Source: Patescibacteria group bacterium
GTDB lineage: Bacteria; Patescibacteriota; Microgenomatia; UBA8517
NCBI GenBank assembly: GCA_035291665.1
Contig: DATDRP010000003.1
Coordinates: 20,549 to 84,548 of the forward strand
Direction: 5' to 3'
Length of the DNA stretch: 64,000 nt
The notes beneath the pieces were generated by a model that saw only the letters and a list, made by a program, of their open reading frames with translations, was not told the origin of the DNA and ran no database searches. The translations under genes and the position numbers were made by a program. Positions 1 through 64,000 of the stretch are shown piece by piece (positions within the stretch are counted from its first letter, which is position 1; every line of letters begins with the position of its first letter).

Positions 1-543
1 TATTCGGCATCGGTAGACTTTGACGGAGGCGATGATTACGGCGCAACAAGTAATGCTTCAATAATAGCCTCTAATACTTCCACATATACAAACTTATCAT
101 TCGGCGGTTGGTTCAAGCCAGCAACGTCCCCGACTTCCGACACCTTTATTATGAAAGGTAATGGAAATACGACAAATGAATTCAGACTGACAACGGATGC
201 CAGCGCGTATCCGCAATGTGAGATCTATTACTCTGCTGCCTGGCATGTTATTGCAAAAAAGACAACTGCCCTTGCATCGTCCGCATGGACTCACCTACTT
301 TGTACGTATGACGGTACAAATGGAAGACTGTATATAAATGGTATCCAGGCTGATTATAAGGCTGATACCAATTCTGTTACTTCTTCATCCTCAAGTCCGT
401 TAACTCTTGCATCCGACCCGAATAATGGTTCACGGACAGGTTTCTTTGACGGCCAGATCGACGAGGTTAAGATCTGGAATTACGCTCTGTCGGCTCAACA
501 AGTCAGGACTGATTACAACCGCAACTCAGCCGTTAAGTTCTAA
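1..543 (+). CDS. C-terminal part of a LamG / concanavalin-A-like lectin-fold protein (5' end outside window)
   Basis: Frame 1 is open from nt 1 to the TAA at 541-543. The listed ORF 151..543 is only the portion after an internal Met. The C-terminus 'FFDGQIDEVKIWNYALSAQQVRTDYNR' is the Laminin_G_3-type signature and is paralogous to the C-terminus of the 6088..10860 product. Confidence 0.6.
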   Translation, partial: YSASVDFDGGDDYGATSNASIIASNTSTYTNLSFGGWFKPATSPTSDTFIMKGNGNTTNEFRLTTDASAYPQCEIYYSAAWHVIAKKTTALASSAWTHLLCTYDGTNGRLYINGIQADYKADTNSVTSSSSSPLTLASDPNNGSRTGFFDGQIDEVKIWNYALSAQQVRTDYNRNSAVKF

Positions 544-593
544 CTTTAGTGTCAGATTATCACGGATGGCAAACTGATATACACTGATAAGAT

Positions 594-3500
594 ATGAAAT
601 TTAATATAAAAGATAAAAAGACAGGTTTAATGGTTTCTCTGATCGCAGCGGCTGTAGTTATTCTCGTAATTTCGTTTATTGTGGTAAAGGGACCAAAAAA
701 GAATGAAGAAATTACATTTGAAAATACTGGGAATAAAACACTTGTCATAAACATCGACAAAAACCAATATCTTCCTGGTGAAGAGGTCTATATCCAAATG
801 GCTTCTCTTGACGATCAGGGAAACACTCTTTGCAACAGCAAGCTCGAAATAGTTATAACCAACAACCTACAACCTACCCCCTACAACCTACCCCCTACAA
901 CCTACAACCTGTCTGTATTCCCCTCTACGACCTGTAGTCCTGACAATAACGTTACCAATAGTCCTGATTATTATGCTTATTTCATTCCCAAAGATATTGG
1001 AATTTATAAGATAACACTCAAAAACATTGACACTGGCAACACTGTAAAAACTGAATTTGAAGTGAGAGATAATCCGCCGGATCTGTCCGTCACTCGTTGG
1101 AGTGCAACCCGTATCAATCCTTCCAAATCCAGCCGTTATCCGATGGTGATAACTGTAACAGCAAACGAGGACTTCATAGGTACAATATCCGATACAATTC
1201 CTGAATCATACAGCTTTGCTTGGACAGGACCGGGAAAAGTTGAAGGGAACTCAATCACTTGGGAAGCGAAATTAAAAAAAGGCGAAAAAACCGAACTTAA
1301 ATATGAATACATACCCGAAAAAGTAAGCCCAAAATTATTTACAATCGGCCCGATTATTACCAGTAAACCACAAAACATTACTAACAACTTACAACTTACA
1401 ACCTACAACTCGACATGGTATATCGCATCTGACTCCGTTATAACCAGCAAAACCACCGGTGGTGATTGGAACGTCGGAGGCTCATGGGTTGGTGAAGTTG
1501 CACCTGGGACGGGAGATTCGGCGGTGATTGCTACAACCGGCGCAAGTACCATCGTTTTAACAAGCAGTCCGACTGTTTTGGCATTAACTATTAATAGTGG
1601 TTCTATTCTCACCAATAATTCCACCGCTCAAACTCTCACACTGACCACCACTTCTGTAACACCTCTTACCAACAGTGGAACATTTACACCGAGCACATAT
1701 ATAACAATTGTTGTCAACGGAGCCGCCGCCATAAACCCAGTACTTTCTGGGACTTGGACCGGCAGTAGTTCTTTTTATAACCTGGAATTCAGACCGGCTC
1801 TCGGAACAACAGCCAGAACTTACACGATGGGTACCGCTTTTACGGTTAACGGAAACATGATCCTTTATCCCACCACAAGCTCAGAAAGAGCTCTTACTGT
1901 TACCCTGAGCGGTACATCGACTGTGGTCGGAACAACCACGCTCAACGGTACCGGATGTAATGACGCCGGAGATAGCACTTCCGGCTCTTCAGTTCTTAAT
2001 ACCAACGCGCAAACTTTTTCTTCCGGAAAAATCGATATCAAAGAAAACGCTGAATTTTGTATACTTACAGGAAGCGCTGCTACAATTACCTTAACAGGCA
2101 CTTCCGGGACACTTTTAACTAATCCAAATGCCGGTTCTTTTACACAATCCACTTCTACCATCAATGTTACAAGCACCTCCGGCCCGGTACAGTTATTTTC
2201 AGCTGCTGAAACTATCTATAACCTAACCATCAATTCCTCCTCGGCAACCACTGTTGTCAACTCAGGTGCAACACCGACATTTGCATCCAGCGGTGCTTTG
2301 ACTATTACTTCAGGAGTTTTGAATTTTGATACAGGAGTAACAGGTCCGGGAAACAGTACCCTAACAATCGGAGCTTCTGGAACACTGTGTCTGGGTGGAA
2401 CTGCCGCTGCAACAAACACCAGTGTAACCTGCAATACCGGAGCCACCTCAACTTCTGCGATCCTAATGCCATCTTTTACAACTTACACTTTTGACGCATC
2501 ATCAACTGTTATTTTTCTTTCAGATATTGACCTAACCGCAGCAAATGTAATTTCCCGGATAGCCGGTAATAGCTACGGCAATCTCTATCTTTATCCTACA
2601 TTTGTCACAACATCGCGCGCATATACTTTTGAAACAGGAACTTTAAGTATTGCCGGTAACTTTACGATTAATCCAAACGAATCGGGCGCGGGTTCTCCTG
2701 TTCTAACAGTAAACTTGGGCGGAACAACCACCATTGCAGCTGGAAAAACTACCACAATTACTGCAACAAACAGTGCCGCCTCCAACTTAAACCAAGCCGC
2801 CAATACCAACACACTTTCTTCAGGGAAAATAGATATTGCTACAAAGGGAACACTCACTGCTATTACAACAGGCACTATTACTCTCACCGCCACATCAGGT
2901 ACCCTTTTTACCCGTGATACAAGCGGCTCTCCAGGAACTTTTACACAAGCTTCTTCAACTATTTCTGTAACCTCAGCCTCAGGTCCGGTACAACTGTTCT
3001 CTTCCACTAATACTATATATAGTTTGACAATTAATTCAGCTGCGGCAACTACTGTTGTCAACTCAGGTGCAACACCGACATTTGCATCCGGCGGAGCTCT
3101 GACTGTCACATCAGGAGTTTTGAATTTTGATACAGGAGTGACAGGTCCGGGAAACAGTACTCTTACAATCGGAGCTTCTGGAACGATGTGTCTGGGTGGA
3201 ACTTTGGCTGCAACAAACACCAGTGTAACCTGCAATACCGGAGCAACATCAACAACAGCTATCCCAATGCCATCATTCACAACATATACATTTGATGCAG
3301 CTTCAAAAGTAATTTATCTATCGGATGCAGATCTCACCGCAGGTAACGTAATCTCAAGATTGGCTGGTGGAAGCTACGGCAATCTCTACCTCTATCCAAC
3401 ATTTGTCACAACATCCCGCTCCTACACTCTCGAAACCGGAACTGTCGGCATAGCCGGAGATTTAATTATTAACCCTGATGAATCGGGTGCGGGTTCTCCA

Positions 3501-5537
3501 GTTCTAACAGTAAACTTGGGTGGAACAACCACCATCGCAGCCGGAAAAACTACCACAATTACTGCAACACACAGTGCTTCATCCATACTTGATGTCAATC
3601 CCGGTTCCAGTTATGACTTCTCAACAGGACTCTTGGTAACCGGTACCGGAGGTACATTAGACGCAACCAGTGCTTCCTCAACAATCACATTAACAGGAAC
3701 ATCAGGTACGCTATTTTCAAATAGCGGAACTTTTACAATAACCAGCGGAACTCCGACCGTATCAGTTACCGGAGGGACCGGAACAACCTTAAACTCAGGA
3801 ACGATCACTTTTTATAATTTAACAATCTCACCATCAGGAACAAGTACAATCAATGCTTTTACAGACGATTTAACGGTCACAAATACCTTAAATGTCGCCA
3901 CTGGCGACACATTTTCCCTACCTTCAGGTCAAGATCTGACTCATTCCGGTGCAACTCTGACCTTAGACGGAACAATTTCAGGGTCCGGCAGGTACATTTA
4001 CCAAAGCGCTACTGCTTTTCCGGCAACCGGAGTTATAAGTTCCGTTCTTCGTATGGACTCAACCAACAATGACCAAACTATGTCAGGGACACAAACGTAC
4101 GGAGGTAATGTTGAAATCTATAACAACTCAACTTCTGCCCGAGTCATTACATTAGGTACAGCCGGAAGCCAAACTCTGACTTACAGCGGCGATGTCACTT
4201 TAAATGCGGCAAATAGCGGAAGCGTCAGCTTAACTGCTTCAGCTACCTATAATCCGGCCGTAACAATATCAACCGGAAATCTCGCGGGCACTGCTGGAAA
4301 CGGAACTGAAAATATTACAACCGGGACTGGAACCTGGATCGTGGGTGGAAGCGTTGATCTGACAAATGTCGGAACATTCACGGCTACAGGTGGGACTTTC
4401 CAAATGAACGGTGCGAGTAAAACTTTGACTTCCTCGGGTAAGTCTTTTAACAATTATTCCGTAACGGGCGGATCCGTCCAGTTTGCCGATACAACCGATA
4501 TCGACGCCGATCTTGCTATAACATCAGGAACTTTGGATTTGAACGGACAAACAATTACAATTGGAGGCAGTTTTGATAATGACGCTGCAATGTCCCACAA
4601 CAATGCTTCTGTTACTTTCAATGCCGCATCCGGAGCCAAAACTATCGATGCCGACGGAACGGGGGCCGATGCTTTTTACGATATAACTTTTGACCAGGGA
4701 ACATCTGCTTCATGGCAGATAACCGGAGCGCTTGATGCTGACCATAATTTTACGATTACCGACGGGACTGTTGACGCCAATGCTCTCGCTATCAATGTCG
4801 GAAACAATTGGGCCAACAGTGGAGGAACCTTTACTTCAAATTCAAATGTCGTTACGATGGATGCGCAGGATGCCGGTAATACTTTAACCGGTACAATGAC
4901 GGGGACCTCGTCTTTCTATGATCTGGTTTTCAACGACGGAGGTAGTTCCGGCGCTTGGTCTTTCGCCGCCAATTCTGCAACAATTACTCATGATTTTACT
5001 ATAACAGCTGGAGTTGTTACTGCTCCTTCTACAACTCTCACCATTGGTGAAGATTTCAGGAATAATGAAGCAACAGGGTCTTTTGTTAATAACTCCGGAA
5101 CGGTAACTTTTAATACAACTAACCCATCCTATCTTTTATATGCAGCCACAACCACCTTTTACCATCTTATTATTTCAACAGCAACCAAGCAGGTATATTT
5201 TGAAGATACCGACGGAGTCGTCACCGATATCAATGGCAGTCTTACGATACAAGGAACTGATTGTGATATTAATCGGGTTTTCTTAAACTCGAATCTGGAT
5301 GATGAGGATTGGGAAATTGATGCCACTGATGCGGGTTTCGGCAATGTTGATATAGATTATGCCGACGTTGAAGACTCAACAGCCAACGGAGATCAGATAA
5401 CGGCCAATAATTCGACTGCAGACAATTTGGGAAACACAAATTGGAGTATCGTTGCCGGTGCATGCAATCCGGTGACTCCCAATCAACCGAATGTTCGTGG
5501 TAATCTTAAAATTAAAGGAGGGGTAAGGATTCTCTGA
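594..5537 (+). CDS. Giant (1647 aa) secreted/surface protein with N-terminal signal-anchor and T/S/G-rich parallel beta-helix-like repeats (adhesin-like)
   Basis: Long ORF with an N-terminal hydrophobic helix (LMVSLIAAAVVILVISFIVV). Repetitive 'TLTGTSGTL...VNSGATPTFAS...GVLNFDTGVTGPGNSTLTIGASG' units typical of beta-helix adhesins. Contains an internal 267-aa tandem duplication. Confidence 0.6.
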   Translation: MKFNIKDKKTGLMVSLIAAAVVILVISFIVVKGPKKNEEITFENTGNKTLVINIDKNQYLPGEEVYIQMASLDDQGNTLCNSKLEIVITNNLQPTPYNLPPTTYNLSVFPSTTCSPDNNVTNSPDYYAYFIPKDIGIYKITLKNIDTGNTVKTEFEVRDNPPDLSVTRWSATRINPSKSSRYPMVITVTANEDFIGTISDTIPESYSFAWTGPGKVEGNSITWEAKLKKGEKTELKYEYIPEKVSPKLFTIGPIITSKPQNITNNLQLTTYNSTWYIASDSVITSKTTGGDWNVGGSWVGEVAPGTGDSAVIATTGASTIVLTSSPTVLALTINSGSILTNNSTAQTLTLTTTSVTPLTNSGTFTPSTYITIVVNGAAAINPVLSGTWTGSSSFYNLEFRPALGTTARTYTMGTAFTVNGNMILYPTTSSERALTVTLSGTSTVVGTTTLNGTGCNDAGDSTSGSSVLNTNAQTFSSGKIDIKENAEFCILTGSAATITLTGTSGTLLTNPNAGSFTQSTSTINVTSTSGPVQLFSAAETIYNLTINSSSATTVVNSGATPTFASSGALTITSGVLNFDTGVTGPGNSTLTIGASGTLCLGGTAAATNTSVTCNTGATSTSAILMPSFTTYTFDASSTVIFLSDIDLTAANVISRIAGNSYGNLYLYPTFVTTSRAYTFETGTLSIAGNFTINPNESGAGSPVLTVNLGGTTTIAAGKTTTITATNSAASNLNQAANTNTLSSGKIDIATKGTLTAITTGTITLTATSGTLFTRDTSGSPGTFTQASSTISVTSASGPVQLFSSTNTIYSLTINSAAATTVVNSGATPTFASGGALTVTSGVLNFDTGVTGPGNSTLTIGASGTMCLGGTLAATNTSVTCNTGATSTTAIPMPSFTTYTFDAASKVIYLSDADLTAGNVISRLAGGSYGNLYLYPTFVTTSRSYTLETGTVGIAGDLIINPDESGAGSPVLTVNLGGTTTIAAGKTTTITATHSASSILDVNPGSSYDFSTGLLVTGTGGTLDATSASSTITLTGTSGTLFSNSGTFTITSGTPTVSVTGGTGTTLNSGTITFYNLTISPSGTSTINAFTDDLTVTNTLNVATGDTFSLPSGQDLTHSGATLTLDGTISGSGRYIYQSATAFPATGVISSVLRMDSTNNDQTMSGTQTYGGNVEIYNNSTSARVITLGTAGSQTLTYSGDVTLNAANSGSVSLTASATYNPAVTISTGNLAGTAGNGTENITTGTGTWIVGGSVDLTNVGTFTATGGTFQMNGASKTLTSSGKSFNNYSVTGGSVQFADTTDIDADLAITSGTLDLNGQTITIGGSFDNDAAMSHNNASVTFNAASGAKTIDADGTGADAFYDITFDQGTSASWQITGALDADHNFTITDGTVDANALAINVGNNWANSGGTFTSNSNVVTMDAQDAGNTLTGTMTGTSSFYDLVFNDGGSSGAWSFAANSATITHDFTITAGVVTAPSTTLTIGEDFRNNEATGSFVNNSGTVTFNTTNPSYLLYAATTTFYHLIISTATKQVYFEDTDGVVTDINGSLTIQGTDCDINRVFLNSNLDDEDWEIDATDAGFGNVDIDYADVEDSTANGDQITANNSTADNLGNTNWSIVAGACNPVTPNQPNVRGNLKIKGGVRIL
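2020..3620 (+). repeat. Internal tandem duplication, 2 x 801 bp (~85-90% identical), inside the 594..5537 CDS
   Basis: Copy 1 'ggaaaaatcgatatc' at 2032 and copy 2 'gggaaaatagatatt' at 2833. 'caatcggagcttctggaac' occurs at 2365 and 3166. The period of 801 is a multiple of 3, and substitutions are of all types. Confidence 0.8.
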
Positions 5538-5656
5538 TTTTGTAATAAAATGAAAAATTAATGATAATTCAAAACTTAAAATATGATTTACACAGATAAA
5601 AAGCGGATTAACACGGATAATTATAAATTGACCTAATTACCTAATTGATCTAAATA

Positions 5657-6016
5657 ATGAACCAGGCACCAAGTAAAAACAAATACAACCTGGAGGAAAG
5701 AACAGCCAAGTTCGGTGAGATGATAATCGAACTTTGTAAAAAGATACCTAAAAATGTCATTACTATTCCGATCATTAATCAATTAATCAAGTGTGCAACT
5801 AGTATTGGAGCGAATTACTGTGAAGCTGATGACGCGGAAAGCAAGAAAGATTTCAAACATAAGATCGGTATCTGTAAAAAGGAATCCAGAGAATCCAAAT
5901 TCTTTTTAAGGATGCTGGCAAAAGCAGTTCCTGAATTTAAAGAAGAGATCAAGTCACTCTGGCAAGAAGCAAAAGAAATCAATCTGATATTTAATTCGAT
6001 TTATAAAAAGGTTTAG
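5657..6016 (+). CDS. Four-helix-bundle protein (23S rRNA intervening-sequence protein / Avd-like family)
   Basis: 119 aa. 'SIGANYCEADDAESKKDFKHKIGICKKESRESKFFLRML' matches the family pattern (SIxxNIAEG ... DF ... KE ... E ... YWL). Flanked by short inverted repeats (5628-5650, 6048-6072). Confidence 0.7.
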   Translation: MNQAPSKNKYNLEERTAKFGEMIIELCKKIPKNVITIPIINQLIKCATSIGANYCEADDAESKKDFKHKIGICKKESRESKFFLRMLAKAVPEFKEEIKSLWQEAKEINLIFNSIYKKV

Positions 6017-6047
6017 TCATTGTATATTGGAGTTTGGGGTTTGTTTT

Positions 6048-6072
6048 GAAATTAGGTCAATTAGGTTAATTA
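6048..6072. repeat. 25-bp element AAATTAGGTCAATTAGGTTAATTAG; perfect inverted copy at 14140-14165, related inverted copy at 5628-5650
   Basis: Reverse complement = CTAATTAACCTAATTGACCTAATTT, which is identical to 14140-14164. The 5628-5650 copy 'TTGACCTAATTACCTAATTGATC' shares ACCTAATTGA. Confidence 0.8.
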
Positions 6073-6087
6073 GAAATTCACAAAGGT

Positions 6088-9000
6088 ATGATAAAAAGAA
6101 TATTTAATGGTATAAGAAGAGGACGAAGAACAAGATTAATTCTTGCTGGTTTACTAATTTTCATCGTTCTTCCCTTTGCAATTAATACCCTACTGAATAT
6201 CAATTCTCAAGGAGTACGGGCTGATACATTCCTCAAATTTGATGAAGGGTATGGGACAAGCTCAGCAGTTAACGACAGTAATGGTGCTGTTTCAGCCGGT
6301 TCAATAACGGGCGGCACCTGGAAAACGGAAGATCTTTGTTTTGACGGGAAGTGTCTTTACTTTGACGGTAACGGGGATTTTGTCTCTTTTGCCGATGATG
6401 CTGATCTTGATTTTGCCGGTTCCGATTCCTTCTCCCTCATGGGTTGGTTCAGACATGCTCCTTTTACACCCTCCGTTGATATCGACCACGAAACCGGAGA
6501 CACCAGCCAATATACTTCCCTCACCGACCCCGATAGTGATCTTTCCGTTACCGCCGCAGCTGCCCAAAACGGCACCAATTACGGCCTGGCAGTCCAGATC
6601 GATGACACGACGGCTACTTACGGTAGAAAAGACATTACCGCCAACACCAGCGGAATCGCCAGGTATAGTTTCTATTTCGATATCAATAATTTAACAATGT
6701 CAGAGGCTGGTGATGAATTTACGTTTGCAAATATATACAATAGCGGTGTAAACTCTACTTCCTTTGTAAATGTCAAACGATTTTCCGGAGTTTACACACT
6801 TCGAGCTGCTATAGTAGATGATGCCGGTGCTGCCTCTTACACGAGCTACTACACTATTACAGATGCACCCCATTATGTTGAAGTCGAATTAAAGCGGGCT
6901 TCAACTGTTTCATCCAGTGACGGTACTGTGCAATTATGGATCGACGGGGTTGCCCAAGAAACCAAGACCGGCGTAGACAATTACGACCGGTTTAACGATT
7001 TTTGGTCAGTCCGCCTGGGAGCAGTTAGCAGTATAGACGCCGGTACCTCCGGCACCTTTTATGTTGATGAGCTGGAAATATTCACCGGCACACCGCAGGC
7101 AATTCTCGCTAAATACGAAGCTACCGAAGTTGAAGGTGGCTACAAGGTATATCTTGAAAACAACGGTCGGTTGGACTGCGGGATCGACAATGAAAACACT
7201 TACTTCCCCTCGGATTCTGCCTCTACCAACTCCTCCAACTACGATGACAACCGCTGGCATCACTTCGCCTGTGTCAAAAACGGTACCACTTCCTTAACTT
7301 TGTATTCTGACGGAAACCGGGTCGGATTGGACGATTCCATTACCTCATCCACTCTGGAAAATAACAATCTTTTTTATATCGGAATAGACGGCGACGGCGC
7401 AGCCAATGATTACCAGGGTTTTATTGATGAAGTTAAAATTTATAGAAGTGCCAAAACCGCGACTGAAGTCAAAGGCGATTATGTCAAAGGCTCAACTCTC
7501 GGAGAAACCTCCGCATCATTTCTTAAAGACCAATCCCCTCTTTCCGACGGCCTGGTAGGATATTGGAAAATGGATGAAGCTTCAGGTGATGCCGCTGATT
7601 CATCCGGAAATGGAGTTACCTTAACTAATCAAAGTACCGTTTCATACGTAGGAGGAAAATTCGGAAATAGTATTGATCTTGTTCCCGCTTCGACAGATTA
7701 TTTCTCAACTGCGACAGACATAAACGGCATCCAGTCCATTTCCTTTTGGGTATATCCCGATGATGTAACGGCCAATTACTTTATCAGTTATTCCGACACA
7801 GTCTATATCAGCGTTTCCTCCGGAACATTAGCCGCCAACGGCTTTACCGGCACTTTTTATGTCAATGGTAAAGCTTCTACTACTCTGGCTGTCTCAACCT
7901 GGCAATTAGTTACTGTCACATTCGCTTCTATAAATGCCGCAGATACGTACGTTGGTCGTGTAGGTACTACTGCAAATTATATGGATGGAAGAATCGATGA
8001 AGTCCGCTTCTATACCCGGGCACTCTCCCCCGGTGAAATCACCAATCTATACAATTGGGCTCCGGGACCTATAGCTGAATTGAAATTTGATGAAGGAACG
8101 GGAGAAACTCTCTATGATTCTTCGGGCAATGGTTATTCTGCAAGCGCCATAAACGGAAATACCTGGGTCCAGGGAAAATACAGCAAAGGTATATGGTTTG
8201 ACGGATCTGCCGATTATATAAACGTTTCAACCGGTTTTGGAACATTTTCTCCATCCGGAGCTACTTCCATCTCTGCCTGGGTAAATTCAGAGGTTACCGA
8301 TTCTGCAAGACATATGATCTTATCTCTTACCGGTACTAATACCATTTTTGTAATGAATATCGAAGAAAACAATAACCGCTGGCTTGCCCAATCTGGAAAA
8401 GCCGGGGTTGGCGGTGATGATTGCAGTGGTACCGATGTAATCACCAATGGAACTTGGTATCACGTAACCGGTGTTTTTGCAGACAATAAGATCAAGCTTT
8501 ATGTCAATGGAAGTTTGGTAAACACCTGCGATTATAATTTCTCTCTATCTGCTTCAGACAGCACTAATACCTGGCATATCGGCAATTACGAAGAAAACAG
8601 CAGTCTCTATTACTACTGGAAAGGTATCATCGACAATCCTAAAGTTTATAACTACGCCCGGACGCAAGCGCAAATCATCGAAGACATGAATGCCGGCCAT
8701 CCGGCACCGGGATCCCCGATAGGTTCTTCTGTTGCCCACTGGAAGTTTGATGAGGGCGGATTGGATATGTGCTCAGGACTGACCAACGATTTCTGCGATT
8801 CATCCCTCAACGCAAATGATCTGGCATTTTCTACCACCACCGGTGGATTTACCAATTCCGGTAAATTCGGCAGAGCCTTTAACGGTGACGGGGCAGTCTG
8901 GGCTTCCCGAGCCGATGACTCTGACTTTGACGTTGGTACCGACAGTTTTACCATTTCCTTTTGGATGAAATCCGATAATTCCGGAGGCAGTGGCACCCAA

Positions 9001-10860
9001 TACATCGTCAATCGGGCTAGCGCCACCATCGCTGGGTTTGGTGTCTATGGCAATTCATCAGGCAATATCGTTTTTGGGGTGGATGATGATACTTCCTGGG
9101 GACCGGACGCAACTGTCACCACCACCTCCAATCTGTACAATCAGTCCTGGCATAATATTGTCGCTGTCAAAACCACCACTTCCAAACTGGAAATCTATGT
9201 TGACGGAGTATTGAATAACCAGTCGACAGCCAGTATCCCCACTGGATCTCTCAGTAACGACCTCACTATTTACCTTATGGACCGGGACGGGGCTAACAAT
9301 GGCGACGAATTCATCGGTGATCTGGACGAAACTCAAATTTTTCTTTCCGCCTTGACTGCAGATCAGGTTAAAGTTCTATATAACCAAGGCTCAGCAGTTG
9401 TCTGGGGAGCAACGTCCACCGATTCCTCCGGCAACGCCAGCTGGTCCTCCACAAACGAGTATTGCCCCCCCGGCCAGGGTTCAACTTGCACCGCCCCGAT
9501 TGTCGAATGGAATTTTGATGAAAATACGGGCCAATATGTCTACGACATTTCCGGAAACAATGTTTGGGGTTGCCTTGAAGATGCCAATTGCAGTAGTCCC
9601 ACTGTCGGAACTGAGGATCCGAAATGGTTTCCGGGAAAAATTGGTTCAGCCTTATCTTTTGACGATACGGATGATGCCGTTTTTATTCCTGATAACGCCA
9701 CTATTGATATTGGCACATCCGACTTTTCGATCGAAGCCTGGATATATCTGAATGATTACAGCTCTGCAACAGACGATATGATACTAAACAAAAGAGAAAC
9801 TGGAATAGGTGACTCCTGTACATCGGCGGCTGCCAACGGCTATGCAATAGTTATCTACACTACCGACGAGCTAGCAGTAGACGTATGTGCTAACCCCAAT
9901 GGTTGGGAAATGTACTCGGCAGCCCAGGCACTTCCAGCTGGCGGCTGGCATCATGTTGTTGCTGTTATTAACCGCACTACCTCCACAAATAGTCTAATCT
10001 ATCTTGACGGAATGTCACTTAGCGTTATACGTACAGGAACCATGCCTACTGCAACAATAGCCAACACTTATAATATTTTTCTTGGAGCTCAATATGGCAA
10101 TGGAGACCTGGATTTTAATGGCAAGATCGATCAGATGAAAATCTATAATTACATCCGCACCCCCGCCCAAGTCGCCTGGGATTATAACCGGGGCAAATCA
10201 ACAGGTTGGTGGAAAATGGACGAAAATACCGGAACAACAACAAATGACTCAAGCGGAAATGCTTATCACTCCCAAACATTTAACGGTGCGACTACCTGGA
10301 CAACCGGTAAATACAATACCGCATTGACTTTTGATGGTACCGACGACAATGTCAGAATCACAGAAGGGACAAAAATTGATTTGGGAGCAACCACGGATAA
10401 CTATTCTGTCTCAGCTTGGTTTAAAACGACTACTAACTACACAACGAACCCCGGTGCGATAGTTGCCAAAGATGACGGATCAGGAGTTTACCCCTTCAGC
10501 CTGCAGGTAAATACCTCCGAACAACCCTGCATAGTTATGAATGACGGCTCTGCCCGTACTCTTTGCGGAACATCAACTGTCAATGACGGAAACTGGCATT
10601 TTATTACAGGTGTAAGAGATGTTTCGGGTGATACTACCACCCTTTACATTGACGCCATCAGGGTCAATTACCAAACCGATCCAACAACTGCAACCATGGT
10701 AAATGATGACAATGTCTCCATTGGAAATTCAGGTGCGGGAAGCTATCTCACTAATGATTTCAACGGTCAAATCGACGACGTTAAACTGTGGAATTATGCA
10801 TTAACCATTCAACAAATCAGAACTGAATATACCGGCGGGACGCTGAAATTCGGACCCTGA
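6088..10860 (+). CDS. Giant (1590 aa) secreted multi-LamG (concanavalin-A-like lectin/glucanase fold) repeat protein
   Basis: N-terminal signal-anchor (LILAGLLIFIVLPFAI). At least six repeats of the jelly-roll signature 'G-x-IDEVKIY/IW-x-x-AL-x-x-x-Q/E-I/V' (GFIDEVKIYRSAKTATEV, GRIDEVRFYTRALSPGEI, GDLDETQIFLSALTADQV, GKIDQMKIYNYIRTPAQV, GQIDDVKLWNYALTIQQI). Confidence 0.65.
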   Translation: MIKRIFNGIRRGRRTRLILAGLLIFIVLPFAINTLLNINSQGVRADTFLKFDEGYGTSSAVNDSNGAVSAGSITGGTWKTEDLCFDGKCLYFDGNGDFVSFADDADLDFAGSDSFSLMGWFRHAPFTPSVDIDHETGDTSQYTSLTDPDSDLSVTAAAAQNGTNYGLAVQIDDTTATYGRKDITANTSGIARYSFYFDINNLTMSEAGDEFTFANIYNSGVNSTSFVNVKRFSGVYTLRAAIVDDAGAASYTSYYTITDAPHYVEVELKRASTVSSSDGTVQLWIDGVAQETKTGVDNYDRFNDFWSVRLGAVSSIDAGTSGTFYVDELEIFTGTPQAILAKYEATEVEGGYKVYLENNGRLDCGIDNENTYFPSDSASTNSSNYDDNRWHHFACVKNGTTSLTLYSDGNRVGLDDSITSSTLENNNLFYIGIDGDGAANDYQGFIDEVKIYRSAKTATEVKGDYVKGSTLGETSASFLKDQSPLSDGLVGYWKMDEASGDAADSSGNGVTLTNQSTVSYVGGKFGNSIDLVPASTDYFSTATDINGIQSISFWVYPDDVTANYFISYSDTVYISVSSGTLAANGFTGTFYVNGKASTTLAVSTWQLVTVTFASINAADTYVGRVGTTANYMDGRIDEVRFYTRALSPGEITNLYNWAPGPIAELKFDEGTGETLYDSSGNGYSASAINGNTWVQGKYSKGIWFDGSADYINVSTGFGTFSPSGATSISAWVNSEVTDSARHMILSLTGTNTIFVMNIEENNNRWLAQSGKAGVGGDDCSGTDVITNGTWYHVTGVFADNKIKLYVNGSLVNTCDYNFSLSASDSTNTWHIGNYEENSSLYYYWKGIIDNPKVYNYARTQAQIIEDMNAGHPAPGSPIGSSVAHWKFDEGGLDMCSGLTNDFCDSSLNANDLAFSTTTGGFTNSGKFGRAFNGDGAVWASRADDSDFDVGTDSFTISFWMKSDNSGGSGTQYIVNRASATIAGFGVYGNSSGNIVFGVDDDTSWGPDATVTTTSNLYNQSWHNIVAVKTTTSKLEIYVDGVLNNQSTASIPTGSLSNDLTIYLMDRDGANNGDEFIGDLDETQIFLSALTADQVKVLYNQGSAVVWGATSTDSSGNASWSSTNEYCPPGQGSTCTAPIVEWNFDENTGQYVYDISGNNVWGCLEDANCSSPTVGTEDPKWFPGKIGSALSFDDTDDAVFIPDNATIDIGTSDFSIEAWIYLNDYSSATDDMILNKRETGIGDSCTSAAANGYAIVIYTTDELAVDVCANPNGWEMYSAAQALPAGGWHHVVAVINRTTSTNSLIYLDGMSLSVIRTGTMPTATIANTYNIFLGAQYGNGDLDFNGKIDQMKIYNYIRTPAQVAWDYNRGKSTGWWKMDENTGTTTNDSSGNAYHSQTFNGATTWTTGKYNTALTFDGTDDNVRITEGTKIDLGATTDNYSVSAWFKTTTNYTTNPGAIVAKDDGSGVYPFSLQVNTSEQPCIVMNDGSARTLCGTSTVNDGNWHFITGVRDVSGDTTTLYIDAIRVNYQTDPTTATMVNDDNVSIGNSGAGSYLTNDFNGQIDDVKLWNYALTIQQIRTEYTGGTLKFGP

Positions 10861-11017
10861 TGATAAAACTCCACCCCGCTTACTCTTAATGCATTTATAG
10901 TTTACTCAATTAATATCAATTTAATCGTGTTATAGCCGTTTAATACATGGATATAAGACATCTGTTATTTGCCATTTCATCTACTTGGGTTTTTAAAAGA
11001 ATGTATAATCAGAAAAA

Positions 11018-11614
11018 ATGAGCATCCTGGATCCGAAGGACTTTTCAAATCAGAATTTATCTGACCGTAAAGTTAAAAGTAATAATTTACCCAGAAGATA
11101 TACCCTGCTGATACTTCTTTTTATTCTGACAGTCATTCCTATTATAGCCGGAGTATATTTTTTGATAATTACTCAAAAGAAAAATTTATCTGTAAATAAT
11201 AGTCAAACTACCGGAAGTGAAATTGAAATCCTTACAAAAGAGATTTCAAAAAGCATAATCCTTCCGGATGAAACTCCTGTACTTGCAACTGTGACGGATC
11301 TTGAAAAAGTGAAGGGTCAAATATTTTTTAAAAATGCACAACTCGGAGACAAAGTTCTTATATATATTCAAGCGAAAAAAGCAATCCTTTACCGCCCAAG
11401 TGGTGGTTTGATAGTTGAAATCGGAACAATTGATCAAAAAACAAAAGACATTCCTGTGGGTCAAAATTCTTTTAACGTAACTCCTTTTGTTACCCCGACA
11501 AAGTTTCCCGACGAAAATATGTATATACCTATCACGTCTCCTTCACCCACCTCCAAAGTAACTCCTTCTGCAACTCCATCCGAAAAACCAGTACCTACCA
11601 ATGTGTTGTATTAA
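11018..11614 (+). CDS. Hypothetical membrane-anchored protein with P/T/S-rich C-terminus
   Basis: 198-aa ORF with a single TM helix (LLILLFILTVIPIIAGVYFLII). The C-terminal 'TPTKFPDENMYIPITSPSPTSKVTPSATPSEKPVPT' is low complexity. No recognisable domain. Confidence 0.4.
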   Translation: MSILDPKDFSNQNLSDRKVKSNNLPRRYTLLILLFILTVIPIIAGVYFLIITQKKNLSVNNSQTTGSEIEILTKEISKSIILPDETPVLATVTDLEKVKGQIFFKNAQLGDKVLIYIQAKKAILYRPSGGLIVEIGTIDQKTKDIPVGQNSFNVTPFVTPTKFPDENMYIPITSPSPTSKVTPSATPSEKPVPTNVLY

Positions 11615-12038
11615 AATAAAGTTTTTTTCAGCATTTCGTTGTTTACCAAGAATCGGTATGGTGTAGGTAAGAGTAATATACTATGCCTGGCAAATACTTC
11701 ATTCAATTGAATTAATTAATATTTACAGACGTAAATACGGACTTAATATTTTTCGAATTAAAATAATTCAATCAATTAAATTATTTAAAATTGTTATCTG
11801 TCAAAAAGTGCTTTAATTGCTTCGCTGTGAAAACAACAAAAATAGCTTCATTTGACTATATACTATATATATAAGATATATTCAGTTACTTAAATGATCT
11901 ATTAATATTCATTAATTATACTTATGATATACCGTTTTTGACTCTTGACAGTCCTTATACCGATGTTACAGAATAAAAACTAATAGTTATTCGATTTGAT
12001 TTGCGACTTTTAGATTGATGTAATTAATTTATATTTTT

Positions 12039-14069
12039 ATGGATAAAGTATTTGAAAAAACAGAAAAATATATCCTCTTTGTACTTGTTCTGATTCTACC
12101 CTTTACAGTACTGTCTCTTTCCTCTAATCCGTATGTTGTTACAAAATTGATGATTTTGGTTTTTGGTCTCTCATTATATTTATTTGTTAAAGCTGTAAGA
12201 ATTATTGCTACAGGTAAAATTACATTTAATTCTACTGTTTATGATCTTCCGGTACTCATAATAGTATTTGCAACGGTTATTAGCACCATCTACCGGACAC
12301 CGAATAAAATGGAAGGCTTACTTCTCCCGGGAACAACAACGGCGATCGTAGGAGCGGCACTGCTTTTTTTCGCTCTGAATCAGATAAAGGAGAAAAGCGA
12401 CATGGCGAAAGTGCTTATATTTTCAGGTGCTATTTATGCTCTTTTTATAATACTCGCCTTTTTGGGCGTCTTTGAAAAAATCCCCCAGCTTCCGGCGTAT
12501 CTCCGGTCAAAAACATATTCACCGGAAGGCGGTTATTTACCGTCAATGATCTTTTTGGCATCACTTTTACCAGTTTCAATTGCTTGGATTTTATCGCAAA
12601 AAGAAATCGCAGAAAAAACAAAGTATATTGCCGCGAGTGTATCTATTGTAGCCGGACTATTATTATCTGTTTACCAAATCCTTCCCGGCAGACCCCTTTC
12701 CCCCAGATTCCCGTCAATGGGAGTTTCCTGGAATATTGCAGTTGATTCCTTGAAAGAAAGTCCTGTACTTGGAGTCGGACCGGGAAATTATTTGTCCGCG
12801 TTTAATAGATACCGACCGCTTTCATATAATTCAACCAATCTCTGGGCAATAAAATACGCAACAGCATCTAACTTTTATTTTCAACTTCTTACTGAAACCG
12901 GACTCTTGGGAATAGCCGGATTGATACTTCTCTTGACATCTTTATACAAAGTCACGAAAAAAGATCTGAAAGAAACCACTCTTGTGAAATGGGGTTTTGC
13001 CGCAATCGCACCGGTTGTTTCACTTACCCTGCTATTGATTTTCTTATTTGCCTTCCCGGCAACCGCACTATTGATAGTGATGCTTTTTGTGCTTCTTTCT
13101 CTTGGGGCTAAGACTAGCCACAACAATGTTAATCTGACTGTACAAAGACTGAAAGATGAAGACACGGGAGTCTTTTCCGCATCAAAAGTACTGGCTTATG
13201 CTGTTGCGATTCCGATGGCAGCTGTTGTTATATATGTAGTCTATATCGGAGGCAAAATATTAATTGCCGAGTACTACTTTAAGAGTTCTCTTGAAAATCT
13301 CGTTCAAAACCGCGCCCAGGAAACATATGACTCAATGAGGCAGGCAATTACTCTTAATCCCCGGGTAGACCGATACCGTGCCACATTCTCCAGAGTTGCT
13401 TTGATTCTTGCTGACGCAATTGCCCGAAAACCCGAGATCACAGAAACGGACCGGACAACAATAACTCAACTTATCCAGCTTGCAATCTCAGAAGGTAAAG
13501 CCAATGTTGCTTTGAACCCGAGAAGAGCCGGAAATTGGGAAGCTTTGGCACGAACTTACCAGTCAATCATCCCGCTGGCCAATGGTGCTGATGCATTTGC
13601 CGCTCAATCATTCAGTCAGGCAATCGCACTCGATCCTATCAATCCTAACTATAGAATTGCCCTTGGAGGTCTATACTTCAATTCAAAAGATTATGAAACT
13701 TCAGCGAGAGTCTTTGAATTAGCGGTTGCATCCAAAGACGATCTCCCTAACGCTCACTATAACTTAGCCTTTACTTATAAAGAGTTGAATAAAATTGATG
13801 CGGCAATACAACAAATGAGTACAGTCCTTGGATTGGTCCAGCCGGGAACGCCAGATTATGAAACGGCTCAAAAGGCTCTTGAAGATTTGCAAAATAAAAA
13901 GAAGGAGCTTAGTCCTGCCGCAACCGACAACCTGACTCCCCCTCAGCAGCCGGAAGACTTATTAAAACCAAAAGTAGAACTTCCTGCAGGTGCACAGCCT
14001 CCCGAAAATGTTATCACTCCAACCACTGCTCCGGGAGCAGAAGGCGGACAGGTAACTCCAACTCCATAA
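12039..14069 (+). CDS. Polytopic membrane protein of the Wzy_C (O-antigen ligase / O-oligosaccharyltransferase-like) type with C-terminal TPR repeats
   Basis: About 10 predicted TM helices in the N-terminal 400 aa. The C-terminus has TPR-like repeats (AQSFSQAIALDPINPNYRIALGGLYFNSKDYETSARVFELAV...AHYNLAFTYKELNKIDAA) and a P/Q-rich tail. The Wzy_C family call comes from architecture only. Confidence 0.45.
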   Translation: MDKVFEKTEKYILFVLVLILPFTVLSLSSNPYVVTKLMILVFGLSLYLFVKAVRIIATGKITFNSTVYDLPVLIIVFATVISTIYRTPNKMEGLLLPGTTTAIVGAALLFFALNQIKEKSDMAKVLIFSGAIYALFIILAFLGVFEKIPQLPAYLRSKTYSPEGGYLPSMIFLASLLPVSIAWILSQKEIAEKTKYIAASVSIVAGLLLSVYQILPGRPLSPRFPSMGVSWNIAVDSLKESPVLGVGPGNYLSAFNRYRPLSYNSTNLWAIKYATASNFYFQLLTETGLLGIAGLILLLTSLYKVTKKDLKETTLVKWGFAAIAPVVSLTLLLIFLFAFPATALLIVMLFVLLSLGAKTSHNNVNLTVQRLKDEDTGVFSASKVLAYAVAIPMAAVVIYVVYIGGKILIAEYYFKSSLENLVQNRAQETYDSMRQAITLNPRVDRYRATFSRVALILADAIARKPEITETDRTTITQLIQLAISEGKANVALNPRRAGNWEALARTYQSIIPLANGADAFAAQSFSQAIALDPINPNYRIALGGLYFNSKDYETSARVFELAVASKDDLPNAHYNLAFTYKELNKIDAAIQQMSTVLGLVQPGTPDYETAQKALEDLQNKKKELSPAATDNLTPPQQPEDLLKPKVELPAGAQPPENVITPTTAPGAEGGQVTPTP

Positions 14070-14139
14070 GAGTAAGAGCTAGAGATAGAGAAAGTGTAAG
14101 TTTAATTCCACTTGCAAGGTGGGCAAATCCTCATAATTT

Positions 14140-14165
14140 CTAATTAACCTAATTGACCTAATTTC
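14140..14165. repeat. Perfect inverted copy of the 25-bp element at 6048-6072
   Basis: 'ctaattaacctaattgacctaatttc' at 14140-14165. Followed (14200-14335) by a 'ggaaattggtaattggatat / tttggaatttggttattgg' module shared with island B and, reverse-complemented, island H. Confidence 0.8.
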
Positions 14166-14338
14166 TGTGTTGGAAACAAGAGAACTTGTTCGACATTAAT
14201 AACCAAGCACCAAAATCCAAATAAATTCAAAATCCACGATTCAAGATGAAAGATTGGAGTTTGGAAATTGGTAATTGGATATCATTTGTAATTTGGAATT
14301 TGGTTATTGGTCATTCGTAAACAATTCGTGATCAGTTA

Positions 14339-15013
14339 TTAATCAAAGATGGCGTCAAAGTACTGATATGTAAATCCGCCTCGATTCACCCACTCTGATG
14401 AAAAACTGCCGTTTGTTATTAATTTTTTGAAGTATTTGTATTCCCCATCTGATGCTTCGCGAAGGATAAACCAATCCCCGTCTTTATTCACAAATCCGTA
14501 ATAAGAATTGGAGGGGTCGCTTGTATCATCGAGTTCGGCTATCCGGTAACCGTCTGTCGGCTGTTTGATGGCAGGATCTATTAGATTTCCACCCGAATCC
14601 TTCAAAGCTACCGTTCCGGGACCGGGTGCGCTTCCGAAGAAAGCTGCATGGGCGCGTTTGGTGAAGATTGAAAACATAAACACCGAAAGTCCTGCCGAAC
14701 CGATGAGCTTTAAAAATGCCCTGCGGTCAAGGTCGAACTTCCGGTTTTCGGGAATCACATCTGCCTCAAGAAGCTCAACCTCATCGCTTCCGGAACCTTT
14801 TTTCTTACTCTTTTTTATTGCCGGAACCGTCGAAATTTTTTGAATAGTTAACGCTTTCGATCTTTTGGGGGTAATCAGAAATCCAAAATATACTAAAAGC
14901 GGTAAGAATATTAACGTTGCAGTAAGCTGGATTGGAGAAGACACGTATGATATCCCCACCAATAACATGAGTGTTACTACAATAAAATTGTAATAAATTA
15001 TCAATTTCTTCAT
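14339..15013 (-). CDS. Hypothetical membrane protein with an internal twin-arginine-like motif
   Basis: 224 aa. Two N-terminal TM helices, then 'DRRAFLKLIGSAGLSVFMFSIFTKRAHA', which is a canonical RRxFLK Tat motif + h-region + AxA, located ~105 aa from the N-terminus. C-terminal globular domain unassigned. Confidence 0.45.
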   Translation of the reverse strand: MKKLIIYYNFIVVTLMLLVGISYVSSPIQLTATLIFLPLLVYFGFLITPKRSKALTIQKISTVPAIKKSKKKGSGSDEVELLEADVIPENRKFDLDRRAFLKLIGSAGLSVFMFSIFTKRAHAAFFGSAPGPGTVALKDSGGNLIDPAIKQPTDGYRIAELDDTSDPSNSYYGFVNKDGDWFILREASDGEYKYFKKLITNGSFSSEWVNRGGFTYQYFDAIFD

Positions 15014-15052
15014 AAATTCAGGCTGACTGCGCTAATGTAATTTTTTACGCTG

Positions 15053-15784
15053 TCACAAAATTTTTATATATTTATCAAGAACAAATCCGTAAATGTTCGA
15101 ATCTAAAACAATTTCATACCAATTGTTCTTATACTCTACATATCCGTATTCTTCACCGTCATTTGCTTTTTTGATAATTTCAAACCCCGTGGAAGGGCCT
15201 GTTCGTATATTGACATAACCAAGGTTTGCCGGAGCAATAATTTTCAACTTGCCTGCAACTTCCCGTTCCGGCTTTTGGGAAACGCTGCCGCTTTCAGTAC
15301 TAACCAAAGTATTATTCTCATTTGAAAACGTTTTCTCCCATTTAGCCGGTTCTGGTTCATGATCTTTTTGTGACTTTACTTTATCGATATTTTTTACTCC
15401 GAGTGCAAAAAATATCATAAAAAGAAAAATCATGATAATAATATTCTTCCTGCCCAGCTTTACCTCTGGGTTTAAGCCTTTTTTAACACTGGCTGTAGTT
15501 TTTACCAAAGTTATAAGAAGGTATAAAGGAACAGGAAGAAATACGAATTGAAAAATTAAAGTTTTTATATCTTTTGAATTAGCAAACCCGCTGATGCTTA
15601 AAAAAATCGCAAGAATTGTGCATATGAACATAAAACCAATACCGGAAAAACTGGCCAGTTTACCTTCTTTTTTCGAAGAAATTCGGGAAGCGTAATTACC
15701 GGGATTGGAAATGGCGGTTTTTTCTATTTTGGAATCATCCGAAACGGGGTGATTCGATTTCTCATTAAGGACAGTATTCTTCAT
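15053..15784 (-). CDS. Membrane-anchored protein with C-terminal SH3b (bacterial SH3) domain
   Basis: TM helices in the N-terminal half. C-terminal 'GYVNIRTGPSTGFEIIKKANDGEEYGYVEYKNNWYEIVL...GFVLDKYI' has the SH3_3 pattern. Confidence 0.5.
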   Translation of the reverse strand: MKNTVLNEKSNHPVSDDSKIEKTAISNPGNYASRISSKKEGKLASFSGIGFMFICTILAIFLSISGFANSKDIKTLIFQFVFLPVPLYLLITLVKTTASVKKGLNPEVKLGRKNIIIMIFLFMIFFALGVKNIDKVKSQKDHEPEPAKWEKTFSNENNTLVSTESGSVSQKPEREVAGKLKIIAPANLGYVNIRTGPSTGFEIIKKANDGEEYGYVEYKNNWYEIVLDSNIYGFVLDKYIKIL

Positions 15785-15794
15785 TGGGTATTTA

Positions 15795-16553
15795 TTACTG
15801 TTTATTTGTTTCTCTCAGATACGGAAAATTGGTCCAGCCAACTGTTCCGTCAAGAAGTTTTATTTGATACCAATTGGCCTCTTTTTTCAAATACTCATAA
15901 ATAAGGCCATATTCCATCTTACCTATAATTTTTGAATTGTTGAGCTTTTGTTCATAGACATCACAGGTTGCGTATTTTGAATCAGATAAAGTAAGGTATC
16001 CCAAAAGCGGTGCTTCTGTCGGGGTTGGCGTAACATCCGCCTGGTTTTCCAAGGTCGCCAAAAGATCGGCCAGTTTAGTCACATCACCTGAAACTCCCAG
16101 GATTTCATTCAAACTCCTTTGTTCTGCCCGGATTTGCGAAAGCTCCTCTTTGATTGAAGATAATTCTTTGGTAATTCCGGAGTTATCGTCTTTGGCGGTG
16201 CTTACAGTTGCCTCCTTGGTGCTGGCAGCTTCGGTATCTGTTGAAAGAACCTGTTTATTATCAGACGTCAGAGGTAATTTCCTTGTTCCGTTTATAAAAT
16301 AAGAAACAGCTCCTGTTATGATTATCAAAACCATAACCGTTAACAGTTTGGCAGCACTAATTGGAGTTGCGTTTTTAGCAAAAGCATTATCTTTTACTTT
16401 TCCTGCACGAATCCCGGTAAAAGCCAATACCGGAACAAACATGGAAAGCAGTATCACATTTACCGGCATCGGGAAAAACAGTATTGTAACAACAAAAAAT
16501 ACAACTGTAAAAATTAACAGATAGTAATAAAGAAATTTATCTATTTTCCCCAT
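15795..16553 (-). CDS. Membrane-anchored protein with C-terminal SH3b domain (paralog-like neighbour of 15053..15784)
   Basis: N-terminal TM helices, central coiled-coil (EELSQIRAEQRSLNEILG), and a C-terminal 'GKMEYGLIYEYLKKEANWYQIKLLDGTVGWTNFPYL' SH3b-like segment. Confidence 0.45.
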   Translation of the reverse strand: MGKIDKFLYYYLLIFTVVFFVVTILFFPMPVNVILLSMFVPVLAFTGIRAGKVKDNAFAKNATPISAAKLLTVMVLIIITGAVSYFINGTRKLPLTSDNKQVLSTDTEAASTKEATVSTAKDDNSGITKELSSIKEELSQIRAEQRSLNEILGVSGDVTKLADLLATLENQADVTPTPTEAPLLGYLTLSDSKYATCDVYEQKLNNSKIIGKMEYGLIYEYLKKEANWYQIKLLDGTVGWTNFPYLRETNKQ

Positions 16554-16786
16554 GATTCATTTTAACAAACAACAAGCTACTAATTAACTGCTAATTTAAA
16601 ATCACTAATTAATACAAATTCCTATTCGTGATAATTCGCGTTTCCCATTAGTGAGTAATTCGTGATTATAATACAATTGCAATTCGTGAACCTAATATCT
16701 TAATATCGAATCACCTAGTATCTTTTTTGGTAATTCGTAGCCAACTCTTGCAATTTATATCTTTTTGGCCTATATAATGACTAAAT

Positions 16787-17293
16787 ATGAAAAAAGAATA
16801 TACACTCCTTTTTATTGCAGGACTTTTTCTTCTTGCCTACTTACTTGATGCAGTTGTAAACCCGCTTGGCGTCCGACTGCCAACACCTTACCATTACTTT
16901 ACGGGTGAATACCTTTACAAATATCCATTTACAACAGCATCAATTGTCATTAAAGCAATAGGTCTTTTTCTTACACCTCTTTGGCTCTTTTCGTTCATGG
17001 GGAAAAAATATTTCCTGAAAGGCATCATCTTATTGATACTGGCTGTTTTAATGCAATTGTACGCTCTCCAGGATATCGTTACGCGTGCAGCAGTAGTACC
17101 GATTGAGTGGTCTTTATCAATTTCGATGGCCGGTGTCGCCCTTTTCATTCCTGTAGTATTATTTCTCTTCGGCGGCATTATCGCAAAAATCTTTGGCTTG
17201 GATAAGGAAGAGTTGGATGCAGAAGAAGAAGATGATGACGAAGGTATATTAACCGGTGAGAGTGAAAGTGAAACAAAAGAAACTCAAGGCTAA
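16787..17293 (+). CDS. Hypothetical polytopic membrane protein with acidic C-terminal tail
   Basis: 168 aa with 4 hydrophobic helices. C-terminal 'EELDAEEEDDDEGILTGESESETKE'. Confidence 0.4.
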   Translation: MKKEYTLLFIAGLFLLAYLLDAVVNPLGVRLPTPYHYFTGEYLYKYPFTTASIVIKAIGLFLTPLWLFSFMGKKYFLKGIILLILAVLMQLYALQDIVTRAAVVPIEWSLSISMAGVALFIPVVLFLFGGIIAKIFGLDKEELDAEEEDDDEGILTGESESETKETQG

Positions 17294-17345
17294 ATCCTCA
17301 AATCAATAAGGGTTATTTTTCCCAAGAAAAAGTGTATTACAAAAG

Positions 17346-17747
17346 TCAATTATTGTTCCTTGCTTGTTGAGCCCGGGTAACAAGATTCCATACAAATTTT
17401 TGACCGACTACCACCAGAACTCCGAGATATAAAGCCCATCTCCAACCAGAAATACCGAATCCCAGTACGTTTGCCACACGGGTAATTAACCATATTCCAA
17501 GTGAGTTTACAACCCAAAAATAAATCCAGGTGACCGTTCCCGCTTCATATTTTATTCCCCGTGACATAATAATATCCCAAGCTGTCCAAACCAATACCGT
17601 CAGCCAAAAGGACGAATAAATTGCCGCTTCAACTGTTGTAAATTTCCAAGTTCCAAAGACAAAATCATTCGGAAAAGCCTTACCCGCGAAATAAAAAAGT
17701 AAGAAGTTTATCAGCCAAAATGCAAGATATAATACGTGGTTATACAT
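17346..17747 (-). CDS. Hypothetical small membrane protein
   Basis: 133-aa ORF with 4 predicted TM helices and several aromatic residues. No recognised family. Confidence 0.35.
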   Translation of the reverse strand: MYNHVLYLAFWLINFLLFYFAGKAFPNDFVFGTWKFTTVEAAIYSSFWLTVLVWTAWDIIMSRGIKYEAGTVTWIYFWVVNSLGIWLITRVANVLGFGISGWRWALYLGVLVVVGQKFVWNLVTRAQQARNNN

Positions 17748-17799
17748 TATTTTCTCTCACCTCCCTCAAGAATATAGTATAACAACTTTACCGAAGGTA

Positions 17800-17968
17800 A
17801 AGAAGAGAAAAGATATTGATTGTAAGCGGTAGGAAGTGAGATGTGAGAAGTGAGTTGTGAGTGATGGGTAATTAGTCTTAAGTATCCAGTTGTACGCGGT
17901 AAGTTGTAGGTTGTAGGAAGTGAGTTGTAGTAAATTAGTAGTAATTCGTGATAATAATTCGTGACTAA
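17800..17968. repeat. Composite intergenic repeat island A (GT-rich C-depleted module + AATTCGTGA array)
   Basis: 'ggtaggaagtgagatgtgagaagtgagttgtgagtgatgggtaattag...gtaagttgtaggttgtaggaagtgagttgtag...gtaattcgtgataataattcgtgactaattagtgattcac'. Almost no C on the + strand. Confidence 0.7.
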
Positions 17969-18703
17969 TTAGTGATTCACGCCTAAAACTATTCTTGCAT
18001 CGATATTCTCCAAGTCATCCGTTTCATAATCGTTTATTTTTAATAATTTTTTCGTATCACTTATGACAACATCCAGTTGATCTTCTTTATCTTTCGATAT
18101 AACCAATAAGTTCTCATCATTTCTTGTTGTATTCCCCGTTTCCACGTTCGTATATCCCAACTCTTCGAAATCGCTTGCAATGCTGCCGGCCAAACCGGAG
18201 GTCCCTGATCCGTTCAGAATTTCCAGACGAACTTCAGATCTTTCCAGATCTGTGTTTGCGGGTGACTGGTCAACGGTTGAATCGGATTCAGCAACAATTT
18301 CAACTGCTTTCGTTTCGATTGTATCTGCCTGCTCACCCATATCAACATCAACTTTACTACCTTCTTCAGACGGATTTATCTTTGTTCGTGAGAATAATGC
18401 TAACGATGTTGCCGAAATAATAATAATCATACTAATTAAAGAAAGAATAAATATTTTTTTATTACTTTTTTCCAAAGGAATTTCTTCCTCTACGTCCGAA
18501 TATCTCATTTCATCAGCAGTTGAGACAAAACCCGGTAATTCCTGATTTTGCGGTGAAGGTTTATCTGATGCGAGATGCCTGGACGCGGATTTTGTTACAC
18601 CGGACTCATTTTCTTCCTTGACGGTCATCGATTCGGGAACATATGAACCGGATTTTGTTTTAATAAATTTCTTCTTGGCCATAAAACTTGCTTCAAAACT
18701 CAC
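17969..18703 (-). CDS. LytR_C (LytR/CpsA/Psr C-terminal) domain membrane protein
   Basis: Single TM (IFILSLISMIIIISATSLALF). C-terminal 'VRLEILNGSGTSGLAGSIASDFEELGYTNVETGN...NLLVISKD' matches the LytR_C pattern (VxVLNGSGxxGLAxxxaxxLxxxGFxV). Confidence 0.55.
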   Translation of the reverse strand: MSFEASFMAKKKFIKTKSGSYVPESMTVKEENESGVTKSASRHLASDKPSPQNQELPGFVSTADEMRYSDVEEEIPLEKSNKKIFILSLISMIIIISATSLALFSRTKINPSEEGSKVDVDMGEQADTIETKAVEIVAESDSTVDQSPANTDLERSEVRLEILNGSGTSGLAGSIASDFEELGYTNVETGNTTRNDENLLVISKDKEDQLDVVISDTKKLLKINDYETDDLENIDARIVLGVNH

Positions 18704-18947
18704 CTTCCAGGCTCGTTTTGATGCCTTTCGGCAAGATTATATGAAGTATTTTGAAATCACTTCATAGTCACACAACCACTCTTGTATTACCCATTATGAC
18801 AAATGTAATATGTATGTACAAACCCAATCTCAGTTATCAGTTTTCGGTAGTTTGTTGTCGGATGTCAGTAAGTCAGTTAAATTGTAAATAGAATACCGAC
18901 AAATTGTATTTTGAAAACAAAAAAACCGATACCCGAAAACCGAACAT

Positions 18948-20579
18948 ATGCTGCAAATTCAATTTTTACTTATTAACGCTCACTTTACGATAAACCTTTT
19001 GGTCGCATTGGTTTGCTTTGCTGTCGCATGGCTTTATTTTGACGCTTGGCTCGGCCGTAAGGATATCAGGGAAGGAACAAAAATGCTCGGATTTTTATTT
19101 CTATCTCTGTCATTCATAGTACACTCAACCTATATTGAACAGACTCTCCTGGAAACTTCTCTAATCGGCGTAAAAACCATAGAAATCTTAACCGTAGTTT
19201 TCAGAACATTGGGTTATCTGGTTCTTATAAGCGGTCAAATAATCGATCCTTTGCAGCCGCTTCCGACTTATCGGTCGCAAAGCAAGGAGAAAGGATTCGG
19301 TATAAAAAATCCAAAAGCCCACGCACTTTTGATACTGGGTTCAATCCCCTTACTCGACAGTGTCAATTTTCTTTTTCCTGTGTTGGCAATCATTACGGCG
19401 TTTTTGTATATCAGGCGGGCTACCTTGGGTCTTGAATTTCACCTTCGCACCATCGGTTACAGCTTAACAATACTTTCCATAAGTGAGCTTTTTCATCTGG
19501 CAAGCCTTTTCAGAAGTACGGATAACATTAATATCATTAAATTGGTGGGACCTTTCGGGCCACTCTGGATAATAGAACATGCCCTCTTAATATTTTTTAT
19601 GGTTATTTTAGGGCGCTGGGTGTGGAGTTATTTGGCAAAAAGACTCGAAACGCAAATGTTTATGATATTCACTTCCGTTACTCTTGTAGTTTTTTTAACT
19701 ACCGCGGTATTTTTTACATCCGTCTCGATAAAAAACTTTCGCGATGACATTTTGTCCAATCTGAAAATAAATGTTAAAGTCCTGCAATATACACTGGAAA
19801 GTAAAAAGGCGGAAACGCTTTCCGATTCTCAAGTCATAGCCCAAAATCGGGAAATCATATCGGCTGTATCAGAAAAGGACAGAAAAAAACTGGCTGACTT
19901 GACCATTGAAATGCTTTTGACAAAAAAACAGGATTATTTGGTTGTTACTGATGAAAATGGTGCGATCCTTATTCGGGCTGACGATCCTGAAAAGGCCGGA
20001 GGGTCTTTATCCGACGATCCTTTGGTAAAACGCGCTTTAACCGGCGAACCGACAGCGGGTTTGATTACAAAAGAAGGCGTACTGGCACCAACCGTATCCG
20101 TGCGGGCTTCGTCCCCGGTTAAAAACGGTACTGATACAATCGGAACTGTTACTATCGGAACAACCGTTGATAACGCATACGTAGACGGTTTGAAAGACGC
20201 TACAGGGCTTGATGCAAGCATTTATGCTGATAATGTAAGGTCAGCAACAACATTCATTGCATCTGACGGCAAAAGCCGCTGGGTTGGTATTAAAGAAGAG
20301 ACTGAAGAAGTCAAAAAAACCGTGCTTGGAGACGGAAATGATTATCAGGGGTCAGTAAATATTCTTAATATCCCATATCTTGTTTCTTTCTCTGCAATAA
20401 AAAGTGTCGACCAGAATTCCATTGGGATGCTTTTCGTCGGTCGTCCTGAGGTTTCTACACTTGAAGCGGCAGCTAAGCTAATTGAACAGACATTCTTAGT
20501 GACTGTAATACTTCTTATTGTCTCCACAATCCCCGCTTATTTTATTTCAAAATATATAATTGACCAAATCAAGACTTAA
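18948..20579 (+). CDS. Polytopic membrane sensor with extracytoplasmic Cache-like domain and no transmitter (kinase) domain
   Basis: About 8 N-terminal TM helices, then a ~270-aa predicted extracytoplasmic region flanked by a final TM helix (FLVTVILLIVSTIPAYFISKYII). The ORF ends 6 aa after that helix, so no HisKA/HATPase is present. Confidence 0.45.
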   Translation: MLQIQFLLINAHFTINLLVALVCFAVAWLYFDAWLGRKDIREGTKMLGFLFLSLSFIVHSTYIEQTLLETSLIGVKTIEILTVVFRTLGYLVLISGQIIDPLQPLPTYRSQSKEKGFGIKNPKAHALLILGSIPLLDSVNFLFPVLAIITAFLYIRRATLGLEFHLRTIGYSLTILSISELFHLASLFRSTDNINIIKLVGPFGPLWIIEHALLIFFMVILGRWVWSYLAKRLETQMFMIFTSVTLVVFLTTAVFFTSVSIKNFRDDILSNLKINVKVLQYTLESKKAETLSDSQVIAQNREIISAVSEKDRKKLADLTIEMLLTKKQDYLVVTDENGAILIRADDPEKAGGSLSDDPLVKRALTGEPTAGLITKEGVLAPTVSVRASSPVKNGTDTIGTVTIGTTVDNAYVDGLKDATGLDASIYADNVRSATTFIASDGKSRWVGIKEETEEVKKTVLGDGNDYQGSVNILNIPYLVSFSAIKSVDQNSIGMLFVGRPEVSTLEAAAKLIEQTFLVTVILLIVSTIPAYFISKYIIDQIKT

Positions 20580-20611
20580 ACCACGAATTGGCTACAAATT
20601 TTTATAACAGA

Positions 20612-20720
20612 TTTCAAGAAAACCACCGAGTCGGACTCGGTGGATGAATTGAATTCTGATATGTCATCCTCCGTTAAAGGAAACCCCCGAGTCGGACTCG
20701 GGGGAGGATGTCATGATATT
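20612..20720 (-). ncRNA. Candidate structured small RNA / RNA element, copy 1 (minus strand), ending in an intrinsic terminator
   Basis: Outer stem ATGACATCCTCC...GGAGGATGTCAT (20661-20672 / 20704-20715) encloses the hairpin CCCCCGAGTC-G-GACTCGGGGG. The 3' hairpin CCACCGAGTC-C-GACTCGGTGG (20623-20643) is followed on the minus strand by TTTTCTTGAA. Second copy at 58480-58598 has compensatory stem changes. Confidence 0.5.
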
Positions 20721-20791
20721 AAACTACAAATGCAGATATCGACTAAAGTGGATATTCATTAAGAGCTTGTACTATAATCATTTGTATACAT

Positions 20792-21199
20792 ATGCCTAAA
20801 GTACTTCTAATTGAAGATGATCCATTGGTTGTAAGGATGTATCAGAAGATACTCACTTTTGAGGGTTTCCAAGTAGAAAGCGCGCCCGATGGAAGAGAGG
20901 GTGTCATGAAAGCAAAAGAAGTGAAACCCGATCTTATTTTTTGCGATGTGATGATGCCCAAAATGAACGGCATTGAAGTCTTGGAGCTACTCAAATCAGA
21001 TGCCGAGACAAAAGAAATTCCAGTTATAATGCTTACCAATTTATCCGGAACTCACGATGCAGAATTGGCGCTTCAGAAAGGTGCGTTTGCCTATATGGTA
21101 AAAAGCGAATACCGTCCGAAAGAAGTTGCGGCCAAAGCAAAAGAACTTATTGCGGGTTTAAAACTTACTCCGAGTGCACCCCAGGTATCGGGAGAATAA
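20792..21199 (+). CDS. Stand-alone response-regulator receiver (CheY-like REC) protein
   Basis: 135 aa. 'KVLLIEDDPLV...DLIFCDVMMPKMNGIEVL...IPVIMLTNLSG...AFAYMVKS' has the phospho-acceptor Asp and conserved Lys. No output domain. Confidence 0.8.
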   Translation: MPKVLLIEDDPLVVRMYQKILTFEGFQVESAPDGREGVMKAKEVKPDLIFCDVMMPKMNGIEVLELLKSDAETKEIPVIMLTNLSGTHDAELALQKGAFAYMVKSEYRPKEVAAKAKELIAGLKLTPSAPQVSGE

Positions 21200-21379
21200 A
21201 ACACTGTAACCAAGCAACCGAATTTCCAATTACGTAATTGATCTAATTACTAAATAATTACCAATAACCAAGCATCAAATTACAAATAATAATTAATTTA
21301 CAAATATTAATCAGGTATTAATTGTTAATTTTCTCAATACAGATAGTTTTTTTATTGAAATTTAGTGATTGTAAATTTG

Positions 21380-21583
21380 TTTGGAAATTGGAATTTGGTA
21401 ATTGGATATTTAGGTATTAGGTTGTAGGAAATGGGAAATGAGTAGTGACTAGTGGGAAGTGGGAAATGGAGATAAGCAAGTAGGTTGTAGGAAATTAGTA
21501 GCAATTCGTAGCTAATTGGAAGTATTTCGTGAACTTAATATCTTAATATCGAAGCACATAATATCTAACTGATTCGTGTTTAA
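21380..21583. repeat. Composite repeat island B (TAATTG/GGAAATTGG module, GT-rich module, AATTCGTA array, 33-nt 3' motif)
   Basis: 'ggaaattggaatttggtaattggatat' is shared with 14255-14285. 'ggttgtaggaaatgggaaatgagtagtgactagtgggaagtgggaaatgg'. 'cttaatatcttaatatcgaagcacataatatct' at 21534-21566. Confidence 0.7.
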
Positions 21584-21991
21584 CTAATTCTTCGTCGCTG
21601 CTTTGGGTATTTCCTCGCGCGTATAACCGGCAAGTATTTCTTTGATTTGGGCTACGATTTCCTTCGGTTTGTTTTGTGATTTCACAATATATTTAACAGC
21701 TCCCAAATCAAGTGCTGTGTCAACATCTTTATCCCCCGAGAGGTTGGTAAGAACAACTACAGGTATATTTTTGAGGTCGGGGTTGTTTTTGATTATTCGA
21801 AGGACATCAATACCGCTCATTTTTGGCATCATGATATCAAGAAGTATCATTATTGGTTTGAAACTCTTCAACTTTTCAATTCCTTCTTCACCGTTTCTGG
21901 CCATCTCAACATCAAACCCTTCAAACTGGAAAACAGTCTGATACATTCGGGATACAAGGGGGTCGTCTTCAACAATTAAAACTTTAGACAT
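21584..21991 (-). CDS. Stand-alone response-regulator receiver (REC) protein
   Basis: 135 aa. 'KVLIVEDDPLV...ILLDIMMPKMSGIDVL...IPVVVLTNLSGDKD...KYIVKS'. Confidence 0.8.
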   Translation of the reverse strand: MSKVLIVEDDPLVSRMYQTVFQFEGFDVEMARNGEEGIEKLKSFKPIMILLDIMMPKMSGIDVLRIIKNNPDLKNIPVVVLTNLSGDKDVDTALDLGAVKYIVKSQNKPKEIVAQIKEILAGYTREEIPKAATKN

Positions 21992-22100
21992 GGTTCACTA
22001 ATTTTATACTAATTTTCACTAATTATATTCCATAAAAAACTCGTGATCAATCAATTCGCGTTTTTAATTCGCAATCAATTCGCGATTTAATAATTCGTAG

Positions 22101-24251
22101 CTAATTCGCAGCTCTAGCCAGAGGCAGACTCACCTTAAAAACCGATCCTTTGCCTTCAACCGACTCAAAACCAATTTCCCCTTTCATCTTCTCCACCAAC
22201 ATTTTTGTTATAAAAAGTCCCAAACCGGTTCCTTCAACATCTTCCGTACCTTCGGTTTTTGCCCGAAAGAATTTGCTAAAAACTTTTTTGTGGTCTTTTA
22301 GCGGTATTCCGTATCCCGTATCGGAAATTTCCAAAATAACGTGTTTCCCGGAAACGGCACTCTTTACAACAACCCTTCCTGCTGGTTTATTATATTTAAT
22401 CGCGTTAGAGAGAAGATTTTCCAAAACATCCCTGAGCTTTTGCTCATCTGCTTCGACAATAGCGGATGCAATTTCATAATCCTCATCCAAGATCACTCTT
22501 TTTTCCTGGGCAATTGAGGCAACCTGTGAGACCACGCTTTTTACTGTTGCCATAAAATCCACCTTTGTAAGTTCAAGTTCTATTGTGCCTGATTCAGTTC
22601 TTGCTATTTCCAAAAGATCATCCACAAGATGGTTTAACCTCTGATTGGCTTTCTCGATGGCATCAAAATTCTCCAATGTATCTTTGTCCATCTTTATTTT
22701 CTCGTCTTTTATAAGACTGACAAAACCATTAATTACCGTAACCGGTGTCCGCAGTTCGTGAGTTGCGATAAAGACAAACTCGTCTCTGAGTCGTATAACT
22801 TCCTGTGCTTTTTCGAGTTCGCGCTTTTGCATTTTGCGTAATTCCAGAGTTCGTTCTTCAACTTTTTGCTCAAGTGTGTGGGAAAACTCCTGTATCTTTT
22901 TAAAAGCTTGAGCGTTGGAAAGAGCGACTGCCAACTCAGTTGAAAGAATTTCCAATACTCCCAAATCCTTATCAAAATAAATATCACCGGATTCTTTTTC
23001 TCCCAGAAGTAAATATCCGACAGTTCTTTCGTGAGTAGAGAGTGGCACAAATACCGACACAACGTACTTTCGCATAATTTTTTTAAGTCTCCCTTCCTCC
23101 ATTTCTTCGAAAATTTGCGACCTGCCGCTGGCTGCAAGGTCTTTAAGCTCCGGAAAAGTCGGAAATGAATAATTTGTACTTCTATCACCAAAGACGTCTT
23201 CGATCTTTCGTGCTCCCAGAACGAATATAGCAGCTTTTGAAAAACGCAAGTTTTCCTTGAGAACTGAAAACATGCTTGCGGTCAGATCCTCAAGATCCAA
23301 AGTTGAAGCTAATATCCGGGAAATTTTTTTTAACAACTCATTGGAATGAAAATGTCCTTTGTAAAAAATATTATCTGTTAGGTCTTCGAAAAGCCTCAAA
23401 AGCGGTTGGAAAGAGTATGCGATTATTAAAGCTAATATTGTTGAAGATACAATATTGGAAGTTGACGTTCTTACATTCGTAATATAAGAAGTAATCAGAA
23501 AAAATCCTCCAGCGTAAAGTAAACCCAATGTAATTGCGAGCAATATATATGTTATAGACCGGGCAACTACCAAGCGAATATCCATAAGTCTATGTTTTAG
23601 TATTGCGTACGTAATAATCAAAGCCATTGCGACATTAACAAAAGGTCCGATATAAATAAGTCTGTAATTACCCAATTGAGGCAGGATTACATTCGGTACA
23701 ATGCCAATAACCATAGGGAGCATGCTTGCAAGTAATACATATCTAATTTGGGATCGAATATTACCTTTTAATCTCATCATACCTCTAATAAGAATTACCA
23801 AAGCTGTGTTATAAATAATCCCCAGGTAAATAGCCCAAATAATATAAACCGGACCTAGAATTACAGAATTACCTTGGTCGTCAAGAATAATCCGTTCAAT
23901 CCAGAGATTGGTATTAAAAAGTGGTATAAAAAAAATAAAAGGGACTGTTACCAGCAATATTGTCCAAATTTTTTCAGGAAATTTGCCGTTAACCAAGGTA
24001 TAGGAGAAATAAAAAATCGCAGAAGGAACTATGCTTCCGGAAACATAAATCATCCTACTCCAAAATAAAGCAGGCTCTTGAGTCTTAGATAATCTGAAAA
24101 ATGCAATTGCAAATGCCCAAACAATAACATTTAGGATAAAAACCGAAAATGATAGATTTAATGGATTTTTGGGATTCTTAACAAGAACTACTAAAAAAAC
24201 TGGTATTGATAAAATTCCAGACAATATGAGCGCCAAATCTATGATATTCAT
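22101..24251 (-). CDS. Sensor histidine kinase with N-terminal multi-TM sensor region
   Basis: N-terminal half has ~8-10 TM helices. H-box 'FVFIATHELRTPVTVINGF'. HATPase_c motifs 'ISDTGYGIP...GTGLGLFITKMLVEKMKGEIGFES'. Confidence 0.8.
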   Translation of the reverse strand: MNIIDLALILSGILSIPVFLVVLVKNPKNPLNLSFSVFILNVIVWAFAIAFFRLSKTQEPALFWSRMIYVSGSIVPSAIFYFSYTLVNGKFPEKIWTILLVTVPFIFFIPLFNTNLWIERIILDDQGNSVILGPVYIIWAIYLGIIYNTALVILIRGMMRLKGNIRSQIRYVLLASMLPMVIGIVPNVILPQLGNYRLIYIGPFVNVAMALIITYAILKHRLMDIRLVVARSITYILLAITLGLLYAGGFFLITSYITNVRTSTSNIVSSTILALIIAYSFQPLLRLFEDLTDNIFYKGHFHSNELLKKISRILASTLDLEDLTASMFSVLKENLRFSKAAIFVLGARKIEDVFGDRSTNYSFPTFPELKDLAASGRSQIFEEMEEGRLKKIMRKYVVSVFVPLSTHERTVGYLLLGEKESGDIYFDKDLGVLEILSTELAVALSNAQAFKKIQEFSHTLEQKVEERTLELRKMQKRELEKAQEVIRLRDEFVFIATHELRTPVTVINGFVSLIKDEKIKMDKDTLENFDAIEKANQRLNHLVDDLLEIARTESGTIELELTKVDFMATVKSVVSQVASIAQEKRVILDEDYEIASAIVEADEQKLRDVLENLLSNAIKYNKPAGRVVVKSAVSGKHVILEISDTGYGIPLKDHKKVFSKFFRAKTEGTEDVEGTGLGLFITKMLVEKMKGEIGFESVEGKGSVFKVSLPLARAAN

Positions 24252-24260
24252 CTGAAGTAA

Positions 24261-25187
24261 CTATTTGGGAACAATTAAAAATCCGGCTGTTCTACCGGTG
24301 CCCTTGCCAAAAACTATCTTTTCCTGGACATTCCCTACTTGGCTAAGATAATAATTCATTTCCTCGGGAGTTCTCAACGGGGCGTATTTCTTCAAAATTG
24401 CAGAAAAGCTACGCATAAAATCTCTGCCCTCCGAATTCGTTTGCGCCATGGCTATTACTCCAGCTAGTCTTTCCTGTTCCTCCCGCGGTTTTTTCTTTCC
24501 TATTTCAAGCATCTCATCGAGCATCTCATCAGGGTCAAAATGTTTAGGATCCAAGCTTGTTACAAAAAACTTGTCGCCACCAATTCTGAAAAAGTTATCC
24601 ACTACTCCTACCATTGTATCTGCAGGAAAATAAGATGCAGAAAAAACCGATACTCCTAACCATTTCCCGGAATCTTTTACAGGAAGGTGATCTGGCATAC
24701 CTCTCGAATAATCATGCAATAAAAACTGAGCCTCTGAAAGCCTTTTTGAAGCAACCATGGAATCGAGTTTAGGTTGACTGGCATCTCTTGCGAGTTGCGA
24801 TGAATCTATTGCCAGGTAAGATACCGCGCCATTGGTTCTTTCGGCAATATGTGTGGCAAGCGGACAAAGTCCGGCTCCAAAATCAAATACCCTGTCACCC
24901 GGCATTGGAGAAATAGCTCTGACCACATCACGTCGAAATTCGGTTAAATTCTCAACTAAAGGTTCATAAATTTTCATTCGTCCTGGTATATGTTTTTGCC
25001 AAATACCAGCCATTTCTTGTCCATAAGACTTCATGAAAGATATTTTTGTATCAGTAGGCAGTAGATGAACAATTGTCATCATTTCGCCTGGAGTAAGGTC
25101 TTCACCAACTTTGTAGCGATTGTGGATCATTTGTACTGATCGAGGATCTATTAATGTTGGTTTATTAATGCCAGTTTCGGGCGTCAT
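24261..25187 (-). CDS. Putative class I SAM-dependent methyltransferase-like protein (co-oriented with the RR-HK genes)
   Basis: 308 aa. 'RVFDFGAGLCPLATHIAE' resembles methyltransferase motif I (hh-D-h-G-x-G-x-G). The rest is unassigned, so this is a weak call. Confidence 0.3.
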   Translation of the reverse strand: MTPETGINKPTLIDPRSVQMIHNRYKVGEDLTPGEMMTIVHLLPTDTKISFMKSYGQEMAGIWQKHIPGRMKIYEPLVENLTEFRRDVVRAISPMPGDRVFDFGAGLCPLATHIAERTNGAVSYLAIDSSQLARDASQPKLDSMVASKRLSEAQFLLHDYSRGMPDHLPVKDSGKWLGVSVFSASYFPADTMVGVVDNFFRIGGDKFFVTSLDPKHFDPDEMLDEMLEIGKKKPREEQERLAGVIAMAQTNSEGRDFMRSFSAILKKYAPLRTPEEMNYYLSQVGNVQEKIVFGKGTGRTAGFLIVPK

Positions 25188-25236
25188 ATTATTTACTATA
25201 TATGCTTATATTGATCATTGCATCATCTGATATTAT

Positions 25237-25614
25237 TTAAGTTTTTTTACTATTCAGTAGTTCCTCAATTTTCCGTCCTAATTCTTTTGGTTCGGCATCC
25301 TTTTTCACCCAATAATCAACGGCTCCTTTTTCCTTTGCCAACTCTGAATCATATTTACCTGATAAATTGGTAAGTATTACAACGGGAATATTTTTTGTAT
25401 CCGGATCTTCCTTAAGCTTCTCCAATACCTCCATCCCGTCGGGTTCGGGCATCATGATATCAAGAAGGATGAGATCGGGAAGTATTTTTTTAGCTTTATT
25501 CAAACCTTCAAGTCCGCCAATTGCTACTTCAGAATCAATATCACTGAAAGAGAGGGATTTCTGATACATCCTCGCAACCAGCGGTTCGTCTTCAACAATT
25601 AAAACCTTTGTCAT
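25237..25614 (-). CDS. Stand-alone response-regulator receiver (REC) protein
   Basis: 125 aa. 'KVLIVEDEPLV...LILLDIMMPEPDGMEVL...IPVVILTNLSG...DYWVKK'. Confidence 0.8.
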   Translation of the reverse strand: MTKVLIVEDEPLVARMYQKSLSFSDIDSEVAIGGLEGLNKAKKILPDLILLDIMMPEPDGMEVLEKLKEDPDTKNIPVVILTNLSGKYDSELAKEKGAVDYWVKKDAEPKELGRKIEELLNSKKT

Positions 25615-25840
25615 AGATATAAATAACTTTTAATTGAACAATTAATAAGGACCTTCATAAATTTTCCTCCCTATTAATTTTAGGAAAATTTCCAAAGAAC
25701 CTTGCATTTTTGCTTTGCAAAAGTGTTAATACTTTCGTCATGTTTCAGAATAACTATTAATTGTGACATTATTAAAGTCACATTAGGACGCTTCAATTAC
25801 TTTAATTTAAAATTAGCTTAAAGTTCAATAGGATGTTTTT

Positions 25841-26218
25841 TTACAGCGACGAAGGTTGGAGAATTTTATTTATCTTTTTACCCATCTCTTTCGGTTTAAT
25901 ATCTTTTTTAACCCAATAATCAATAGCGCCTTTTTCCTTTGCAAGATCCATATCATTTTCCCCGGACAAATTGGTAAGCATGACAATCGGGATATTTTGT
26001 ATTTCAGGATCTGTCTTAATTTTTTCGAGTGCTTCGATCCCATTCATTCCCGGCATCATAATATCCATCAAAACAATATCAGGCTTCCAATCACGCGTTT
26101 TGGCAACTCCATTTTCACCACCCATCGCAAGTTCTACTTCAAAGTTATCGAACGCCAATGCTTTCTCGTACATTCTTGCCACCAGCGGCTCATCTTCAAC
26201 TATTAAAACCCTTGTCAT
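25841..26218 (-). CDS. Stand-alone response-regulator receiver (REC) protein
   Basis: 125 aa. 'RVLIVEDEPLV...IVLMDIMMPGMNGIEAL...IPIVMLTNLSG...DYWVKK'. Confidence 0.8.
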   Translation of the reverse strand: MTRVLIVEDEPLVARMYEKALAFDNFEVELAMGGENGVAKTRDWKPDIVLMDIMMPGMNGIEALEKIKTDPEIQNIPIVMLTNLSGENDMDLAKEKGAIDYWVKKDIKPKEMGKKINKILQPSSL

Positions 26219-26354
26219 ATTGCTACAAATATACTACGTATTCAAAACTAATTAATCTACAAATTATTATAGTACATGTGTTTGAAAGATATCCACTCAA
26301 ATTATTCTTGTATTCGAAGCTTAATTTGAATAAAATTCGTAGCTAATTTGTAGC

Positions 26355-28136
26355 CTAACCTTTTGGTAAAACCAGTTCAAATTCCGAACCTTTATCGACT
26401 TTTGATTTAACAAGATAAACTTTCCCATTCATGGCATCCGCTAACATCCTCGATATATAAAGTCCAAGCCCAACTCCTTGGGTTGAATCGTGTTTATAAA
26501 AATCCTCCCCCACCTGTTGAAATTTCTTAAACAGCATTTTTTGATCTTTTTCACTCATACCTCTCCCCGTATCGGAAACATTAATTTTTACACTATCTTT
26601 TTCTTCCAGCACTTTAATCGTGATTCTACCATTGTCAGTGAATTTATTTGAATTACTGACAAGATTATAAATAACTTGATTTACTTTTGTCCGGTCTGCA
26701 TAAACCTTAATATCTTTATCCTCATGGTATTCAATTAAATTTCCTTTCTTTGTTGCCGGTGATGCGAGCTCTCCCAAGACGGCGTTTACTTCATCAGAGA
26801 CCGAAAAGCGTTCGGTTTTAAACTGCACTCTATTATGCTCAAGTGACGATACTTCCAGAAGTTCATCAACAATTGCAATAAGCCTCGCGGCTGAGGTGTC
26901 AATGTCCTGCACCATTTCAGCAAGGTCTTTCTCGGTAACTTTCGCCGGATATAAATTTTTAATAAGATCAACATTTCCTTTTATGGCTACCAGTGGAGTG
27001 CGAAGTTCGTGGGATGCCAGGGCAATAAATTCGTCTTTGCTTCTTTCCAATAGCCTTTCGTCGGTGACATCCTCAAGAAGGATTACTGTTCCGATTGTGT
27101 CAGTTCCCCGTTCGACATTCGCCGCAATTAAACTGAAGATGCGGTTGATATATGTCACATCTTTGGTATAAACCAATTCTTCACTCTTATCTAAACTTTT
27201 TTGAACTTTCTCGACATCGAAATTCTTCGTCAGAATCTGCTTTATGGTCGATAAGTTCTCGGTAGAAAATAATTTTTTAACTTTATTATTTATCCTGCTA
27301 ATGGCTCCGTCTTTGTCCAATAAGATATAACCAACCGGCATACTATCAATAGATGTGACAAGTGTCGCTTCTATTGACTTTCCATAGTCCTCAGCTAAAA
27401 CAAAGGCATTGTGGGTTGACAACAAAAGTCCGGTAAGCGCAAGTATATAGCTTACGAGTCTGATAAGAACTGACATATAAAACATTAAATCACCCGGATT
27501 TGCAGACGCAAGGTAAAAAGGTATTTGGGAAAGAAGTAGAGCAATAAGCGCGGTTATAAAAACCTGGTCAAAAAATTTCTTCTTCCAAGTTCCTTTTGTA
27601 AGATAACCAAATATTGTAACCAGAAGAAGTGCACTCGAAACGGCTATCGCTATCAGTGCGGGAATCTTTACAAATAAAAATGAAATTGTGAGAAAAATAG
27701 AAAAAAACATTGAAAGCAAAAATATCTGATTTTTCAATTTACCCTTGTGTCCGACATTTCGAATTGATTCATTAGTCCAAACAAGATAACTCAGAAAAAA
27801 TATAAGGGATAATAAAAGTGTTGCGGGGTCTGATACTTTCCCCGAAAGAAGAAGTGTTGGCTTAACCAAGTAGAAATAAAAATCCAAAACCGAAGCACCT
27901 AAAAAACCAAAACCGATGAATGCATACTTTGATTTGTTTCTTGTGTCAAATTTAATCAGAGATACTGCACATGCAACAATCGAAACAATTACAATAAAAG
28001 AGCCTATTATCGGGAAAAATGATACTCCCAGAGTGCCTTTGATACCTCGGGTCAAAAGATACAGCGAAACAAAATAAAAAATTGTAATTAGGTGAAAAAC
28101 CAGTCTGTTGAGGTGTTTTTGGGCAAGGTCTTTCAT
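26355..28136 (-). CDS. Sensor histidine kinase with N-terminal multi-TM region and cytoplasmic PAS-like segment
   Basis: H-box 'FIALASHELRTPLVAIKGN'. HATPase_c 'VSDTGRGMSEKDQKMLFKKFQQVG...GVGLGLYISRMLADAMNGKVYLVKS'. N-terminal 260 aa hydrophobic. Confidence 0.8.
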   Translation of the reverse strand: MKDLAQKHLNRLVFHLITIFYFVSLYLLTRGIKGTLGVSFFPIIGSFIVIVSIVACAVSLIKFDTRNKSKYAFIGFGFLGASVLDFYFYLVKPTLLLSGKVSDPATLLLSLIFFLSYLVWTNESIRNVGHKGKLKNQIFLLSMFFSIFLTISFLFVKIPALIAIAVSSALLLVTIFGYLTKGTWKKKFFDQVFITALIALLLSQIPFYLASANPGDLMFYMSVLIRLVSYILALTGLLLSTHNAFVLAEDYGKSIEATLVTSIDSMPVGYILLDKDGAISRINNKVKKLFSTENLSTIKQILTKNFDVEKVQKSLDKSEELVYTKDVTYINRIFSLIAANVERGTDTIGTVILLEDVTDERLLERSKDEFIALASHELRTPLVAIKGNVDLIKNLYPAKVTEKDLAEMVQDIDTSAARLIAIVDELLEVSSLEHNRVQFKTERFSVSDEVNAVLGELASPATKKGNLIEYHEDKDIKVYADRTKVNQVIYNLVSNSNKFTDNGRITIKVLEEKDSVKINVSDTGRGMSEKDQKMLFKKFQQVGEDFYKHDSTQGVGLGLYISRMLADAMNGKVYLVKSKVDKGSEFELVLPKG

Positions 28137-28204
28137 TATTTATATGTAAGAAGATTCCCTGCGAAAGAGGAATCTTTGTCGAAAGTGTTCAAGAATCCTT
28201 CAAA

Positions 28205-28594
28205 TCAGCCGGATTTCGACGCCGAACCTAAATATTTTTCAACCAAATCGCCTAATTTTGCTATATCGGTTTTACTTTTAATAAGATAACCGGCGGCACC
28301 TTTTTCCATTGCAAGTTCCGCATCATTTTTCCCGGAAAGATTCGTAAGCATTACGATCGGAATTTTTGCCGTTTTGGGATTGCTTTTTAATTTATCCAAG
28401 ACTTCAATTCCGTCGGGTTCCGGCATCATAATATCAAGGAAAATAAAATCAGGATTTTCTGATTCTGCTTTTTCAAGTCCTTCTTTCCCGCCGATTGCCA
28501 GAACGGTATCATACTTTGCGAACCTGAGGGCTTTTTCATACATTCTTGCCACCAGCTCTTCATCTTCGACTAATAGTACTTTCACCATAATCAC
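28205..28594 (-). CDS. Stand-alone response-regulator receiver (REC) protein
   Basis: 129 aa. 'KVLLVEDEELV...FIFLDIMMPEPDGIEVL...IPIVMLTNLSGKND...GYLIKS'. Confidence 0.8.
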   Translation of the reverse strand: MIMVKVLLVEDEELVARMYEKALRFAKYDTVLAIGGKEGLEKAESENPDFIFLDIMMPEPDGIEVLDKLKSNPKTAKIPIVMLTNLSGKNDAELAMEKGAAGYLIKSKTDIAKLGDLVEKYLGSASKSG

Positions 28595-28654
28595 TAATTA
28601 TACACGAATTAAAATCACTAATTTACTACTAATTACATGCTAATATTAACCTGA

Positions 28655-29056
28655 ATGGCCAAATTAATCTTCCCTAAATTAAGTTATACCATAATGGGAA
28701 TCCTTTTTCAGATTCATGCAAAACTCGGGAATCAATATCAAGAAAAATACTACCAACGAGCATTAGAATCGGCCTTAAAAGAACATGATATAAAATATAA
28801 AAAAGAACTCAAATCGGACTTATTTTATAACGAAGTAAAGATAGGGAAATATTTTCTCGACTTTTTGATTGAAGATAAAATTATATTAGAGTTAAAGACT
28901 AAACCCTTTTTTACTGGTCAGGATATAAGACAGGTTTTAGCTTACTTAAAAGCCAACAATAAACGTTTAGGTATTCTGGCAAATTTTAGAACTGGAAGTC
29001 TCACATATAAAAGAATTATTAATAACCACTACACCCCATTCATAAATAATTCGTGA
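28655..29056 (+). CDS. GxxExxY family protein (PD-(D/E)XK-like fold)
   Basis: 133 aa. 'HAKLGNQYQEKYYQRALESAL...DFLIEDKIILELKT' matches the GxxExxY signature and the downstream D...E.K motif. Gene is flanked by AATTCGTGA-type repeats. Confidence 0.7.
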   Translation: MAKLIFPKLSYTIMGILFQIHAKLGNQYQEKYYQRALESALKEHDIKYKKELKSDLFYNEVKIGKYFLDFLIEDKIILELKTKPFFTGQDIRQVLAYLKANNKRLGILANFRTGSLTYKRIINNHYTPFINNS

Positions 29057-29105
29057 TTCCTATTCGTGAGCAATTCGTGATTTAGTGTATTAAATTCGTA
29101 AGTAA

Positions 29106-31457
29106 TTAGTGATCAGCCAACGGCAGTGTCAGTGTGAATGTGCTTCCTTTCCCAAGATCGCTTTCCGTAAGAACCAAATCCCCATTCATGATACGTGCAA
29201 ATTCACGGCTGATATATAATCCCAAACCCGTACCTCCGGCTTGTCTTTGTGTGATGTCATCCATAACTTGCTGGAAACGCTGGAATAAAAGATTCTGCTT
29301 GTGTTTTGCAATCCCCATTCCCGTGTCGGAAACATCCACCCGCAGCATTTTTCCATCAATTGTATTTCTGACAGTAATACCTCCTTCACCTGTAAATTTA
29401 ATTGAGTTTCCGATGAGATTAATAAGTATTTCTTTGAACAAGCCTTCATCCGCAGCAATAAATTGGTTTTTGGGATCTTCAATATTTTCCGCTTTAATAT
29501 ACAGTCCTTTATTTTTAGCCAAAGATTCCAGTTCATGAATAATCTGTTTTGTAATAAAATTGGCGTCTACTTTTTCCATTTTAAATTTAAGCCGCGCCTG
29601 ATCAAGTCGGGACACATTCAAAAAATCAGATACCAGTTTGGTAAGTCTCTCGGCAGAAGTTTGTGTATCCTGAAGAAGCTGTAAATCCACTTCGCTGAGA
29701 TGGCTTTTTCCGTATCCCGCTTGGATCGTATCAAGGTTTCCGGAAATAATTGTTAATGGTGTGCGGAGTTCGTGCGATGCAATAGAAAAAAAGTCATCTT
29801 TCTGCTGTTGAAGGCTCACTTCCTCAGTAATGTCATGAATAATTCTTACAACACCTGCAAAGGATCCTTCAACCGTGACAGGTGAAGCGTTGATGCTTGC
29901 ATCAATCAATCTTCCCGATTTGCTTTGAATTTTTAATTTGGTTTCTCTGTTTTTTGCCGTAACTGCAGCGGTGTCGCTAAGATGGGCAGGGGAAATCGGT
30001 TTACTTTCTTTATCAAATGCTTTGATCGTGTCGGAATAATCTCTTCCGATAAATTCATCCGACTTGTACCCAAATGTATTCTCAAATGAAGGGTTGACAT
30101 AAGTTACCATCCCTTTACTGTCGGTTAATATTACCGCTTCTCCGGTATTTTCAAGGATGGCCTGGCTTTTTACCTGCTCTTCTTTGAGGGCATGAGAACC
30201 GGATCGAAGTTTTGCCTGAATTATGATTTCTGCTTCCTTTTCCTCTGAAGCATCACGGAATATTTTGATAGCGCCTTTTACCTCGCCATCGATGATAAGC
30301 GGTGTTGTCATTGAAACTATCGGGAATTTCCTGCCCGAGGATTCGACATAGTAATAATGATTGGCATCAAGATCGGTAATAATCGTTACCGCTTTTTTAA
30401 GTACCTGTACCGAAACTCTTTTTTCTAAAGGAATTTCCACTGTTCCTTCATATGCTTTTGCAAGTTCGCTCCATGATTTTCCGATAATTTCGCCTTCGGT
30501 AAGACCTAGTATTTTCGAGGCTGCTGGATTTACTAGATTTACTTTATAATCGGGCCCTATTACCAAAAGTCCTTCACCCATTGAGGAAATTATCAAATTT
30601 ATTCTATCCCTTTCCTCTTTCAGATTTTGTTCAAGGTTTTTTTCATCTTCAAGAACTTTCAGTAGCGTATCCCGTCTCTCCTCCAACTCCTTTTTTGCGT
30701 TTTCAAGCTCCTCTTTTTGTCTTACCAGTTCATGCATTACATTTTTCTGATCAGTAATATCTCTTTGAATCGCAAGAAAGCCTATCAGTTCACCTTTTTC
30801 ATTTGCGATCGGATTGACTGAATTGCTGATGATAATTAAAGTTCCGTCTTTCTTTTTATTAATCATCTCTATATTGACGGGCTTTTTTGATGTAATAGTG
30901 TCCCAAAACCGGGCATAAAATTCAGATGTTTGTTTTCCGGATTTTAATAGTCTGGGGGTTTTTCCTTTCCACTCATCTTGTGTATACCCATAAGTGTTGG
31001 TAAATGACGGATTAACATACTGTAAAATTCCATTTTCATCGGTGATAAAAATAACATCATTGGAGCGTTCAATCCCAAGATGGAGGGCTAACGTATGTTC
31101 CTTCAACTGGATTATCTTTTTTGTTGAATCAGTAAAATAACCAATAACGTAGGAAACCAGAATCATTCCTATTCCGCCGACGATTGGCTGATAATAGATG
31201 TCATTAAACGTTGCTCCGGAAGTAAGATAGACAAAGATAAAGTTAATAACAAAAGCGAGAGATCCGCTAACAACACCTGTTTTCATTCCAAAGACAGCGG
31301 GAAATGTCAGTATGGGTACAGCAATAGCAGCCTGAGCAATATTTCCGACAATAGGAAGTCCGATAACAAGGCCTGCAATATAAAATATTACCGAAGATCC
31401 GGCAATCAGAACTTTCCGCAAGTTTTTATTATTAAGAGTTTGGGCAGGTTCGGGCAT
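29106..31457 (-). CDS. Multi-PAS sensor histidine kinase with N-terminal membrane domain
   Basis: 783 aa. N-terminal TM helices. At least two PAS-like modules (NDVIFITDENGILQYVNPSFTNTYGYTQDEW; GEAVILTDSKGMVTYVNPSFENTFGYKSDEF). Coiled-coil, H-box 'FFSIASHELRTPLTIISGN', HATPase_c 'VSDTGMGIAKHKQNLLFQRFQQV...GTGLGLYISREFARIMNG'. Confidence 0.8.
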   Translation of the reverse strand: MPEPAQTLNNKNLRKVLIAGSSVIFYIAGLVIGLPIVGNIAQAAIAVPILTFPAVFGMKTGVVSGSLAFVINFIFVYLTSGATFNDIYYQPIVGGIGMILVSYVIGYFTDSTKKIIQLKEHTLALHLGIERSNDVIFITDENGILQYVNPSFTNTYGYTQDEWKGKTPRLLKSGKQTSEFYARFWDTITSKKPVNIEMINKKKDGTLIIISNSVNPIANEKGELIGFLAIQRDITDQKNVMHELVRQKEELENAKKELEERRDTLLKVLEDEKNLEQNLKEERDRINLIISSMGEGLLVIGPDYKVNLVNPAASKILGLTEGEIIGKSWSELAKAYEGTVEIPLEKRVSVQVLKKAVTIITDLDANHYYYVESSGRKFPIVSMTTPLIIDGEVKGAIKIFRDASEEKEAEIIIQAKLRSGSHALKEEQVKSQAILENTGEAVILTDSKGMVTYVNPSFENTFGYKSDEFIGRDYSDTIKAFDKESKPISPAHLSDTAAVTAKNRETKLKIQSKSGRLIDASINASPVTVEGSFAGVVRIIHDITEEVSLQQQKDDFFSIASHELRTPLTIISGNLDTIQAGYGKSHLSEVDLQLLQDTQTSAERLTKLVSDFLNVSRLDQARLKFKMEKVDANFITKQIIHELESLAKNKGLYIKAENIEDPKNQFIAADEGLFKEILINLIGNSIKFTGEGGITVRNTIDGKMLRVDVSDTGMGIAKHKQNLLFQRFQQVMDDITQRQAGGTGLGLYISREFARIMNGDLVLTESDLGKGSTFTLTLPLADH

Positions 31458-31571
31458 ACATTCATATTAACAAACAATACCTCACTAATTAATTGCTAAT
31501 TCCAATTGGAGATTAATTCGTGTTTCTAATTTGTGAGTAATTAGTGATCAAAATTCGCTTGCAATTCGTGA

Positions 31572-33821
31572 TTAAATTTCTTCCATAATTCCCTTAATCT
31601 CTTCCTCATTCAAAACCCCCGTTACAACTTTGACTACACTTCCCCGGCGGTCCAAAAACAAGTGGGTCGGGAGTGAGTTGATATTCAATTCTTCCATTAG
31701 CTCACCATCTGCATCGACGACAATATCGTATTCATATTGCCCGCGGCGAGAAAAAATTAAAACTCTGGATAGAGTTTCCTGACTTGCGATAACTGCACCT
31801 TTTATTGTCCGGTCCTTTAGTAACCTATCCAATACTGACACCTGTTCAATAGCCAGCGGGTTCCAGCTTCCGATAAAGCTAATTACCGCATTGTCTCCTC
31901 TTAAATCCCTGATATCGAATACTTTGTCGTTTATTGTGGGAAGATTAAAATTATCAAGAATTTTCCCCATCAGAGGATTTGAAATATTACCAATCTCAGC
32001 TTGTTTTATCCTGATAAGAGCTTTTTCGGTTAAATATTTTACAAAACCGAACCTGAAAAAACCGAAATTCAACCCGCTTGCTTTGGAAAGTTCAAAATCG
32101 GAATTCAAGACCGTTGATCTTTCTAAAGAAAATATTTGGCTCGTCAGAATGTCATAGCCTGATGCTTTGACTGTTAAATAATATGTTCCGGGCGGAAGTA
32201 AATATTGGTAAACACCATCTTTTATGTCTTGCGGATTGTCCTGTCCGAAAGTCTTCCCATCCCAAACATTCCAGATTTTTGTTAACGGATCCTGGACATA
32301 GACCGTAACTTTTCCTTTTGAAATAGATTTACCTGATTCCTTATCGCTTATTTCACCGGGTCCGACAACCAAAATTTTGTTTAATGTTTTTGTTGTAATG
32401 TTACCTGCTCCATCAACAGCTTTTGCCGAAAGATCATACAATCCGACTTCAGGAAAATTAATAAATCCCGACCATAGCCCCGTATCAACCGATTGATCGA
32501 GTGGAAATGTCAGATCACCTGCATAAAGCGTCACTTCGGATGGACCGCCAACGGTAGAAAGGGTTACCTTGTGGTCAATTCCCGTCATCGTGATAATCAC
32601 ACCTTCTTCGTTCGGGATAAGGGGTTGCGGGCCTACCGATATCAAATTTCCCCCAACTCGCGGAGGAAGCCTGTCGATGACAAGAATTATTGTCTCAGAT
32701 TTTCCTGTATTTCCCCGTTCATCAAGAGCTCTTACAATAACCTCGTAATTTCCATCTTCAAAAACATAAGGCAGGAAATCAAAAGTTACTTCATCGGTCC
32801 CCAAGTTTTCAGTATTATCGGCTGGCAGCCAATTCTCCCCTCCGTCTGTTGAATATGAAACGCTTGCGACTTCTTCATTATCGGTTGCCGTTCCTTCAAT
32901 AACCGGAGGTTCGGTGTAACTTGATTCAATATCGGTCGTCAGGCTCACCCGGGGAGCAGTTCTATCAACCGGAATTGGCGTGGGGGTTGGAGTTGACGTA
33001 GTTGTAGTAGTGGTAGGAGTTGGGGTTGAAGTTGCTGTTGCGGACGTCGGAGCAGCAGTCGCTCCGGTTGCAGAAGTTGAAAACGTATATTCACTTGAAC
33101 AACCTTGATTACCAGAACCATCAGTCGAACACACGCGGTAATAATAAGGCGTACCGGCCGCTAAAGACTGGGTAATTGTTAAGGAATGAGAAGTAACCAT
33201 TTGTGAACCACTTGCCGAAAAAGGATATATTTGCTCCTCCGCATTAACGTCATACTGAACTACAGAACTTGCTGATTCATTAGTCGTCCAAGTAATAGTT
33301 GCGGAACCTGTTGTGATTGAACTCGCGGTGACATTTGTAATTGTTGGTGCTGTAACATCATTTTGGCCAGTGACCGTAAAAATCAAACTTCCAGTACAAC
33401 TTACCGGATTTGCTCCACCGCTATCATCGGAAACCTGAACAACCCAATCGCTGGAAGCACCTTCGATATCTCCAATGCTTAATGTTATAGTGGGGCTAAT
33501 CGAGGCTCCGGGAGCTAAGGAGGTCGATGCATAGCGAAACGTATATGAATCATTTGCTACATCTACATACCAGGAAGGATATATAGAATAACCTTGAAGA
33601 GTGGTTTCATTATGTGGCTTATATAATCTAATCCACAACACATTTGCAGACGGATCGCCATTTGTAACCGTGAATATATATGGAGACTGTACATTTGGTT
33701 GGTTATCTGTAGGTGTTGCGGTTGCAATACAAGATTCGATAGCTGCCTTTACGTTCACAGGAAAAATAATTTTAGCCAAAAAAACAAGGAATAATATAAC
33801 TAATAAAATAAATTTTCTCAC
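31572..33821 (-). CDS. Secreted FN3/Ig-like repeat surface protein with P/T-rich linker and C-terminal thioredoxin-like (TlpA/redoxin-like) fold lacking CxxC
   Basis: Signal peptide. 'TAPTITNVTASSITTGSATITWTTNESASSVVQYDV' is FN3-like. A (T/P)n linker. The C-terminal 'VFDIRDLRGDNAVISFIGSWNPLAIEQ...PTHLFLDRRGSVVKVVTGVLNEEEI' aligns to TlpA/ResA-type redoxins, but WCxxC is replaced by WNPLA. Confidence 0.5.
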   Translation of the reverse strand: MRKFILLVILFLVFLAKIIFPVNVKAAIESCIATATPTDNQPNVQSPYIFTVTNGDPSANVLWIRLYKPHNETTLQGYSIYPSWYVDVANDSYTFRYASTSLAPGASISPTITLSIGDIEGASSDWVVQVSDDSGGANPVSCTGSLIFTVTGQNDVTAPTITNVTASSITTGSATITWTTNESASSVVQYDVNAEEQIYPFSASGSQMVTSHSLTITQSLAAGTPYYYRVCSTDGSGNQGCSSEYTFSTSATGATAAPTSATATSTPTPTTTTTTSTPTPTPIPVDRTAPRVSLTTDIESSYTEPPVIEGTATDNEEVASVSYSTDGGENWLPADNTENLGTDEVTFDFLPYVFEDGNYEVIVRALDERGNTGKSETIILVIDRLPPRVGGNLISVGPQPLIPNEEGVIITMTGIDHKVTLSTVGGPSEVTLYAGDLTFPLDQSVDTGLWSGFINFPEVGLYDLSAKAVDGAGNITTKTLNKILVVGPGEISDKESGKSISKGKVTVYVQDPLTKIWNVWDGKTFGQDNPQDIKDGVYQYLLPPGTYYLTVKASGYDILTSQIFSLERSTVLNSDFELSKASGLNFGFFRFGFVKYLTEKALIRIKQAEIGNISNPLMGKILDNFNLPTINDKVFDIRDLRGDNAVISFIGSWNPLAIEQVSVLDRLLKDRTIKGAVIASQETLSRVLIFSRRGQYEYDIVVDADGELMEELNINSLPTHLFLDRRGSVVKVVTGVLNEEEIKGIMEEI

Positions 33822-33910
33822 GGCAGGTTCCTTTTTTAGAATAACACTTCACTCGATTAATATAAATTGTGCAATTTATAATGATGAAGTTTAAAATATA
33901 AATAAAATAA

Positions 33911-36043
33911 TTGATGCTTAGTAAAATGATTCAAGACGAAATTCCAAACCTTATAAAAACTGCAATTGACTATGGAAAGAAAGGAGATCTTAAAAAATCA
34001 ATAAACTACTTCTTAAAAGCTGAAAAGTTATTACCGAATAATCCCTTAATCACCTACAATCTTGGCCATGCTTATCATGTCAGTAAAAAACCTCTCCAGG
34101 CAATAAAATATTTCAAAATAACACTCCATCAATTTCCCAACGATCTTGAATCCATGATTAGCATAGGGAGCTGCTATCAGGAATTAGAAGATTATAGCCA
34201 GGCTGAAAAATATTATAATCATATTCTCAAATATTCGCCCCAACATCCAGAAACACTCGCCAACCTCGGTTCGCTTTGCCTTGAAATGAACAGACCAAAA
34301 ATTGCAATTCGACTGCTTAAAAAAGCTCTCAAATACAATCCGAACTTATCTAAGGCTTACTATAATCTTGCCAACACTTACTATAAAACCGGGCAAAGAC
34401 ATAAAGCTTTAAAACTTTTAAACAAAGCTATTTCTATCGATCCCAAATATTCCCAGGCATACAATCTGCAAGGGCAAATCTATTACGAGTTCGAGAAACC
34501 GGAAGAGGCAATAAAATCACTCGGTGAGGCGATTAAAAATACACCTAACGAAGCCTACTGTTATCTCAATTTAGCAAATATTTTGAAAAACACCAAATAC
34601 AGGAAAAAAGCGATCACACTTTACCAAAAAGCAATAAAGATCATGCCCCGCTTCAGTAAAACTTATCCGCATCTTTATATGCAGTACAGGCAAATATGCG
34701 CATGGAGCAAACTACCTAAGCTTGAAAAAAGAATTAACCATGATAACGTCAAACCTTTCAAAAGATTATTTGTTCCTACTGAAACACCATTCGGTGACTT
34801 ATTCAGAATCGCAGATCCTGCCCAGAACCTTAATATAGCCCGCAGATGGAGCGAGGCAATTGATAGAAGCATGAAGATATTCAATATGAAGTTTAATTTT
34901 ATACCTGCAAAAAAGGATCGCATTAATGTTGGCTACATTTCAGCTGATTTCCAATTTCATCCCGTAAATGTAATCATGTCTCCCTTCTATAAAGAACATG
35001 ATAGAAAGAAATTTGAAATATTTGCTTATTGCTATGGGCCAAAGTCCAGCGATGCATACCGTAAAACTGTCGAGGACGGTGTGGATCACTTTAAAATGAT
35101 TCGAAAAAATCATTTCTCAAAAGCGGCAAGAATTATTTACGAAGACAAAATTGACATATTGGTTGACCTGATGGGATATACGCAAAATTCCATCGTCGAA
35201 ATTTCTGCACTGAGACCCGCACCGATCCAGATATCCTATTTAGGTTTCCCAGGATCGATGGGTGCCTCTTTTATAGATTATATAATTGCGGATAAGATTC
35301 TTATCCCGGAAAATGAACAAAAATTCTACACTGAAAAAATTATTTATATGCCCCGCTGTTATCAAATTAACCATCCTTATTTAGTATCCAACAAAGGTTT
35401 CAAAAGAAGCGATGTCGGTCTTCCTGAAAATAAATTCATCTTCTCCAGTTTCAATCGGCCGGAAAAAATTGAACCGGTGATCTTTGCGTCATGGATGAAC
35501 ATTTTGAAAAAAGTGGAGAAAAGTATATTGCTTCTTTGGGTGCAGCCGGAGATCAAGGATGCAAGAAACAACCTTCTTTACTATACTCAAAAACACGGCG
35601 TTGACGTCAGACGGATATATTTTGCGGACCAGCTTCCACTTCCCGAACATCTGGAAAGAATGGGGTTAACTGATCTTTCGTTAGATCCCATGATTTATTC
35701 CGGAGGACACACAACAAGCCTATGTTCATGGGCAGGACTTCCGGTTATTACTATCAAAGGAACGCACTACCTTTCAAGAATGAGCGACAGTATTCTCAAA
35801 GCAATGGACATGGATGAACTGGTTTGCGATAACTTAACTGAATATGAAAAGCTTGCTGTCAAATTGGCAAACGACAAGGAATCTTTATGGGTTATTAAAA
35901 GAAAACTTCTGAAAAAAAGAACTGAATCGGATTTTTTCCATACAGAAAAAAATATAAGATACCTCGAACAAGCTTATTTGAATACTTTTGAGATTTATCA
36001 AAAAGGTGGGAAACCTAGACATATAAATGTCTCCAAACTTTAG
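33911..36043 (+). CDS. TPR-repeat protein with C-terminal GT41 (O-GlcNAc transferase-like) glycosyltransferase domain
   Basis: N-terminal TPRs (AYYNLANTYYKTGQRHKALKLLNKAISIDP...). The C-terminal 'INVGYISADFQFHPVNVIMSPFYKEHDRKKFEIFAYCYG' parallels the OGT catalytic-domain start (R-h-GYVSSDFxxHPxSHLMxSI...FEVF). Confidence 0.6.
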   Translation: MMLSKMIQDEIPNLIKTAIDYGKKGDLKKSINYFLKAEKLLPNNPLITYNLGHAYHVSKKPLQAIKYFKITLHQFPNDLESMISIGSCYQELEDYSQAEKYYNHILKYSPQHPETLANLGSLCLEMNRPKIAIRLLKKALKYNPNLSKAYYNLANTYYKTGQRHKALKLLNKAISIDPKYSQAYNLQGQIYYEFEKPEEAIKSLGEAIKNTPNEAYCYLNLANILKNTKYRKKAITLYQKAIKIMPRFSKTYPHLYMQYRQICAWSKLPKLEKRINHDNVKPFKRLFVPTETPFGDLFRIADPAQNLNIARRWSEAIDRSMKIFNMKFNFIPAKKDRINVGYISADFQFHPVNVIMSPFYKEHDRKKFEIFAYCYGPKSSDAYRKTVEDGVDHFKMIRKNHFSKAARIIYEDKIDILVDLMGYTQNSIVEISALRPAPIQISYLGFPGSMGASFIDYIIADKILIPENEQKFYTEKIIYMPRCYQINHPYLVSNKGFKRSDVGLPENKFIFSSFNRPEKIEPVIFASWMNILKKVEKSILLLWVQPEIKDARNNLLYYTQKHGVDVRRIYFADQLPLPEHLERMGLTDLSLDPMIYSGGHTTSLCSWAGLPVITIKGTHYLSRMSDSILKAMDMDELVCDNLTEYEKLAVKLANDKESLWVIKRKLLKKRTESDFFHTEKNIRYLEQAYLNTFEIYQKGGKPRHINVSKL

Positions 36044-36066
36044 AATTTTGATCTGCAACCAATAAA

Positions 36067-37620
36067 TTAGGAAGACAATTGATTGATTATTACTTGCGCT
36101 TTTTGGACAAGTGCATCCGCTTGTTCGTTAGTAATTTTATTTCCGCTCTGCGCCTCAACTGCATTGATAAACGCCTGAAGTGAATTGATCGCCGCCTGAT
36201 CATTGTTTTCATTTACATCGCCAAGAGCACTTTGGGCTGTTTCAAGTTTTTGGTCTAAGCTATTCAGTATCCCGTTCTGGAAATTATACGAAATAACCAG
36301 ATCAACAAGGCTTTCTATTTGTTCAGTCGGTGATGGAACTTGGAAAAATGGATATACTCCCATATCGGCTCTTGTACCATCGGGGTCAAGGGGGCTATTT
36401 GGATCCCCTGAATCAATCGAAGGAGAAGAGCTTGTTAAATGATAATCTCCGTTTAATAAATCTACAAAAAGAGGATCTATGTCTAAAATTCCCACACTAT
36501 TTGTATCTGGCCAACCCCCTTGGATCAGACTATAATTTATATTTGCAAGAGTATACGATCCACCTCCAAATTCTGGTAGAGTAATAGGACTGTTAGAAAA
36601 TCCCGTATTCCCCCAAACGATTGAATTTGAAATATTAATCCAACCGCCCCAGTCTCTGTAATTCCTTATCTGTACAACAGTCTCATCTGATAATACCTCA
36701 CTTGTATTTCCAACAATCGTTGTATTACTTATTTCTAAAATCGAGTCATTACCATAATAGATAATACTTCCTCCCGTCTGGTGATTATTAGAAAATTCAC
36801 TATTGTTGATTACAAGCCATCCACCTTGCCAATCCGTAAATGAAAAATCATAATTGTCCCTTACTATAGTATTATTAAACGTTAGTGGAGGGTTTAAATC
36901 TCCACCAATACCACTATTCCCTATGACAGTTACATTGAAGTTATTATTATTTTCGATTAAAACATCATTAAGAGTTGCTCCCGCGCCAGCAACACTCATA
37001 CCACCATTATTGTTCATAAACCTAGAATTCGTAAAGGTAACGAATCCACTTTGCCCCCACTGACTACCTTCAATTTGAATGATACTATTCCCTGCATTAG
37101 TCTCATCTTCGTAATTGCTAATTTCAATATTATCGACTAAAGAATTTGGGGAACTTATAAAACAAACTGCTCTTCCCTCTTGGGCGATGTTATTATTAAT
37201 TATCAAGTCCTGTAATGTAATCGAGGAATCTCTAACATATACACCTCCACCACATCTTGGATTTCCACTCGAAATGATAGTACCCGAACCCCCGATGACC
37301 GTAAATCCCTGAAGTTTTGCTAAATTAGATTCACCAGTTACTGCACTTACAACAGATGAATTAATTCCTGTACCATCAATTGTAGTAAAAGCAGCTCCAT
37401 TTCCTTGTACAACAATGTCCTTTCCCTCAAAATTAATAACCTCGTTGTATGTTCCTGCAGCTACATTTACAACATCCCCTGTTTGAGCAATATCAATTGC
37501 AGATTGTATTGTTGAGTACTGTGAAGGAACTTCAAGTTGAGATGCAAATACTTTACCGGGAAATAAAATAAAAAATGGAGTTAAAACAGATACCAAAACC
37601 AATTTTAGATTATTCTTCAT
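36067..37620 (-). CDS. Secreted right-handed parallel beta-helix repeat protein
   Basis: Signal peptide. 'IQSAIDIAQTGDVVNVAAGTYNEVINFEGKDIVVQGNG...TIDGTG' is the typical beta-helix N-cap. Repetitive N/G/S-rich turns. C-terminal helical tail. Confidence 0.5.
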   Translation of the reverse strand: MKNNLKLVLVSVLTPFFILFPGKVFASQLEVPSQYSTIQSAIDIAQTGDVVNVAAGTYNEVINFEGKDIVVQGNGAAFTTIDGTGINSSVVSAVTGESNLAKLQGFTVIGGSGTIISSGNPRCGGGVYVRDSSITLQDLIINNNIAQEGRAVCFISSPNSLVDNIEISNYEDETNAGNSIIQIEGSQWGQSGFVTFTNSRFMNNNGGMSVAGAGATLNDVLIENNNNFNVTVIGNSGIGGDLNPPLTFNNTIVRDNYDFSFTDWQGGWLVINNSEFSNNHQTGGSIIYYGNDSILEISNTTIVGNTSEVLSDETVVQIRNYRDWGGWINISNSIVWGNTGFSNSPITLPEFGGGSYTLANINYSLIQGGWPDTNSVGILDIDPLFVDLLNGDYHLTSSSPSIDSGDPNSPLDPDGTRADMGVYPFFQVPSPTEQIESLVDLVISYNFQNGILNSLDQKLETAQSALGDVNENNDQAAINSLQAFINAVEAQSGNKITNEQADALVQKAQVIINQLSS

Positions 37621-37678
37621 TCAGTTAGCCCATTCTAACACATATTGTCAAACAATCGGTTTTTTTGTAAATTGAAGT

Positions 37679-40567
37679 ATGGCAATAACAGTCGTCCAAA
37701 ACCTGACACCAATTACAGAAGCAGACAGCACCACCGGATGGGTTGCCAGTCAGGGTACAACCGCAGCCGATACAGGCGTATACAGGGAAGCAACAGCCTC
37801 CATCGCTACAGAAATCCGTACTGCAGGAATGCAATATTTAATGTTTACAAGTACTACAACATGGAATCTGAGTAGCACTCATATCTACGCATGGTTAAAC
37901 TATCTTTTCGCAGCCGATTTGCAAAATAGAGCAACCGGAGGAATCAGAATCCGGGTTTCGACGACGTCCAGCGTAAATACCAACTACGGAGAATGGTATG
38001 TCGGAGGTTCGGATACCTATGGTGGAAGTTGGCGCTGTTTTGCACAAGACACATCGGCTGGTTTTAATGCAACATCCGGCACTCCACCAACTCTCTCTTC
38101 AATTGTAGGTGTAGGCTTTTCCTTTAATATTTTGAATACAGGTAAGGCTGTCGAGTCAACATTCGTCGACGCGATCCGCTATGGGGACGGTGTAACGGTT
38201 TATGCAGATGATACTGCAACTTATACAATGCAAAATATTTATGACGCCGTGGAAGCAAATACCAACGGTGCGGCTGCCGGAATAATCAGAAAAGAAGGAG
38301 GAGTCTACCTTGTTCAAGGGAAACTGCGTTTCGGAGATGCGTCAGGTACCAACTCCTTCTATTTTTCAGATACTAACCAAATTCTCGTATTTGAAGACGC
38401 AAACGTTTCGGCTTCACATTATGAAATTCTGGTTCAGGGAAACTCTACCGGAAACACTAGATTCCAACTGGGATCAGTGACTGGCAGCGGAACTTCTATG
38501 GTCGGATCGGAAGGTTTCGTCATTAAATCCGCAAATACATCACTACCCTTTGCTTTTAATGCAACCGATAACGATATTCAGCAATTTAAAATGTACGGAA
38601 GCACACTAGTAAATGCGGGTACTGTCAATCTCGGTAGTACTTCAACCGCGCTTGGAAAATCCGGATCGACGATACATCTTGTTGACAATAACTTTACAAA
38701 TCCGACACAGGTTGTCAGAAATATATCAAGTTCTGCTTCAGAAAATTATTCTGTCAGAAATAATATTGTATCTGCGAATAGCTCAAGGGCATCGCTTAAT
38801 ATATATGACGGAGTTACAACGACATCCGGCCAATGGACAATTACCGAAGGTAAAGGATTTGAAGACTCTGCAACGGCTGCAACTGTTACCGTTTCCGGTG
38901 AACCATTTCCTAATACGACTGCAAATAAACCATATGTTTCAGTATTGGATAGCGCTTCGGCAATATGGAATCTAAACGATGTGAGTGACAGCGCTGGAGG
39001 AAGAATTAGTGTTACCGACCAAACGGAAATAGCTTTTGATGGAAATTCAAATGGACAAGTTAATGAACAATACACTGTTACATGGAAAACCCAAACACCG
39101 GAAGGTACTGCTGTATCAACATCCAGGGTGAAAATAGTTGCAAGCGACAATGGTTCCGGAAGCCCTGCACTCGAAAACGAAGGATCGAGTAATGGCACTG
39201 GAGATGCAACTACTACATATTTACGTGCAAGATTTGTTCCAAGCGGCGCATCATCATTAACCACTACTACTCATGTCCCGGCTGCATTCAAAAGCTATAA
39301 ATACGGGAAGCTTCCCTTCTACACATCAGCTACAATTAATCAACCTGTTTCTGTTACCGCTACACATACTCCGGATCTTTATCAAGTAGAAACAACTGCT
39401 GCAACTGCTGTCTCAGCAGGAGAATCCGGAACTGCAGTAAGCATTTTGGAAGCTTCAACAAATGAACATTCATTAATTAAATTTGTCAATGGAGCAGGCG
39501 GAACTTTATCCAATGATGATACTATCACTGCATCAGGAGCTTCTCCTGCAACAGGACAAGTCGTAGGGAAAATTATTGAGGGCGATAGTGCTGCTGGAAC
39601 AATTCTTCTTGATAACCGAAACGGATCAACTTACGATAACGGGGAAACTTTAAGCAACGGTTCGGGCTGGACCGCTAACTATACAAACAGCTCCGAACAA
39701 AGGTTCCACTGGATTGTCGACGCCGGATTAAGTCAATCACGATCAGCTCAGACACTTTATGACTATATAATGGCTAAACTTGATGAAGCCACAGCAGATA
39801 CTTCACCTACCATTGACAAACTGATAATCGATGGAAGGGCAGAATTTGGTACTCCTTACCAGGGTGTATCAACAAGTCCTAATAAATTTAAGACTGTTAG
39901 GAATGTTTCTTTGACTCGCGGATGGGCGATCGCGAATTTAAACAACTTAAGCTTAATTACACAGTTCACTGACAATGCTGGAACCGCTTTCACTCCAGCC
40001 GCGACTGTTAACCTAACAGTCACAATAAAAAATCAGGCTGGTACTAACCTTGCGGGTGTTGAAGTAGCAATTTTCCAGGACAACGCAGCAAGAACCGTAG
40101 TTCTTGCTTCCACTCCCACTGATGAAGATGGTCAGGTGACAACTACTGTTGTTTCAGGACTTGGAGCTATCATCATCCGTGCCCGCCAAAGCACCGAAAT
40201 TGCCACTTTTCTAACATCTCAAGCATTCACCTCAGAGCTTGTAACAACAGTTGAATCAAACCATAATTTTCAAACTGGTGATCCGGTTGTTTACAGCAAG
40301 GATGGCGGCAGCGCAACTATTGGTTTAACGGAAGGAACAACCTATTATGTCCGTGAAGATACTGCCAACACATTGTATCTTTATGATACTGCTGCTCACG
40401 CAGTCGCAGGTGGTGGCACCGGATTGAAGGATCTGACAACAAATGGTGCTGAAACACACCAACTAAACCCGGTTAGGTATGTTGCCGGAAGTGCAACAGG
40501 AACTGTCGGTTCAACTGACTTCTCTTCTCAAATCACGTTAGTAACGGATAATATTGCGACGGGGTAA
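37679..40567 (+). CDS. Large (962 aa) S/T/G-rich hypothetical protein, member of a local 3-gene paralog family; no signal peptide
   Basis: No N-terminal hydrophobic segment. Shares with 41041..43479 and 44215..47055 the segments '...QTLYDYIMAKLDEA...' / 'LLSQIYEYLKYVTRGG' / 'LTDIYAYLQYYLRDGQ' and a beta-rich low-complexity composition. Confidence 0.45.
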   Translation: MAITVVQNLTPITEADSTTGWVASQGTTAADTGVYREATASIATEIRTAGMQYLMFTSTTTWNLSSTHIYAWLNYLFAADLQNRATGGIRIRVSTTSSVNTNYGEWYVGGSDTYGGSWRCFAQDTSAGFNATSGTPPTLSSIVGVGFSFNILNTGKAVESTFVDAIRYGDGVTVYADDTATYTMQNIYDAVEANTNGAAAGIIRKEGGVYLVQGKLRFGDASGTNSFYFSDTNQILVFEDANVSASHYEILVQGNSTGNTRFQLGSVTGSGTSMVGSEGFVIKSANTSLPFAFNATDNDIQQFKMYGSTLVNAGTVNLGSTSTALGKSGSTIHLVDNNFTNPTQVVRNISSSASENYSVRNNIVSANSSRASLNIYDGVTTTSGQWTITEGKGFEDSATAATVTVSGEPFPNTTANKPYVSVLDSASAIWNLNDVSDSAGGRISVTDQTEIAFDGNSNGQVNEQYTVTWKTQTPEGTAVSTSRVKIVASDNGSGSPALENEGSSNGTGDATTTYLRARFVPSGASSLTTTTHVPAAFKSYKYGKLPFYTSATINQPVSVTATHTPDLYQVETTAATAVSAGESGTAVSILEASTNEHSLIKFVNGAGGTLSNDDTITASGASPATGQVVGKIIEGDSAAGTILLDNRNGSTYDNGETLSNGSGWTANYTNSSEQRFHWIVDAGLSQSRSAQTLYDYIMAKLDEATADTSPTIDKLIIDGRAEFGTPYQGVSTSPNKFKTVRNVSLTRGWAIANLNNLSLITQFTDNAGTAFTPAATVNLTVTIKNQAGTNLAGVEVAIFQDNAARTVVLASTPTDEDGQVTTTVVSGLGAIIIRARQSTEIATFLTSQAFTSELVTTVESNHNFQTGDPVVYSKDGGSATIGLTEGTTYYVREDTANTLYLYDTAAHAVAGGGTGLKDLTTNGAETHQLNPVRYVAGSATGTVGSTDFSSQITLVTDNIATG

Positions 40568-40576
40568 ATATGAATC

Positions 40577-40987
40577 ATGAATTATGAATTAAGAAGTATG
40601 AAGAAAGAATTAAAGAAAATAAAAAATTTTACGGATTTGAATGTTTGGAAAGAAGCCCACAAACTTGTACTTACCGTGTATAAAATAACTAAGAAATTTC
40701 CTAAAGATGAACAATTCGGCTTGATAAACCAATTAAGACGTGCAGTTGTTTCAATAACATCTAATATTTCAGAAGGATTTAGCAGATATTCTTATAAAGA
40801 AAAGTCCCAATTTTACTTCATGGCACTTGGATCCCTAACGGAAGTTCAGAATCAATTAATAATAGCTAAAGACTTAAAGTACATTACCAGCAATGAATAT
40901 TATCAACTAGAAGAGTTGACTGTTGTTGTAAGTAAATTACTAAACGGTCTTATCAAAGTATCTAAAACTAAAATTCATGATTCGTGA
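40577..40987 (+). CDS. Four-helix-bundle protein (23S rRNA intervening-sequence protein / Avd-like family), second copy
   Basis: 136 aa. 'SITSNISEGFSRYSYKEKSQFYFMALGSLTEVQNQLIIAKDLKYIT' is the family signature. The palindromic motif GAATCATGAATT occurs at both flanks (40571-40582 and, reverse-complemented, 40971-40982). Confidence 0.7.
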   Translation: MNYELRSMKKELKKIKNFTDLNVWKEAHKLVLTVYKITKKFPKDEQFGLINQLRRAVVSITSNISEGFSRYSYKEKSQFYFMALGSLTEVQNQLIIAKDLKYITSNEYYQLEELTVVVSKLLNGLIKVSKTKIHDS

Positions 40988-41040
40988 TTTATTGATGTTT
41001 AATACCATGATTCATAATTCTTGATTCGTGATTCAAATAT

Positions 41041-43479
41041 ATGAGTAGTGTAATTCTCACCAATTGGACAGTTTTCTATTCGGATGATACCGGAGCCGGA
41101 AATGGATATAAACAAATCCGCTGGACGGGTGCTGGTGCACCTGAAACAAATACTAACACAGCGAATGAACTTTATTCAGCGGTTGCCGACCTCTTTTCCG
41201 TCCCAGCTCAAAATAATGCAAACGACACTGTCCCGATGCAGGCAGTAACACCAACCGTTTATAATATCGGATCATTCGACGCAGGTGATCTTGAACCTTG
41301 GTTTATCGATCCTGTCAGCATCCGTCATTTAACCGGAGGGTCACTTGAGTCTGTAAATTGGACCAGGGATTTGACTGCACGAACTGGTTCAAGAGGAATT
41401 GTAAAAATTCCCCGCTCAGGATCCAACATTGTTTCTGGTGATGTCGGAACGACAATTACCAATGACACCGATGGCGATACCGGAACATTACTGTATGTTG
41501 AAACAAGCTATTTGTGGATCAGGCCAACAAATAACTTGGCGGGTAATGATTGGGATTCAACAGGCACTACAACAATTACCTGTAATACCCATAGTGATTC
41601 CCAAACCGGTGCAAGCACAAATGGCGAGCGTCTTTGGTCAAATATTTACACACTTGGTACTATTGCAGCAAATACCAGAATTTATATCTACCAAAATTTT
41701 TCACCTATCACAAACTTCTGGGGCGACGGACATGTTGACAGGTTGTATTTGGTTAATGACGGATTTGATGCGGGTCTTATTGACGATGGTCTTCTTACAA
41801 TTTTTGCCAGACAGTATGGAATTCTTTACGATCACTATTCTATCGACGTGACTCTTGGCGGCCGCAACCCTGTCCCTTTGGCCACATCTGACGATACAAA
41901 CAATGATACAGGTTACCGGTCAATGACAATCACCGGCGCTACAGGTAATTATATTGAGGGAGAAGTAATTTCTAATGGTACCAATGCAAGCGGCATTGTT
42001 ACTTTAGAAACGGGAGATCCCACTACCACCCTATACTATTATCTGGTCGGTGATCTGACTACTGATTTTTCAACCTCTCAAACCATAACCGGAGCTACCT
42101 CCAGTGTAACCGGAACCTCAGGGACATTTGCAAATAATGGTCCCACAGCCTTATCGGGTATAACTATTACCTTTGGCCAAACTCAGGAAGACATCGGCGT
42201 CGGTGGCAACCAACCTTATGATGTCTCAATAAATTGCGGCGGCTACCTACTAAGTCAAATTTACGAATATTTAAAATATGTCACCCGGGGAGGAAATATC
42301 AGTGATATCGATTCCGGGGGGCAAACAGTTACGGGACAACGCTATATTACTGCAGGCGACGTCAGACTCTCCTATGACAGTCAAACAGTTAATTTTTTGG
42401 AGGGGGCGACCCTCACAGGTCAATCTAGCGGAGCAACCGGAATCATTACCGCCGACCACGACGCTGGAACTACAGGAACGCTTATTGTCCGTGATGTACG
42501 TGGAACTTTTCAAGACAATGAAAATATCCAAGACGATCAAGGTACTCCGGGTAACGCGGATATTATTGCAACGGGTGGAATCGAATCGACTTTGGTTCAA
42601 AAAGCTGCACCTTTCGGAACTTTTGCCGGAGGTGTATTTTTTGGTGCAAGAGGAGTTTGGATTCACAGTATGCACTCGGATGATGCCAATAACTATGAGC
42701 TCATCGACTCAAATGGAGTTGTCCGAAATCCCCCTCTAACAGTTTCAATATCTGTTCATGTTGAAAACTCTTCCGCTACCGCTATCGAAGGCGCACAAGT
42801 ATTTGTCCGGAAATCGGGTTATTACTATAGTTACACATCAGCAGCCGGAAACAATACTGCTGATACGGATTTTATTGTAACAGGAGCAGTCGACACCGAT
42901 CTGCCTCAAACCGGGTGGCTGCATATTTGGGATGCATCAGCAAATACCAAGCAAAACTATCGTTATCAAAGTTGGTCGACTTCAACCAACTCTACTTTTC
43001 AGCTGAACACTGCAGTATCCGGGTCCGCAACCAGTACTCACGCTGATCCAACCACCCACCTTGTTTCAACCTCAACAAACTTTTTAACTTCAGATATCGA
43101 AGAGGGCGACACGATAAGAAATACGACAACCGGTGCTTGGGCAATTGTCGATGAAATTGTTGATGCGGATAATATTACAACTTCCGCTTTATCAAGCGGT
43201 CAATGGACAAGCGGTGACGGGTTTTCTTTTCATACTCTGGCCATTAATTACGAAAACGCTGTAGACAAGGTGGACATCCCGATTTTTAACGGCCAAACAA
43301 ATGCGAGCGGCAACGTCTCATCAACTTATGGCGGTTCGCTACCAATTTCTGTTATCGTGAGAGTCAGATCAAACCAAGGATCACCAAAATATATTCCATA
43401 CAACACCTCAGGGACCGTTACAACGAACGGGTATTCGCTTAATGCCGTATTAACGCAGGATACGGTAGCAGGTACTTAA
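41041..43479 (+). CDS. Large (812 aa) S/T/G-rich hypothetical protein, paralog of 44215..47055
   Basis: 'AAPFGTFAGGVFFGARGVWIHSMHSDDANNYELIDSNGVVRNPPLTVSISV' vs 'QAPFGTLAGGVFFGAQAVWVEGMSSTDNNNIKFTDAGGTLRQPFTSITLSI' in the downstream gene. No signal peptide. Confidence 0.45.
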   Translation: MSSVILTNWTVFYSDDTGAGNGYKQIRWTGAGAPETNTNTANELYSAVADLFSVPAQNNANDTVPMQAVTPTVYNIGSFDAGDLEPWFIDPVSIRHLTGGSLESVNWTRDLTARTGSRGIVKIPRSGSNIVSGDVGTTITNDTDGDTGTLLYVETSYLWIRPTNNLAGNDWDSTGTTTITCNTHSDSQTGASTNGERLWSNIYTLGTIAANTRIYIYQNFSPITNFWGDGHVDRLYLVNDGFDAGLIDDGLLTIFARQYGILYDHYSIDVTLGGRNPVPLATSDDTNNDTGYRSMTITGATGNYIEGEVISNGTNASGIVTLETGDPTTTLYYYLVGDLTTDFSTSQTITGATSSVTGTSGTFANNGPTALSGITITFGQTQEDIGVGGNQPYDVSINCGGYLLSQIYEYLKYVTRGGNISDIDSGGQTVTGQRYITAGDVRLSYDSQTVNFLEGATLTGQSSGATGIITADHDAGTTGTLIVRDVRGTFQDNENIQDDQGTPGNADIIATGGIESTLVQKAAPFGTFAGGVFFGARGVWIHSMHSDDANNYELIDSNGVVRNPPLTVSISVHVENSSATAIEGAQVFVRKSGYYYSYTSAAGNNTADTDFIVTGAVDTDLPQTGWLHIWDASANTKQNYRYQSWSTSTNSTFQLNTAVSGSATSTHADPTTHLVSTSTNFLTSDIEEGDTIRNTTTGAWAIVDEIVDADNITTSALSSGQWTSGDGFSFHTLAINYENAVDKVDIPIFNGQTNASGNVSSTYGGSLPISVIVRVRSNQGSPKYIPYNTSGTVTTNGYSLNAVLTQDTVAGT

Positions 43480-43618
43480 ATATAAAAAATAAGTCAGCTC
43501 GAATTGGTAATGGGGATTACAAAAATAATCTCCAATAGGGTCTTGATTTTATACCGGCATATAGTTCATATTAAATATATGCATTTTGTAGACTGAGGCT
43601 ACTCGGAGTAAATGCCGA

Positions 43619-43999
43619 TTGTTCATGAAAATTAAAATTGTCAGATATCCATATTATGATCATAAGGTTGGCGAGATCGTAAATTTCGGTGAAGAAAAGA
43701 ACCGGTCACTTGTTTCATTCCAAAAAGCAGTTTGGGTTGATGATAAAGGCAATCCCCCTGTCGAGAAAGGCAGGAAGAAATTAGTAAACCAAGCAAAAAC
43801 ATTGTTATCGAAATCGTCCAATAAACCAAAAAAATTTCTTTCAAATAAACTATCCGAAAAGGTTCAGCAAAAGAAAAAAGAAATTCAAATTGAAGATGTT
43901 CAGAAACCTGTTGAATTAAAAACACAAAATTCTGAAGGGGCGAATTCTGAAGACGATAAGGCAGTTGAAAAGAAAAGTTTTTGGGATCGCTTGAAATAG
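43619..43999 (+). CDS. Lys-rich hypothetical protein
   Basis: 126-aa ORF, 'KKLVNQAKTLLSKSSNKPKKFLSNKLSEKVQQKKKE'. Ends 1 nt before the next ORF (43999 / 44001). Confidence 0.35.
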   Translation: MFMKIKIVRYPYYDHKVGEIVNFGEEKNRSLVSFQKAVWVDDKGNPPVEKGRKKLVNQAKTLLSKSSNKPKKFLSNKLSEKVQQKKKEIQIEDVQKPVELKTQNSEGANSEDDKAVEKKSFWDRLK

Positions 44000-44000
44000 A

Positions 44001-44204
44001 ATGAAAATTTTTAATCTGCATTCTAACGCGAAAAAAGAAGTAAAAAATTTAAAAAAAGTTTCTCATGAAGAATATGATCAATTGGGTAAACTAAAATCAA
44101 ATCAATACGTAGAATTTACGGTAATCGGCAAAAACAGGTCATGGATTGATTTCATGCCTTTGAAGGTTTTCAAGAAATTAAATCCTAATGTAATATTAAA
44201 ATAA
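44001..44204 (+). CDS. Small hypothetical protein
   Basis: 67-aa ORF tightly packed between 43619..43999 and 44215..47055. Co-orientation and spacing suggest co-transcription. Confidence 0.3.
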   Translation: MKIFNLHSNAKKEVKNLKKVSHEEYDQLGKLKSNQYVEFTVIGKNRSWIDFMPLKVFKKLNPNVILK

Positions 44205-44214
44205 CTAATTAAAC

Positions 44215-47055
44215 ATGGCTATCCAAAACGACTTTACGATTTATCCGGCAACAAAAACAATACGTCATACTTCAGGTACTGCCGTATACGACACGGTCGA
44301 TTTTTATACCTGGTTAATGGACACCTTTGACGAACCGGGATATCTAACATACGAAACACCGATCAGGTATAACACACCTACATCATTCACTATGATTAAC
44401 GGTTGGTTTTTGGATAATGGTGACGGCGATGGTGTTACAGTTGCATTGGGAAATATTCTTCAATATCTGACCGGCGGAGGTATTGATACGTCAGGGTATT
44501 CAACAGTAAATGATCCGATTTTAATGGTAGATATGGACGGAACAACGGACTTTGTATACTCCGATCTTGATAACACTGTTGTTGCAAATACCACAGAGGA
44601 TGTCGGACCTCTGCTTGCTTTTAAAAACGACTACCCGGCAGCAGGTAGGGCAAGAATTTGGGTGAGGGATACAAACACACATGGTGCAATTTCAGATAAT
44701 GACACCATTGCAGTTACCGGTGGGACAGGTGCTGGTGATGCTCTTGGTGCGTCAGCCAGCGGAGACGAAATCTATCACAACCTCTTTACAATTGCTTCAT
44801 TCCCGACTGATGTTAATCCCCAAGTTTATGTTTATCAACGTCACCCTGTAACGGCAGGAAGCTATAACGTTAGGGTTCGTATTGCCGAGTGGTCGGCTTT
44901 CACCAACTGGGATCGGGGTTCCATTGATGTACTTATTCCTGTACAGCTTGGTGGGGCTGCGATTGATGGTGGAAATATTTCAACATTTGTACGTCAAACC
45001 GGAGACACCTTTACTTATGTTACTTCTACTCTTACCTCTTCCGGTAGAACACCGATCGCTACGGAAACTTCAGCCGATGAGGTAAACATCACTAAAGGTG
45101 AGCACTATCTCCTCTATGACACTTCCAACACAGGTTCCTTCTCTGTTGACGATGTCATATCAAACCGTGACCTATCTGCAGGAATTCCGCCGGATTGGTA
45201 CGCCGAAGTTGTTGCCGTAGACGAATTTGCAAGCACGACCGAGGGTATGCTAACACTTCGGGGGTTAAGAGGGGTAATTGCAAATAATGATGCAATTTTT
45301 GTCAGTAATGTCCAGGAAGCTTTGGTAAACGGTAAAGTTGGTGATACCTATTTCACCTACACCGGAGGTACGGATCCAACAACACTTGATCAAGTCATGA
45401 CAGGAAGTTCATCAGGAGCCAAAAGGATTCTCCGGGGTGTTGACGCAACAGAAAATTATTTAGTCCTTCAAGATGATCCAACCATAACCGGCTCAAACCG
45501 TAATGCATACTACAAAGACTTTACAACCGGCGATACTGTTACAGGAGCGACCAATGGATCAGTTACCCCGGACGCTACTTCGGTAACCTTAATTTCCGGC
45601 TATAACGATATAACAGTTGCACATGTCAACGGAACTATAGTGGTCAACGGTTTTTCCGGAACATTCCTGCGCGGTGAAAGAGTCACCTGGACAGGTGGTG
45701 GACCGGCAATTGTGATTTATACAGATGGCTCCAGTACGATGACATTGGGAAATGTCGAGGACGAAACAGCCCTTACCACAAGCGGTTTAACAATTACAGG
45801 ACAACGATCCACTGCAACTTGCACTACTAATGGAACCGGAGGTATGACAGATAGCAATACCCAACAGTTCAACTTTACTCTCCAATCATTCGCCGCAAAC
45901 TATTCTGTCTTTATTCAAGGGGGTTCAATTTATAACGCCAGTAGTGAAGGAAGATCTCTTACCGATATCTATGCCTATTTGCAGTATTACCTTCGAGACG
46001 GTCAGGATATATCAAGCAGGGTGATTTACACTTCAGATGCTTCGAGTATATTAGAAGTCGCCGCAGAGGAATACGTCAAAGCTGACGTCGACTACTCTGC
46101 TACCAAGCAGGCTCCTTTCGGAACATTGGCTGGAGGAGTTTTCTTTGGAGCACAAGCAGTCTGGGTTGAAGGTATGAGTTCAACTGATAATAACAATATC
46201 AAGTTCACTGATGCGGGCGGAACTCTAAGACAACCTTTCACCTCCATCACCCTATCAATAACAAATACAAGAGAATTCGATAGAATCGCTGTTTATCCTA
46301 AGCATTTAACATTATCGCTTCCGAATAAAACTCAGTATACAAGTCACGCGACAACTAATGCTTTGAGTGACACAACATTCGACGCTCCCGATACGGTCAC
46401 TTTCCCCAACGACACTCCGACGTCCGGAACTTTTATTGTTGTTGATAATTCAGCCAGTGAGGAACACAGATACAGATATTCCGCTTTTGACAATCTCGGC
46501 GGTACAGGAACTAATGATGGAGAATTATTCCTTCCTTCCGATGCGTCACAGGGGGGTGCTGTTGCGGGTACAGCAACAGGTGGGTCAGATGGTCAAACTC
46601 TCTTTGATTCAGCAGCAAGTTTTGGCGGCACTGAGGATGTCGTGGTTGGAGACATAATAAGAAGAACCAATAACGAAGGCGGATGGGCATATGTTGTGAC
46701 TGTTAATTCAACAACGCAATTGACTACTACACTATTCAACGCAGGAATTACTGCCGGATGGGATGAAACAGCAACAGCCGACGCTTATGAAATTAATGAA
46801 TTAGTAGTTGCTTATACTGGTTCCGATACGTTTTTCATCCCCTATCTGGATACAATTGAAGATGTCGGAGATGACGGCTCACCCGGTTCTGTAACTCAGT
46901 CTCTTACTTATGTTTCTGACCGAAACGTTGTGGTTGAAGTAAGAAACGTCCAAAATACAACCCAAATCCAGCCGTTTAAAACTACAGGTACTATTGGATC
47001 AAACGGTTTAACCCAGTCTGTCATCCGAAATGAAGATACAGTCTACGGAACATAA
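44215..47055 (+). CDS. Large (946 aa) S/T/G-rich hypothetical protein, paralog of 41041..43479
   Basis: See paralog evidence above. N-terminus 'MAIQNDFTIYPATKTIRHTSGTAVYDTVDFYTWLMDTFDE' is similar in pattern to the 41041 gene N-terminus. No signal peptide. Confidence 0.45.
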   Translation: MAIQNDFTIYPATKTIRHTSGTAVYDTVDFYTWLMDTFDEPGYLTYETPIRYNTPTSFTMINGWFLDNGDGDGVTVALGNILQYLTGGGIDTSGYSTVNDPILMVDMDGTTDFVYSDLDNTVVANTTEDVGPLLAFKNDYPAAGRARIWVRDTNTHGAISDNDTIAVTGGTGAGDALGASASGDEIYHNLFTIASFPTDVNPQVYVYQRHPVTAGSYNVRVRIAEWSAFTNWDRGSIDVLIPVQLGGAAIDGGNISTFVRQTGDTFTYVTSTLTSSGRTPIATETSADEVNITKGEHYLLYDTSNTGSFSVDDVISNRDLSAGIPPDWYAEVVAVDEFASTTEGMLTLRGLRGVIANNDAIFVSNVQEALVNGKVGDTYFTYTGGTDPTTLDQVMTGSSSGAKRILRGVDATENYLVLQDDPTITGSNRNAYYKDFTTGDTVTGATNGSVTPDATSVTLISGYNDITVAHVNGTIVVNGFSGTFLRGERVTWTGGGPAIVIYTDGSSTMTLGNVEDETALTTSGLTITGQRSTATCTTNGTGGMTDSNTQQFNFTLQSFAANYSVFIQGGSIYNASSEGRSLTDIYAYLQYYLRDGQDISSRVIYTSDASSILEVAAEEYVKADVDYSATKQAPFGTLAGGVFFGAQAVWVEGMSSTDNNNIKFTDAGGTLRQPFTSITLSITNTREFDRIAVYPKHLTLSLPNKTQYTSHATTNALSDTTFDAPDTVTFPNDTPTSGTFIVVDNSASEEHRYRYSAFDNLGGTGTNDGELFLPSDASQGGAVAGTATGGSDGQTLFDSAASFGGTEDVVVGDIIRRTNNEGGWAYVVTVNSTTQLTTTLFNAGITAGWDETATADAYEINELVVAYTGSDTFFIPYLDTIEDVGDDGSPGSVTQSLTYVSDRNVVVEVRNVQNTTQIQPFKTTGTIGSNGLTQSVIRNEDTVYGT

Positions 47056-47077
47056 ACTTATTTAATAATTGGGAGTT

Positions 47078-47584
47078 TTAATTCTTACTTCTTAACTCAT
47101 CTTTTTCCAGTTTTGCTCTTATTGTAAGCATTTCAAGCCCTTTTGCGGTTTCCCCTAAGACATAAAGAAGCTGTCCGTAATTGTAATATGCGGCTTTATA
47201 TCTGGGATAAATGTTAATTGCCCGCCGGTAGCACCTTTTTGCATACTCATGATTACCCATTGATGTATAAACATTTCCCAAATTGTTATAAATTACGGCA
47301 CTATAAGGCTTTATACTCAGCGCTTTTTCAAAAATATCCTCTGCTTCTTTCAGAAATCCTACATTTTTAAGCGCGACTCCCAAATTACAGAATGCCCGGA
47401 AGAAATTTGGATCGAGCCGGATCGCATCTTTGTAGCTATTTATTGCAGAGGGTAAATTGCCGTTTTTTAACAAGGAATTCCCCATCTGGTAATAAATTTT
47501 GGCTTGCTTGCGTTTCATAATTAGATGAAAACCAAGTGCTCTTAACCCTCGGTTGTTTATTATATATAATCTATTATATGGCAC
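47078..47584 (-). CDS. TPR-repeat protein
   Basis: 168 aa. 'YYQMGNSLLKNGNLPSAINSYKDAIRLDPNFFRAFCNLGVALKNVGFLKEAEDIFEKALSIKPYSAVIYNNLGNVYTSMGNHEYAKRCYRRAINIYPRYKAAYYNYGQL' gives 3-4 TPR units. The true start may be the internal Met at 47518. Confidence 0.55.
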   Translation of the reverse strand: MPYNRLYIINNRGLRALGFHLIMKRKQAKIYYQMGNSLLKNGNLPSAINSYKDAIRLDPNFFRAFCNLGVALKNVGFLKEAEDIFEKALSIKPYSAVIYNNLGNVYTSMGNHEYAKRCYRRAINIYPRYKAAYYNYGQLLYVLGETAKGLEMLTIRAKLEKDELRSKN

Positions 47585-48921
47585 TTAGAGTGTATTGGTA
47601 TGAGAACCCGAGAATAATTGAGATTCCGCTTCCGGCAACAGAAATTACTATTCAGGACTTGACTGATCAGATTAAAGATCTTGAAGACGAACCTGCAAAT
47701 CTTGCCTTCCCGATTTTGGTAAAAACCTTCGGTAAGCAGCCGTTGGGAGCAGGTGTTTATGTAGGTATCACAGCTGAACTGCAAAATGCCAAAGTGTCTT
47801 TTGCAGCCAGAGATGGAACCGATATCCCACCGGAGGTGCTTTGTACAATCTCCGGTGGAAATTTGGTTGCTGTCGATGAAAATGGCGTTCCTATGAACCC
47901 AATACACCCGACTGCGTATACTCAAGTTGTTCTTGCCCAGTCCTCCTCGGCAACAATTGCCACACCGCCGTCGGACTACAGTTTGCTGTATCTTGTGGAG
48001 TCACTGCGGGGAAACCACGCATCGGTTGGGAACATTTGGTACTGGGACCCGGTTAGCGGGTCTGATACCAATGACGGGACCACGCCATCAAACGCAGTGC
48101 AAACCTTCGCTAAGGTTCAATCACTTTCTGATTTGGCAAACGGGGTTAATGATATCGTTTTCGCGCTCGTTACCGACCCATCCGGTATTACAACGGTTAC
48201 AAATGAAAATATTAATATCACCTCTTCTACACCAGGCATGAAACTCCGGGGGCCGGGGTATGCCTTTCAATTCAAACCGGCAACGGCGGGTAGCGATGTG
48301 ATTACAATATCTGCCGACAATGTTGAAGTCAGCGGCTTTTATATCCAGCCAAAATCTCCGGGATCCGATAACGGTATCACGGTAACCGGTGATAGTGCTC
48401 TTATTAAAGATATCTGGGTTGATACGGCAACCGCCAATGGAATTGATATCAGCACTTCCTCAAGAACCAAAATTGAAAAGTGCGTCATCGAAAACTGCAC
48501 CGGAAACGGAGTTAATCTTGGCGCGTCAACGATCAAATCCAATATCACAACCTGTATCATCTCCGGTTGTGTCAACGGGGTTGATCTAGGAGGGTCGGGG
48601 TTAACCGACAATATCCTGGAAAATAATGTTATTTATAATAATTCCGGTTATGGGATTGATATCGGTGCCGGAGTTTTGCGGACGGGTGTTCGGATGCATC
48701 ACACGTTTTCTAATAACACTTCGGGCAGTTATTACGACGAACCGCCCACTGCAGCAAAATACACTTTTGTCGAAGAAGGTGTTGCAACCGGAGATATAAA
48801 CGCTATTGTAGATGCAGTTTGGGATGAGGTTATCTCACCTTCCGCCCATACCGGTGCCCAATCAGCGGGTAAAACTCTTCGCGATGCAAAAACAAAAGCC
48901 ACTCTGGCATCACTTAAGTAA
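47578..48921 (+). CDS. Right-handed beta-helix (pectin-lyase fold, tailspike-like) protein
   Basis: Repeats 'GNGVNLGASTIKSNITTCIISGCVNGVDLGGSGLTDNILENNVIYNNSGYGIDIGAG' are typical parallel beta-helix rungs. No signal peptide. The start is placed at the ATG at 47578, because the track's GTG at 47536 overlaps the divergent TPR gene. Confidence 0.45.
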   Translation: MALRVYWYENPRIIEIPLPATEITIQDLTDQIKDLEDEPANLAFPILVKTFGKQPLGAGVYVGITAELQNAKVSFAARDGTDIPPEVLCTISGGNLVAVDENGVPMNPIHPTAYTQVVLAQSSSATIATPPSDYSLLYLVESLRGNHASVGNIWYWDPVSGSDTNDGTTPSNAVQTFAKVQSLSDLANGVNDIVFALVTDPSGITTVTNENINITSSTPGMKLRGPGYAFQFKPATAGSDVITISADNVEVSGFYIQPKSPGSDNGITVTGDSALIKDIWVDTATANGIDISTSSRTKIEKCVIENCTGNGVNLGASTIKSNITTCIISGCVNGVDLGGSGLTDNILENNVIYNNSGYGIDIGAGVLRTGVRMHHTFSNNTSGSYYDEPPTAAKYTFVEEGVATGDINAIVDAVWDEVISPSAHTGAQSAGKTLRDAKTKATLASLK

Positions 48922-48934
48922 TTTTGTAAATTAG

Positions 48935-49235
48935 AGATAAGAAAAAAAATGGGATGTGGGAAGTGGGTTCTAAGTAATAGGTTGTAAGCAGTAAGTTGTA
49001 GGAGGTAGGTTGTAGGAGATAGGTTATAGGAAAAGAGAAATGAGTTGTGGGAAGAGAAACTGGGAATGAGATGTGAGTTGTGAGTAGTGGGAAATACAGA
49101 TAAGAAATTAGGAATATAGGAATTAAGAAATTTAGAATAAAGAGAATAGAGAAATAGGAAAAATAATTGCGGAAGGGAGATTGATAATTGTAAAATAAAT
49201 CCTATATTAATGGTGTTGTGAAGACTAACGAAGTA
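48935..49235. repeat. Composite repeat island C (modules X and Y)
   Basis: Module X 'gggatgtgggaagtgggttctaagtaataggttgtaagcagtaagttgtagg' and module Y 'gtgggaaatacagataagaaattaggaatataggaattaagaaatttagaataaagagaatagag'. Only ~5 C in ~240 nt on the + strand. Confidence 0.75.
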
Positions 49236-49427
49236 TTACTCAGCTTTTGGATCGGTCGGCTCTTCTTTGACTGCTTTTTCGAATTCACTTTTAGCCTGTT
49301 TTATGCCTTTTGTGGTTTCACCGGCTTTCTTGCCAAGACCTCTGAAAATTGCTCCACCGAAGAATAAAAGTACTACTAAAACGATAATGATAATTTCGGT
49401 CGTTCCGATATTTTGAAGAAATCCCAT
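49236..49427 (-). CDS. tatA: Twin-arginine translocase subunit TatA/E family
   Basis: 63 aa. 'MGFLQNIGTTEIIIIVLVVLLFFGGAIFRGLGKKAGETTKGIKQAKSEF' gives N-terminal TM + FG hinge + amphipathic helix. Flanked on both sides by GT-rich repeat islands. Confidence 0.7.
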   Translation of the reverse strand: MGFLQNIGTTEIIIIVLVVLLFFGGAIFRGLGKKAGETTKGIKQAKSEFEKAVKEEPTDPKAE

Positions 49428-49439
49428 ATTAAAAAATAT

Positions 49440-49900
49440 ATTAATACTAAGATTCCCGAATGTCCAGTAGCAGTTTTACCCCATATTAGTAAAGGGTGAC
49501 AGAAAATTAGATTTAAGTTTAAGTTGTATGTTGTAGGTGATAGGAAGTGAGTAATGAGAAGTGAGATGTGAGAAATAAGAGTTAAGAGGTAGGTTGTAGG
49601 TGGTGGGATGTGGGATGTGAGTGGTGGGAAATACAAATAAGAATTTAGGAATACAGGAATTAAGAGAAAAGAAATGGGATGTTGGAAGTGGGTTTTAAGT
49701 AATAGGTTGTAAGTAGTAAGTTGTGGGAAAAAGGTTGTAGGTTATAGGTTATAGGAGCGAAGTTAGAAATATAGAAATTTAGTATTTTGTTTTAAGTTTT
49801 CAATTGAAGAACATTGGCCATTTAGCATTCGTATCTCGTCTCACGTATCACGTATTACATCGCTTGGTTTGAAAAGTACCGAACTAACAAGATCTCATTG
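49440..49900. repeat. Composite repeat island D (modules Y then X, then 'CGTATCTCGTCTCACGTATCACGTATTAC' module)
   Basis: Y: 'gtgggaaatacaaataagaatttaggaatacaggaattaagag'. X: 'gggatgttggaagtgggttttaagtaataggttgtaagtagtaagttgtggg'. These are the same modules as island C in swapped order. The tail module is shared with island F. Confidence 0.75.
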
Positions 49901-49934
49901 ACAGTTTCGATTACATCAAATTAATATTACCTGT

Positions 49935-50606
49935 ATGCCTTCAGCTTTATACAATAGAAAATACGTACAGAATGGCTACTATTATATTTATCACAAGTCC
50001 TCGGGAGGAAAAGAATTATTCCGCGATGAAGATGACTATTTGAATTTTGTTAAAACTTTTCAATATTATTTGACATCACCCACCGGTAAACCTCTAAGTC
50101 AAACAAAAAAAGAGGATTTAACCCAAACACCTTCACATATCCAGCTCTCTTTCAGGATACTACTGTTTGTCCTTCTACCCAAAAGTATACACATATTAAT
50201 CCGACAAAATACTCCCCCTCAGACCAACAATAATATAACTAATCTGATGCGAAGACTTTCTATCACTTATTCGATGTACTATAAAAACAGATACGATACT
50301 CATGAAAGCTTATTTGATGGGAAGTATAAAAATATTAATATCCCCGACAACGAAAAACTTCTTTATTTGTCCAAACATATTCACAGAATGCCCCTTGACC
50401 TTTATCCGCAGGAAACACTTGAGAAATACATTTACTCCAGTTATCCCTTTTATATTGGTGTGGCCGGCAAACCCGATTGGTTAGATACAAAAATAATATC
50501 CGATATACTCTTACGGTCAAGTCCGGGTTTGGGATACAAAAATTTTGTTGAAAATTCACACCTTGGCAAAGACTTGGATAAGAAATATATCGTGAATGGG
50601 GGTTAA
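49935..50606 (+). CDS. IS200/IS605-like Y1 (HuH) transposase / RAYT-like protein with degenerate HuH motif
   Basis: 'NGYYYIYHKSSGGKELFRDEDDYLNFVKTFQYYL' corresponds to the N-terminal block (YHVxxRGNxRxxIFxDDxDxxxFL). 'KSIHILI' sits at the HuH position, where the first His is replaced. 'ITNLMRRLSITYSMYYKNRY...SLFDGKYK' corresponds to the LxxLxxxYT...WQxRY(K) block with the candidate catalytic Tyr. Confidence 0.5.
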   Translation: MPSALYNRKYVQNGYYYIYHKSSGGKELFRDEDDYLNFVKTFQYYLTSPTGKPLSQTKKEDLTQTPSHIQLSFRILLFVLLPKSIHILIRQNTPPQTNNNITNLMRRLSITYSMYYKNRYDTHESLFDGKYKNINIPDNEKLLYLSKHIHRMPLDLYPQETLEKYIYSSYPFYIGVAGKPDWLDTKIISDILLRSSPGLGYKNFVENSHLGKDLDKKYIVNGG

Positions 50607-50692
50607 CAACCAATAATTAAATCTATATATCTGTTTTTTGGGACTCTTGATCAAACTATAAGAAGAAAGTATGATTAGGAAACAATAAATTT

Positions 50693-50938
50693 ATGTTTTC
50701 CAACATCGGCGTCACTGAAGTTATTATCATCATCTTGGTTCTGACTGTGATTCTCGGCAGTAAGAAAATGGGAGAACTTGCCAGCAATGCCGGACGGGCT
50801 GGCGCTGAGCTAAAAAAAGTCAAAAAGGAATATGAAGCTGCTATGAAAGAATTGGACAAGGAAATCAACGTTGATGATGAAAAAAAAGAAAAATCAGAAA
50901 AGAAAGATTCTTCAGAAAAAAAAGGAGGTGAGCTTTAA
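50693..50938 (+). CDS. Tat translocase subunit, TatB-like (TatA/B family with extended charged tail)
   Basis: 'MFSNIGVTEVIIIILVLTVILGSKKMGELASNAGRAGAELKK' has the TatB-like 'LG' hinge instead of FG. The long K/E-rich C-terminal tail is TatB-like. It overlaps the next tatA by 1 nt (TAATG). Confidence 0.55.
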   Translation: MFSNIGVTEVIIIILVLTVILGSKKMGELASNAGRAGAELKKVKKEYEAAMKELDKEINVDDEKKEKSEKKDSSEKKGGEL

Positions 50939-51078
50939 TGGCTAATTTTGGAGTACCGGAACTTCTCATTATTTCATTAATACTTGTGTTCATGTTCGGA
51001 AGCAGAAAAATTCCGGAATTCATTAAAGGTATGGGTCAGGGAATCAAAGAATACCGAAAAGCTGTAAGCCGTAAGTAA
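50938..51078 (+). CDS. tatA: TatA family protein (46 aa; absent from ORF track because <60 aa)
   Basis: ATG at 50938 overlaps the upstream stop (TAATG). Translation is MANFGVPELLIISLILVFMFGSRKIPEFIKGMGQGIKEYRKAVSRK, with stop TAA at 51076-51078. Canonical TatA TM-FG-amphipathic helix. Confidence 0.7.
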   Translation: MANFGVPELLIISLILVFMFGSRKIPEFIKGMGQGIKEYRKAVSRK

Positions 51079-51100
51079 ACCTTGGATTTCAACGTAAATT

Positions 51101-51835
51101 ATGCCCAAAACGCAGGAGCTTCAACTTGAAGAGTCCATAAATAAATATTATCCGTTTCTGATGGAAATCAGGAAAAGACTTTTATTCCTGGCAACAATCT
51201 TTGTGGTTTCCGCAGTCGGGGGATTTTTTTATTACGAACGGATTGTCAGAATAATTGTTGATTTTTTGTCGCTTGACGGCATCAACATTGTTTTCACCTC
51301 GCCTTTCCAGTACTTAAATCTTGCCGTTGATGTTGCCTTCCTGGTCGCAGTAATTGTTATCTTTCCGGTAATCATCTATCAGATAATAACTTTCCTACGT
51401 CCCGCTCTCAAAAAAAGTGAGTACAATTTAATGATCTCCTTAATCCCCATTGGTTTTTTCCTATTTATATTCGGCTTCATCTACGGAGTTGTCATGATGC
51501 GCTATGTTATGCAACTATTTTTCGAAAAATCAGTCGAGCTTAATATCGGCAACATGCTGGATATAAGCTCGCTACTTTCCAAAATAGTATCAACTTCAAC
51601 TTTTATGGGTTTAGCTTTTGAATTTCCAATCGTTGTCACGGCTTTGGTAAAACTTAAAGTTATAAAACTTAAAGTCGTTTCCCAACAAAGAGTTTACGCC
51701 TGGTTTGCATCCCTGATCTTCGCGGCAATGCTGCCGCCTACGGATCTGCTTTCTTTGGCACTTCTGACTATGCCTCTTGTAATCCTATTCGAATTTACGC
51801 TATTATTTAACAGATTATTTTCTTTGAGAAAATAA
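51101..51835 (+). CDS. tatC: Twin-arginine translocase subunit TatC
   Basis: 244 aa, six TM helices. 'GLAFEFPIVVTALVKLKVI' and 'AAMLPPTDLLSL' match conserved TatC segments (FE-PV, P-TD). Confidence 0.8.
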   Translation: MPKTQELQLEESINKYYPFLMEIRKRLLFLATIFVVSAVGGFFYYERIVRIIVDFLSLDGINIVFTSPFQYLNLAVDVAFLVAVIVIFPVIIYQIITFLRPALKKSEYNLMISLIPIGFFLFIFGFIYGVVMMRYVMQLFFEKSVELNIGNMLDISSLLSKIVSTSTFMGLAFEFPIVVTALVKLKVIKLKVVSQQRVYAWFASLIFAAMLPPTDLLSLALLTMPLVILFEFTLLFNRLFSLRK

Positions 51836-51912
51836 TCATATTATAAGTCCGGTTAGATTTGGGCACTTGCCAAGCCCGATCGCACCTAACCATAGAGAGG
51901 GAGTGATAGTAA

Positions 51913-52059
51913 ATGTTAAGAGGTATTGGAACTACAGAACTATTAATCATTGCTGTTGTACTTTTGGTGTTGTTCGGAGGTAAGAAGTTGCCTGAACTTG
52001 GAAAAGGAATCGGAGACGCTATCCGAGAGTTCAGAAATTCAATGAAGAATAAGGAATAA
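51913..52059 (+). CDS. tatA: TatA family protein (48 aa; <60 aa, not in ORF track)
   Basis: SD GGGAG lies 9 nt upstream of ATG 51913. Translation is MLRGIGTTELLIIAVVLLVLFGGKKLPELGKGIGDAIREFRNSMKNKE, with stop at 52057-52059. Confidence 0.7.
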   Translation: MLRGIGTTELLIIAVVLLVLFGGKKLPELGKGIGDAIREFRNSMKNKE

Positions 52060-52110
52060 TTTTTTACTTTAAAAAAATAAAAAGTTTCGGACTGCTTCAT
52101 CTTTGTTTGT

Positions 52111-52509
52111 ATGGGATTGATATCGCCGTTATTTTCGCTTATTGCACCGTTTATTATTTGGCCGGTTGAGTATCTGTTGCCTTTTCCTTATTTAGTCGAA
52201 GAAGTCTACAAGTCAATACTCGTACTTCTCGTGGTTAATGACAATCTTTCAAAGAAGGATCAAGCACTTCTTGTTGTTGTTAACGGAGTATTATTTTCAA
52301 TTTCGGAAACATTCTTCTATTTTATTAATATCTATAAAGTCGGTTCTCTGACAACAGTTTTGGAGCGACTTATTTCTACCACCCCGTTACACATTGTTAC
52401 GATTTTAATTATTTTCTATTTTGCAAAGAAAAATAAGAAATTGTTGCCAATTGGTTTTTTTGTTTCGGTAATCCTTCATTATTTATTTAATTTGATGATT
52501 GGAAAATAA
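52111..52509 (+). CDS. Small polytopic membrane protein, possibly CPBP/CAAX-type intramembrane protease-like
   Basis: 132 aa with 4 TM helices. 'VEEVYKS' (EExxxK), 'ILHYLFN' (HxxxN). Short for the family, so a weak call. Confidence 0.25.
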   Translation: MGLISPLFSLIAPFIIWPVEYLLPFPYLVEEVYKSILVLLVVNDNLSKKDQALLVVVNGVLFSISETFFYFINIYKVGSLTTVLERLISTTPLHIVTILIIFYFAKKNKKLLPIGFFVSVILHYLFNLMIGK

Positions 52510-52564
52510 ACGGGTAAGATAGTTGCGCATATAATTAATATTGTCCTGTATAATCGCTACAAAA

Positions 52565-52730
52565 TATAATCTCTGATGTGAGAGTTGAGAGATGAGATGT
52601 GGGAAGTGAGAAGTGAGTTGTAAGCAGTAGGTTGTAGGTAATAGGTTGTGGGAGGTAGGAAATTGGTATATTCCTAATATCTTAATATCGAAGCACATAA
52701 TATCTCTCCTATTCGTGATCAGTTCGTGAT
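52565..52730. repeat. Composite repeat island E (GT-rich module + 33-nt 3' motif + TTCGTGAT pair)
   Basis: 'gatgtgagagttgagagatgagatgtgggaagtgagaagtgagttgtaagcagtaggttgtaggtaataggttgtgggaggtagg', then 'cctaatatcttaatatcgaagcacataatatct' (52673-52705), then 'attcgtgatcagttcgtgattc'. Confidence 0.75.
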
Positions 52731-53297
52731 TCAAAGAATCCATTGAAGAAAAACTGTCGCAAACTCATCCTCAGAAAAATCAATCAGTGTTTTTGCTCCC
52801 ATTTGTTTGTAAAAATTCAAAGACAGGTTGGTCGTATCGCTGACGTAAGAATATATTGCTTTCATGCTATTTTCTCTTGAAAATTTGATGGCCTTCTTGA
52901 AAAGTCTCGATCCGTACCCCTTATCCCGATATTCCGGCCGGATATACATATACATCAACTCATAAGAAGGTTTAATCATGTGGTAATCCTCTGAAACCCA
53001 TTTTTCTTCTTTAAAAGTTTTTTCCCAAAAATTCATTTTCGCATCCGAAAAACCAAAAACACAAAAACCAACGTAGTTGTCGCCGTTTTCATCTTCTTGA
53101 AATATTACATGTACTTTGGAGTTTGAATCTTTGTCGCGAAGGTCAAATTCTTTGGAAATTCTTTTTACAAATTTTTTATAAAAAGTATCACCGCCTACAA
53201 TCTCTGAAATTTGCATTATTTCGTCACGGACCATACCCAAGTATATTTCAAATGGGATTTTGTAGTAAAGATTACTTTGTAGGTCAAAATAGAGCAT
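52731..53297 (-). CDS. GNAT family N-acetyltransferase
   Basis: 188 aa. 'YMYIRPEYRDKGYGSRLFKKAIKFSRENSMKAIYSYV' is acetyl-CoA-binding motif A (R/Q-x-x-G-x-G/A). Confidence 0.65.
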   Translation of the reverse strand: MLYFDLQSNLYYKIPFEIYLGMVRDEIMQISEIVGGDTFYKKFVKRISKEFDLRDKDSNSKVHVIFQEDENGDNYVGFCVFGFSDAKMNFWEKTFKEEKWVSEDYHMIKPSYELMYMYIRPEYRDKGYGSRLFKKAIKFSRENSMKAIYSYVSDTTNLSLNFYKQMGAKTLIDFSEDEFATVFLQWIL

Positions 53298-53304
53298 ACG
53301 GCAA

Positions 53305-53631
53305 AAGCACTATGGCCAGGCGCTAGGTATAAGGTAGTGAGAAGTGAGAAATGAGATGTGGAAATTGAGATGTGGGAAGTAAGTGGTGGGAAGTGGAAAA
53401 TAGGTTGTAGGAGGTAGGATATCAGGAATATAGGAATTAAAGGAATAAGTAGTTTCGTTCTTCTTTTTTCGTCTCTCGTATCCCGTATAACTTGTCACTT
53501 GTTACGTATTACTTTTCCCCTACCGCTTGATATCTTTCCTATTCGAGTTCAATTCGTAGCTATAATTCGTGATAATTAGTGATGTAAATTTGTGAGCTAA
53601 ATTCGTGAGTTCAATTCGTCTTAACTCGTAG
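53305..53631. repeat. Composite repeat island F (GT-rich module, 'TCGTCTCTCGTATCCCGTATAAC...ACGTATTAC' module, AATTCGTGA array)
   Basis: 'ggtagtgagaagtgagaaatgagatgtggaaattgagatgtgggaagtaagtggtgggaagtggaaaataggttgtaggaggtagg', then 'cgtctctcgtatcccgtataacttgtcacttgttacgtattac', then 'caattcgtagctataattcgtgataattagtgatgtaaatttgtgagctaaattcgtgagttcaattcgt'. Confidence 0.75.
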
Positions 53632-56478
53632 CTAATTAGTAGACATACTCGTGTAGCTCTTTGAGACCCATCCCAATAGGTCTTTATCATATTCTATTTG
53701 GTACCAGTCATCTTTCTCGGAGATTACGCTATACGAATCACCGGGATTTACTTTCGCCACCTCAACACCATCCGGTTGACTTCTGACTCGAAGCCAGCCT
53801 GTCGGCGTTTCAGTTATCTTAATTTCAATAGGTTCTGCGTCAGCTACTTTTTCTTCTGATTCTTCTGAAGCGTTGGATGTGACAATATACTTATTTTCTA
53901 TCCAACCGGATTTTTCAGAACCGTCCGCTAATGCTATTTCAACCCAATCTCCGTCCTCGCTGACTTTCACAACCTGTTCATCGTTTTTTACATCAAATAA
54001 TATCTCGCCATCTGTATCCGGAAGGTTCCGCACCTGAATATCAGCCTCGGAATCAGACTTCAATCTTACAAATTCAACTCCCCCGACCGATTCTTCCTGG
54101 TTGGCTGTCTGTGCAACTTCTTCCTTGGTTTTGGTAACTTCCTGATCGCTCACTGCCGGCGTGTTGGACGCTGCCGGTACGTAACGAAGAATCAATGCCG
54201 TTGTGAATGATGAAGTAACCGCAACTATCATCAAAGGCAGTGCCGTTCGCAATAAACCCTTAAATCCACCCCTTTTCTTTTCAGGCTGGGTTGCTTTTTT
54301 CTTATTTTCAGGCTCTACCTCCTGAACATGATCCTGAGAAAGCTTTTTCTTTTTTCTGCCGGAAATCATTCTCATGTAAAGCGCCAGGAAGACAAAACCT
54401 GTCGCCATGATGATGATGAGTCCCCAAACTGCAATAGCCTGAGCACCTCCGACAAATCCAAATAGCGTACCGGTCGAACCAGCTTGCGTCACCAGCTCTT
54501 TTAGTTTATCCATCTTCTCAGTTACAGCTTGAAGCTCAATCACAGCTTCACGATAATTTCTGATCTTCTGTTCAGGTGTTTGAGCTGTAGCCTGAAGGTT
54601 ATTGATTTTATCCAAGGATACATTAATGTCGCTTGTCAGAGTTACACCCTGGGCAAAAAAAGCCGTTCCTTCCAGTGGTTTGGAAAGCTCTTCCGCTTGT
54701 TTACGAAGACTGTCGATTTCATTGTCAGATATCACCCAAATGTCTTCCACTCTGACGGCAAAGACTTTGGTTTCGGCTGGTTCAAGTTCGAACTCACCTT
54801 CAATATAGTATTGATCTTTCTCTGTATCGTACTGGACTTTTAATCCTTCATCCACCTCTATGATATCTTCTTCTCTGACTTCAGGAGGAAGATAATATTT
54901 TATTGGTACGCTTTGAGAAACAAGAGTTGAGGGATTCGTGATCATTGATTTAAAAACCATGCTCCCTTCTTCAAGCCAAAAGTTGGAAAATGACGTTCTT
55001 CCACCCTTGGCCAAAAGCATTTTGTTTGATGAGATGAGTGCTTTAAGAGTAAGTAGCGAATTTTTAATCTTGGCAACAGCAGTACTTCCGAAAGACTTCG
55101 ACTCTGTTACAGCGCTGGCTTTTGGAATTCTATTTATAGCAAGTATGCTTTTTTTGAGATCCTCTACATTCTCGGGTTTAACCTGGTTTTTAGAATCGCC
55201 TATCGATGATAAATATTGGTCCACCTGGTTATTTTTTGTATCTAATACCAAAACTGTTTCTTCGACGTCTTTGATTTTTCCGAAAACTGTCGGCTTACTT
55301 GAGCTGTCGCTTGAATCTCCGATCATTTTTTCCAATATCGAAAGATAGTTTGTGAGACCGGCAAGCTCGCGTTTTGTATTTGGTGTTTTTCCGCTTGTTG
55401 ATAATGAATTCTTCGCATAAGCCACAACTTTTTTAATCGCTTTCACCTGGTCATTTACATCGGGTAGAACATCCCAGTTCCAGGAATCGGAAAGCCAATT
55501 CACCTGACCAAAAAACGAATTGACCGATCCGGAATCGCTTTCATCCCCAATCACCGAATCCAGCTCGGTTAAATTGTTCATAAGCTCCTCCTCGCTTAAC
55601 GTATTCCATTTTGAGCTTATGTTGGACGATTTACTCTGAATATATTGATTGTTAATATAAACCTGAGTCGCAATACTCTTTGATTGCGTCAGTTTTTCAG
55701 TTAGATCCTGGTTATCCTCTTCGATAAAACTTTCAATAATTGGTTTATTGACCAGCTTTTCCAAGAGGAGTCTGTTTTCTTTAATCGTTTTTTTAACATC
55801 ATTTAAATCTGCTGACACATTGGTGATATTCGTTGCGTTATCGATATCGGTCTTTGTTGCAAGATTTCCGCTTGTCAGGGTTGTACCGGTAAGTGTTCTT
55901 GTGGATGAATCCCAGATGTTGGTAACCAGAGATCCGAAACCCGTCAGAGTCCTGCCTGAATAATTCCAAATGTCATACGCTAGGTTTCCAAAACCCGAAA
56001 GTGTTTTGTTGGAATAATTCCAAACTGCTGAAGCGATTGAACTGGTTGTCAGACTGCTTGCTGTATCGCTGACTTCAAAGCTCTTATCTATACATAAATT
56101 CTCTGTTCCATTGGTACAACAAACCCGTGATCTATAAAATCCCGTTGCAGTTGGTGCTGTAAAATCTTTATGGTACCAACCATCAGTCTCCATAGTCATC
56201 AAAGCTCCGTTATGAATAAGGTTGTTGCTTTGATCGCGTGTGGTGATTGTGCAGGTGTAACCGGCAACAATTGGTGTATAGGAGTCATCAAACAGAAATT
56301 CACCGACAGTGCAATCAGTATCAGGAGTACAAACATTTGAGCTGCCCGACGCAGCCTTAACAAGATCAGCTCTCATCAAGGCTGCGCTAAATAACAAAGC
56401 TAAAATAGCTTTAAAGCCAAAACCTTTAGCGGTTCTTGTATAGCTTTGAGATTTAATTGTTAATTTTTGGGCAGTCAT
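53632..56478 (-). CDS. Large (948 aa) envelope protein: signal peptide, extracytoplasmic N-domain, coiled-coil, two TM helices, tandem C-terminal SH3b domains
   Basis: N-terminal signal (ILALLFSAALMRADLVKAAS). TM 'LFGFVGGAQAIAVWGLIIIMATGFVFLALY', then a K-rich loop, then TM 'LLRTALPLMIVAVTSSF'. C-terminal 'GWIENKYI' and 'GWLRVRSQPDGVEVAKVNPGDSYSVISEKDDWYQIEY...GWVSKSY' are SH3_3-like. Confidence 0.5.
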   Translation of the reverse strand: MTAQKLTIKSQSYTRTAKGFGFKAILALLFSAALMRADLVKAASGSSNVCTPDTDCTVGEFLFDDSYTPIVAGYTCTITTRDQSNNLIHNGALMTMETDGWYHKDFTAPTATGFYRSRVCCTNGTENLCIDKSFEVSDTASSLTTSSIASAVWNYSNKTLSGFGNLAYDIWNYSGRTLTGFGSLVTNIWDSSTRTLTGTTLTSGNLATKTDIDNATNITNVSADLNDVKKTIKENRLLLEKLVNKPIIESFIEEDNQDLTEKLTQSKSIATQVYINNQYIQSKSSNISSKWNTLSEEELMNNLTELDSVIGDESDSGSVNSFFGQVNWLSDSWNWDVLPDVNDQVKAIKKVVAYAKNSLSTSGKTPNTKRELAGLTNYLSILEKMIGDSSDSSSKPTVFGKIKDVEETVLVLDTKNNQVDQYLSSIGDSKNQVKPENVEDLKKSILAINRIPKASAVTESKSFGSTAVAKIKNSLLTLKALISSNKMLLAKGGRTSFSNFWLEEGSMVFKSMITNPSTLVSQSVPIKYYLPPEVREEDIIEVDEGLKVQYDTEKDQYYIEGEFELEPAETKVFAVRVEDIWVISDNEIDSLRKQAEELSKPLEGTAFFAQGVTLTSDINVSLDKINNLQATAQTPEQKIRNYREAVIELQAVTEKMDKLKELVTQAGSTGTLFGFVGGAQAIAVWGLIIIMATGFVFLALYMRMISGRKKKKLSQDHVQEVEPENKKKATQPEKKRGGFKGLLRTALPLMIVAVTSSFTTALILRYVPAASNTPAVSDQEVTKTKEEVAQTANQEESVGGVEFVRLKSDSEADIQVRNLPDTDGEILFDVKNDEQVVKVSEDGDWVEIALADGSEKSGWIENKYIVTSNASEESEEKVADAEPIEIKITETPTGWLRVRSQPDGVEVAKVNPGDSYSVISEKDDWYQIEYDKDLLGWVSKSYTSMSTN

Positions 56479-56510
56479 TTAATTTTTATTATGTTTTGCT
56501 TTTTATCCGG

Positions 56511-56651
56511 CTACTCGCGGGTAGCCTTTCTGACTTCCCGGATAGATTCGCCGATACCTTTTGCAAGTTCCGGCAGCTTTCTTCCGCCGAATAAAAACAA
56601 CATTATTACACCGATAACTAATAATTCGGTGCTTCCGAAGTTTTGTAACAT
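56511..56651 (-). CDS. tatA: TatA family protein (46 aa; <60 aa, not in ORF track)
   Basis: Minus-strand ATG at 56651. Translation is MLQNFGSTELLVIGVIMLFLFGGRKLPELAKGIGESIREVRKATRE, with stop (CTA on +) at 56511-56513. The listed +-strand ORF 56467..56733 is its antisense artefact. Confidence 0.65.
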   Translation of the reverse strand: MLQNFGSTELLVIGVIMLFLFGGRKLPELAKGIGESIREVRKATRE

Positions 56652-56876
56652 AATTTTATTTCACCCCCTTCCAATCACTAAAAAGCGCATGCATAAAACG
56701 ATTGGTGCGTTTTTTAATGTATATCCAGTATGACTACTATAATAAAATCTTGTCAAGTACTAAATTCTATGCACAATAATCTTATCTTATTCTTATCATT
56801 TATTGAGTTGATAGCCTTGATTTAATAAATATGCATAGATTTGACAGTATGATAAGTAAATGATAATATTTTTTAT

Positions 56877-57833
56877 ATGTTAAGGCTTGATTACCATTTA
56901 TCCCCCACACTCCAACATAACCTACAAAATATTGAAGCGGTGCGGGTAAAAATTCTGACAACCGCACTTTCTCCCAAGCATGAACTCAGATTTAAATGGG
57001 AAACAAAATTATTAAAGATATATTCATCACTATGCCTGTCCGGAAGCGACATATCGAAGAAACAAATAATCGGGATTTTATCTTCAGGTGAAAAGAAAAA
57101 GGCCAACCGGGAGGAATCCGAAATAATCCGCTACAGAAACTGCCTTGACCACATCAGGAATGATTGGATGGCTAGTGGTAAAAACATTGGTACTAATGAT
57201 GTAAAAAATCTTTATGATGTAGCCTTGGTGCCTGTAGGAAGCTTTAATCCATCTTTATTTAATACCAAAGAAAAAGATCTGAAAAAAATTCTTGATTACG
57301 TTCAATCATCAAAAGAGAATCCTATCATTCAAGCCGGAATTGTTCAAATTCAGATTCACACACTGCAGCCTTTCAAAGAAGGGAACGGAATCGTTTCAAG
57401 ATTACTGACTGATCTTATCCTTTATAAAAACGGCTATGACGTCCGTGAGCTTATTGCACCTGAAATCGAGATGTATAACAGGCAAAAATCGCACGACATC
57501 GCAATTGATCTTTGCATAAAGGAAGATTCAATGTCTAAATGGCTTGATTATTTTGTTTATATCACGCTTCTCCAGCTCAAAAATGTCGCAACTGATATAA
57601 CTGAATCAAAATTTCTCACAGATTCAAAAAATTCTAATTTCAATCTTAATTCCAGGCAGAAAAAGATCCTTTTATTCCTTGAGGCTCCGAATAGTAAACT
57701 TGCAAATAAAGATGTTCAGAAAATGTTTAGTGTTTCCCAAATTACGGCGTCAAGAGATCTTTCTCATCTTGCCGGTTTGGGTCTATTGATTGGATACGGT
57801 AAAGCCAGGTCAAAAGTCTATATGAAGTCATGA
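56877..57833 (+). CDS. Fic/Fido-family protein with degenerate active-site motif and C-terminal winged-helix
   Basis: 'IHTLQPFKEGNGIVSRLL' aligns to HPFx(D/E)GNGRxxR with His->Gln and first Arg->Ile. The C-terminal 'SRQKKILLFL...VQKMFSVSQITASRDLSHLAGLGLLIGYGKARSKVY' is the wHTH typical of Fic proteins. Confidence 0.55.
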   Translation: MLRLDYHLSPTLQHNLQNIEAVRVKILTTALSPKHELRFKWETKLLKIYSSLCLSGSDISKKQIIGILSSGEKKKANREESEIIRYRNCLDHIRNDWMASGKNIGTNDVKNLYDVALVPVGSFNPSLFNTKEKDLKKILDYVQSSKENPIIQAGIVQIQIHTLQPFKEGNGIVSRLLTDLILYKNGYDVRELIAPEIEMYNRQKSHDIAIDLCIKEDSMSKWLDYFVYITLLQLKNVATDITESKFLTDSKNSNFNLNSRQKKILLFLEAPNSKLANKDVQKMFSVSQITASRDLSHLAGLGLLIGYGKARSKVYMKS

Positions 57834-58479
57834 ACCGTATCGGTACTTCTGTTATAATTTACGTATCGGTACAAATAAGATTCTCCAACAAACAAAAATT
57901 TTAGTGGTTTTAAAGATATCCTATACTTTCGAATTTTATAAATATTTAATTTTGGTTCTTAAAAAATATAATGTTTTATTTTTCATAACGGTACAACTAC
58001 ATTTTTGTATTTTGTTGATAATTTTTTTATAATTTCTTATAAATTTTTTGGGTCTTAAATTGCTAAATTATTAAAATATTTCTAGGTATATTCTTATGTA
58101 CCTTCGGTACATTCATATTTTCCTGCTATTTTTCTAAAAAAACCCAAGTCAGTTATTGATATCCCCCATTGGTCTAACACTGTAGTTTTTTCTAAAGAAA
58201 AATTTCATCATTTTTAATACTTCTTTTTTTGTATTTTAAATTGTTATTCCAATATTTTTATACTGCTCCGGTGCAATTACCCCTCGGTATTTTTCCTCCG
58301 TTATTTCGTATGAAGTAAATTTTCTCTGAAACTAGAATTCTCTTTTCTTATCCCCGAACATACATACATGGTATTTCAGGAAGTTGGATAATTTTTTTTA
58401 GTTTATTATTGATTCCTAATCTTCGTAACAACTATTTATGTAACGGTTGATTATTAAAATATTTGAATTTTTTATATTG

Positions 58480-58598
58480 TAATGACATCCTCCCCGCCTT
58501 AAAAGGCGGGGTTTCCCTAAGGAGGATGACATACCGTGCCCGCCGGCAGGCAGGTCAGAGTTCAATTCATCCACGCCCTAAAGGGTTAGGTTTTCTTG
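58480..58598 (+). ncRNA. Candidate structured small RNA / RNA element, copy 2 (plus strand), ending in an intrinsic terminator
   Basis: Outer stem ATGACATCCTCC (58482-58493) ... GGAGGATGACAT (58521-58532) encloses the hairpin CCCCGCC-TTAAAA-GGCGGGG. Shared single-stranded 'TCAGAGTTCAATTCATCCAC'. 3' hairpin CCTAA-AGGG-TTAGG followed by TTTTCTTGAA. Reverse-complement homolog of 20612-20720. Confidence 0.5.
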
Positions 58599-58858
58599 AA
58601 CGCTGTTATAATTAGATTGTAAATATAATTCTTATAATATAATACAAAATTAATATTAATATTTTAAATTTATCGTTCTTGAAAGTAAATTAATTATAAT
58701 TCTTGAATAGAATTTATATAACTACATAAAAATATACATTTCACTAACTACTATTATATATAACACTATATGTATTAATAGATCTCATAATAGCACTAAA
58801 TACCACTTTATAATTTTTACAACATCTGATATATATAGAGTTATAAAGAGGAATTAAT

Positions 58859-59887
58859 ATGGATGATCAGCAATCAGCTGGACTTTTCAGTATCGGAGCA
58901 GCTTCCGAATATCTAGGAATATCTATTGATACACTAAGAAGATGGGAAAGAAAAGGCAGAATCGAACCCCTACGATCCCCAGGAGGGCATCGCTATTTCA
59001 AGAAGGAAGACTTGGATAATTTATTTGGAAGAAGATACACAAGAGAAGAACCGGCTAACCAATCAACTATGCCCGATAGTACACCTATTGAACAAACAAA
59101 TATTAAGGAAGATGTAACACAACCCTTAAGCAATTTAAACGATAATAATTCAAGTGTAACTGAGAATTTAACGTCTACCCAATCAGCAGATGCAACCGTT
59201 CAAGATACTATATCTAAAGAAGATTATCCGCAACAAACTGCAAATCCTCAATTAAAGACTGAAGTTCCGGAAAATAATCCTCTACAAGAACCAATTTCAC
59301 CTACTCCAGTTGCTATACCCGTTCCAAACCAGAATGAAATGTTAAAAACCATTCCTTATTCGGATCCGGGCGTACCTGCTGCTACCGAAAATATACAAAG
59401 TTCCTCAACTGCACCCGAAGTGCAAGTTGCCTCTCCCCAACCGATAATAGAACTGCCAAAGATCTCGCCGGATGAGTATCCCGATACGAAAGTTTCAAAG
59501 CCGGATCAAATAACTAATGAACCGGTTGCTAAACCTACGGAACCTATTCAAAGCTATGAGAACGATAATACAACACAAAATGCACATTTAGTTGAAGCGC
59601 CTTCTCAGGTTGAAAATGCTAACACACAAGAAACGCTTATACCTGTTACCCCGGTTCCTGAATCTTCATCACAAGTGCCTTTGAATGAAGCTCCAAAACA
59701 ACCTGTATATGAAACAACAAAAGATATTGATAAAAAAATTGAAGAAGTTTTACAAAGCAGTAAACCGAAGAAGAAAATTACAACAGAAACCAAGTTACTA
59801 ATAGCCATAGCAATCGCTATTGTTGTAAACATTATTCTTTTTACACTTTGGTTCAAATCTTACGCTTCAGTATCACCAGTAAACTAA
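58859..59887 (+). CDS. MerR-family HTH protein with long disordered P/T/Q-rich linker and C-terminal transmembrane anchor
   Basis: 'FSIGAASEYLGISIDTLRRWERKGRIEPLRSPGGHRYFKKEDL' is a MerR/excisionase-type HTH. About 230 aa of low-complexity sequence follow. C-terminal 'LLIAIAIAIVVNIILFTLWF' TM helix. Confidence 0.55.
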   Translation: MDDQQSAGLFSIGAASEYLGISIDTLRRWERKGRIEPLRSPGGHRYFKKEDLDNLFGRRYTREEPANQSTMPDSTPIEQTNIKEDVTQPLSNLNDNNSSVTENLTSTQSADATVQDTISKEDYPQQTANPQLKTEVPENNPLQEPISPTPVAIPVPNQNEMLKTIPYSDPGVPAATENIQSSSTAPEVQVASPQPIIELPKISPDEYPDTKVSKPDQITNEPVAKPTEPIQSYENDNTTQNAHLVEAPSQVENANTQETLIPVTPVPESSSQVPLNEAPKQPVYETTKDIDKKIEEVLQSSKPKKKITTETKLLIAIAIAIVVNIILFTLWFKSYASVSPVN

Positions 59888-59889
59888 CG

Positions 59890-60065
59890 AAAGGGATATT
59901 ACGTGCTTCGATATTAAGATATTAGGACTATTTCAATTTTTAATTTCCCTCTTTCCACCACTCACATCTCACTTCCCATTACTCATTTCCAATTTCTTTT
60001 CTCTTTTCTCTTTATTCTAAATTACTTAATTCTTAAATTCCTGTATTCCTAAATTCTTATTTCTA
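59890..60065. repeat. Composite repeat island G (reverse orientation: 33-nt motif complement, then CT-rich complement of modules X/Y)
   Basis: 'gatattacgtgcttcgatattaagatattagg' (59895-59926) is the reverse complement of the 33-nt motif. '...ctctttattctaaattacttaattcttaaattcctgtattcctaaattcttatttc' is the reverse complement of module Y. Confidence 0.7.
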
Positions 60066-60070
60066 ATGTG

Positions 60071-60141
60071 TGGACCGGCCGAGAATCGAACTCGGGACTC
60101 GTCGTTGCGAACGACGCGGTATTCCACTTACCTATCGGCCC
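60071..60141 (-). tRNA. tRNA-Ala (anticodon CGC)
   Basis: Reverse complement folds as acceptor GGGCCGA / CCGGTCC (G3:U70 alanine identity pair; A7:C66 mismatch). D-arm GGTA-AGTGGAA-TACC. Anticodon stem CGTCG/CGACG with loop TTCGCAA (anticodon CGC). T-arm CCGAG-TTCGATT-CTCGG. Discriminator A. CCA not encoded. Confidence 0.85.
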
Positions 60142-60240
60142 TGTGATGGCACTATTATACCAATAAATGAATTTACAAAACACATTAGCCATAGTTCATA
60201 CTCTCTATCTAATATCGAATCACTTAATATCAATTTATTT

Positions 60241-61413
60241 TTACTGAAGTACGTTCAGTGGATTAATATGCACTCCGTTTTGAATTACCTCAAAATGCAA
60301 ATGCGTACCGGTTGACCTTCCGGTTGATCCCATCTTCCCTATCGTATTGCCTCGATTTACTGATTGACCCGGAACCACATAAATTTTTGCCATATGTGCA
60401 TAAAGCGTACGGTATCCATTACCGTGATCGAGAATTACTCTGTTCCCATAACCGAATGCATCCGGCCATCCGGCAACAATTACTTTTCCGGAATCGGCAG
60501 CCAATATATCAGGAGCCGCACGGTTAGCAATATCAAGACCGGGATGATACCAGACAAACCTCTGAGTGATTGTACCCCCTGCCGGCCAAACGAAGGCTCC
60601 TGATGCAACTACAGTACCTGCATCCGGCGTAGTCTGTTTCGTTCTTGTTGTCGGGGACCAAAGAACTTGAGACGGCTTCACTCCGTCAGGAACCATAATT
60701 TCCTGCCCAATAGCCAGAACAAATGTTTCATCGTTGGCAAATGTGTTAAACGGGTAGTTAACAATAACCTGAGGATCTACATCATAAGTTTTTGCGATTG
60801 AATAGACCGTATCGCCCTTTTTTACGGTATGCATTACACCTGTAATTGGAGGGATTTCAAGAACCTGATCTACTTTTATCGAATCTTTGCTTTGAAGATC
60901 GTTTTGCCATCGTATTGTATCTGTAGTTACCCCGAACTTCTCTGCTATTGAACTCACCGTATCTCCGGTTTGGACTTCATAATCAATCACCCCGCCCCGA
61001 ACATTTTCTGAAAAATTAGTAGAAATTTGCGTGCTCTGAGTAGAACTGGTAAGGACTGAAGTTGAGGAAGGAATTGTCCATGGATCAACATTTCGACCCG
61101 GAAATTCTTGGGAGACAATTGGGGCAATAAACATACCCAGCCCAGCCAGGCTTGTCATTCCAAAATGCACCAGCGGTTTTGCATACTTACCTCTTTGGCG
61201 ATACAAAGAAACAACGATAAATCCCTTTCCGGAGTTAAACTTTGACATTGAGAAATTGATTTTTTTAAGAAAATACTCTGTCAGTTCCTTAAAAAATTCT
61301 AATAATAAATCTTTTTCTTTGTGGAAATATTTCTTGAATTTCCGCCGCCCCAAATTGAAGTGGTTTTGAATTACAATCTTTGACGGCAACACCAGATAAT
61401 GGTTTCTCCTCAT
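60241..61413 (-). CDS. LysM-domain M23 family metallopeptidase (peptidoglycan endopeptidase-like)
   Basis: N-terminal TM. Two LysM motifs (YEVQTGDTVSSIAEKFGVTTDTIRWQNDL; HTVKKGDTVYSIAKTYDVDPQVIVNYP). C-terminal M23 'HPGLDIA...YGNRVILDHGNGYRTLYAHM...GSTGRSTGTHLHFEV' (HxxxD ... HxH). Confidence 0.75.
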   Translation of the reverse strand: MRRNHYLVLPSKIVIQNHFNLGRRKFKKYFHKEKDLLLEFFKELTEYFLKKINFSMSKFNSGKGFIVVSLYRQRGKYAKPLVHFGMTSLAGLGMFIAPIVSQEFPGRNVDPWTIPSSTSVLTSSTQSTQISTNFSENVRGGVIDYEVQTGDTVSSIAEKFGVTTDTIRWQNDLQSKDSIKVDQVLEIPPITGVMHTVKKGDTVYSIAKTYDVDPQVIVNYPFNTFANDETFVLAIGQEIMVPDGVKPSQVLWSPTTRTKQTTPDAGTVVASGAFVWPAGGTITQRFVWYHPGLDIANRAAPDILAADSGKVIVAGWPDAFGYGNRVILDHGNGYRTLYAHMAKIYVVPGQSVNRGNTIGKMGSTGRSTGTHLHFEVIQNGVHINPLNVLQ

Positions 61414-61526
61414 GACTTGGTTTGTATTAAAACATTATATTATACCAAAACTCTGCGAATTCGTGATCTATGAAGTAGTCAAACAATCCAAAAACTCTTT
61501 TTACCGAAGGTTTAAGGAGTTTATAT

Positions 61527-62876
61527 TCAAGAAGTTGTGAGTGAATCCAAAAACTCTTTGTTGTCCTTGGTTTTTTTGAGTCTTTCCAATAGAGCTTCCG
61601 TCCGTTCATCTTCCGAAACCATCTCAAGCATACGTCGGAGTGTATACACCTTTTGCAGAATATCTTTACCGTAAAGAAGCTCCTCCTGGCGGGTGCCCGA
61701 TCTTGTAACGTCAATTGATGGGAAAATTCTTCGGTCTGCCAATTTTCGATTAAGGTGCAGTTCCATATTTCCCGTACCTTTGAATTCTTCATAAATAAGG
61801 TCATCCATTCGCGAACCCGTATCAACCAAACAGGTTCCAATGATTGTCATTGATCCGCCGTTTTGAATCTTTCTTGCCGCTCCGAAAAATTTCTTTGCAG
61901 GATATAAAGCAACCGGATCGAACCCTCCTGTTAGAGTTCTTCCCGATGTGGGAAGTGCCAGATTGTATGCCCTGGCCATTCTTGTTATTGAATCCAAAAG
62001 AACTACAACATCCATCCCCATTTCAACCATCCTCTTTGCTTTCTCAAGCGCAAGTTCTCCGACTCTTGTTTGGGCATCGGGTGACTCGTCAAAGTTTGAT
62101 GATGCGACTTCACCCAATCCGTTGGTGACTGTATTCATATGCATCCTGATGTCCGTTACTTCTTCCGGACGCTCCCCGATCAAAACCGCCATCAAATGCG
62201 CTTTTACATCGGATTTTCCATCCTCGGCAAAGTTTTTCGCAATCCCTGTAATAACATCTTTCAAAAGCCACGTTTTACCGGCCTTTGGAGGAGATACAAT
62301 AAGTCCTCTTTGTCCAAAGCCGATTGGCGCAACGAGATCAATTACTCGCGTTGTCAAAGGTTCTGCTCCGGTCGATAGAGTGATATGTTTGTCGGGGTAG
62401 ACTGCAGTCATGCTGTCATAATCAGGTCTCTCCAATAATTTTTCAGTGTCGGAACCGTTTACCTTCTCAACTTTCAAAAGCCCCCAATATCTTTCGTTTT
62501 CTTTCGGTGAACGCGCTTGTCCGCCAACCAAATCACCTACTCGCAGATTGAATCTTCTTATCTGTGAGGCTGAAATATAAACATCTTTATTGGAAGGGGT
62601 GAAATCAGGTCGGAGAAGTCCTGACCCTTCATTGGCAATATCCAGTACACCCTCGACATATTCTGTAGGAAGATTAGCGTCAGGCATATAACGGTCATAA
62701 CCGTTTTGACGATAGGGTTCATCCTGAACCGGATTAACATCATTGACAGGTGCTTCCGCTTTTATTGGTTCCGGCTTCTCACCTACAAGATTTTTAACTT
62801 CGTCAACGGGTTTTACATCATTTCCGGGATCCAAAATTTCGTCTTTATCAGTCTTAGTGGACTTCTTTGTAGCCAT
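61527..62876 (-). CDS. rho: Transcription termination factor Rho
   Basis: N-terminal RNA-binding OB region '[14 protein letters not shown]...[44 protein letters not shown]'. Walker A 'SPPKAGKT'. '[13 protein letters not shown]' and the C-terminal '[39 protein letters not shown]' are highly conserved Rho blocks. Confidence 0.9.
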
Positions 62877-63064
62877 TAAATTAATTCGTACAACATAATA
62901 ATAAAAATAATATGTCGAAAAATTCTTAGGAAGTAGATCTCATTTTAGTGAGGCCATCTCTAACTAGTTACGATTGTATATACAAGCCTCGGCATTGTCA
63001 AGGCTCACTAAATTTTAGTTGTTTTTGTGCAACTTATTACTTGTTTCTTGTTTCCCAATTAGAC

Positions 63065-63841
63065 TTATACTTTCTCTGCTATTACCAGTAGTCTTCTCCA
63101 TGATGTCCCCGGAGGATCGCAGGTTTGCATAACGAGTATCTCTTTTCCGAAATCTTTGAATATATACGACGTATCCCCGGCTTCAACAATTGTTACTTCG
63201 GTAACTTTATATAAAAAGCGTTCCTGCCTGAAAAAAACGATTATTTCATCGTCAATATCCAGCTTTTTAAGATCATAAAAAACAGCATTGTATTTTTGAA
63301 TTTCGGATGCTGTTCCGGTCGAATGGGAAAAGAGGTAAATATTTTTTCCATATCCGGGAAAATAAGTTCCCTTGGTATGAGCTATACCTTCTTTCAACGC
63401 TTCAAGATATTCTGTTTCGTTATTTGGATCAACGTTTTCAATGACATTAGAAAATGCTGAAATTTTCGGTATGGCAACCGAGAATTCTGTACCGATTCCG
63501 TAACTCTCAGCTTCTCTGACAATCGCCTCGATATTTTCTTTTTTTGGGGTAGGAGCAATAACATATTTATACGGATCCATTTCAGGTGCTTTACGATTTG
63601 TACCGTTCTTTAATAATGGAAATAAAATTACAATCGTCAACCCCAACGCCAAAAATGTTATAAAAGTCCCGGTGTTTTTCAGCAACCTATAAGAATAGAT
63701 ATGGGGTTTTGAGTATTTATTTTCCAATTTTTGCCGGTACAATATTTCTTTGTCTTTTTTGGATAAAAATGTACCGCTTCTTTTTGCTTCCCTCTCCTTC
63801 CACACTTTTGCAAAGTCTTTTGTATCCCGCATATAATTCAA
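63065..63841 (-). CDS. Sortase family transpeptidase
   Basis: N-terminal TM (FITFLALGLTIVILFPLL). 'IAHTKGT' (His), 'VMQTCDPPGTSWRRLLVIAE' (TLxTC active-site Cys followed by conserved Arg). Confidence 0.6.
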   Translation of the reverse strand: MNYMRDTKDFAKVWKEREAKRSGTFLSKKDKEILYRQKLENKYSKPHIYSYRLLKNTGTFITFLALGLTIVILFPLLKNGTNRKAPEMDPYKYVIAPTPKKENIEAIVREAESYGIGTEFSVAIPKISAFSNVIENVDPNNETEYLEALKEGIAHTKGTYFPGYGKNIYLFSHSTGTASEIQKYNAVFYDLKKLDIDDEIIVFFRQERFLYKVTEVTIVEAGDTSYIFKDFGKEILVMQTCDPPGTSWRRLLVIAEKV

Positions 63842-63884
63842 TAATACACTTTTAAAAAGATGGAATTTGTAAGACGAAATTTTT

Positions 63885-64000
63885 CACCACCCTCATCCCA
63901 TTTCCCATCTCTTACCACTTACTTCTCACAACCTGTCTCCAAAATCCAAAACCAAATCCCAAATTCCAATTTCATCTCCCTTTTCTCTATTCTCTTAGTT
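63885..64000. repeat. Repeat island H (reverse orientation, G-depleted on + strand)
   Basis: 'caccaccctcatcccatttcccatctcttaccacttacttctcacaacctgtctccaaaatccaaaaccaaatcccaaattccaatttcatctccc' is the reverse complement of GT-rich and GGAAATTGG-type modules. Continues beyond the window edge. Confidence 0.6.

Follow-up and report, generated by a model that had tools for sequence, protein, structure and literature searches.

The window analysed here, a stretch of 64,000 nucleotides taken at its full length, comes from an uncultured Patescibacteria (CPR) organism related to Woesebacteria, and exact protein matches tie it to metagenome contigs from groundwater and sediment, such as Ga0209751_10000002. 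The Rho protein that it encodes is 77-78% identical to its nearest other homologues, of which the named ones belong to Candidatus Woesebacteria. At the locus of interest, the stop codon of a minus-strand GNAT acetyltransferase gene is followed by two short CACGAA-type units, then by a 33-nt motif, and finally by a degenerate heptamer array that occupies the remainder of a convergent spacer. The features at this locus, and at the other places in the window where the motif recurs, are listed below, with stop-to-motif gaps computed from ORF coordinates.

52731-53297, minus strand: GNAT acetyltransferase gene; stop codon 52731-52733, 25 nt from the motif at 52673-52705
52706-52730, minus strand: stop-to-motif spacer with two CACGAA-type units (aTCACGAActgaTCACGAAtagg)
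52673-52705, plus-strand match with 0 mismatches, minus being the sense strand: focal 33-mer copy
52558-52672, minus strand: degenerate heptamer array of CYYACWW units, period 7/14/21, C-rich and G-poor on the sense strand
21584-21991, minus strand: stand-alone response-regulator gene; stop codon 21584-21586, 17 nt from the motif at 21534-21566
21534-21566, plus-strand match with 1 mismatch, minus being the sense strand: motif copy, followed by a TTCACGAAAT unit
21365-21533, minus strand: CACGAA/ACGAATTGC units and heptamer array downstream of copy 21534, G-depleted on the minus strand
58859-59887, plus strand: MerR-like gene; stop codon 59885-59887, 6 nt from the motif at 59894-59926
59894-59926, minus-strand match with 2 mismatches, plus being the sense strand: motif copy
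59927-60069, plus strand: heptamer or pyrimidine-rich array (C 30, G 3 over 59916-60027), reaching the 3' end of the convergent tRNA gene
60070-60141, minus strand: tRNA-Ala(CGC), between the inverted copies 59894 and 60203
60203-60231, minus strand: short motif variant GATATTAAGTGATTCGATATTA-GATAGAG, upstream of tRNA-Ala(CGC)
60241-61413, minus strand: LysM/M23 peptidase gene; stop codon 60241-60243, 9 nt from the variant at 60203-60231
16691-16723, plus-strand match with 3 mismatches, feature strand minus: orphan motif copy

The motif, CCTAATATCTTAATATCGAAGCACATAATATCT, has four matches in the window at three or fewer mismatches, as against 0.00 expected from dinucleotide shuffles, which bears out the claim of an earlier note on this DNA that near-identical 33-nt copies are present. 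On the minus (sense) strand, the focal copy reads AGATATTATGTGCTTCGATATTAAGATATTAGG. It is composed of three GATATTA units, two of them in tandem and the third set off by GTGMTTC, and the TAATATC element that the earlier note had described as duplicated in fact occurs three times. Upon aligning seven copies together with their flanks, GATA.T..GTG.TTCGATATTA.GATA is found to be invariant, and the 33-nt block proves sharp-edged, the flanks being unrelated between copies except for a CACGAAWT unit. Two variants had also been proposed, at 16690-16721 and 60208-60230. Both exist, with slightly different limits: the orphan copy spans 16691-16723, while the short variant, which the core TAATATCGAAKCAC also matches, is delimited by the profile search at 60203-60231. 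All copies of the 33-mer are non-coding. The sequence is byte-identical across five independent assemblies, and the motif is thus not an assembly artefact.

At all four post-stop copies in the window, the motif reads AGATATTA..GTGMTTCGATATTAAGATATTARG on the sense strand of its neighboring gene, so that the observation that motif orientation matches the upstream gene is true as far as it goes. Orientation by itself proves nothing (P=0.25), since in convergent spacers both orientations have a co-oriented upstream stop. The significant feature is instead the closeness of the motif to the stop codon of the gene that it points away from. Among eight independent copies (five in the window, together with L091 9388-9420, L092 6319-6351 and L005 5566-5598), the gaps from the co-oriented stop are 25, 17, 6, 9, 109, 14 and 3 nt, the eighth copy having no upstream stop; six of the eight start 3-25 nt after such a stop, and the seventh is sense-oriented at 109 nt. 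If the 33-mer is put at a random position and in a random orientation inside each copy's own spacer, at least six copies come to lie within 26 nt of a co-oriented stop with P of about 5e-6. Placement next to stops in gene orientation is therefore beyond chance, as had been supposed, and it is seen again in L005. Copy 16691 sits between two divergent genes, with one start codon 137 nt away and the other 63 nt away, and is flanked by CACGAATT units, similar to the post-stop module at 31482-31571.

Copies 59894 and 60203 lie 300 nt apart in opposite orientations, each beside the stop of its own gene, and their polarity must hence track transcription and not replication. A replication-strand polarity of the KOPS or Chi kind was rejected on the strength of this opposed pair and of a GC skew without a switch. 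The genes that flank the motif (GNAT, response regulator, MerR-like, M23 peptidase, ValRS) have no common function, and Pfam searches with the ORFs beside the L005 and L091 copies were uninformative.

A position just past stop codons is also where an intrinsic (Rho-independent) terminator would be expected, an explanation that the earlier note had dismissed, having seen no strong hairpin, and that the following results all but rule out for the copies in the window. Sense RNA from the post-stop copies gives folding z values of 0.3 to 1.5, a stability no better than that of shuffled sequence, and the cassette at L091 behaves likewise; the divergent-spacer copy 16691 has a moderate stem between flank and motif (z -1.9). 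A G+C-rich stem-loop with a U-tract, the signature of this terminator class, is absent from the window motif copies, none of which is flagged by the terminator scan. Nor are terminator-like sites enriched between 48 and 64 kb (13 found, 12.3 expected), and none of them falls at a motif-bearing gene end. In favor of a hairpin stand the inverted GATATTA arrays of L013, a Woesebacteria locus, which form a strong AU-rich stem (-20 kcal/mol, z -3.3). Across the window, Rfam 15 gives tRNA-Ala as its sole match, and a permissive Rfam search of 52450-52800 returns chance matches only (E about 0.9). With an RNA that does not fold, any recognition must read single-stranded sequence.

Recognition might alternatively take place on double-stranded DNA, with the motif serving as a direct-repeat operator, an antisense promoter or a DNA-uptake sequence. 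The three direct GATATTA repeats do resemble multi-site operators, and the exact core is conserved across organisms, as is the case for uptake sequences. In the opposite orientation, moreover, the motif ends in a -10-like TAATAT, the promoter scan gives copy 21534, alone among the copies, a score of 9/12 in the antisense orientation (TTAATA-16-CATAAT), and both copy 16691 and the L013 variant precede genes that are co-oriented with that direction. The copies at 52673, 59894 and 60203, however, are not flagged as sigma-70-type promoters, the -35 region is poor, and a site 3-25 nt after stops, mostly in convergent spacers and next to functionally unrelated genes, would be senseless for an operator. 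DNA uptake sequences occur about once per kb without gene-strand bias, whereas the motif is found about once per 13-16 kb (about 7 copies in about 110 kb) with strand-specific placement, and its assignment as an uptake sequence was accordingly rejected. A function as a DNA site is thus highly unlikely.

Rather than standing alone, the 33-mer heads a modular 3'-flank cassette that is specific to this lineage, and it is the module on the gene side. The layout of the cassette was read from all the long spacers in the window, set side by side. In the sense direction, the stop codon is followed by one or two (T)CACGAA(T) units, sometimes by the 33-mer, and often by a TWCACGAAWT unit; there then come 100-300 nt of degenerate heptamers (CCTACAA, CTCACTT, CCCACAT) and a TTCTCTTTTCTCT...TTCCTAA stretch. 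The modules (CACGAA units, 33-mer, AAC-rich stretch, CCTAC/CTCAC/CCCAC heptads, TTCTCT stretch) vary in order and number. Cassettes stand at about one third of the gene ends in the window and the motif at only four, from which it follows that the motif is not a general end signal. Examples in which heptamers occur away from a listed 33-mer copy are as follows.

17787-17968, minus strand: cassette without the 33-mer, CACGAAT units and then a heptamer array, after the stop of the gene 17969-18703 (minus)
53317-53631, minus strand: cassette without the 33-mer, after the stop of the gene 53632-56478 (minus)
48922-49160, minus strand: heptamer cassette downstream of a small tatA (about 49239-49430, minus)
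49485-49790, minus strand: heptamer cassette in the divergent spacer upstream of tatA, an exception to the 3'-flank rule
63864-64000, plus strand: heptamer array, C-rich on the plus strand, between two minus-strand genes and continuing in L002 to 5440

The last of these arrays, inverted relative to its genes from 63864 onward, is the second exception to the rule. Tandem Repeats Finder reports arrays of period 7/14/21 within the cassettes, and a composition scan picks out ten intergenic tracts with extreme G/C asymmetry. The asymmetry is mostly of one sense: CACGAA occurs 13 times in the sense and 3 times in the antisense orientation in 3' flanks, and in seven of about ten heptamer arrays the C-rich strand is the sense strand of the gene upstream, as can be seen at 21365-21511, where the opposite strand holds 48 G and 4 C. 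A 30-nt piece of heptamer sequence is also found in frame within a coding region, at 881-910.

Outside the window, the distribution of the motif is narrow. The exact 22-nt core has no match in 185,579 species-representative genomes, a set that does not include the window's species, and the 33-mer core has none in viral contigs. A metagenome scan for the 22-nt core, over a collection to which the window's contigs do not belong, finds only two loci, L005 and L006. The latter belongs to contig Ga0209751_10000003, which comes from the same sample as the window, is probably of the same organism and carries two further motif copies. L005 is a Woesebacteria-like contig from a different metagenome, in which an identical 22-nt core lies 3 nt after the stop codon of a ValRS gene; the encoded ValRS is at most 82% identical to any other and about 68-69% identical to those of named Woesebacteria. 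P0194, considered as the ValRS of the window's organism, was rejected as coming from another organism, and none was identified among the top matches. Heptamer cassettes are absent from 20 kb of L094, a close relative of L005.

More distant relatives carry arrays of a related unit. Across 80 Woesebacteria/Microgenomates rho loci, 1.2 Mb in all, a profile search turned up no full 33-mer copy, only related arrays. At L007, GATATTAC is repeated four times from the stop codon of an S1-domain gene onward; L008 has four to five repeats of GATAYTAN at 8 nt and at 63 nt after stops, the second following an orthologue of the M23 peptidase; and at L013, AGATATTAGGATATTAGG lies 1 nt after a stop and is followed by an inverted 33-mer-like variant. 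In these three Woesebacteria loci, then, (GATAYTAN)n arrays start 0-8 nt after stops in the sense orientation. Overall, GATAYTA clusters number 14 in intergenic DNA as opposed to 4 weak matches in coding sequence, and among the 13 intergenic clusters with an upstream gene call, which comprise arrays of the L007/L008/L013 type as well as the 33-mers of the window and L005, 11 follow a stop in the sense orientation. The L008 arrays adjoin G-rich heptads on the same strand. Octamer arrays of the GGATATTA type also occur in unrelated AT-rich viral contigs, mostly as giant-virus-like microsatellites, so that a bare octamer array is not diagnostic. A literature search found no prior description of such cassettes in Patescibacteria.

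Some copies of the cassette are almost identical. A 245-nt unit that extends from 7 nt before the stop codon, through the 33-mer and into the heptads is present twice in contig Ga0209751_10000003 at 98.8-99.6% identity, as an inverted pair that encloses three genes of unknown function, each copy being oriented as the 3' flank of a gene outside the pair. Direct cassette repeats about 90% identical to one another (48922-49160 and 49607-49756) likewise flank tatA. To judge from these sequence pairs, the cassettes spread by duplication of whole cassettes. They also differ in presence between relatives. In L087 and L090, the nearest syntenic relatives (Rho 76-77% identical), the genes for PKD, sortase, Rho, M23 and the convergent MerR are conserved, and at their M23/MerR junction motif and cassette are both absent: the gap there measures 31-44 nt, as compared with the 353 nt in the window that hold the motif variant, tRNA-Ala, the heptad array and the motif. 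L090 carries tRNA-Ala(CGC) elsewhere, its anticodon having been read from the sequence. By the same token, the motif that follows ValRS in L005 is missing from L094 and L095, whose ValRS is more than 90% identical. Among strains there is no such variation to compare, since all available assemblies of this population are 100% identical and show no differences in repeat copy number.

Such turnover raises the question of whether the motif forms the terminus, as an inverted repeat or attachment site, of a small mobile element that targets the 3' ends of genes, and the earlier note had left the choice between a 3'UTR signal and the end of a mobile module open. Evidence for both can be cited. The inverted pair 59894/60203 encloses a 340-nt segment, tRNA-Ala plus array, that is missing in L087 and L090; the 245-nt cassettes are inverted around three genes; and in L005 the motif borders an insertion that holds a 101-aa ORF and is bounded by a duplicated ValRS 3' end. 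Duplication of cassettes and their presence or absence between relatives point in this direction as well. Most copies, on the other hand, stand alone, the far end of their cassette lacking a counterpart, and the window copies show neither terminal inverted repeats nor target-site duplications nor, above shuffle background, duplicated gene 3' ends. No transposase, integrase or RAYT was found among 40 window proteins or in the JGI gene calls for 48.9-60.4 kb and beyond the window's right end, the sequence covered amounting to some 110 kb out of a genome of roughly 1 Mb. Since each member of the paired copies adjoins the stop of its own gene, convergent genes with individual 3' signals would give the same picture. 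We consider the end of a mobile element very unlikely.

The most serious rival reading holds that the cassettes are functionless, interspersed simple-sequence DNA, made of 7-8-nt slippage units, copied by recombination and tolerated solely in 3' flanks, where copies would survive in whichever orientation creates no promoter, ribosome-binding site or antisense effect. In its favor, degenerate period-7/14/21 arrays run throughout the spacers, and heptamer repeats are treated as slippage products in the literature (PMC4679880). The two closely matched cassette pairs, the bare M23/MerR junction of L087 and L090, the presence of the motif in L005 and not in L094 or L095, the exceptions in orientation and position, the in-frame heptamer piece and the octamer arrays of unrelated viral contigs all sit comfortably with this view. 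Indeed, the data on turnover (duplication, absence in relatives) fit functionless repeats as well as they fit a 3'-end signal. What they leave unaccounted for is that the 33-mer is near-invariant with sharp limits while its flanks differ completely, that the 22-nt core recurs 3 nt after a stop in the L005 organism, whose relative has no heptamer cassettes in 20 kb, and that a stop spacing of 3-25 nt is tighter than tolerance in 3' flanks needs. On balance, mere tolerated repeat DNA strikes us as somewhat unlikely, with a good deal to be said for it.

By analogy, the closest known counterparts are heptameric simple-sequence repeats near stops and mosaics of the REP/BIME type. The heptameric LSSR/STRR repeats, including the cyanobacterial STRR-type ones, resemble the cassette in having degenerate 7-8-nt units in tandem, mainly in non-coding DNA, next to functionally unrelated genes, with a scattered distribution over lineages and no established function. 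Their defining trait of head-to-tail units of 5-11 nt, mainly non-coding, is found in the 33-mer with its three units, two in tandem; unlike them, the 33-mer is a fixed composite (one unit, a 7-nt unique insert and two further units), copied as a block at the head of a cassette. In Xanthomonas and Nostoc, transcribed GGGNATC heptamer repeats are found on the coding strand, no more than 50 bp from stop codons (PMC4692102), whereas the 33-mer is AT-rich and incapable of forming G-quadruplexes. The TAACTGA repeats of Beggiatoaceae, cyanobacteria and Bacteroidetes precede start codons (PMC4679880), while the 33-mer comes after stops.

REP/BIME elements of E. coli and BOX elements of pneumococcus lie mostly in 3' flanks or between convergent genes, and effects on mRNA ends, stability and termination have been proposed for them. 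The cassette shares with them its interspersed, extragenic character and its variable combinations of sub-modules. REP and BOX units are, however, imperfect palindromes that form hairpins, and REPs are linked to RAYT transposases, whereas the modules seen here are direct repeats, neither palindromic nor hairpin-forming, with unfolded RNA and no RAYT in the parts scanned.

Strand-specific placement no farther from stops than a ribosome footprint or two, opposed within 300 nt, points to a role on or through the transcript, and the explanation that we tentatively prefer is that the motif is a sequence-specific, single-stranded 3'-end signal. More broadly put, the motif is a real, unstructured repeat that probably marks transcript ends and may equally be harmless repeated DNA. 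Several lines of evidence favor the signal: the sharp invariant block, the tight stop spacing and the recurrence of the core in L005; the GATAYTAN arrays after stops in L007, L008 and L013; the lack of folding, of an Rfam match and of any enrichment of terminator hairpins; the strand bias of the CACGAA units (13 vs 3) and of the heptamer arrays; and a rho gene in the window, together with the transcribed GGGNATC analogue near stop codons. Counting against it are copy 16691 and the L013 variant, both upstream of genes, and a motif that is not itself C-rich and stands upstream of the C-rich array, which is not the order of a rut site followed by a pause. The mixed orientation of skewed arrays at 80 related rho loci and the deviant RNP1 motif of the clade's Rho, both described below, count against it as well. 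Absence in near relatives and duplicates at 99% identity fit selfish or neutral repeats equally.

In mechanistic terms, the motif would most likely act on the transcript and not on the DNA, being recognised in single-stranded form right where the 3'UTR begins. It may be transcribed, may be bound by a factor and may influence 3'-end formation. A protein would read it and, where a gene end lacks a hairpin terminator, help to fix the 3' end of the mRNA, either by bringing about factor-dependent termination or by keeping exonucleases from trimming the transcript. The neighboring array, G-poor and unstructured, would provide the sort of naked RNA on which helicase-type terminators such as Rho load, and new copies of the signal would arise from duplication of whole cassettes. 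Chloroplast barriers of the PPR10 type offer a working analogy only, that of an mRNA end defined by a protein, the binder here being hypothetical. PPR10-type sites are conserved, unstructured stretches of about 20-30 nt of intergenic RNA, and the bound protein sets mRNA ends where hairpin terminators are lacking.

Should Rho be the factor, the cassette could be a dedicated Rho-dependent terminator, with the array as loading site (YC every 7 nt) and the 33-mer serving for pausing or entry. The RNA that Rho favors is C-rich, G-poor, unstructured and about 80 nt long, and the sense arrays are G-poor (30 C to 3 G in the array after the MerR-like gene), the sense RNA near the motif is unfolded and the gene ends concerned lack hairpin terminators. 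Like rut regions, seven of about ten cassette arrays, though not the 33-mer itself, are richer in C than in G, unstructured, 100-300 nt long and downstream of stops in a genome with rho; natural rut sites, to our knowledge, show neither repetition nor a conserved sequence and do not multiply as cassettes. The invariant GATAnTnnGTG fits a G-10/Y-1/G+1 elemental pause, a match that is about 40% likely by chance. As to the protein itself, most primary-site residues, the equivalents of Y80, E108, Y110, R66 and D78, are conserved. The RNP1 motif is deviant: it reads DGFGFLR in E. coli Rho and EGFGFLR in T. maritima Rho (canonical motif GFGFLR), as against EGSGLLR in all 111 clade sequences checked, the two phenylalanines being replaced by S and L in every one.

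Beyond this substitution, the motif lies upstream and not downstream of the C-rich array, two or three arrays are wrongly oriented or in 5' regions, and the GATAYTA arrays of L008 have G-rich neighbors on the same strand. A general excess of C over G was not found in the 3' flanks of the window (C 14.9%, G 16.1% overall), and of the skewed arrays at the 80 related rho loci, 33 are C-rich in the sense orientation and 48 are not; a C>G bias of 3' flanks, absent in the window overall and in these loci, was rejected as support for Rho. The order of the motif and the array, the lack of a general C>G bias, the mixed arrays in relatives and the G-rich heptads of L008 are the reasons for which a Rho-dependent terminator is rated as quite improbable. 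Scarcely better off, and still improbable, is the fuller proposal that Woesebacteria-type Patescibacteria possess portable, hairpin-free terminator cassettes, in which a 33-nt header read by a protein and G-free heptads that load a GSGLLR Rho are copied together between gene ends.

We know of almost nothing that has been established about how transcripts end in bacteria of the candidate phyla radiation, which cannot be grown alone. If the motif does serve as a 3'-end signal, it would be a terminator or stabiliser that is defined by its sequence, needs no hairpin and spreads in modular form, and it would provide a simple marker of operon ends for CPR genomes. Even as a tolerated repeat, it would mean that a streamlined genome of roughly 1 Mb carries several hundred bases of low-complexity repeat at many of its gene ends. 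In either case the cassettes break metagenome assemblies, as at L006, which ends at repeat copies; this contig spans exactly from one repeat copy to the other.

The heptad cassettes (CACGAA units, sometimes the 33-mer, and a degenerate heptamer array of 100-300 nt) are found in duplicated form; in addition, one coding region contains a heptamer array and has an internal repeat of its own:

L091 9367-9610 and L092 6128-6372: 245-nt inverted repeat pair (33-mer plus heptad cassette) on contig Ga0209751_10000003, probably from the organism of the window
Window 857-910: heptamer array, AACCTAC x 7.7, inside ORF 594-5537
Window 2242-2776 versus 3043-3577: 535-nt internal direct repeat, 84% identity, also inside ORF 594-5537 (1647 aa)
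Window about 49239-49430, minus strand: tatA, flanked on both sides by direct heptad-cassette copies

The two arms of the inverted pair are 98.8-99.6% identical and enclose a 6-kb block of three genes, the products of which (672, 211 and 928 aa) gave no match in a Pfam search. The ends of the metagenome contigs coincide exactly with these repeats, and the block between them may be invertible or transposed. A 30-nt part of the array at 857-910 is 100% identical to the L091 cassette. Here the array is in frame and encodes ...TNNLQPTPYNLPPTTYNL... in the N-terminal part of a secreted-looking protein of 1647 aa; the coding region of ORF 594-5537 appears to have taken up cassette DNA. The domain duplication carried by the 1647-aa ORF sits in a giant surface-protein gene cluster with Laminin_G_3 and DUF2341 neighbors. 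At window 48900-52100, the JGI gene calls show TatC together with five or more small TatA/B/E paralogues in ~8 kb, and the cassette copies on either side of tatA (48940-49031 versus 49665-49756) share 89% identity.

Short sequence elements also accompany three genes of the window:

5626-6073 and 40569-41035: two small "23S rRNA intervening sequence protein" genes (four-helix-bundle, PF05635)
28589-29056: PD-(D/E)XK_3 gene

The 9-mers AATTGACCT and AATTAGGTC flank the first PF05635 gene, and the 7-mers TATGAAT and ATTCATG the second; a 24-nt repeat lies ahead of the PD-(D/E)XK_3 gene. All of these genes look like inserted cassettes. An insertion is also seen in L005, a different Woesebacteria-like contig with the 33-mer after ValRS, and in its close relative L094:

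L005 5350-6068 and L094 11903-13054: duplicated ValRS 3' end around an insertion

In both, the final ~110 nt of the ValRS gene recur about 400-900 nt downstream, and the DNA between the copies encodes a 101-aa ORF of unknown function, joined in L094 by a 73-aa winged-helix-like ORF. Such a duplication is the signature of element integration into the 3' end of a gene.

The window also holds a structured repeat family distinct from the 33-mer cassettes:

20620-20716 and 58483-58600: structured repeat
57834-58858: 1-kb AT-rich stretch without an ORF, between Fic and MerR-like genes

In each repeat, ~50 nt long, the outer stem ATGACATCCTCC...GGAGGATGACAT encloses an inner G+C hairpin (CCCCCGAGTCCGACTCGGGGG, CCCCGCCTTAAAAGGCGGGG). 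By score, 20623-20704 contains two terminator-like hairpins on the minus strand; the neighboring genes are both on the plus strand. The copy at 58483-58600 falls inside the AT-rich stretch, which lies in a 4-kb segment of 34% G+C. In the syntenic relatives a 670-aa TPR gene adjoins MerR. The stretch could represent either the remains of a gene or regulatory DNA.

Just past the right end of the window, in its continuation L002, and in the two closest syntenic relatives, L087 and L090, lies a further non-coding region:

L002 6460-7310, L087 3795-4480 and L090 5465-6126: ~650-nt non-coding region 5' of the PKD/PA14 gene

L087 and L090 share sequence stretches and several hairpins here, with a similar hairpin in L002, and a perfect DnaA box (TTATCCACA) is present in all three genomes. 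The L002 region carries a 50-nt repeat in 2.5 tandem copies. An Rfam search with the L090 sequence gave no match, and the region could be origin-like or could encode an undescribed RNA.

Two further genes of the window merit comment:

61527-62876, minus strand: rho
60070-60141 (L090 14395-14465): tRNA-Ala(CGC)

The canonical RNP1 RNA-binding motif of Rho is (D/E)GFGFLR. At this position the window Rho and 111 homologues from the protein set P0001-P0120 have EGSGLLR, throughout the Woesebacteria/Microgenomates clade, with both canonical phenylalanines substituted and the remaining primary-site residues conserved. The clade Rho may have an RNA preference unlike that of the E. coli protein. In the window, the tRNA-Ala(CGC), which has the G3:U70 identity pair, separates the M23 peptidase gene from the MerR gene; in L090 it is located ~2.4 kb off, past a TPR gene, and a local rearrangement has therefore taken place. 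In L090 1-2289, the 3' part of the 23S rRNA precedes a group I intron match and a LAGLIDADG ORF, after which comes the 5S rRNA.

Follow-up and report, generated by a model that had tools for sequence, protein, structure and literature searches.

REPs are repeats of 20–40 nt that bear a GTAG or CGTC tag and are arranged as inverted doublets. To our knowledge, the mechanism that mobilises Rickettsia palindromic elements (RPEs) is unknown, and archaeal HgcC (Rfam RF00062), a GC-rich non-coding RNA, has had no known function since 2002. RPEs insert in frame into protein-coding genes, where they contribute a peptide of ~35–50 aa (PMC10969869). Palindrome-associated transposable elements (PATEs) of haloarchaea are derivatives of IS200/IS605 in which the left end (LE) is fused to the right end (RE) (PMC4615843). 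In IS608, a guide tetranucleotide located 5' of each hairpin reads the corresponding cleavage site. Specifically, the left cleavage site C_L (TTAC) pairs with the guide G_L (AAAG) and lies 19 nt 5' of the left hairpin foot, and the right cleavage site C_R (TCAA) pairs with G_R (GAAT), at a distance of 10 nt (PMC3201880, PMC5934647). HgcC RNAs have been reported to be expressed (PMC5496347). Gomes-Filho et al. noted an IS200/IS605 'RE-like' hairpin in HgcC and described transcribed PATEs, and a PATE-derived RNA has a growth effect in Halobacterium (PMC4615843).

The window, the whole 64,000-nt stretch of DNA analysed here, contains two copies of a short two-hairpin element. We consider it probable, at roughly 0.85, that this element is a non-autonomous IS200/IS605 derivative, namely a PATE-type MITE in which LE is fused almost directly to RE and which has no transposase gene.

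Architecture of the two copies

A covariance model (R1) was built from 30 family members and run with filters off across the whole 64-kb window. It gives exactly two strong matches, copy 1 on the minus strand of the search and copy 2 on the plus strand (93.4 bits, E 4e-20); all other matches score ≤22 bits. The element is ~110 nt (or ~105 nt) in size, and both copies, which have diverged from each other, have the same architecture, folding as two adjacent hairpin domains (D1 and D2). In D1, a GC hairpin is enclosed by an outer stem formed by AUGACAUCCUCC and GGAGGAUGACAU. In D2, a second GC hairpin is enclosed by an outer stem formed by CAGNGUUCAA and UUGAANNCUG. The long outer stem of D1 falls outside the IS608 paradigm.

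Copy 2 had been recognised in a preliminary description as the second copy of a conserved, strongly structured element, which the R1 score and the covarying stems bear out, and had been placed at 58480–58598. The element is indeed there, but its full extent, with the 3' half of the outer stem and the GTTATAA tail, reaches 13 nt further, to 58611. The covariance model assigns 130 nt to copy 2, of which 58482–58607 are the inserted DNA proper. The same description correctly noted an extra small hairpin (TGCC-CGCC-GGCA), which by our count lies at 58537–58548 and belongs to a 21-nt insert, CCGTGCCCGCCGGCAGGCAGG, between the two domains. The insert is a copy of another small palindrome, CCTGCCTnGCCGGCAGGCAGG. 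Its core, GCCGGCAGGCAGG, occurs in 9 of 242 loci in unrelated contexts, and once inside D2 of another copy (L212).

Table 1. Assigned features of the two copies; strand is that of the transposon top strand
Feature	Position	Strand	Basis
Copy 2, whole element	58482..58611	(-)	cmsearch; strand from D2 homology to the left end of tnpA-bearing ISs
Copy 2, putative target/left cleavage tetranucleotide C_L, TTAT on top strand (ATAA on +)	58608..58611	(-)	conserved edge and empty sites
Copy 2, left end LE (D2, the 3' domain of the preliminary description)	58555..58607	(-)	motif upstream of Y1_Tnp genes; stems covary
Copy 2, LE outer stem	58556-58565 with 58596-58605	(-)	
Copy 2, imperfect palindrome IP_L	58571-58590	(-)	
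Copy 2, guide G_L, AAAA on top strand (TTTT on +)	58591-58594	(-)	
Copy 2, nested GC-rich palindrome at LE-RE junction, 21 nt	58534..58554		insert in covariance-model alignment; absent from copy 1
Copy 2, right end RE (D1, the 5' domain of the preliminary description)	58482..58533	(-)	exact hairpin; IS608-like geometry; sharp left conservation boundary
Copy 2, C_R, TCAT on top strand (ATGA on +)	58482-58485	(-)	
Copy 2, IP_R	58492-58511	(-)	
Copy 2, G_R, GAAA on top strand (TTTC on +)	58512-58515	(-)	
Copy 1, whole element	20602..20714	(+)	cmsearch, 109.7 bits
Copy 1, TTAT	20602-20605	(+)	
Copy 1, G_L	20619-20622	(+)	
Copy 1, IP_L	20623-20643	(+)	
Copy 1, G_R	20680-20683	(+)	
Copy 1, IP_R	20684-20704	(+)	
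Copy 1, C_R, TCAT	20711-20714	(+)	

Folding and covariation

Either strand of the element folds well (fold z-scores between -3.7 and -6.5). For 30 curated copies, RNAalifold yields 29 pairs, 19 of which show compensatory changes. In an independent set of 64 distinct metagenomic copies, double changes are found in 26 of the 29 pairs and 96.5% of cells are paired, compared with ~45% when the partners are slid, figures that are somewhat favoured because the alignment was fitted to the covariance model. The set selected by the D1 pattern is unbiased for D2, and in it the outer stem of D2 covaries (TTCGA/TCGAA, CTCAA/TTGAG, TTTAA/TTAAA). G-U and A-C mismatches are roughly balanced among the 30 curated copies, so pairing alone does not identify the strand.

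Two further features were considered and rejected. Co-evolution of the two inner hairpins within one element is present in some copies (copy 1, L113, L075) and inconsistent overall. A tRNA-like T-arm in GTTCAATTC has flanks that do not pair.

Genes and reading frames around the copies

Copy 2 is flanked by a Fic-domain gene (56877..57833) and a MerR-HTH gene (58859..59887). The surroundings are gene-free and AT-rich, as described before: 57834–58858 holds no ORF ≥60 aa, the longest two (52 and 50 aa) both crossing copy 2, and the GC content is 52% inside copy 2, 25% upstream and 16% downstream. The protein of 58859..59887 has an N-terminal MerR helix-turn-helix (PF00376, E 1.6e-12) and, judging from its translation, a C-terminal hydrophobic stretch.

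The preliminary description proposed that copy 2 is a cis-regulatory leader of this gene. Several features fit such a leader, or a riboswitch-like element. Copy 2 was described on the gene's own strand, its end is separated from the ATG at 58859 by 247 nt of the gene-free region, and on that strand it terminates in TGTTATAAT, an extended -10-like box (TGnTATAA). A weak hairpin followed by a U-tract is also present on that strand. Against this, a simple scan calls no promoter or terminator at copy 2, and Rfam at the gathering score returns tRNA-Ala alone in the window, with no riboswitch match. Copy 1 is not upstream of any such gene; it lies on the other strand, between a Cache-domain sensor gene and a response-regulator gene. 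The proposed check for conserved linkage between element and gene, when run, yields no recurrent neighbour and no common downstream gene family for ~120 instances among the matches listed, and identical copies are the only full-length relatives of the MerR-like protein, leaving no others in which linkage could be followed. Because there is no such linkage, the leader hypothesis fails, and we regard it as very unlikely. An effect of the element on the MerR-like gene or on other neighbours in the window, if any, would be an incidental by-product.

Copy 1 starts 22 nt past the stop codon of the Cache-domain gene, and its top strand is co-directional with that gene. Four orthologous Cache-sensor loci (L121, L122, L123, L125) have no element at the position of copy 1; the proteins are 60–68% identical and, in the window, the neighbouring response-regulator gene has the opposite orientation, so these loci are not a clean empty site.

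Both copies contain an ATG preceded by AAGGAGG, which could indicate a small protein (MTY...SIHP). The ORF encodes MTYRARRQAGQSSIHPRPKGLGFLERCYN in copy 2 (29 aa) and MTYQNSIHPPSPTRWFS in copy 1 (17 aa), each followed by a stop codon. An open frame through the element is also found on the opposite strand (..FKKT..DELN..). However, the Shine-Dalgarno sequence abuts the ATG, and the two ORFs share a frame as far as SIHP and then diverge in sequence and in length (17 versus 29 codons). The variable hairpins alter the peptide freely while pairing is kept, and the opposite-strand frame is translated only where a host gene carries it along. A protein product, from either strand, is therefore hardly credible. 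The description of an abutting Shine-Dalgarno sequence and of a variable length of 17–29 codons holds; the frame is common to both copies up to SIHP and is not conserved beyond it. Its view that the ORF is not a conserved peptide gene agrees with our data.

The element is a dispersed family

A scan of species-representative genomes with the D2 pattern gave at least 116 stretches, and a scan of metagenomes with the D1 pattern at least 113. R1 matches at least 81 elements in the genome-scan loci and at least 76 in the metagenome-scan loci, among the matches listed. In the same listed matches, the full two-domain element is found in many Woesebacteria, Microgenomates, Levybacteria and Shapirobacteria MAGs, and a variant that begins ATAACATCTTCC is found in MAGs titled Gammaproteobacteria. 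In Sulfurovum, Sulfurimonas, Sulfurospirillum and other Campylobacterota, D2 is joined to other sequence, often at contig ends. A few D2-pattern matches within genes of unrelated taxa look like chance matches. Variants with a mini D1 or none (L020, L036, L054, L100) have no canonical IP_R. A viral-contig scan with the D1 pattern gave 0 matches, and copy 1 has no blastn match among plasmids and phages.

Near-identical copies occur in bursts, with up to three per contig in the metagenome scan, and many contigs break at the element. Several assemblies of the population to which copy 2 belongs stop at, or just downstream of, copy 2, for which reason repeat behaviour was suspected. When 800 neighbouring ORFs were clustered, from ~120 instances among the matches listed, no neighbour family recurred in more than four loci. 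The one protein family that recurs next to the element is a transposase, in three loci. The element is thus a dispersed multi-copy family rather than a locus-specific RNA.

The position of many copies raises the question of a role in transcription. Many abut gene ends, and some supply the stop codon of the gene through the element's TTATAA tail. In copy 1, both hairpins are followed by T-rich runs, which a scan scores as terminator-like on the minus strand. Terminator-like MITEs are known (PMC10969869), and the element could be a repeated terminator or promoter cassette like the pneumococcal SPRITE, kept for terminating or insulating between packed genes. However, all four orientations with respect to the flanking genes occur (28 -E-, 18 +E+, 12 -E+ and 10 +E-), the terminator-like strand of copy 1 opposes both neighbouring genes, and D2 of copy 2 is not called a terminator. 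Moreover, such a use would be secondary and would leave the spread and the structure of the element unexplained. We consider it unlikely that the family is maintained as a cassette of this kind.

Insertion junctions and in-frame copies

In 43 copies, the conserved sequence has sharp limits, ATRAC on one side and ATAA on the other; beyond them the flanks are unrelated, with no sign of a target duplication. ATAA is kept at the right edge in 40–42 of the 43. Comparison of filled and empty sites locates the junctions; two of the pairs (L192 and L143/L166) were found by searching for element flanks that are joined elsewhere. L192 contains two stretches that are 95% identical. The empty stretch reads CCTAAATTAT/GAATAC and the filled stretch reads CCTAAATTAT(AACAATTTCAAG...GGAGGATGTCAT)GAATAC, with the insert, in short form, being (AAC...GTCAT). 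In L040 the filled site reads ATT TAT(AAC...CGT CAT)AAC, and the empty ortholog in L129 reads ATT TAT/GGC. The insertion in L040 adds exactly 35 aa, and exactly 35 residues are absent from the L040 paralog (44% identity) and from the ortholog P0242 (80% identity in the alignment); five of the six nucleotides after the insertion differ between the filled site and the empty ortholog. In the third pair, filled L143 and empty L166 (90% identical), the empty junction is ...CCAT/G, with CCAT in place of TTAT.

TTAT is present at the empty-site junction in L192 and L129, and in L123 it comes from host codons. Because TTAT is found in empty sites, the TTAT that the model counts as the end of the element belongs to the host; the TTAT of copy 2 is likewise probably host-derived and outside the inserted DNA. 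The junctions of the filled and empty pairs have no duplication, with a 2-nt AT ambiguity. At the level of sequence comparison, these sites show that the element inserts immediately 3' of TTAT without target duplication.

Some copies lie in frame within coding genes. Copies of this kind are found inside a GIY-YIG gene (L123), where the Pfam match stops at the insert and the insertion is present in all population variants, inside a PMT_2-like membrane-protein gene (L006) and inside a membrane-protein gene (L040). The model length is 1 mod 3 in 5 of 5 in-ORF copies, so that the length minus the host TTAT (4 nt) is a multiple of 3.

Two other types of mobile sequence were considered and rejected. 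A classical MITE derived from a DDE transposon, with terminal inverted repeats and target duplication, does not match the absence of duplication, and the ends (ATRAC.../...GTTATAA) have ≤6–7 bp of imperfect complementarity, in some subfamilies only. An integron attC site does not match either: among the matches listed, the copies are single among housekeeping genes, with no arrays and no integrase cluster.

D2 is the left end of an IS200/IS605 lineage

In three loci (L024, L068 and L082), the ORF that adjoins D2 on the opposite strand belongs to one small cluster of neighbouring ORFs and encodes an IS200-like Y1 transposase (PF01797, E ~1e-41). D2, read on the opposite strand, is located 60–110 nt upstream of tnpA in all three. 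The order is TTTTATC-N8-TTCAAGAAAAC(hairpin)GGATGAATTGAA, then 60–110 nt, then tnpA. From its position upstream of tnpA genes, D2 is the LE of an IS200/IS605 lineage; consequently, the functional top strand is the reverse of the strand on which the element was originally read. These shared motifs show the LE to be homologous to the LE of tnpA/tnpB-bearing ISs, as far as sequence can tell.

L082 also carries tnpB, with Cas12f1-like TNB and OrfB_IS605 domains. Its right end is ...GCTAGTTAGGAAGCC(hairpin)GGTAGTTCAC, with a core GGAAGCC before the hairpin. Repeats of 330 nt in Sulfurovum consist of an L082-type LE joined to an L082-type RE. Homology of the RE of the present element (D1) to the RE of a true IS is putative: the two agree in architecture, namely GGAAG or GGAAA, a hairpin, and a tail of 8–10 nt ending in TCAC or TCAT, with no sequence match.

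No tnpA is present in the 64-kb window. Other than a TnpB-like match 8.7 kb from the copy in L179, no tnpA or tnpB lies beside any CPR copy in ~1.7 Mb of loci or in the window, and neither a CPR parent IS nor an autonomous element of the form D1...ORF...D2 was found in the loci searched. The one candidate for such an element, in L075, proved to consist of a degenerate full copy and, apart from it, a D2 fragment.

Guide and cleavage sequences

The top strand of both window copies has the geometry of IS608. On the left it reads TTAT/AAC...GAAAA-(hairpin IP_L)-GGATGAATTGAA, with 17 nt ending in AAAA between the cleavage site and the hairpin. On the right it reads ...ATGTCATCCTCC...GGGAAA-(hairpin IP_R)-AGGATGTCAT/, with a 10-nt tail that ends in TCAT; in copy 2 this tail separates the foot of IP_R from the end of the element. 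AAAA thus pairs with TTAT over a distance of 17 nt, and GAAA with TCAT over 10 nt. Both pairs match IS608 in their first three positions. The fourth position differs and stays Watson-Crick, with C:G changed to T:A on the left and A:T changed to T:A on the right. The IS of Campylobacterota, in which GAAG pairs with TCAC, follows the same rule.

The best explanation of the hairpins is that a mobile element uses them for recognition as single-stranded DNA. With the hairpins in this role, the relevant strand of copy 2 is the minus one, which is antisense to the MerR-like gene. In the proposed mechanism, a Y1 HUH transposase (TnpA) supplied in trans would bind both subterminal hairpins in single-stranded DNA and would cleave 3' of TTAT at the left end and 3' of TCAT at the right end. 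The cut sites would be read by base pairing with the 4 nt 5' of each hairpin (AAAA at the left end, GAAA at the right). Excision would release the top strand as a circle, which would insert 3' of a further TTAT and leave no duplication. Both window copies appear to keep every cis feature needed for mobilisation; we infer that TnpA mobilises the element in trans and that the two copies are currently active.

Relation to HgcC RNA

In a local search of 321 nt, the reverse strand of copy 2 matches HgcC (RF00062) with 31.7 bits (E 8.8e-6), and three other copies match it with 34.2, 33.7 and 26.6 bits. All of these scores are below the gathering score of 50 bits, which places the copies outside HgcC membership. 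Across 18 Campylobacterota and Gammaproteobacteria loci, Rfam at the gathering score gives one tRNA and nothing else, and an E-value search of the autonomous IS in L082 gives no match to HgcC or IS605-orfB.

The Rfam consensus of HgcC reads ...GGAAC/CCCCGCCC UUUA GGGCGGGG/AGGAGGUCAG, that is, GAAC, a hairpin and a 10-nt tail ending in UCAG. The order of parts and the strand are the same as in the present element: a hairpin, GAUGA..UGAAC, GAAN, a GC hairpin and a 10-nt tail AGGAGGUCAN', where N' is the complement of N (GAAC/UCAG in the consensus of HgcC and GAAA/UCAT in the present element). HgcC differs in being archaeal and in having a central hairpin that is missing from most bacterial copies. 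The consensus, as distinct from individual archaeal sequences, suggests that HgcC loci are the same kind of element. That HgcC RNAs and the bacterial elements are both transcripts of IS200/IS605 LE-RE fusions is a tentative proposal, possible though on balance doubtful.

The relation can also be read in the other direction, with the copies being genuine small-RNA genes, paralogs of one another and bacterial relatives of HgcC, rather than transposon relics. The HgcC matches of the reverse strand, the purine-rich internal loop of D2 on that strand (GAAAA/AUGAA), as in many RNA motifs, the reported expression of HgcC (PMC5496347) and the effect of a PATE-derived RNA on growth (PMC4615843) are consistent with this. 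However, the HgcC scores stay below the gathering score, the balance of G-U and A-C favours neither strand, and promoter, neighbour and orientation are not conserved among the matches listed. Furthermore, copies lie in frame within coding genes, and insertion polymorphism with exact junctions is the behaviour of a transposon. The guide and cleavage rule of IS200/IS605 holds in the HgcC consensus itself; the transposon reading is thus more likely to explain HgcC than the reverse. We consider it quite unlikely that these are RNA genes in their own right. The dedicated structured RNA of the preliminary description gives way to mobile DNA with exact insertion junctions, mixed orientation and unrelated neighbours. 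The two readings are not exclusive, and transcripts of the transposon may exist. If the CPR copies are transcribed from the top strand, the transcripts could be orphan omega-RNA-like partners of TnpB, or decoys of TnpA.

Discussion

A GC-rich, covarying island of two hairpins in AT-rich intergenic DNA of CPR bacteria mimics a novel riboswitch or small RNA, and is here a transposon relic. Genome scans for structured RNA in CPR and other low-GC genomes will keep meeting these elements. They can be masked with R1 or with a simple rule: TTAT, 17 nt ending in AAAA, and a hairpin; then GAAA, a hairpin, and a 10-nt tail with TCAT at its end. Although the observation is real, it is of an ordinary kind. 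The points of note are a clean covariation test of the IS608 guide rule, the RPE-like in-frame insertions and the link to HgcC.

The guide and cleavage logic of IS608 spans CPR bacteria, Campylobacterota and, by the Rfam consensus, archaeal HgcC loci, with a fourth position that covaries by Watson-Crick pairing. The family also documents active sequence turnover in very small CPR genomes, through in-frame insertions in membrane-protein and GIY-YIG genes, remodelling of gene 3' ends by an element-made TAA, and assembly breaks at copies. If our reading is correct, in-frame copies would be a source of 35–36-aa insertions in CPR proteins, in the manner of RPEs.

The element shares with RPEs the form of short palindromic repeats inserted in frame. 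The sequence and the host are unrelated, and the ends here point to an HUH transposase. It resembles REP/REPIN sequences with RAYT (TnpA_REP) in being a short hairpin repeat and, on our reading, in being recognised in single-stranded form by a Y1 HUH enzyme akin to IS200 TnpA; it differs in that its LE and RE are distinct modules, with cleavage and guide sites of the IS type.

IS608 and ISDra2 move by single-strand peel and paste with a Y1 HUH TnpA. The left geometry (cleavage site, ~17–19 nt, hairpin), the right geometry (hairpin, 10 nt, cleavage site), the guide tetranucleotides 5' of each hairpin, and insertion 3' of a tetranucleotide without duplication are all the same in the present element. 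Unlike these ISs, the element has no tnpA or tnpB, its target is TTAT rather than TTAC or TTGAT, and its hairpin sequences are unrelated to those of IS608.

With PATEs, the element has in common the absence of a transposase gene, a left-end hairpin fused to a right-end hairpin, the absence of terminal inverted repeats and target duplication, dispersal in multiple copies and a target tetranucleotide at the left flank. It is a new member of the PATE-type IS200/IS605 derivatives, undescribed in CPR bacteria as far as literature searches show. Compared with the haloarchaeal PATEs, it is found in CPR bacteria (Microgenomates/Woesebacteria-like) and in MAGs titled Gammaproteobacteria, with LE-only versions in Campylobacterota. 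Its length is only ~105 nt, a further long outer stem encloses its RE hairpin, and it is frequently inserted in frame within genes.

Gene order around copy 1 and possible effects on gene ends

The response-regulator gene next to copy 1 differs in orientation from its counterparts in relatives. Specifically, in loci L121 and L122, the response-regulator gene is convergent with the adjoining Cache-domain gene, with a gap of 29-51 nt, while in the window it (20792-21199) is inverted and lies between copy 1 and 384 nt of AT-rich non-coding DNA (21200-21583). The inverted gene and its two flanks suggest a local rearrangement in the window.

When the insertion follows TTAT, one reading frame acquires TTA-TAA. 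The element can thereby provide genes with a new stop codon and reshape their 3' ends. The end of a gene coincides exactly with the TTATAA tail of the element in L015, L097, L031, and other loci. In L092 (6560-6976 and 6087-6224), a copy is located in the 3' region of a 23S rRNA gene, on the same strand as the rRNA, and the element is aligned with the last ~110 positions of the Rfam LSU model. A group I intron is matched below threshold (43.8 bits) 340 nt beyond the element, ahead of the 5S gene. This copy may be an insertion inside a CPR rRNA operon.

Short repeats and assembly ends in the window

The AT-rich gene-free region upstream of the MerR-like gene contains, within ~450 nt (57838-58290), four CGGTAC sites and a fifth CGGTA, all on the plus strand. 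Because the whole window holds 21 CGGTAC on that strand, ~0.2 would be expected in this interval. These sites could be protein-binding sites. A 15-mer, AATTCGTAGCTAATT, occurs four times in the window (once with a mismatch), with none expected by chance. At least three of the four lie directly past the 3' ends of minus-strand genes, and the 15-mer is an unexplained short repeat.

Features of the window, with strand and position
Feature	Window position	Strand	Remark
Extra hairpin of copy 2	58534-58554		21 nt
CGGTAC-type site TATCGGTAC	57838 and 57864	+	
CGGTAC-type site TAACGGTAC	57986	+	
CGGTAC-type site TTCGGTAC	58102	+	
15-mer AATTCGTAGCTAATT	21503-21517, 22092-22106, 26334-26348, 53623-53637	+	
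tRNA-Ala(CGC)	60070-60141	-	183 nt downstream of MerR-like gene

L002, L003, and L004, which are independent assemblies of one population, all terminate just upstream of the MerR-like gene. In the comparison of these assemblies with window 58543-58750, L003 begins within the element. The ends fit assembly breaks caused by a repeat or by AT-rich sequence.

Additional palindromes and composite repeats

The extra hairpin of copy 2 is a member of a second family of small GC-rich palindromes, CCTGCCTnGCCGGCAGGCAGG, which is found again in unrelated contexts in related genomes (L045 3411, L170, L172, L197, L210, L212, and L220). The palindrome may itself be insertional, because in L212 it is located within the left-end domain (D2) of another element copy.

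Further hairpin repeats, CCACGGGCTAAAGCCCATGG and CACGGACTAAATCCGTGGTTTTCGCAGATGAATTCAAT, lie close to element copies in Woesebacteria GW2011_GWA1_39_21 (L075 5890-5990), where AAACTACC... recurs immediately after several element copies. In Sulfurovum-type genomes (L050, L053, L078, L115, and other Campylobacterota loci), several repeat modules are grouped into composite clusters; GTGAACTACCTCTAGCTAAAGAGCTAGAGGCTTCC, for example, is the IS right end in reverse complement. The modules are joined with D2 in varying arrangements, and the resulting clusters resemble nested MITE clusters.
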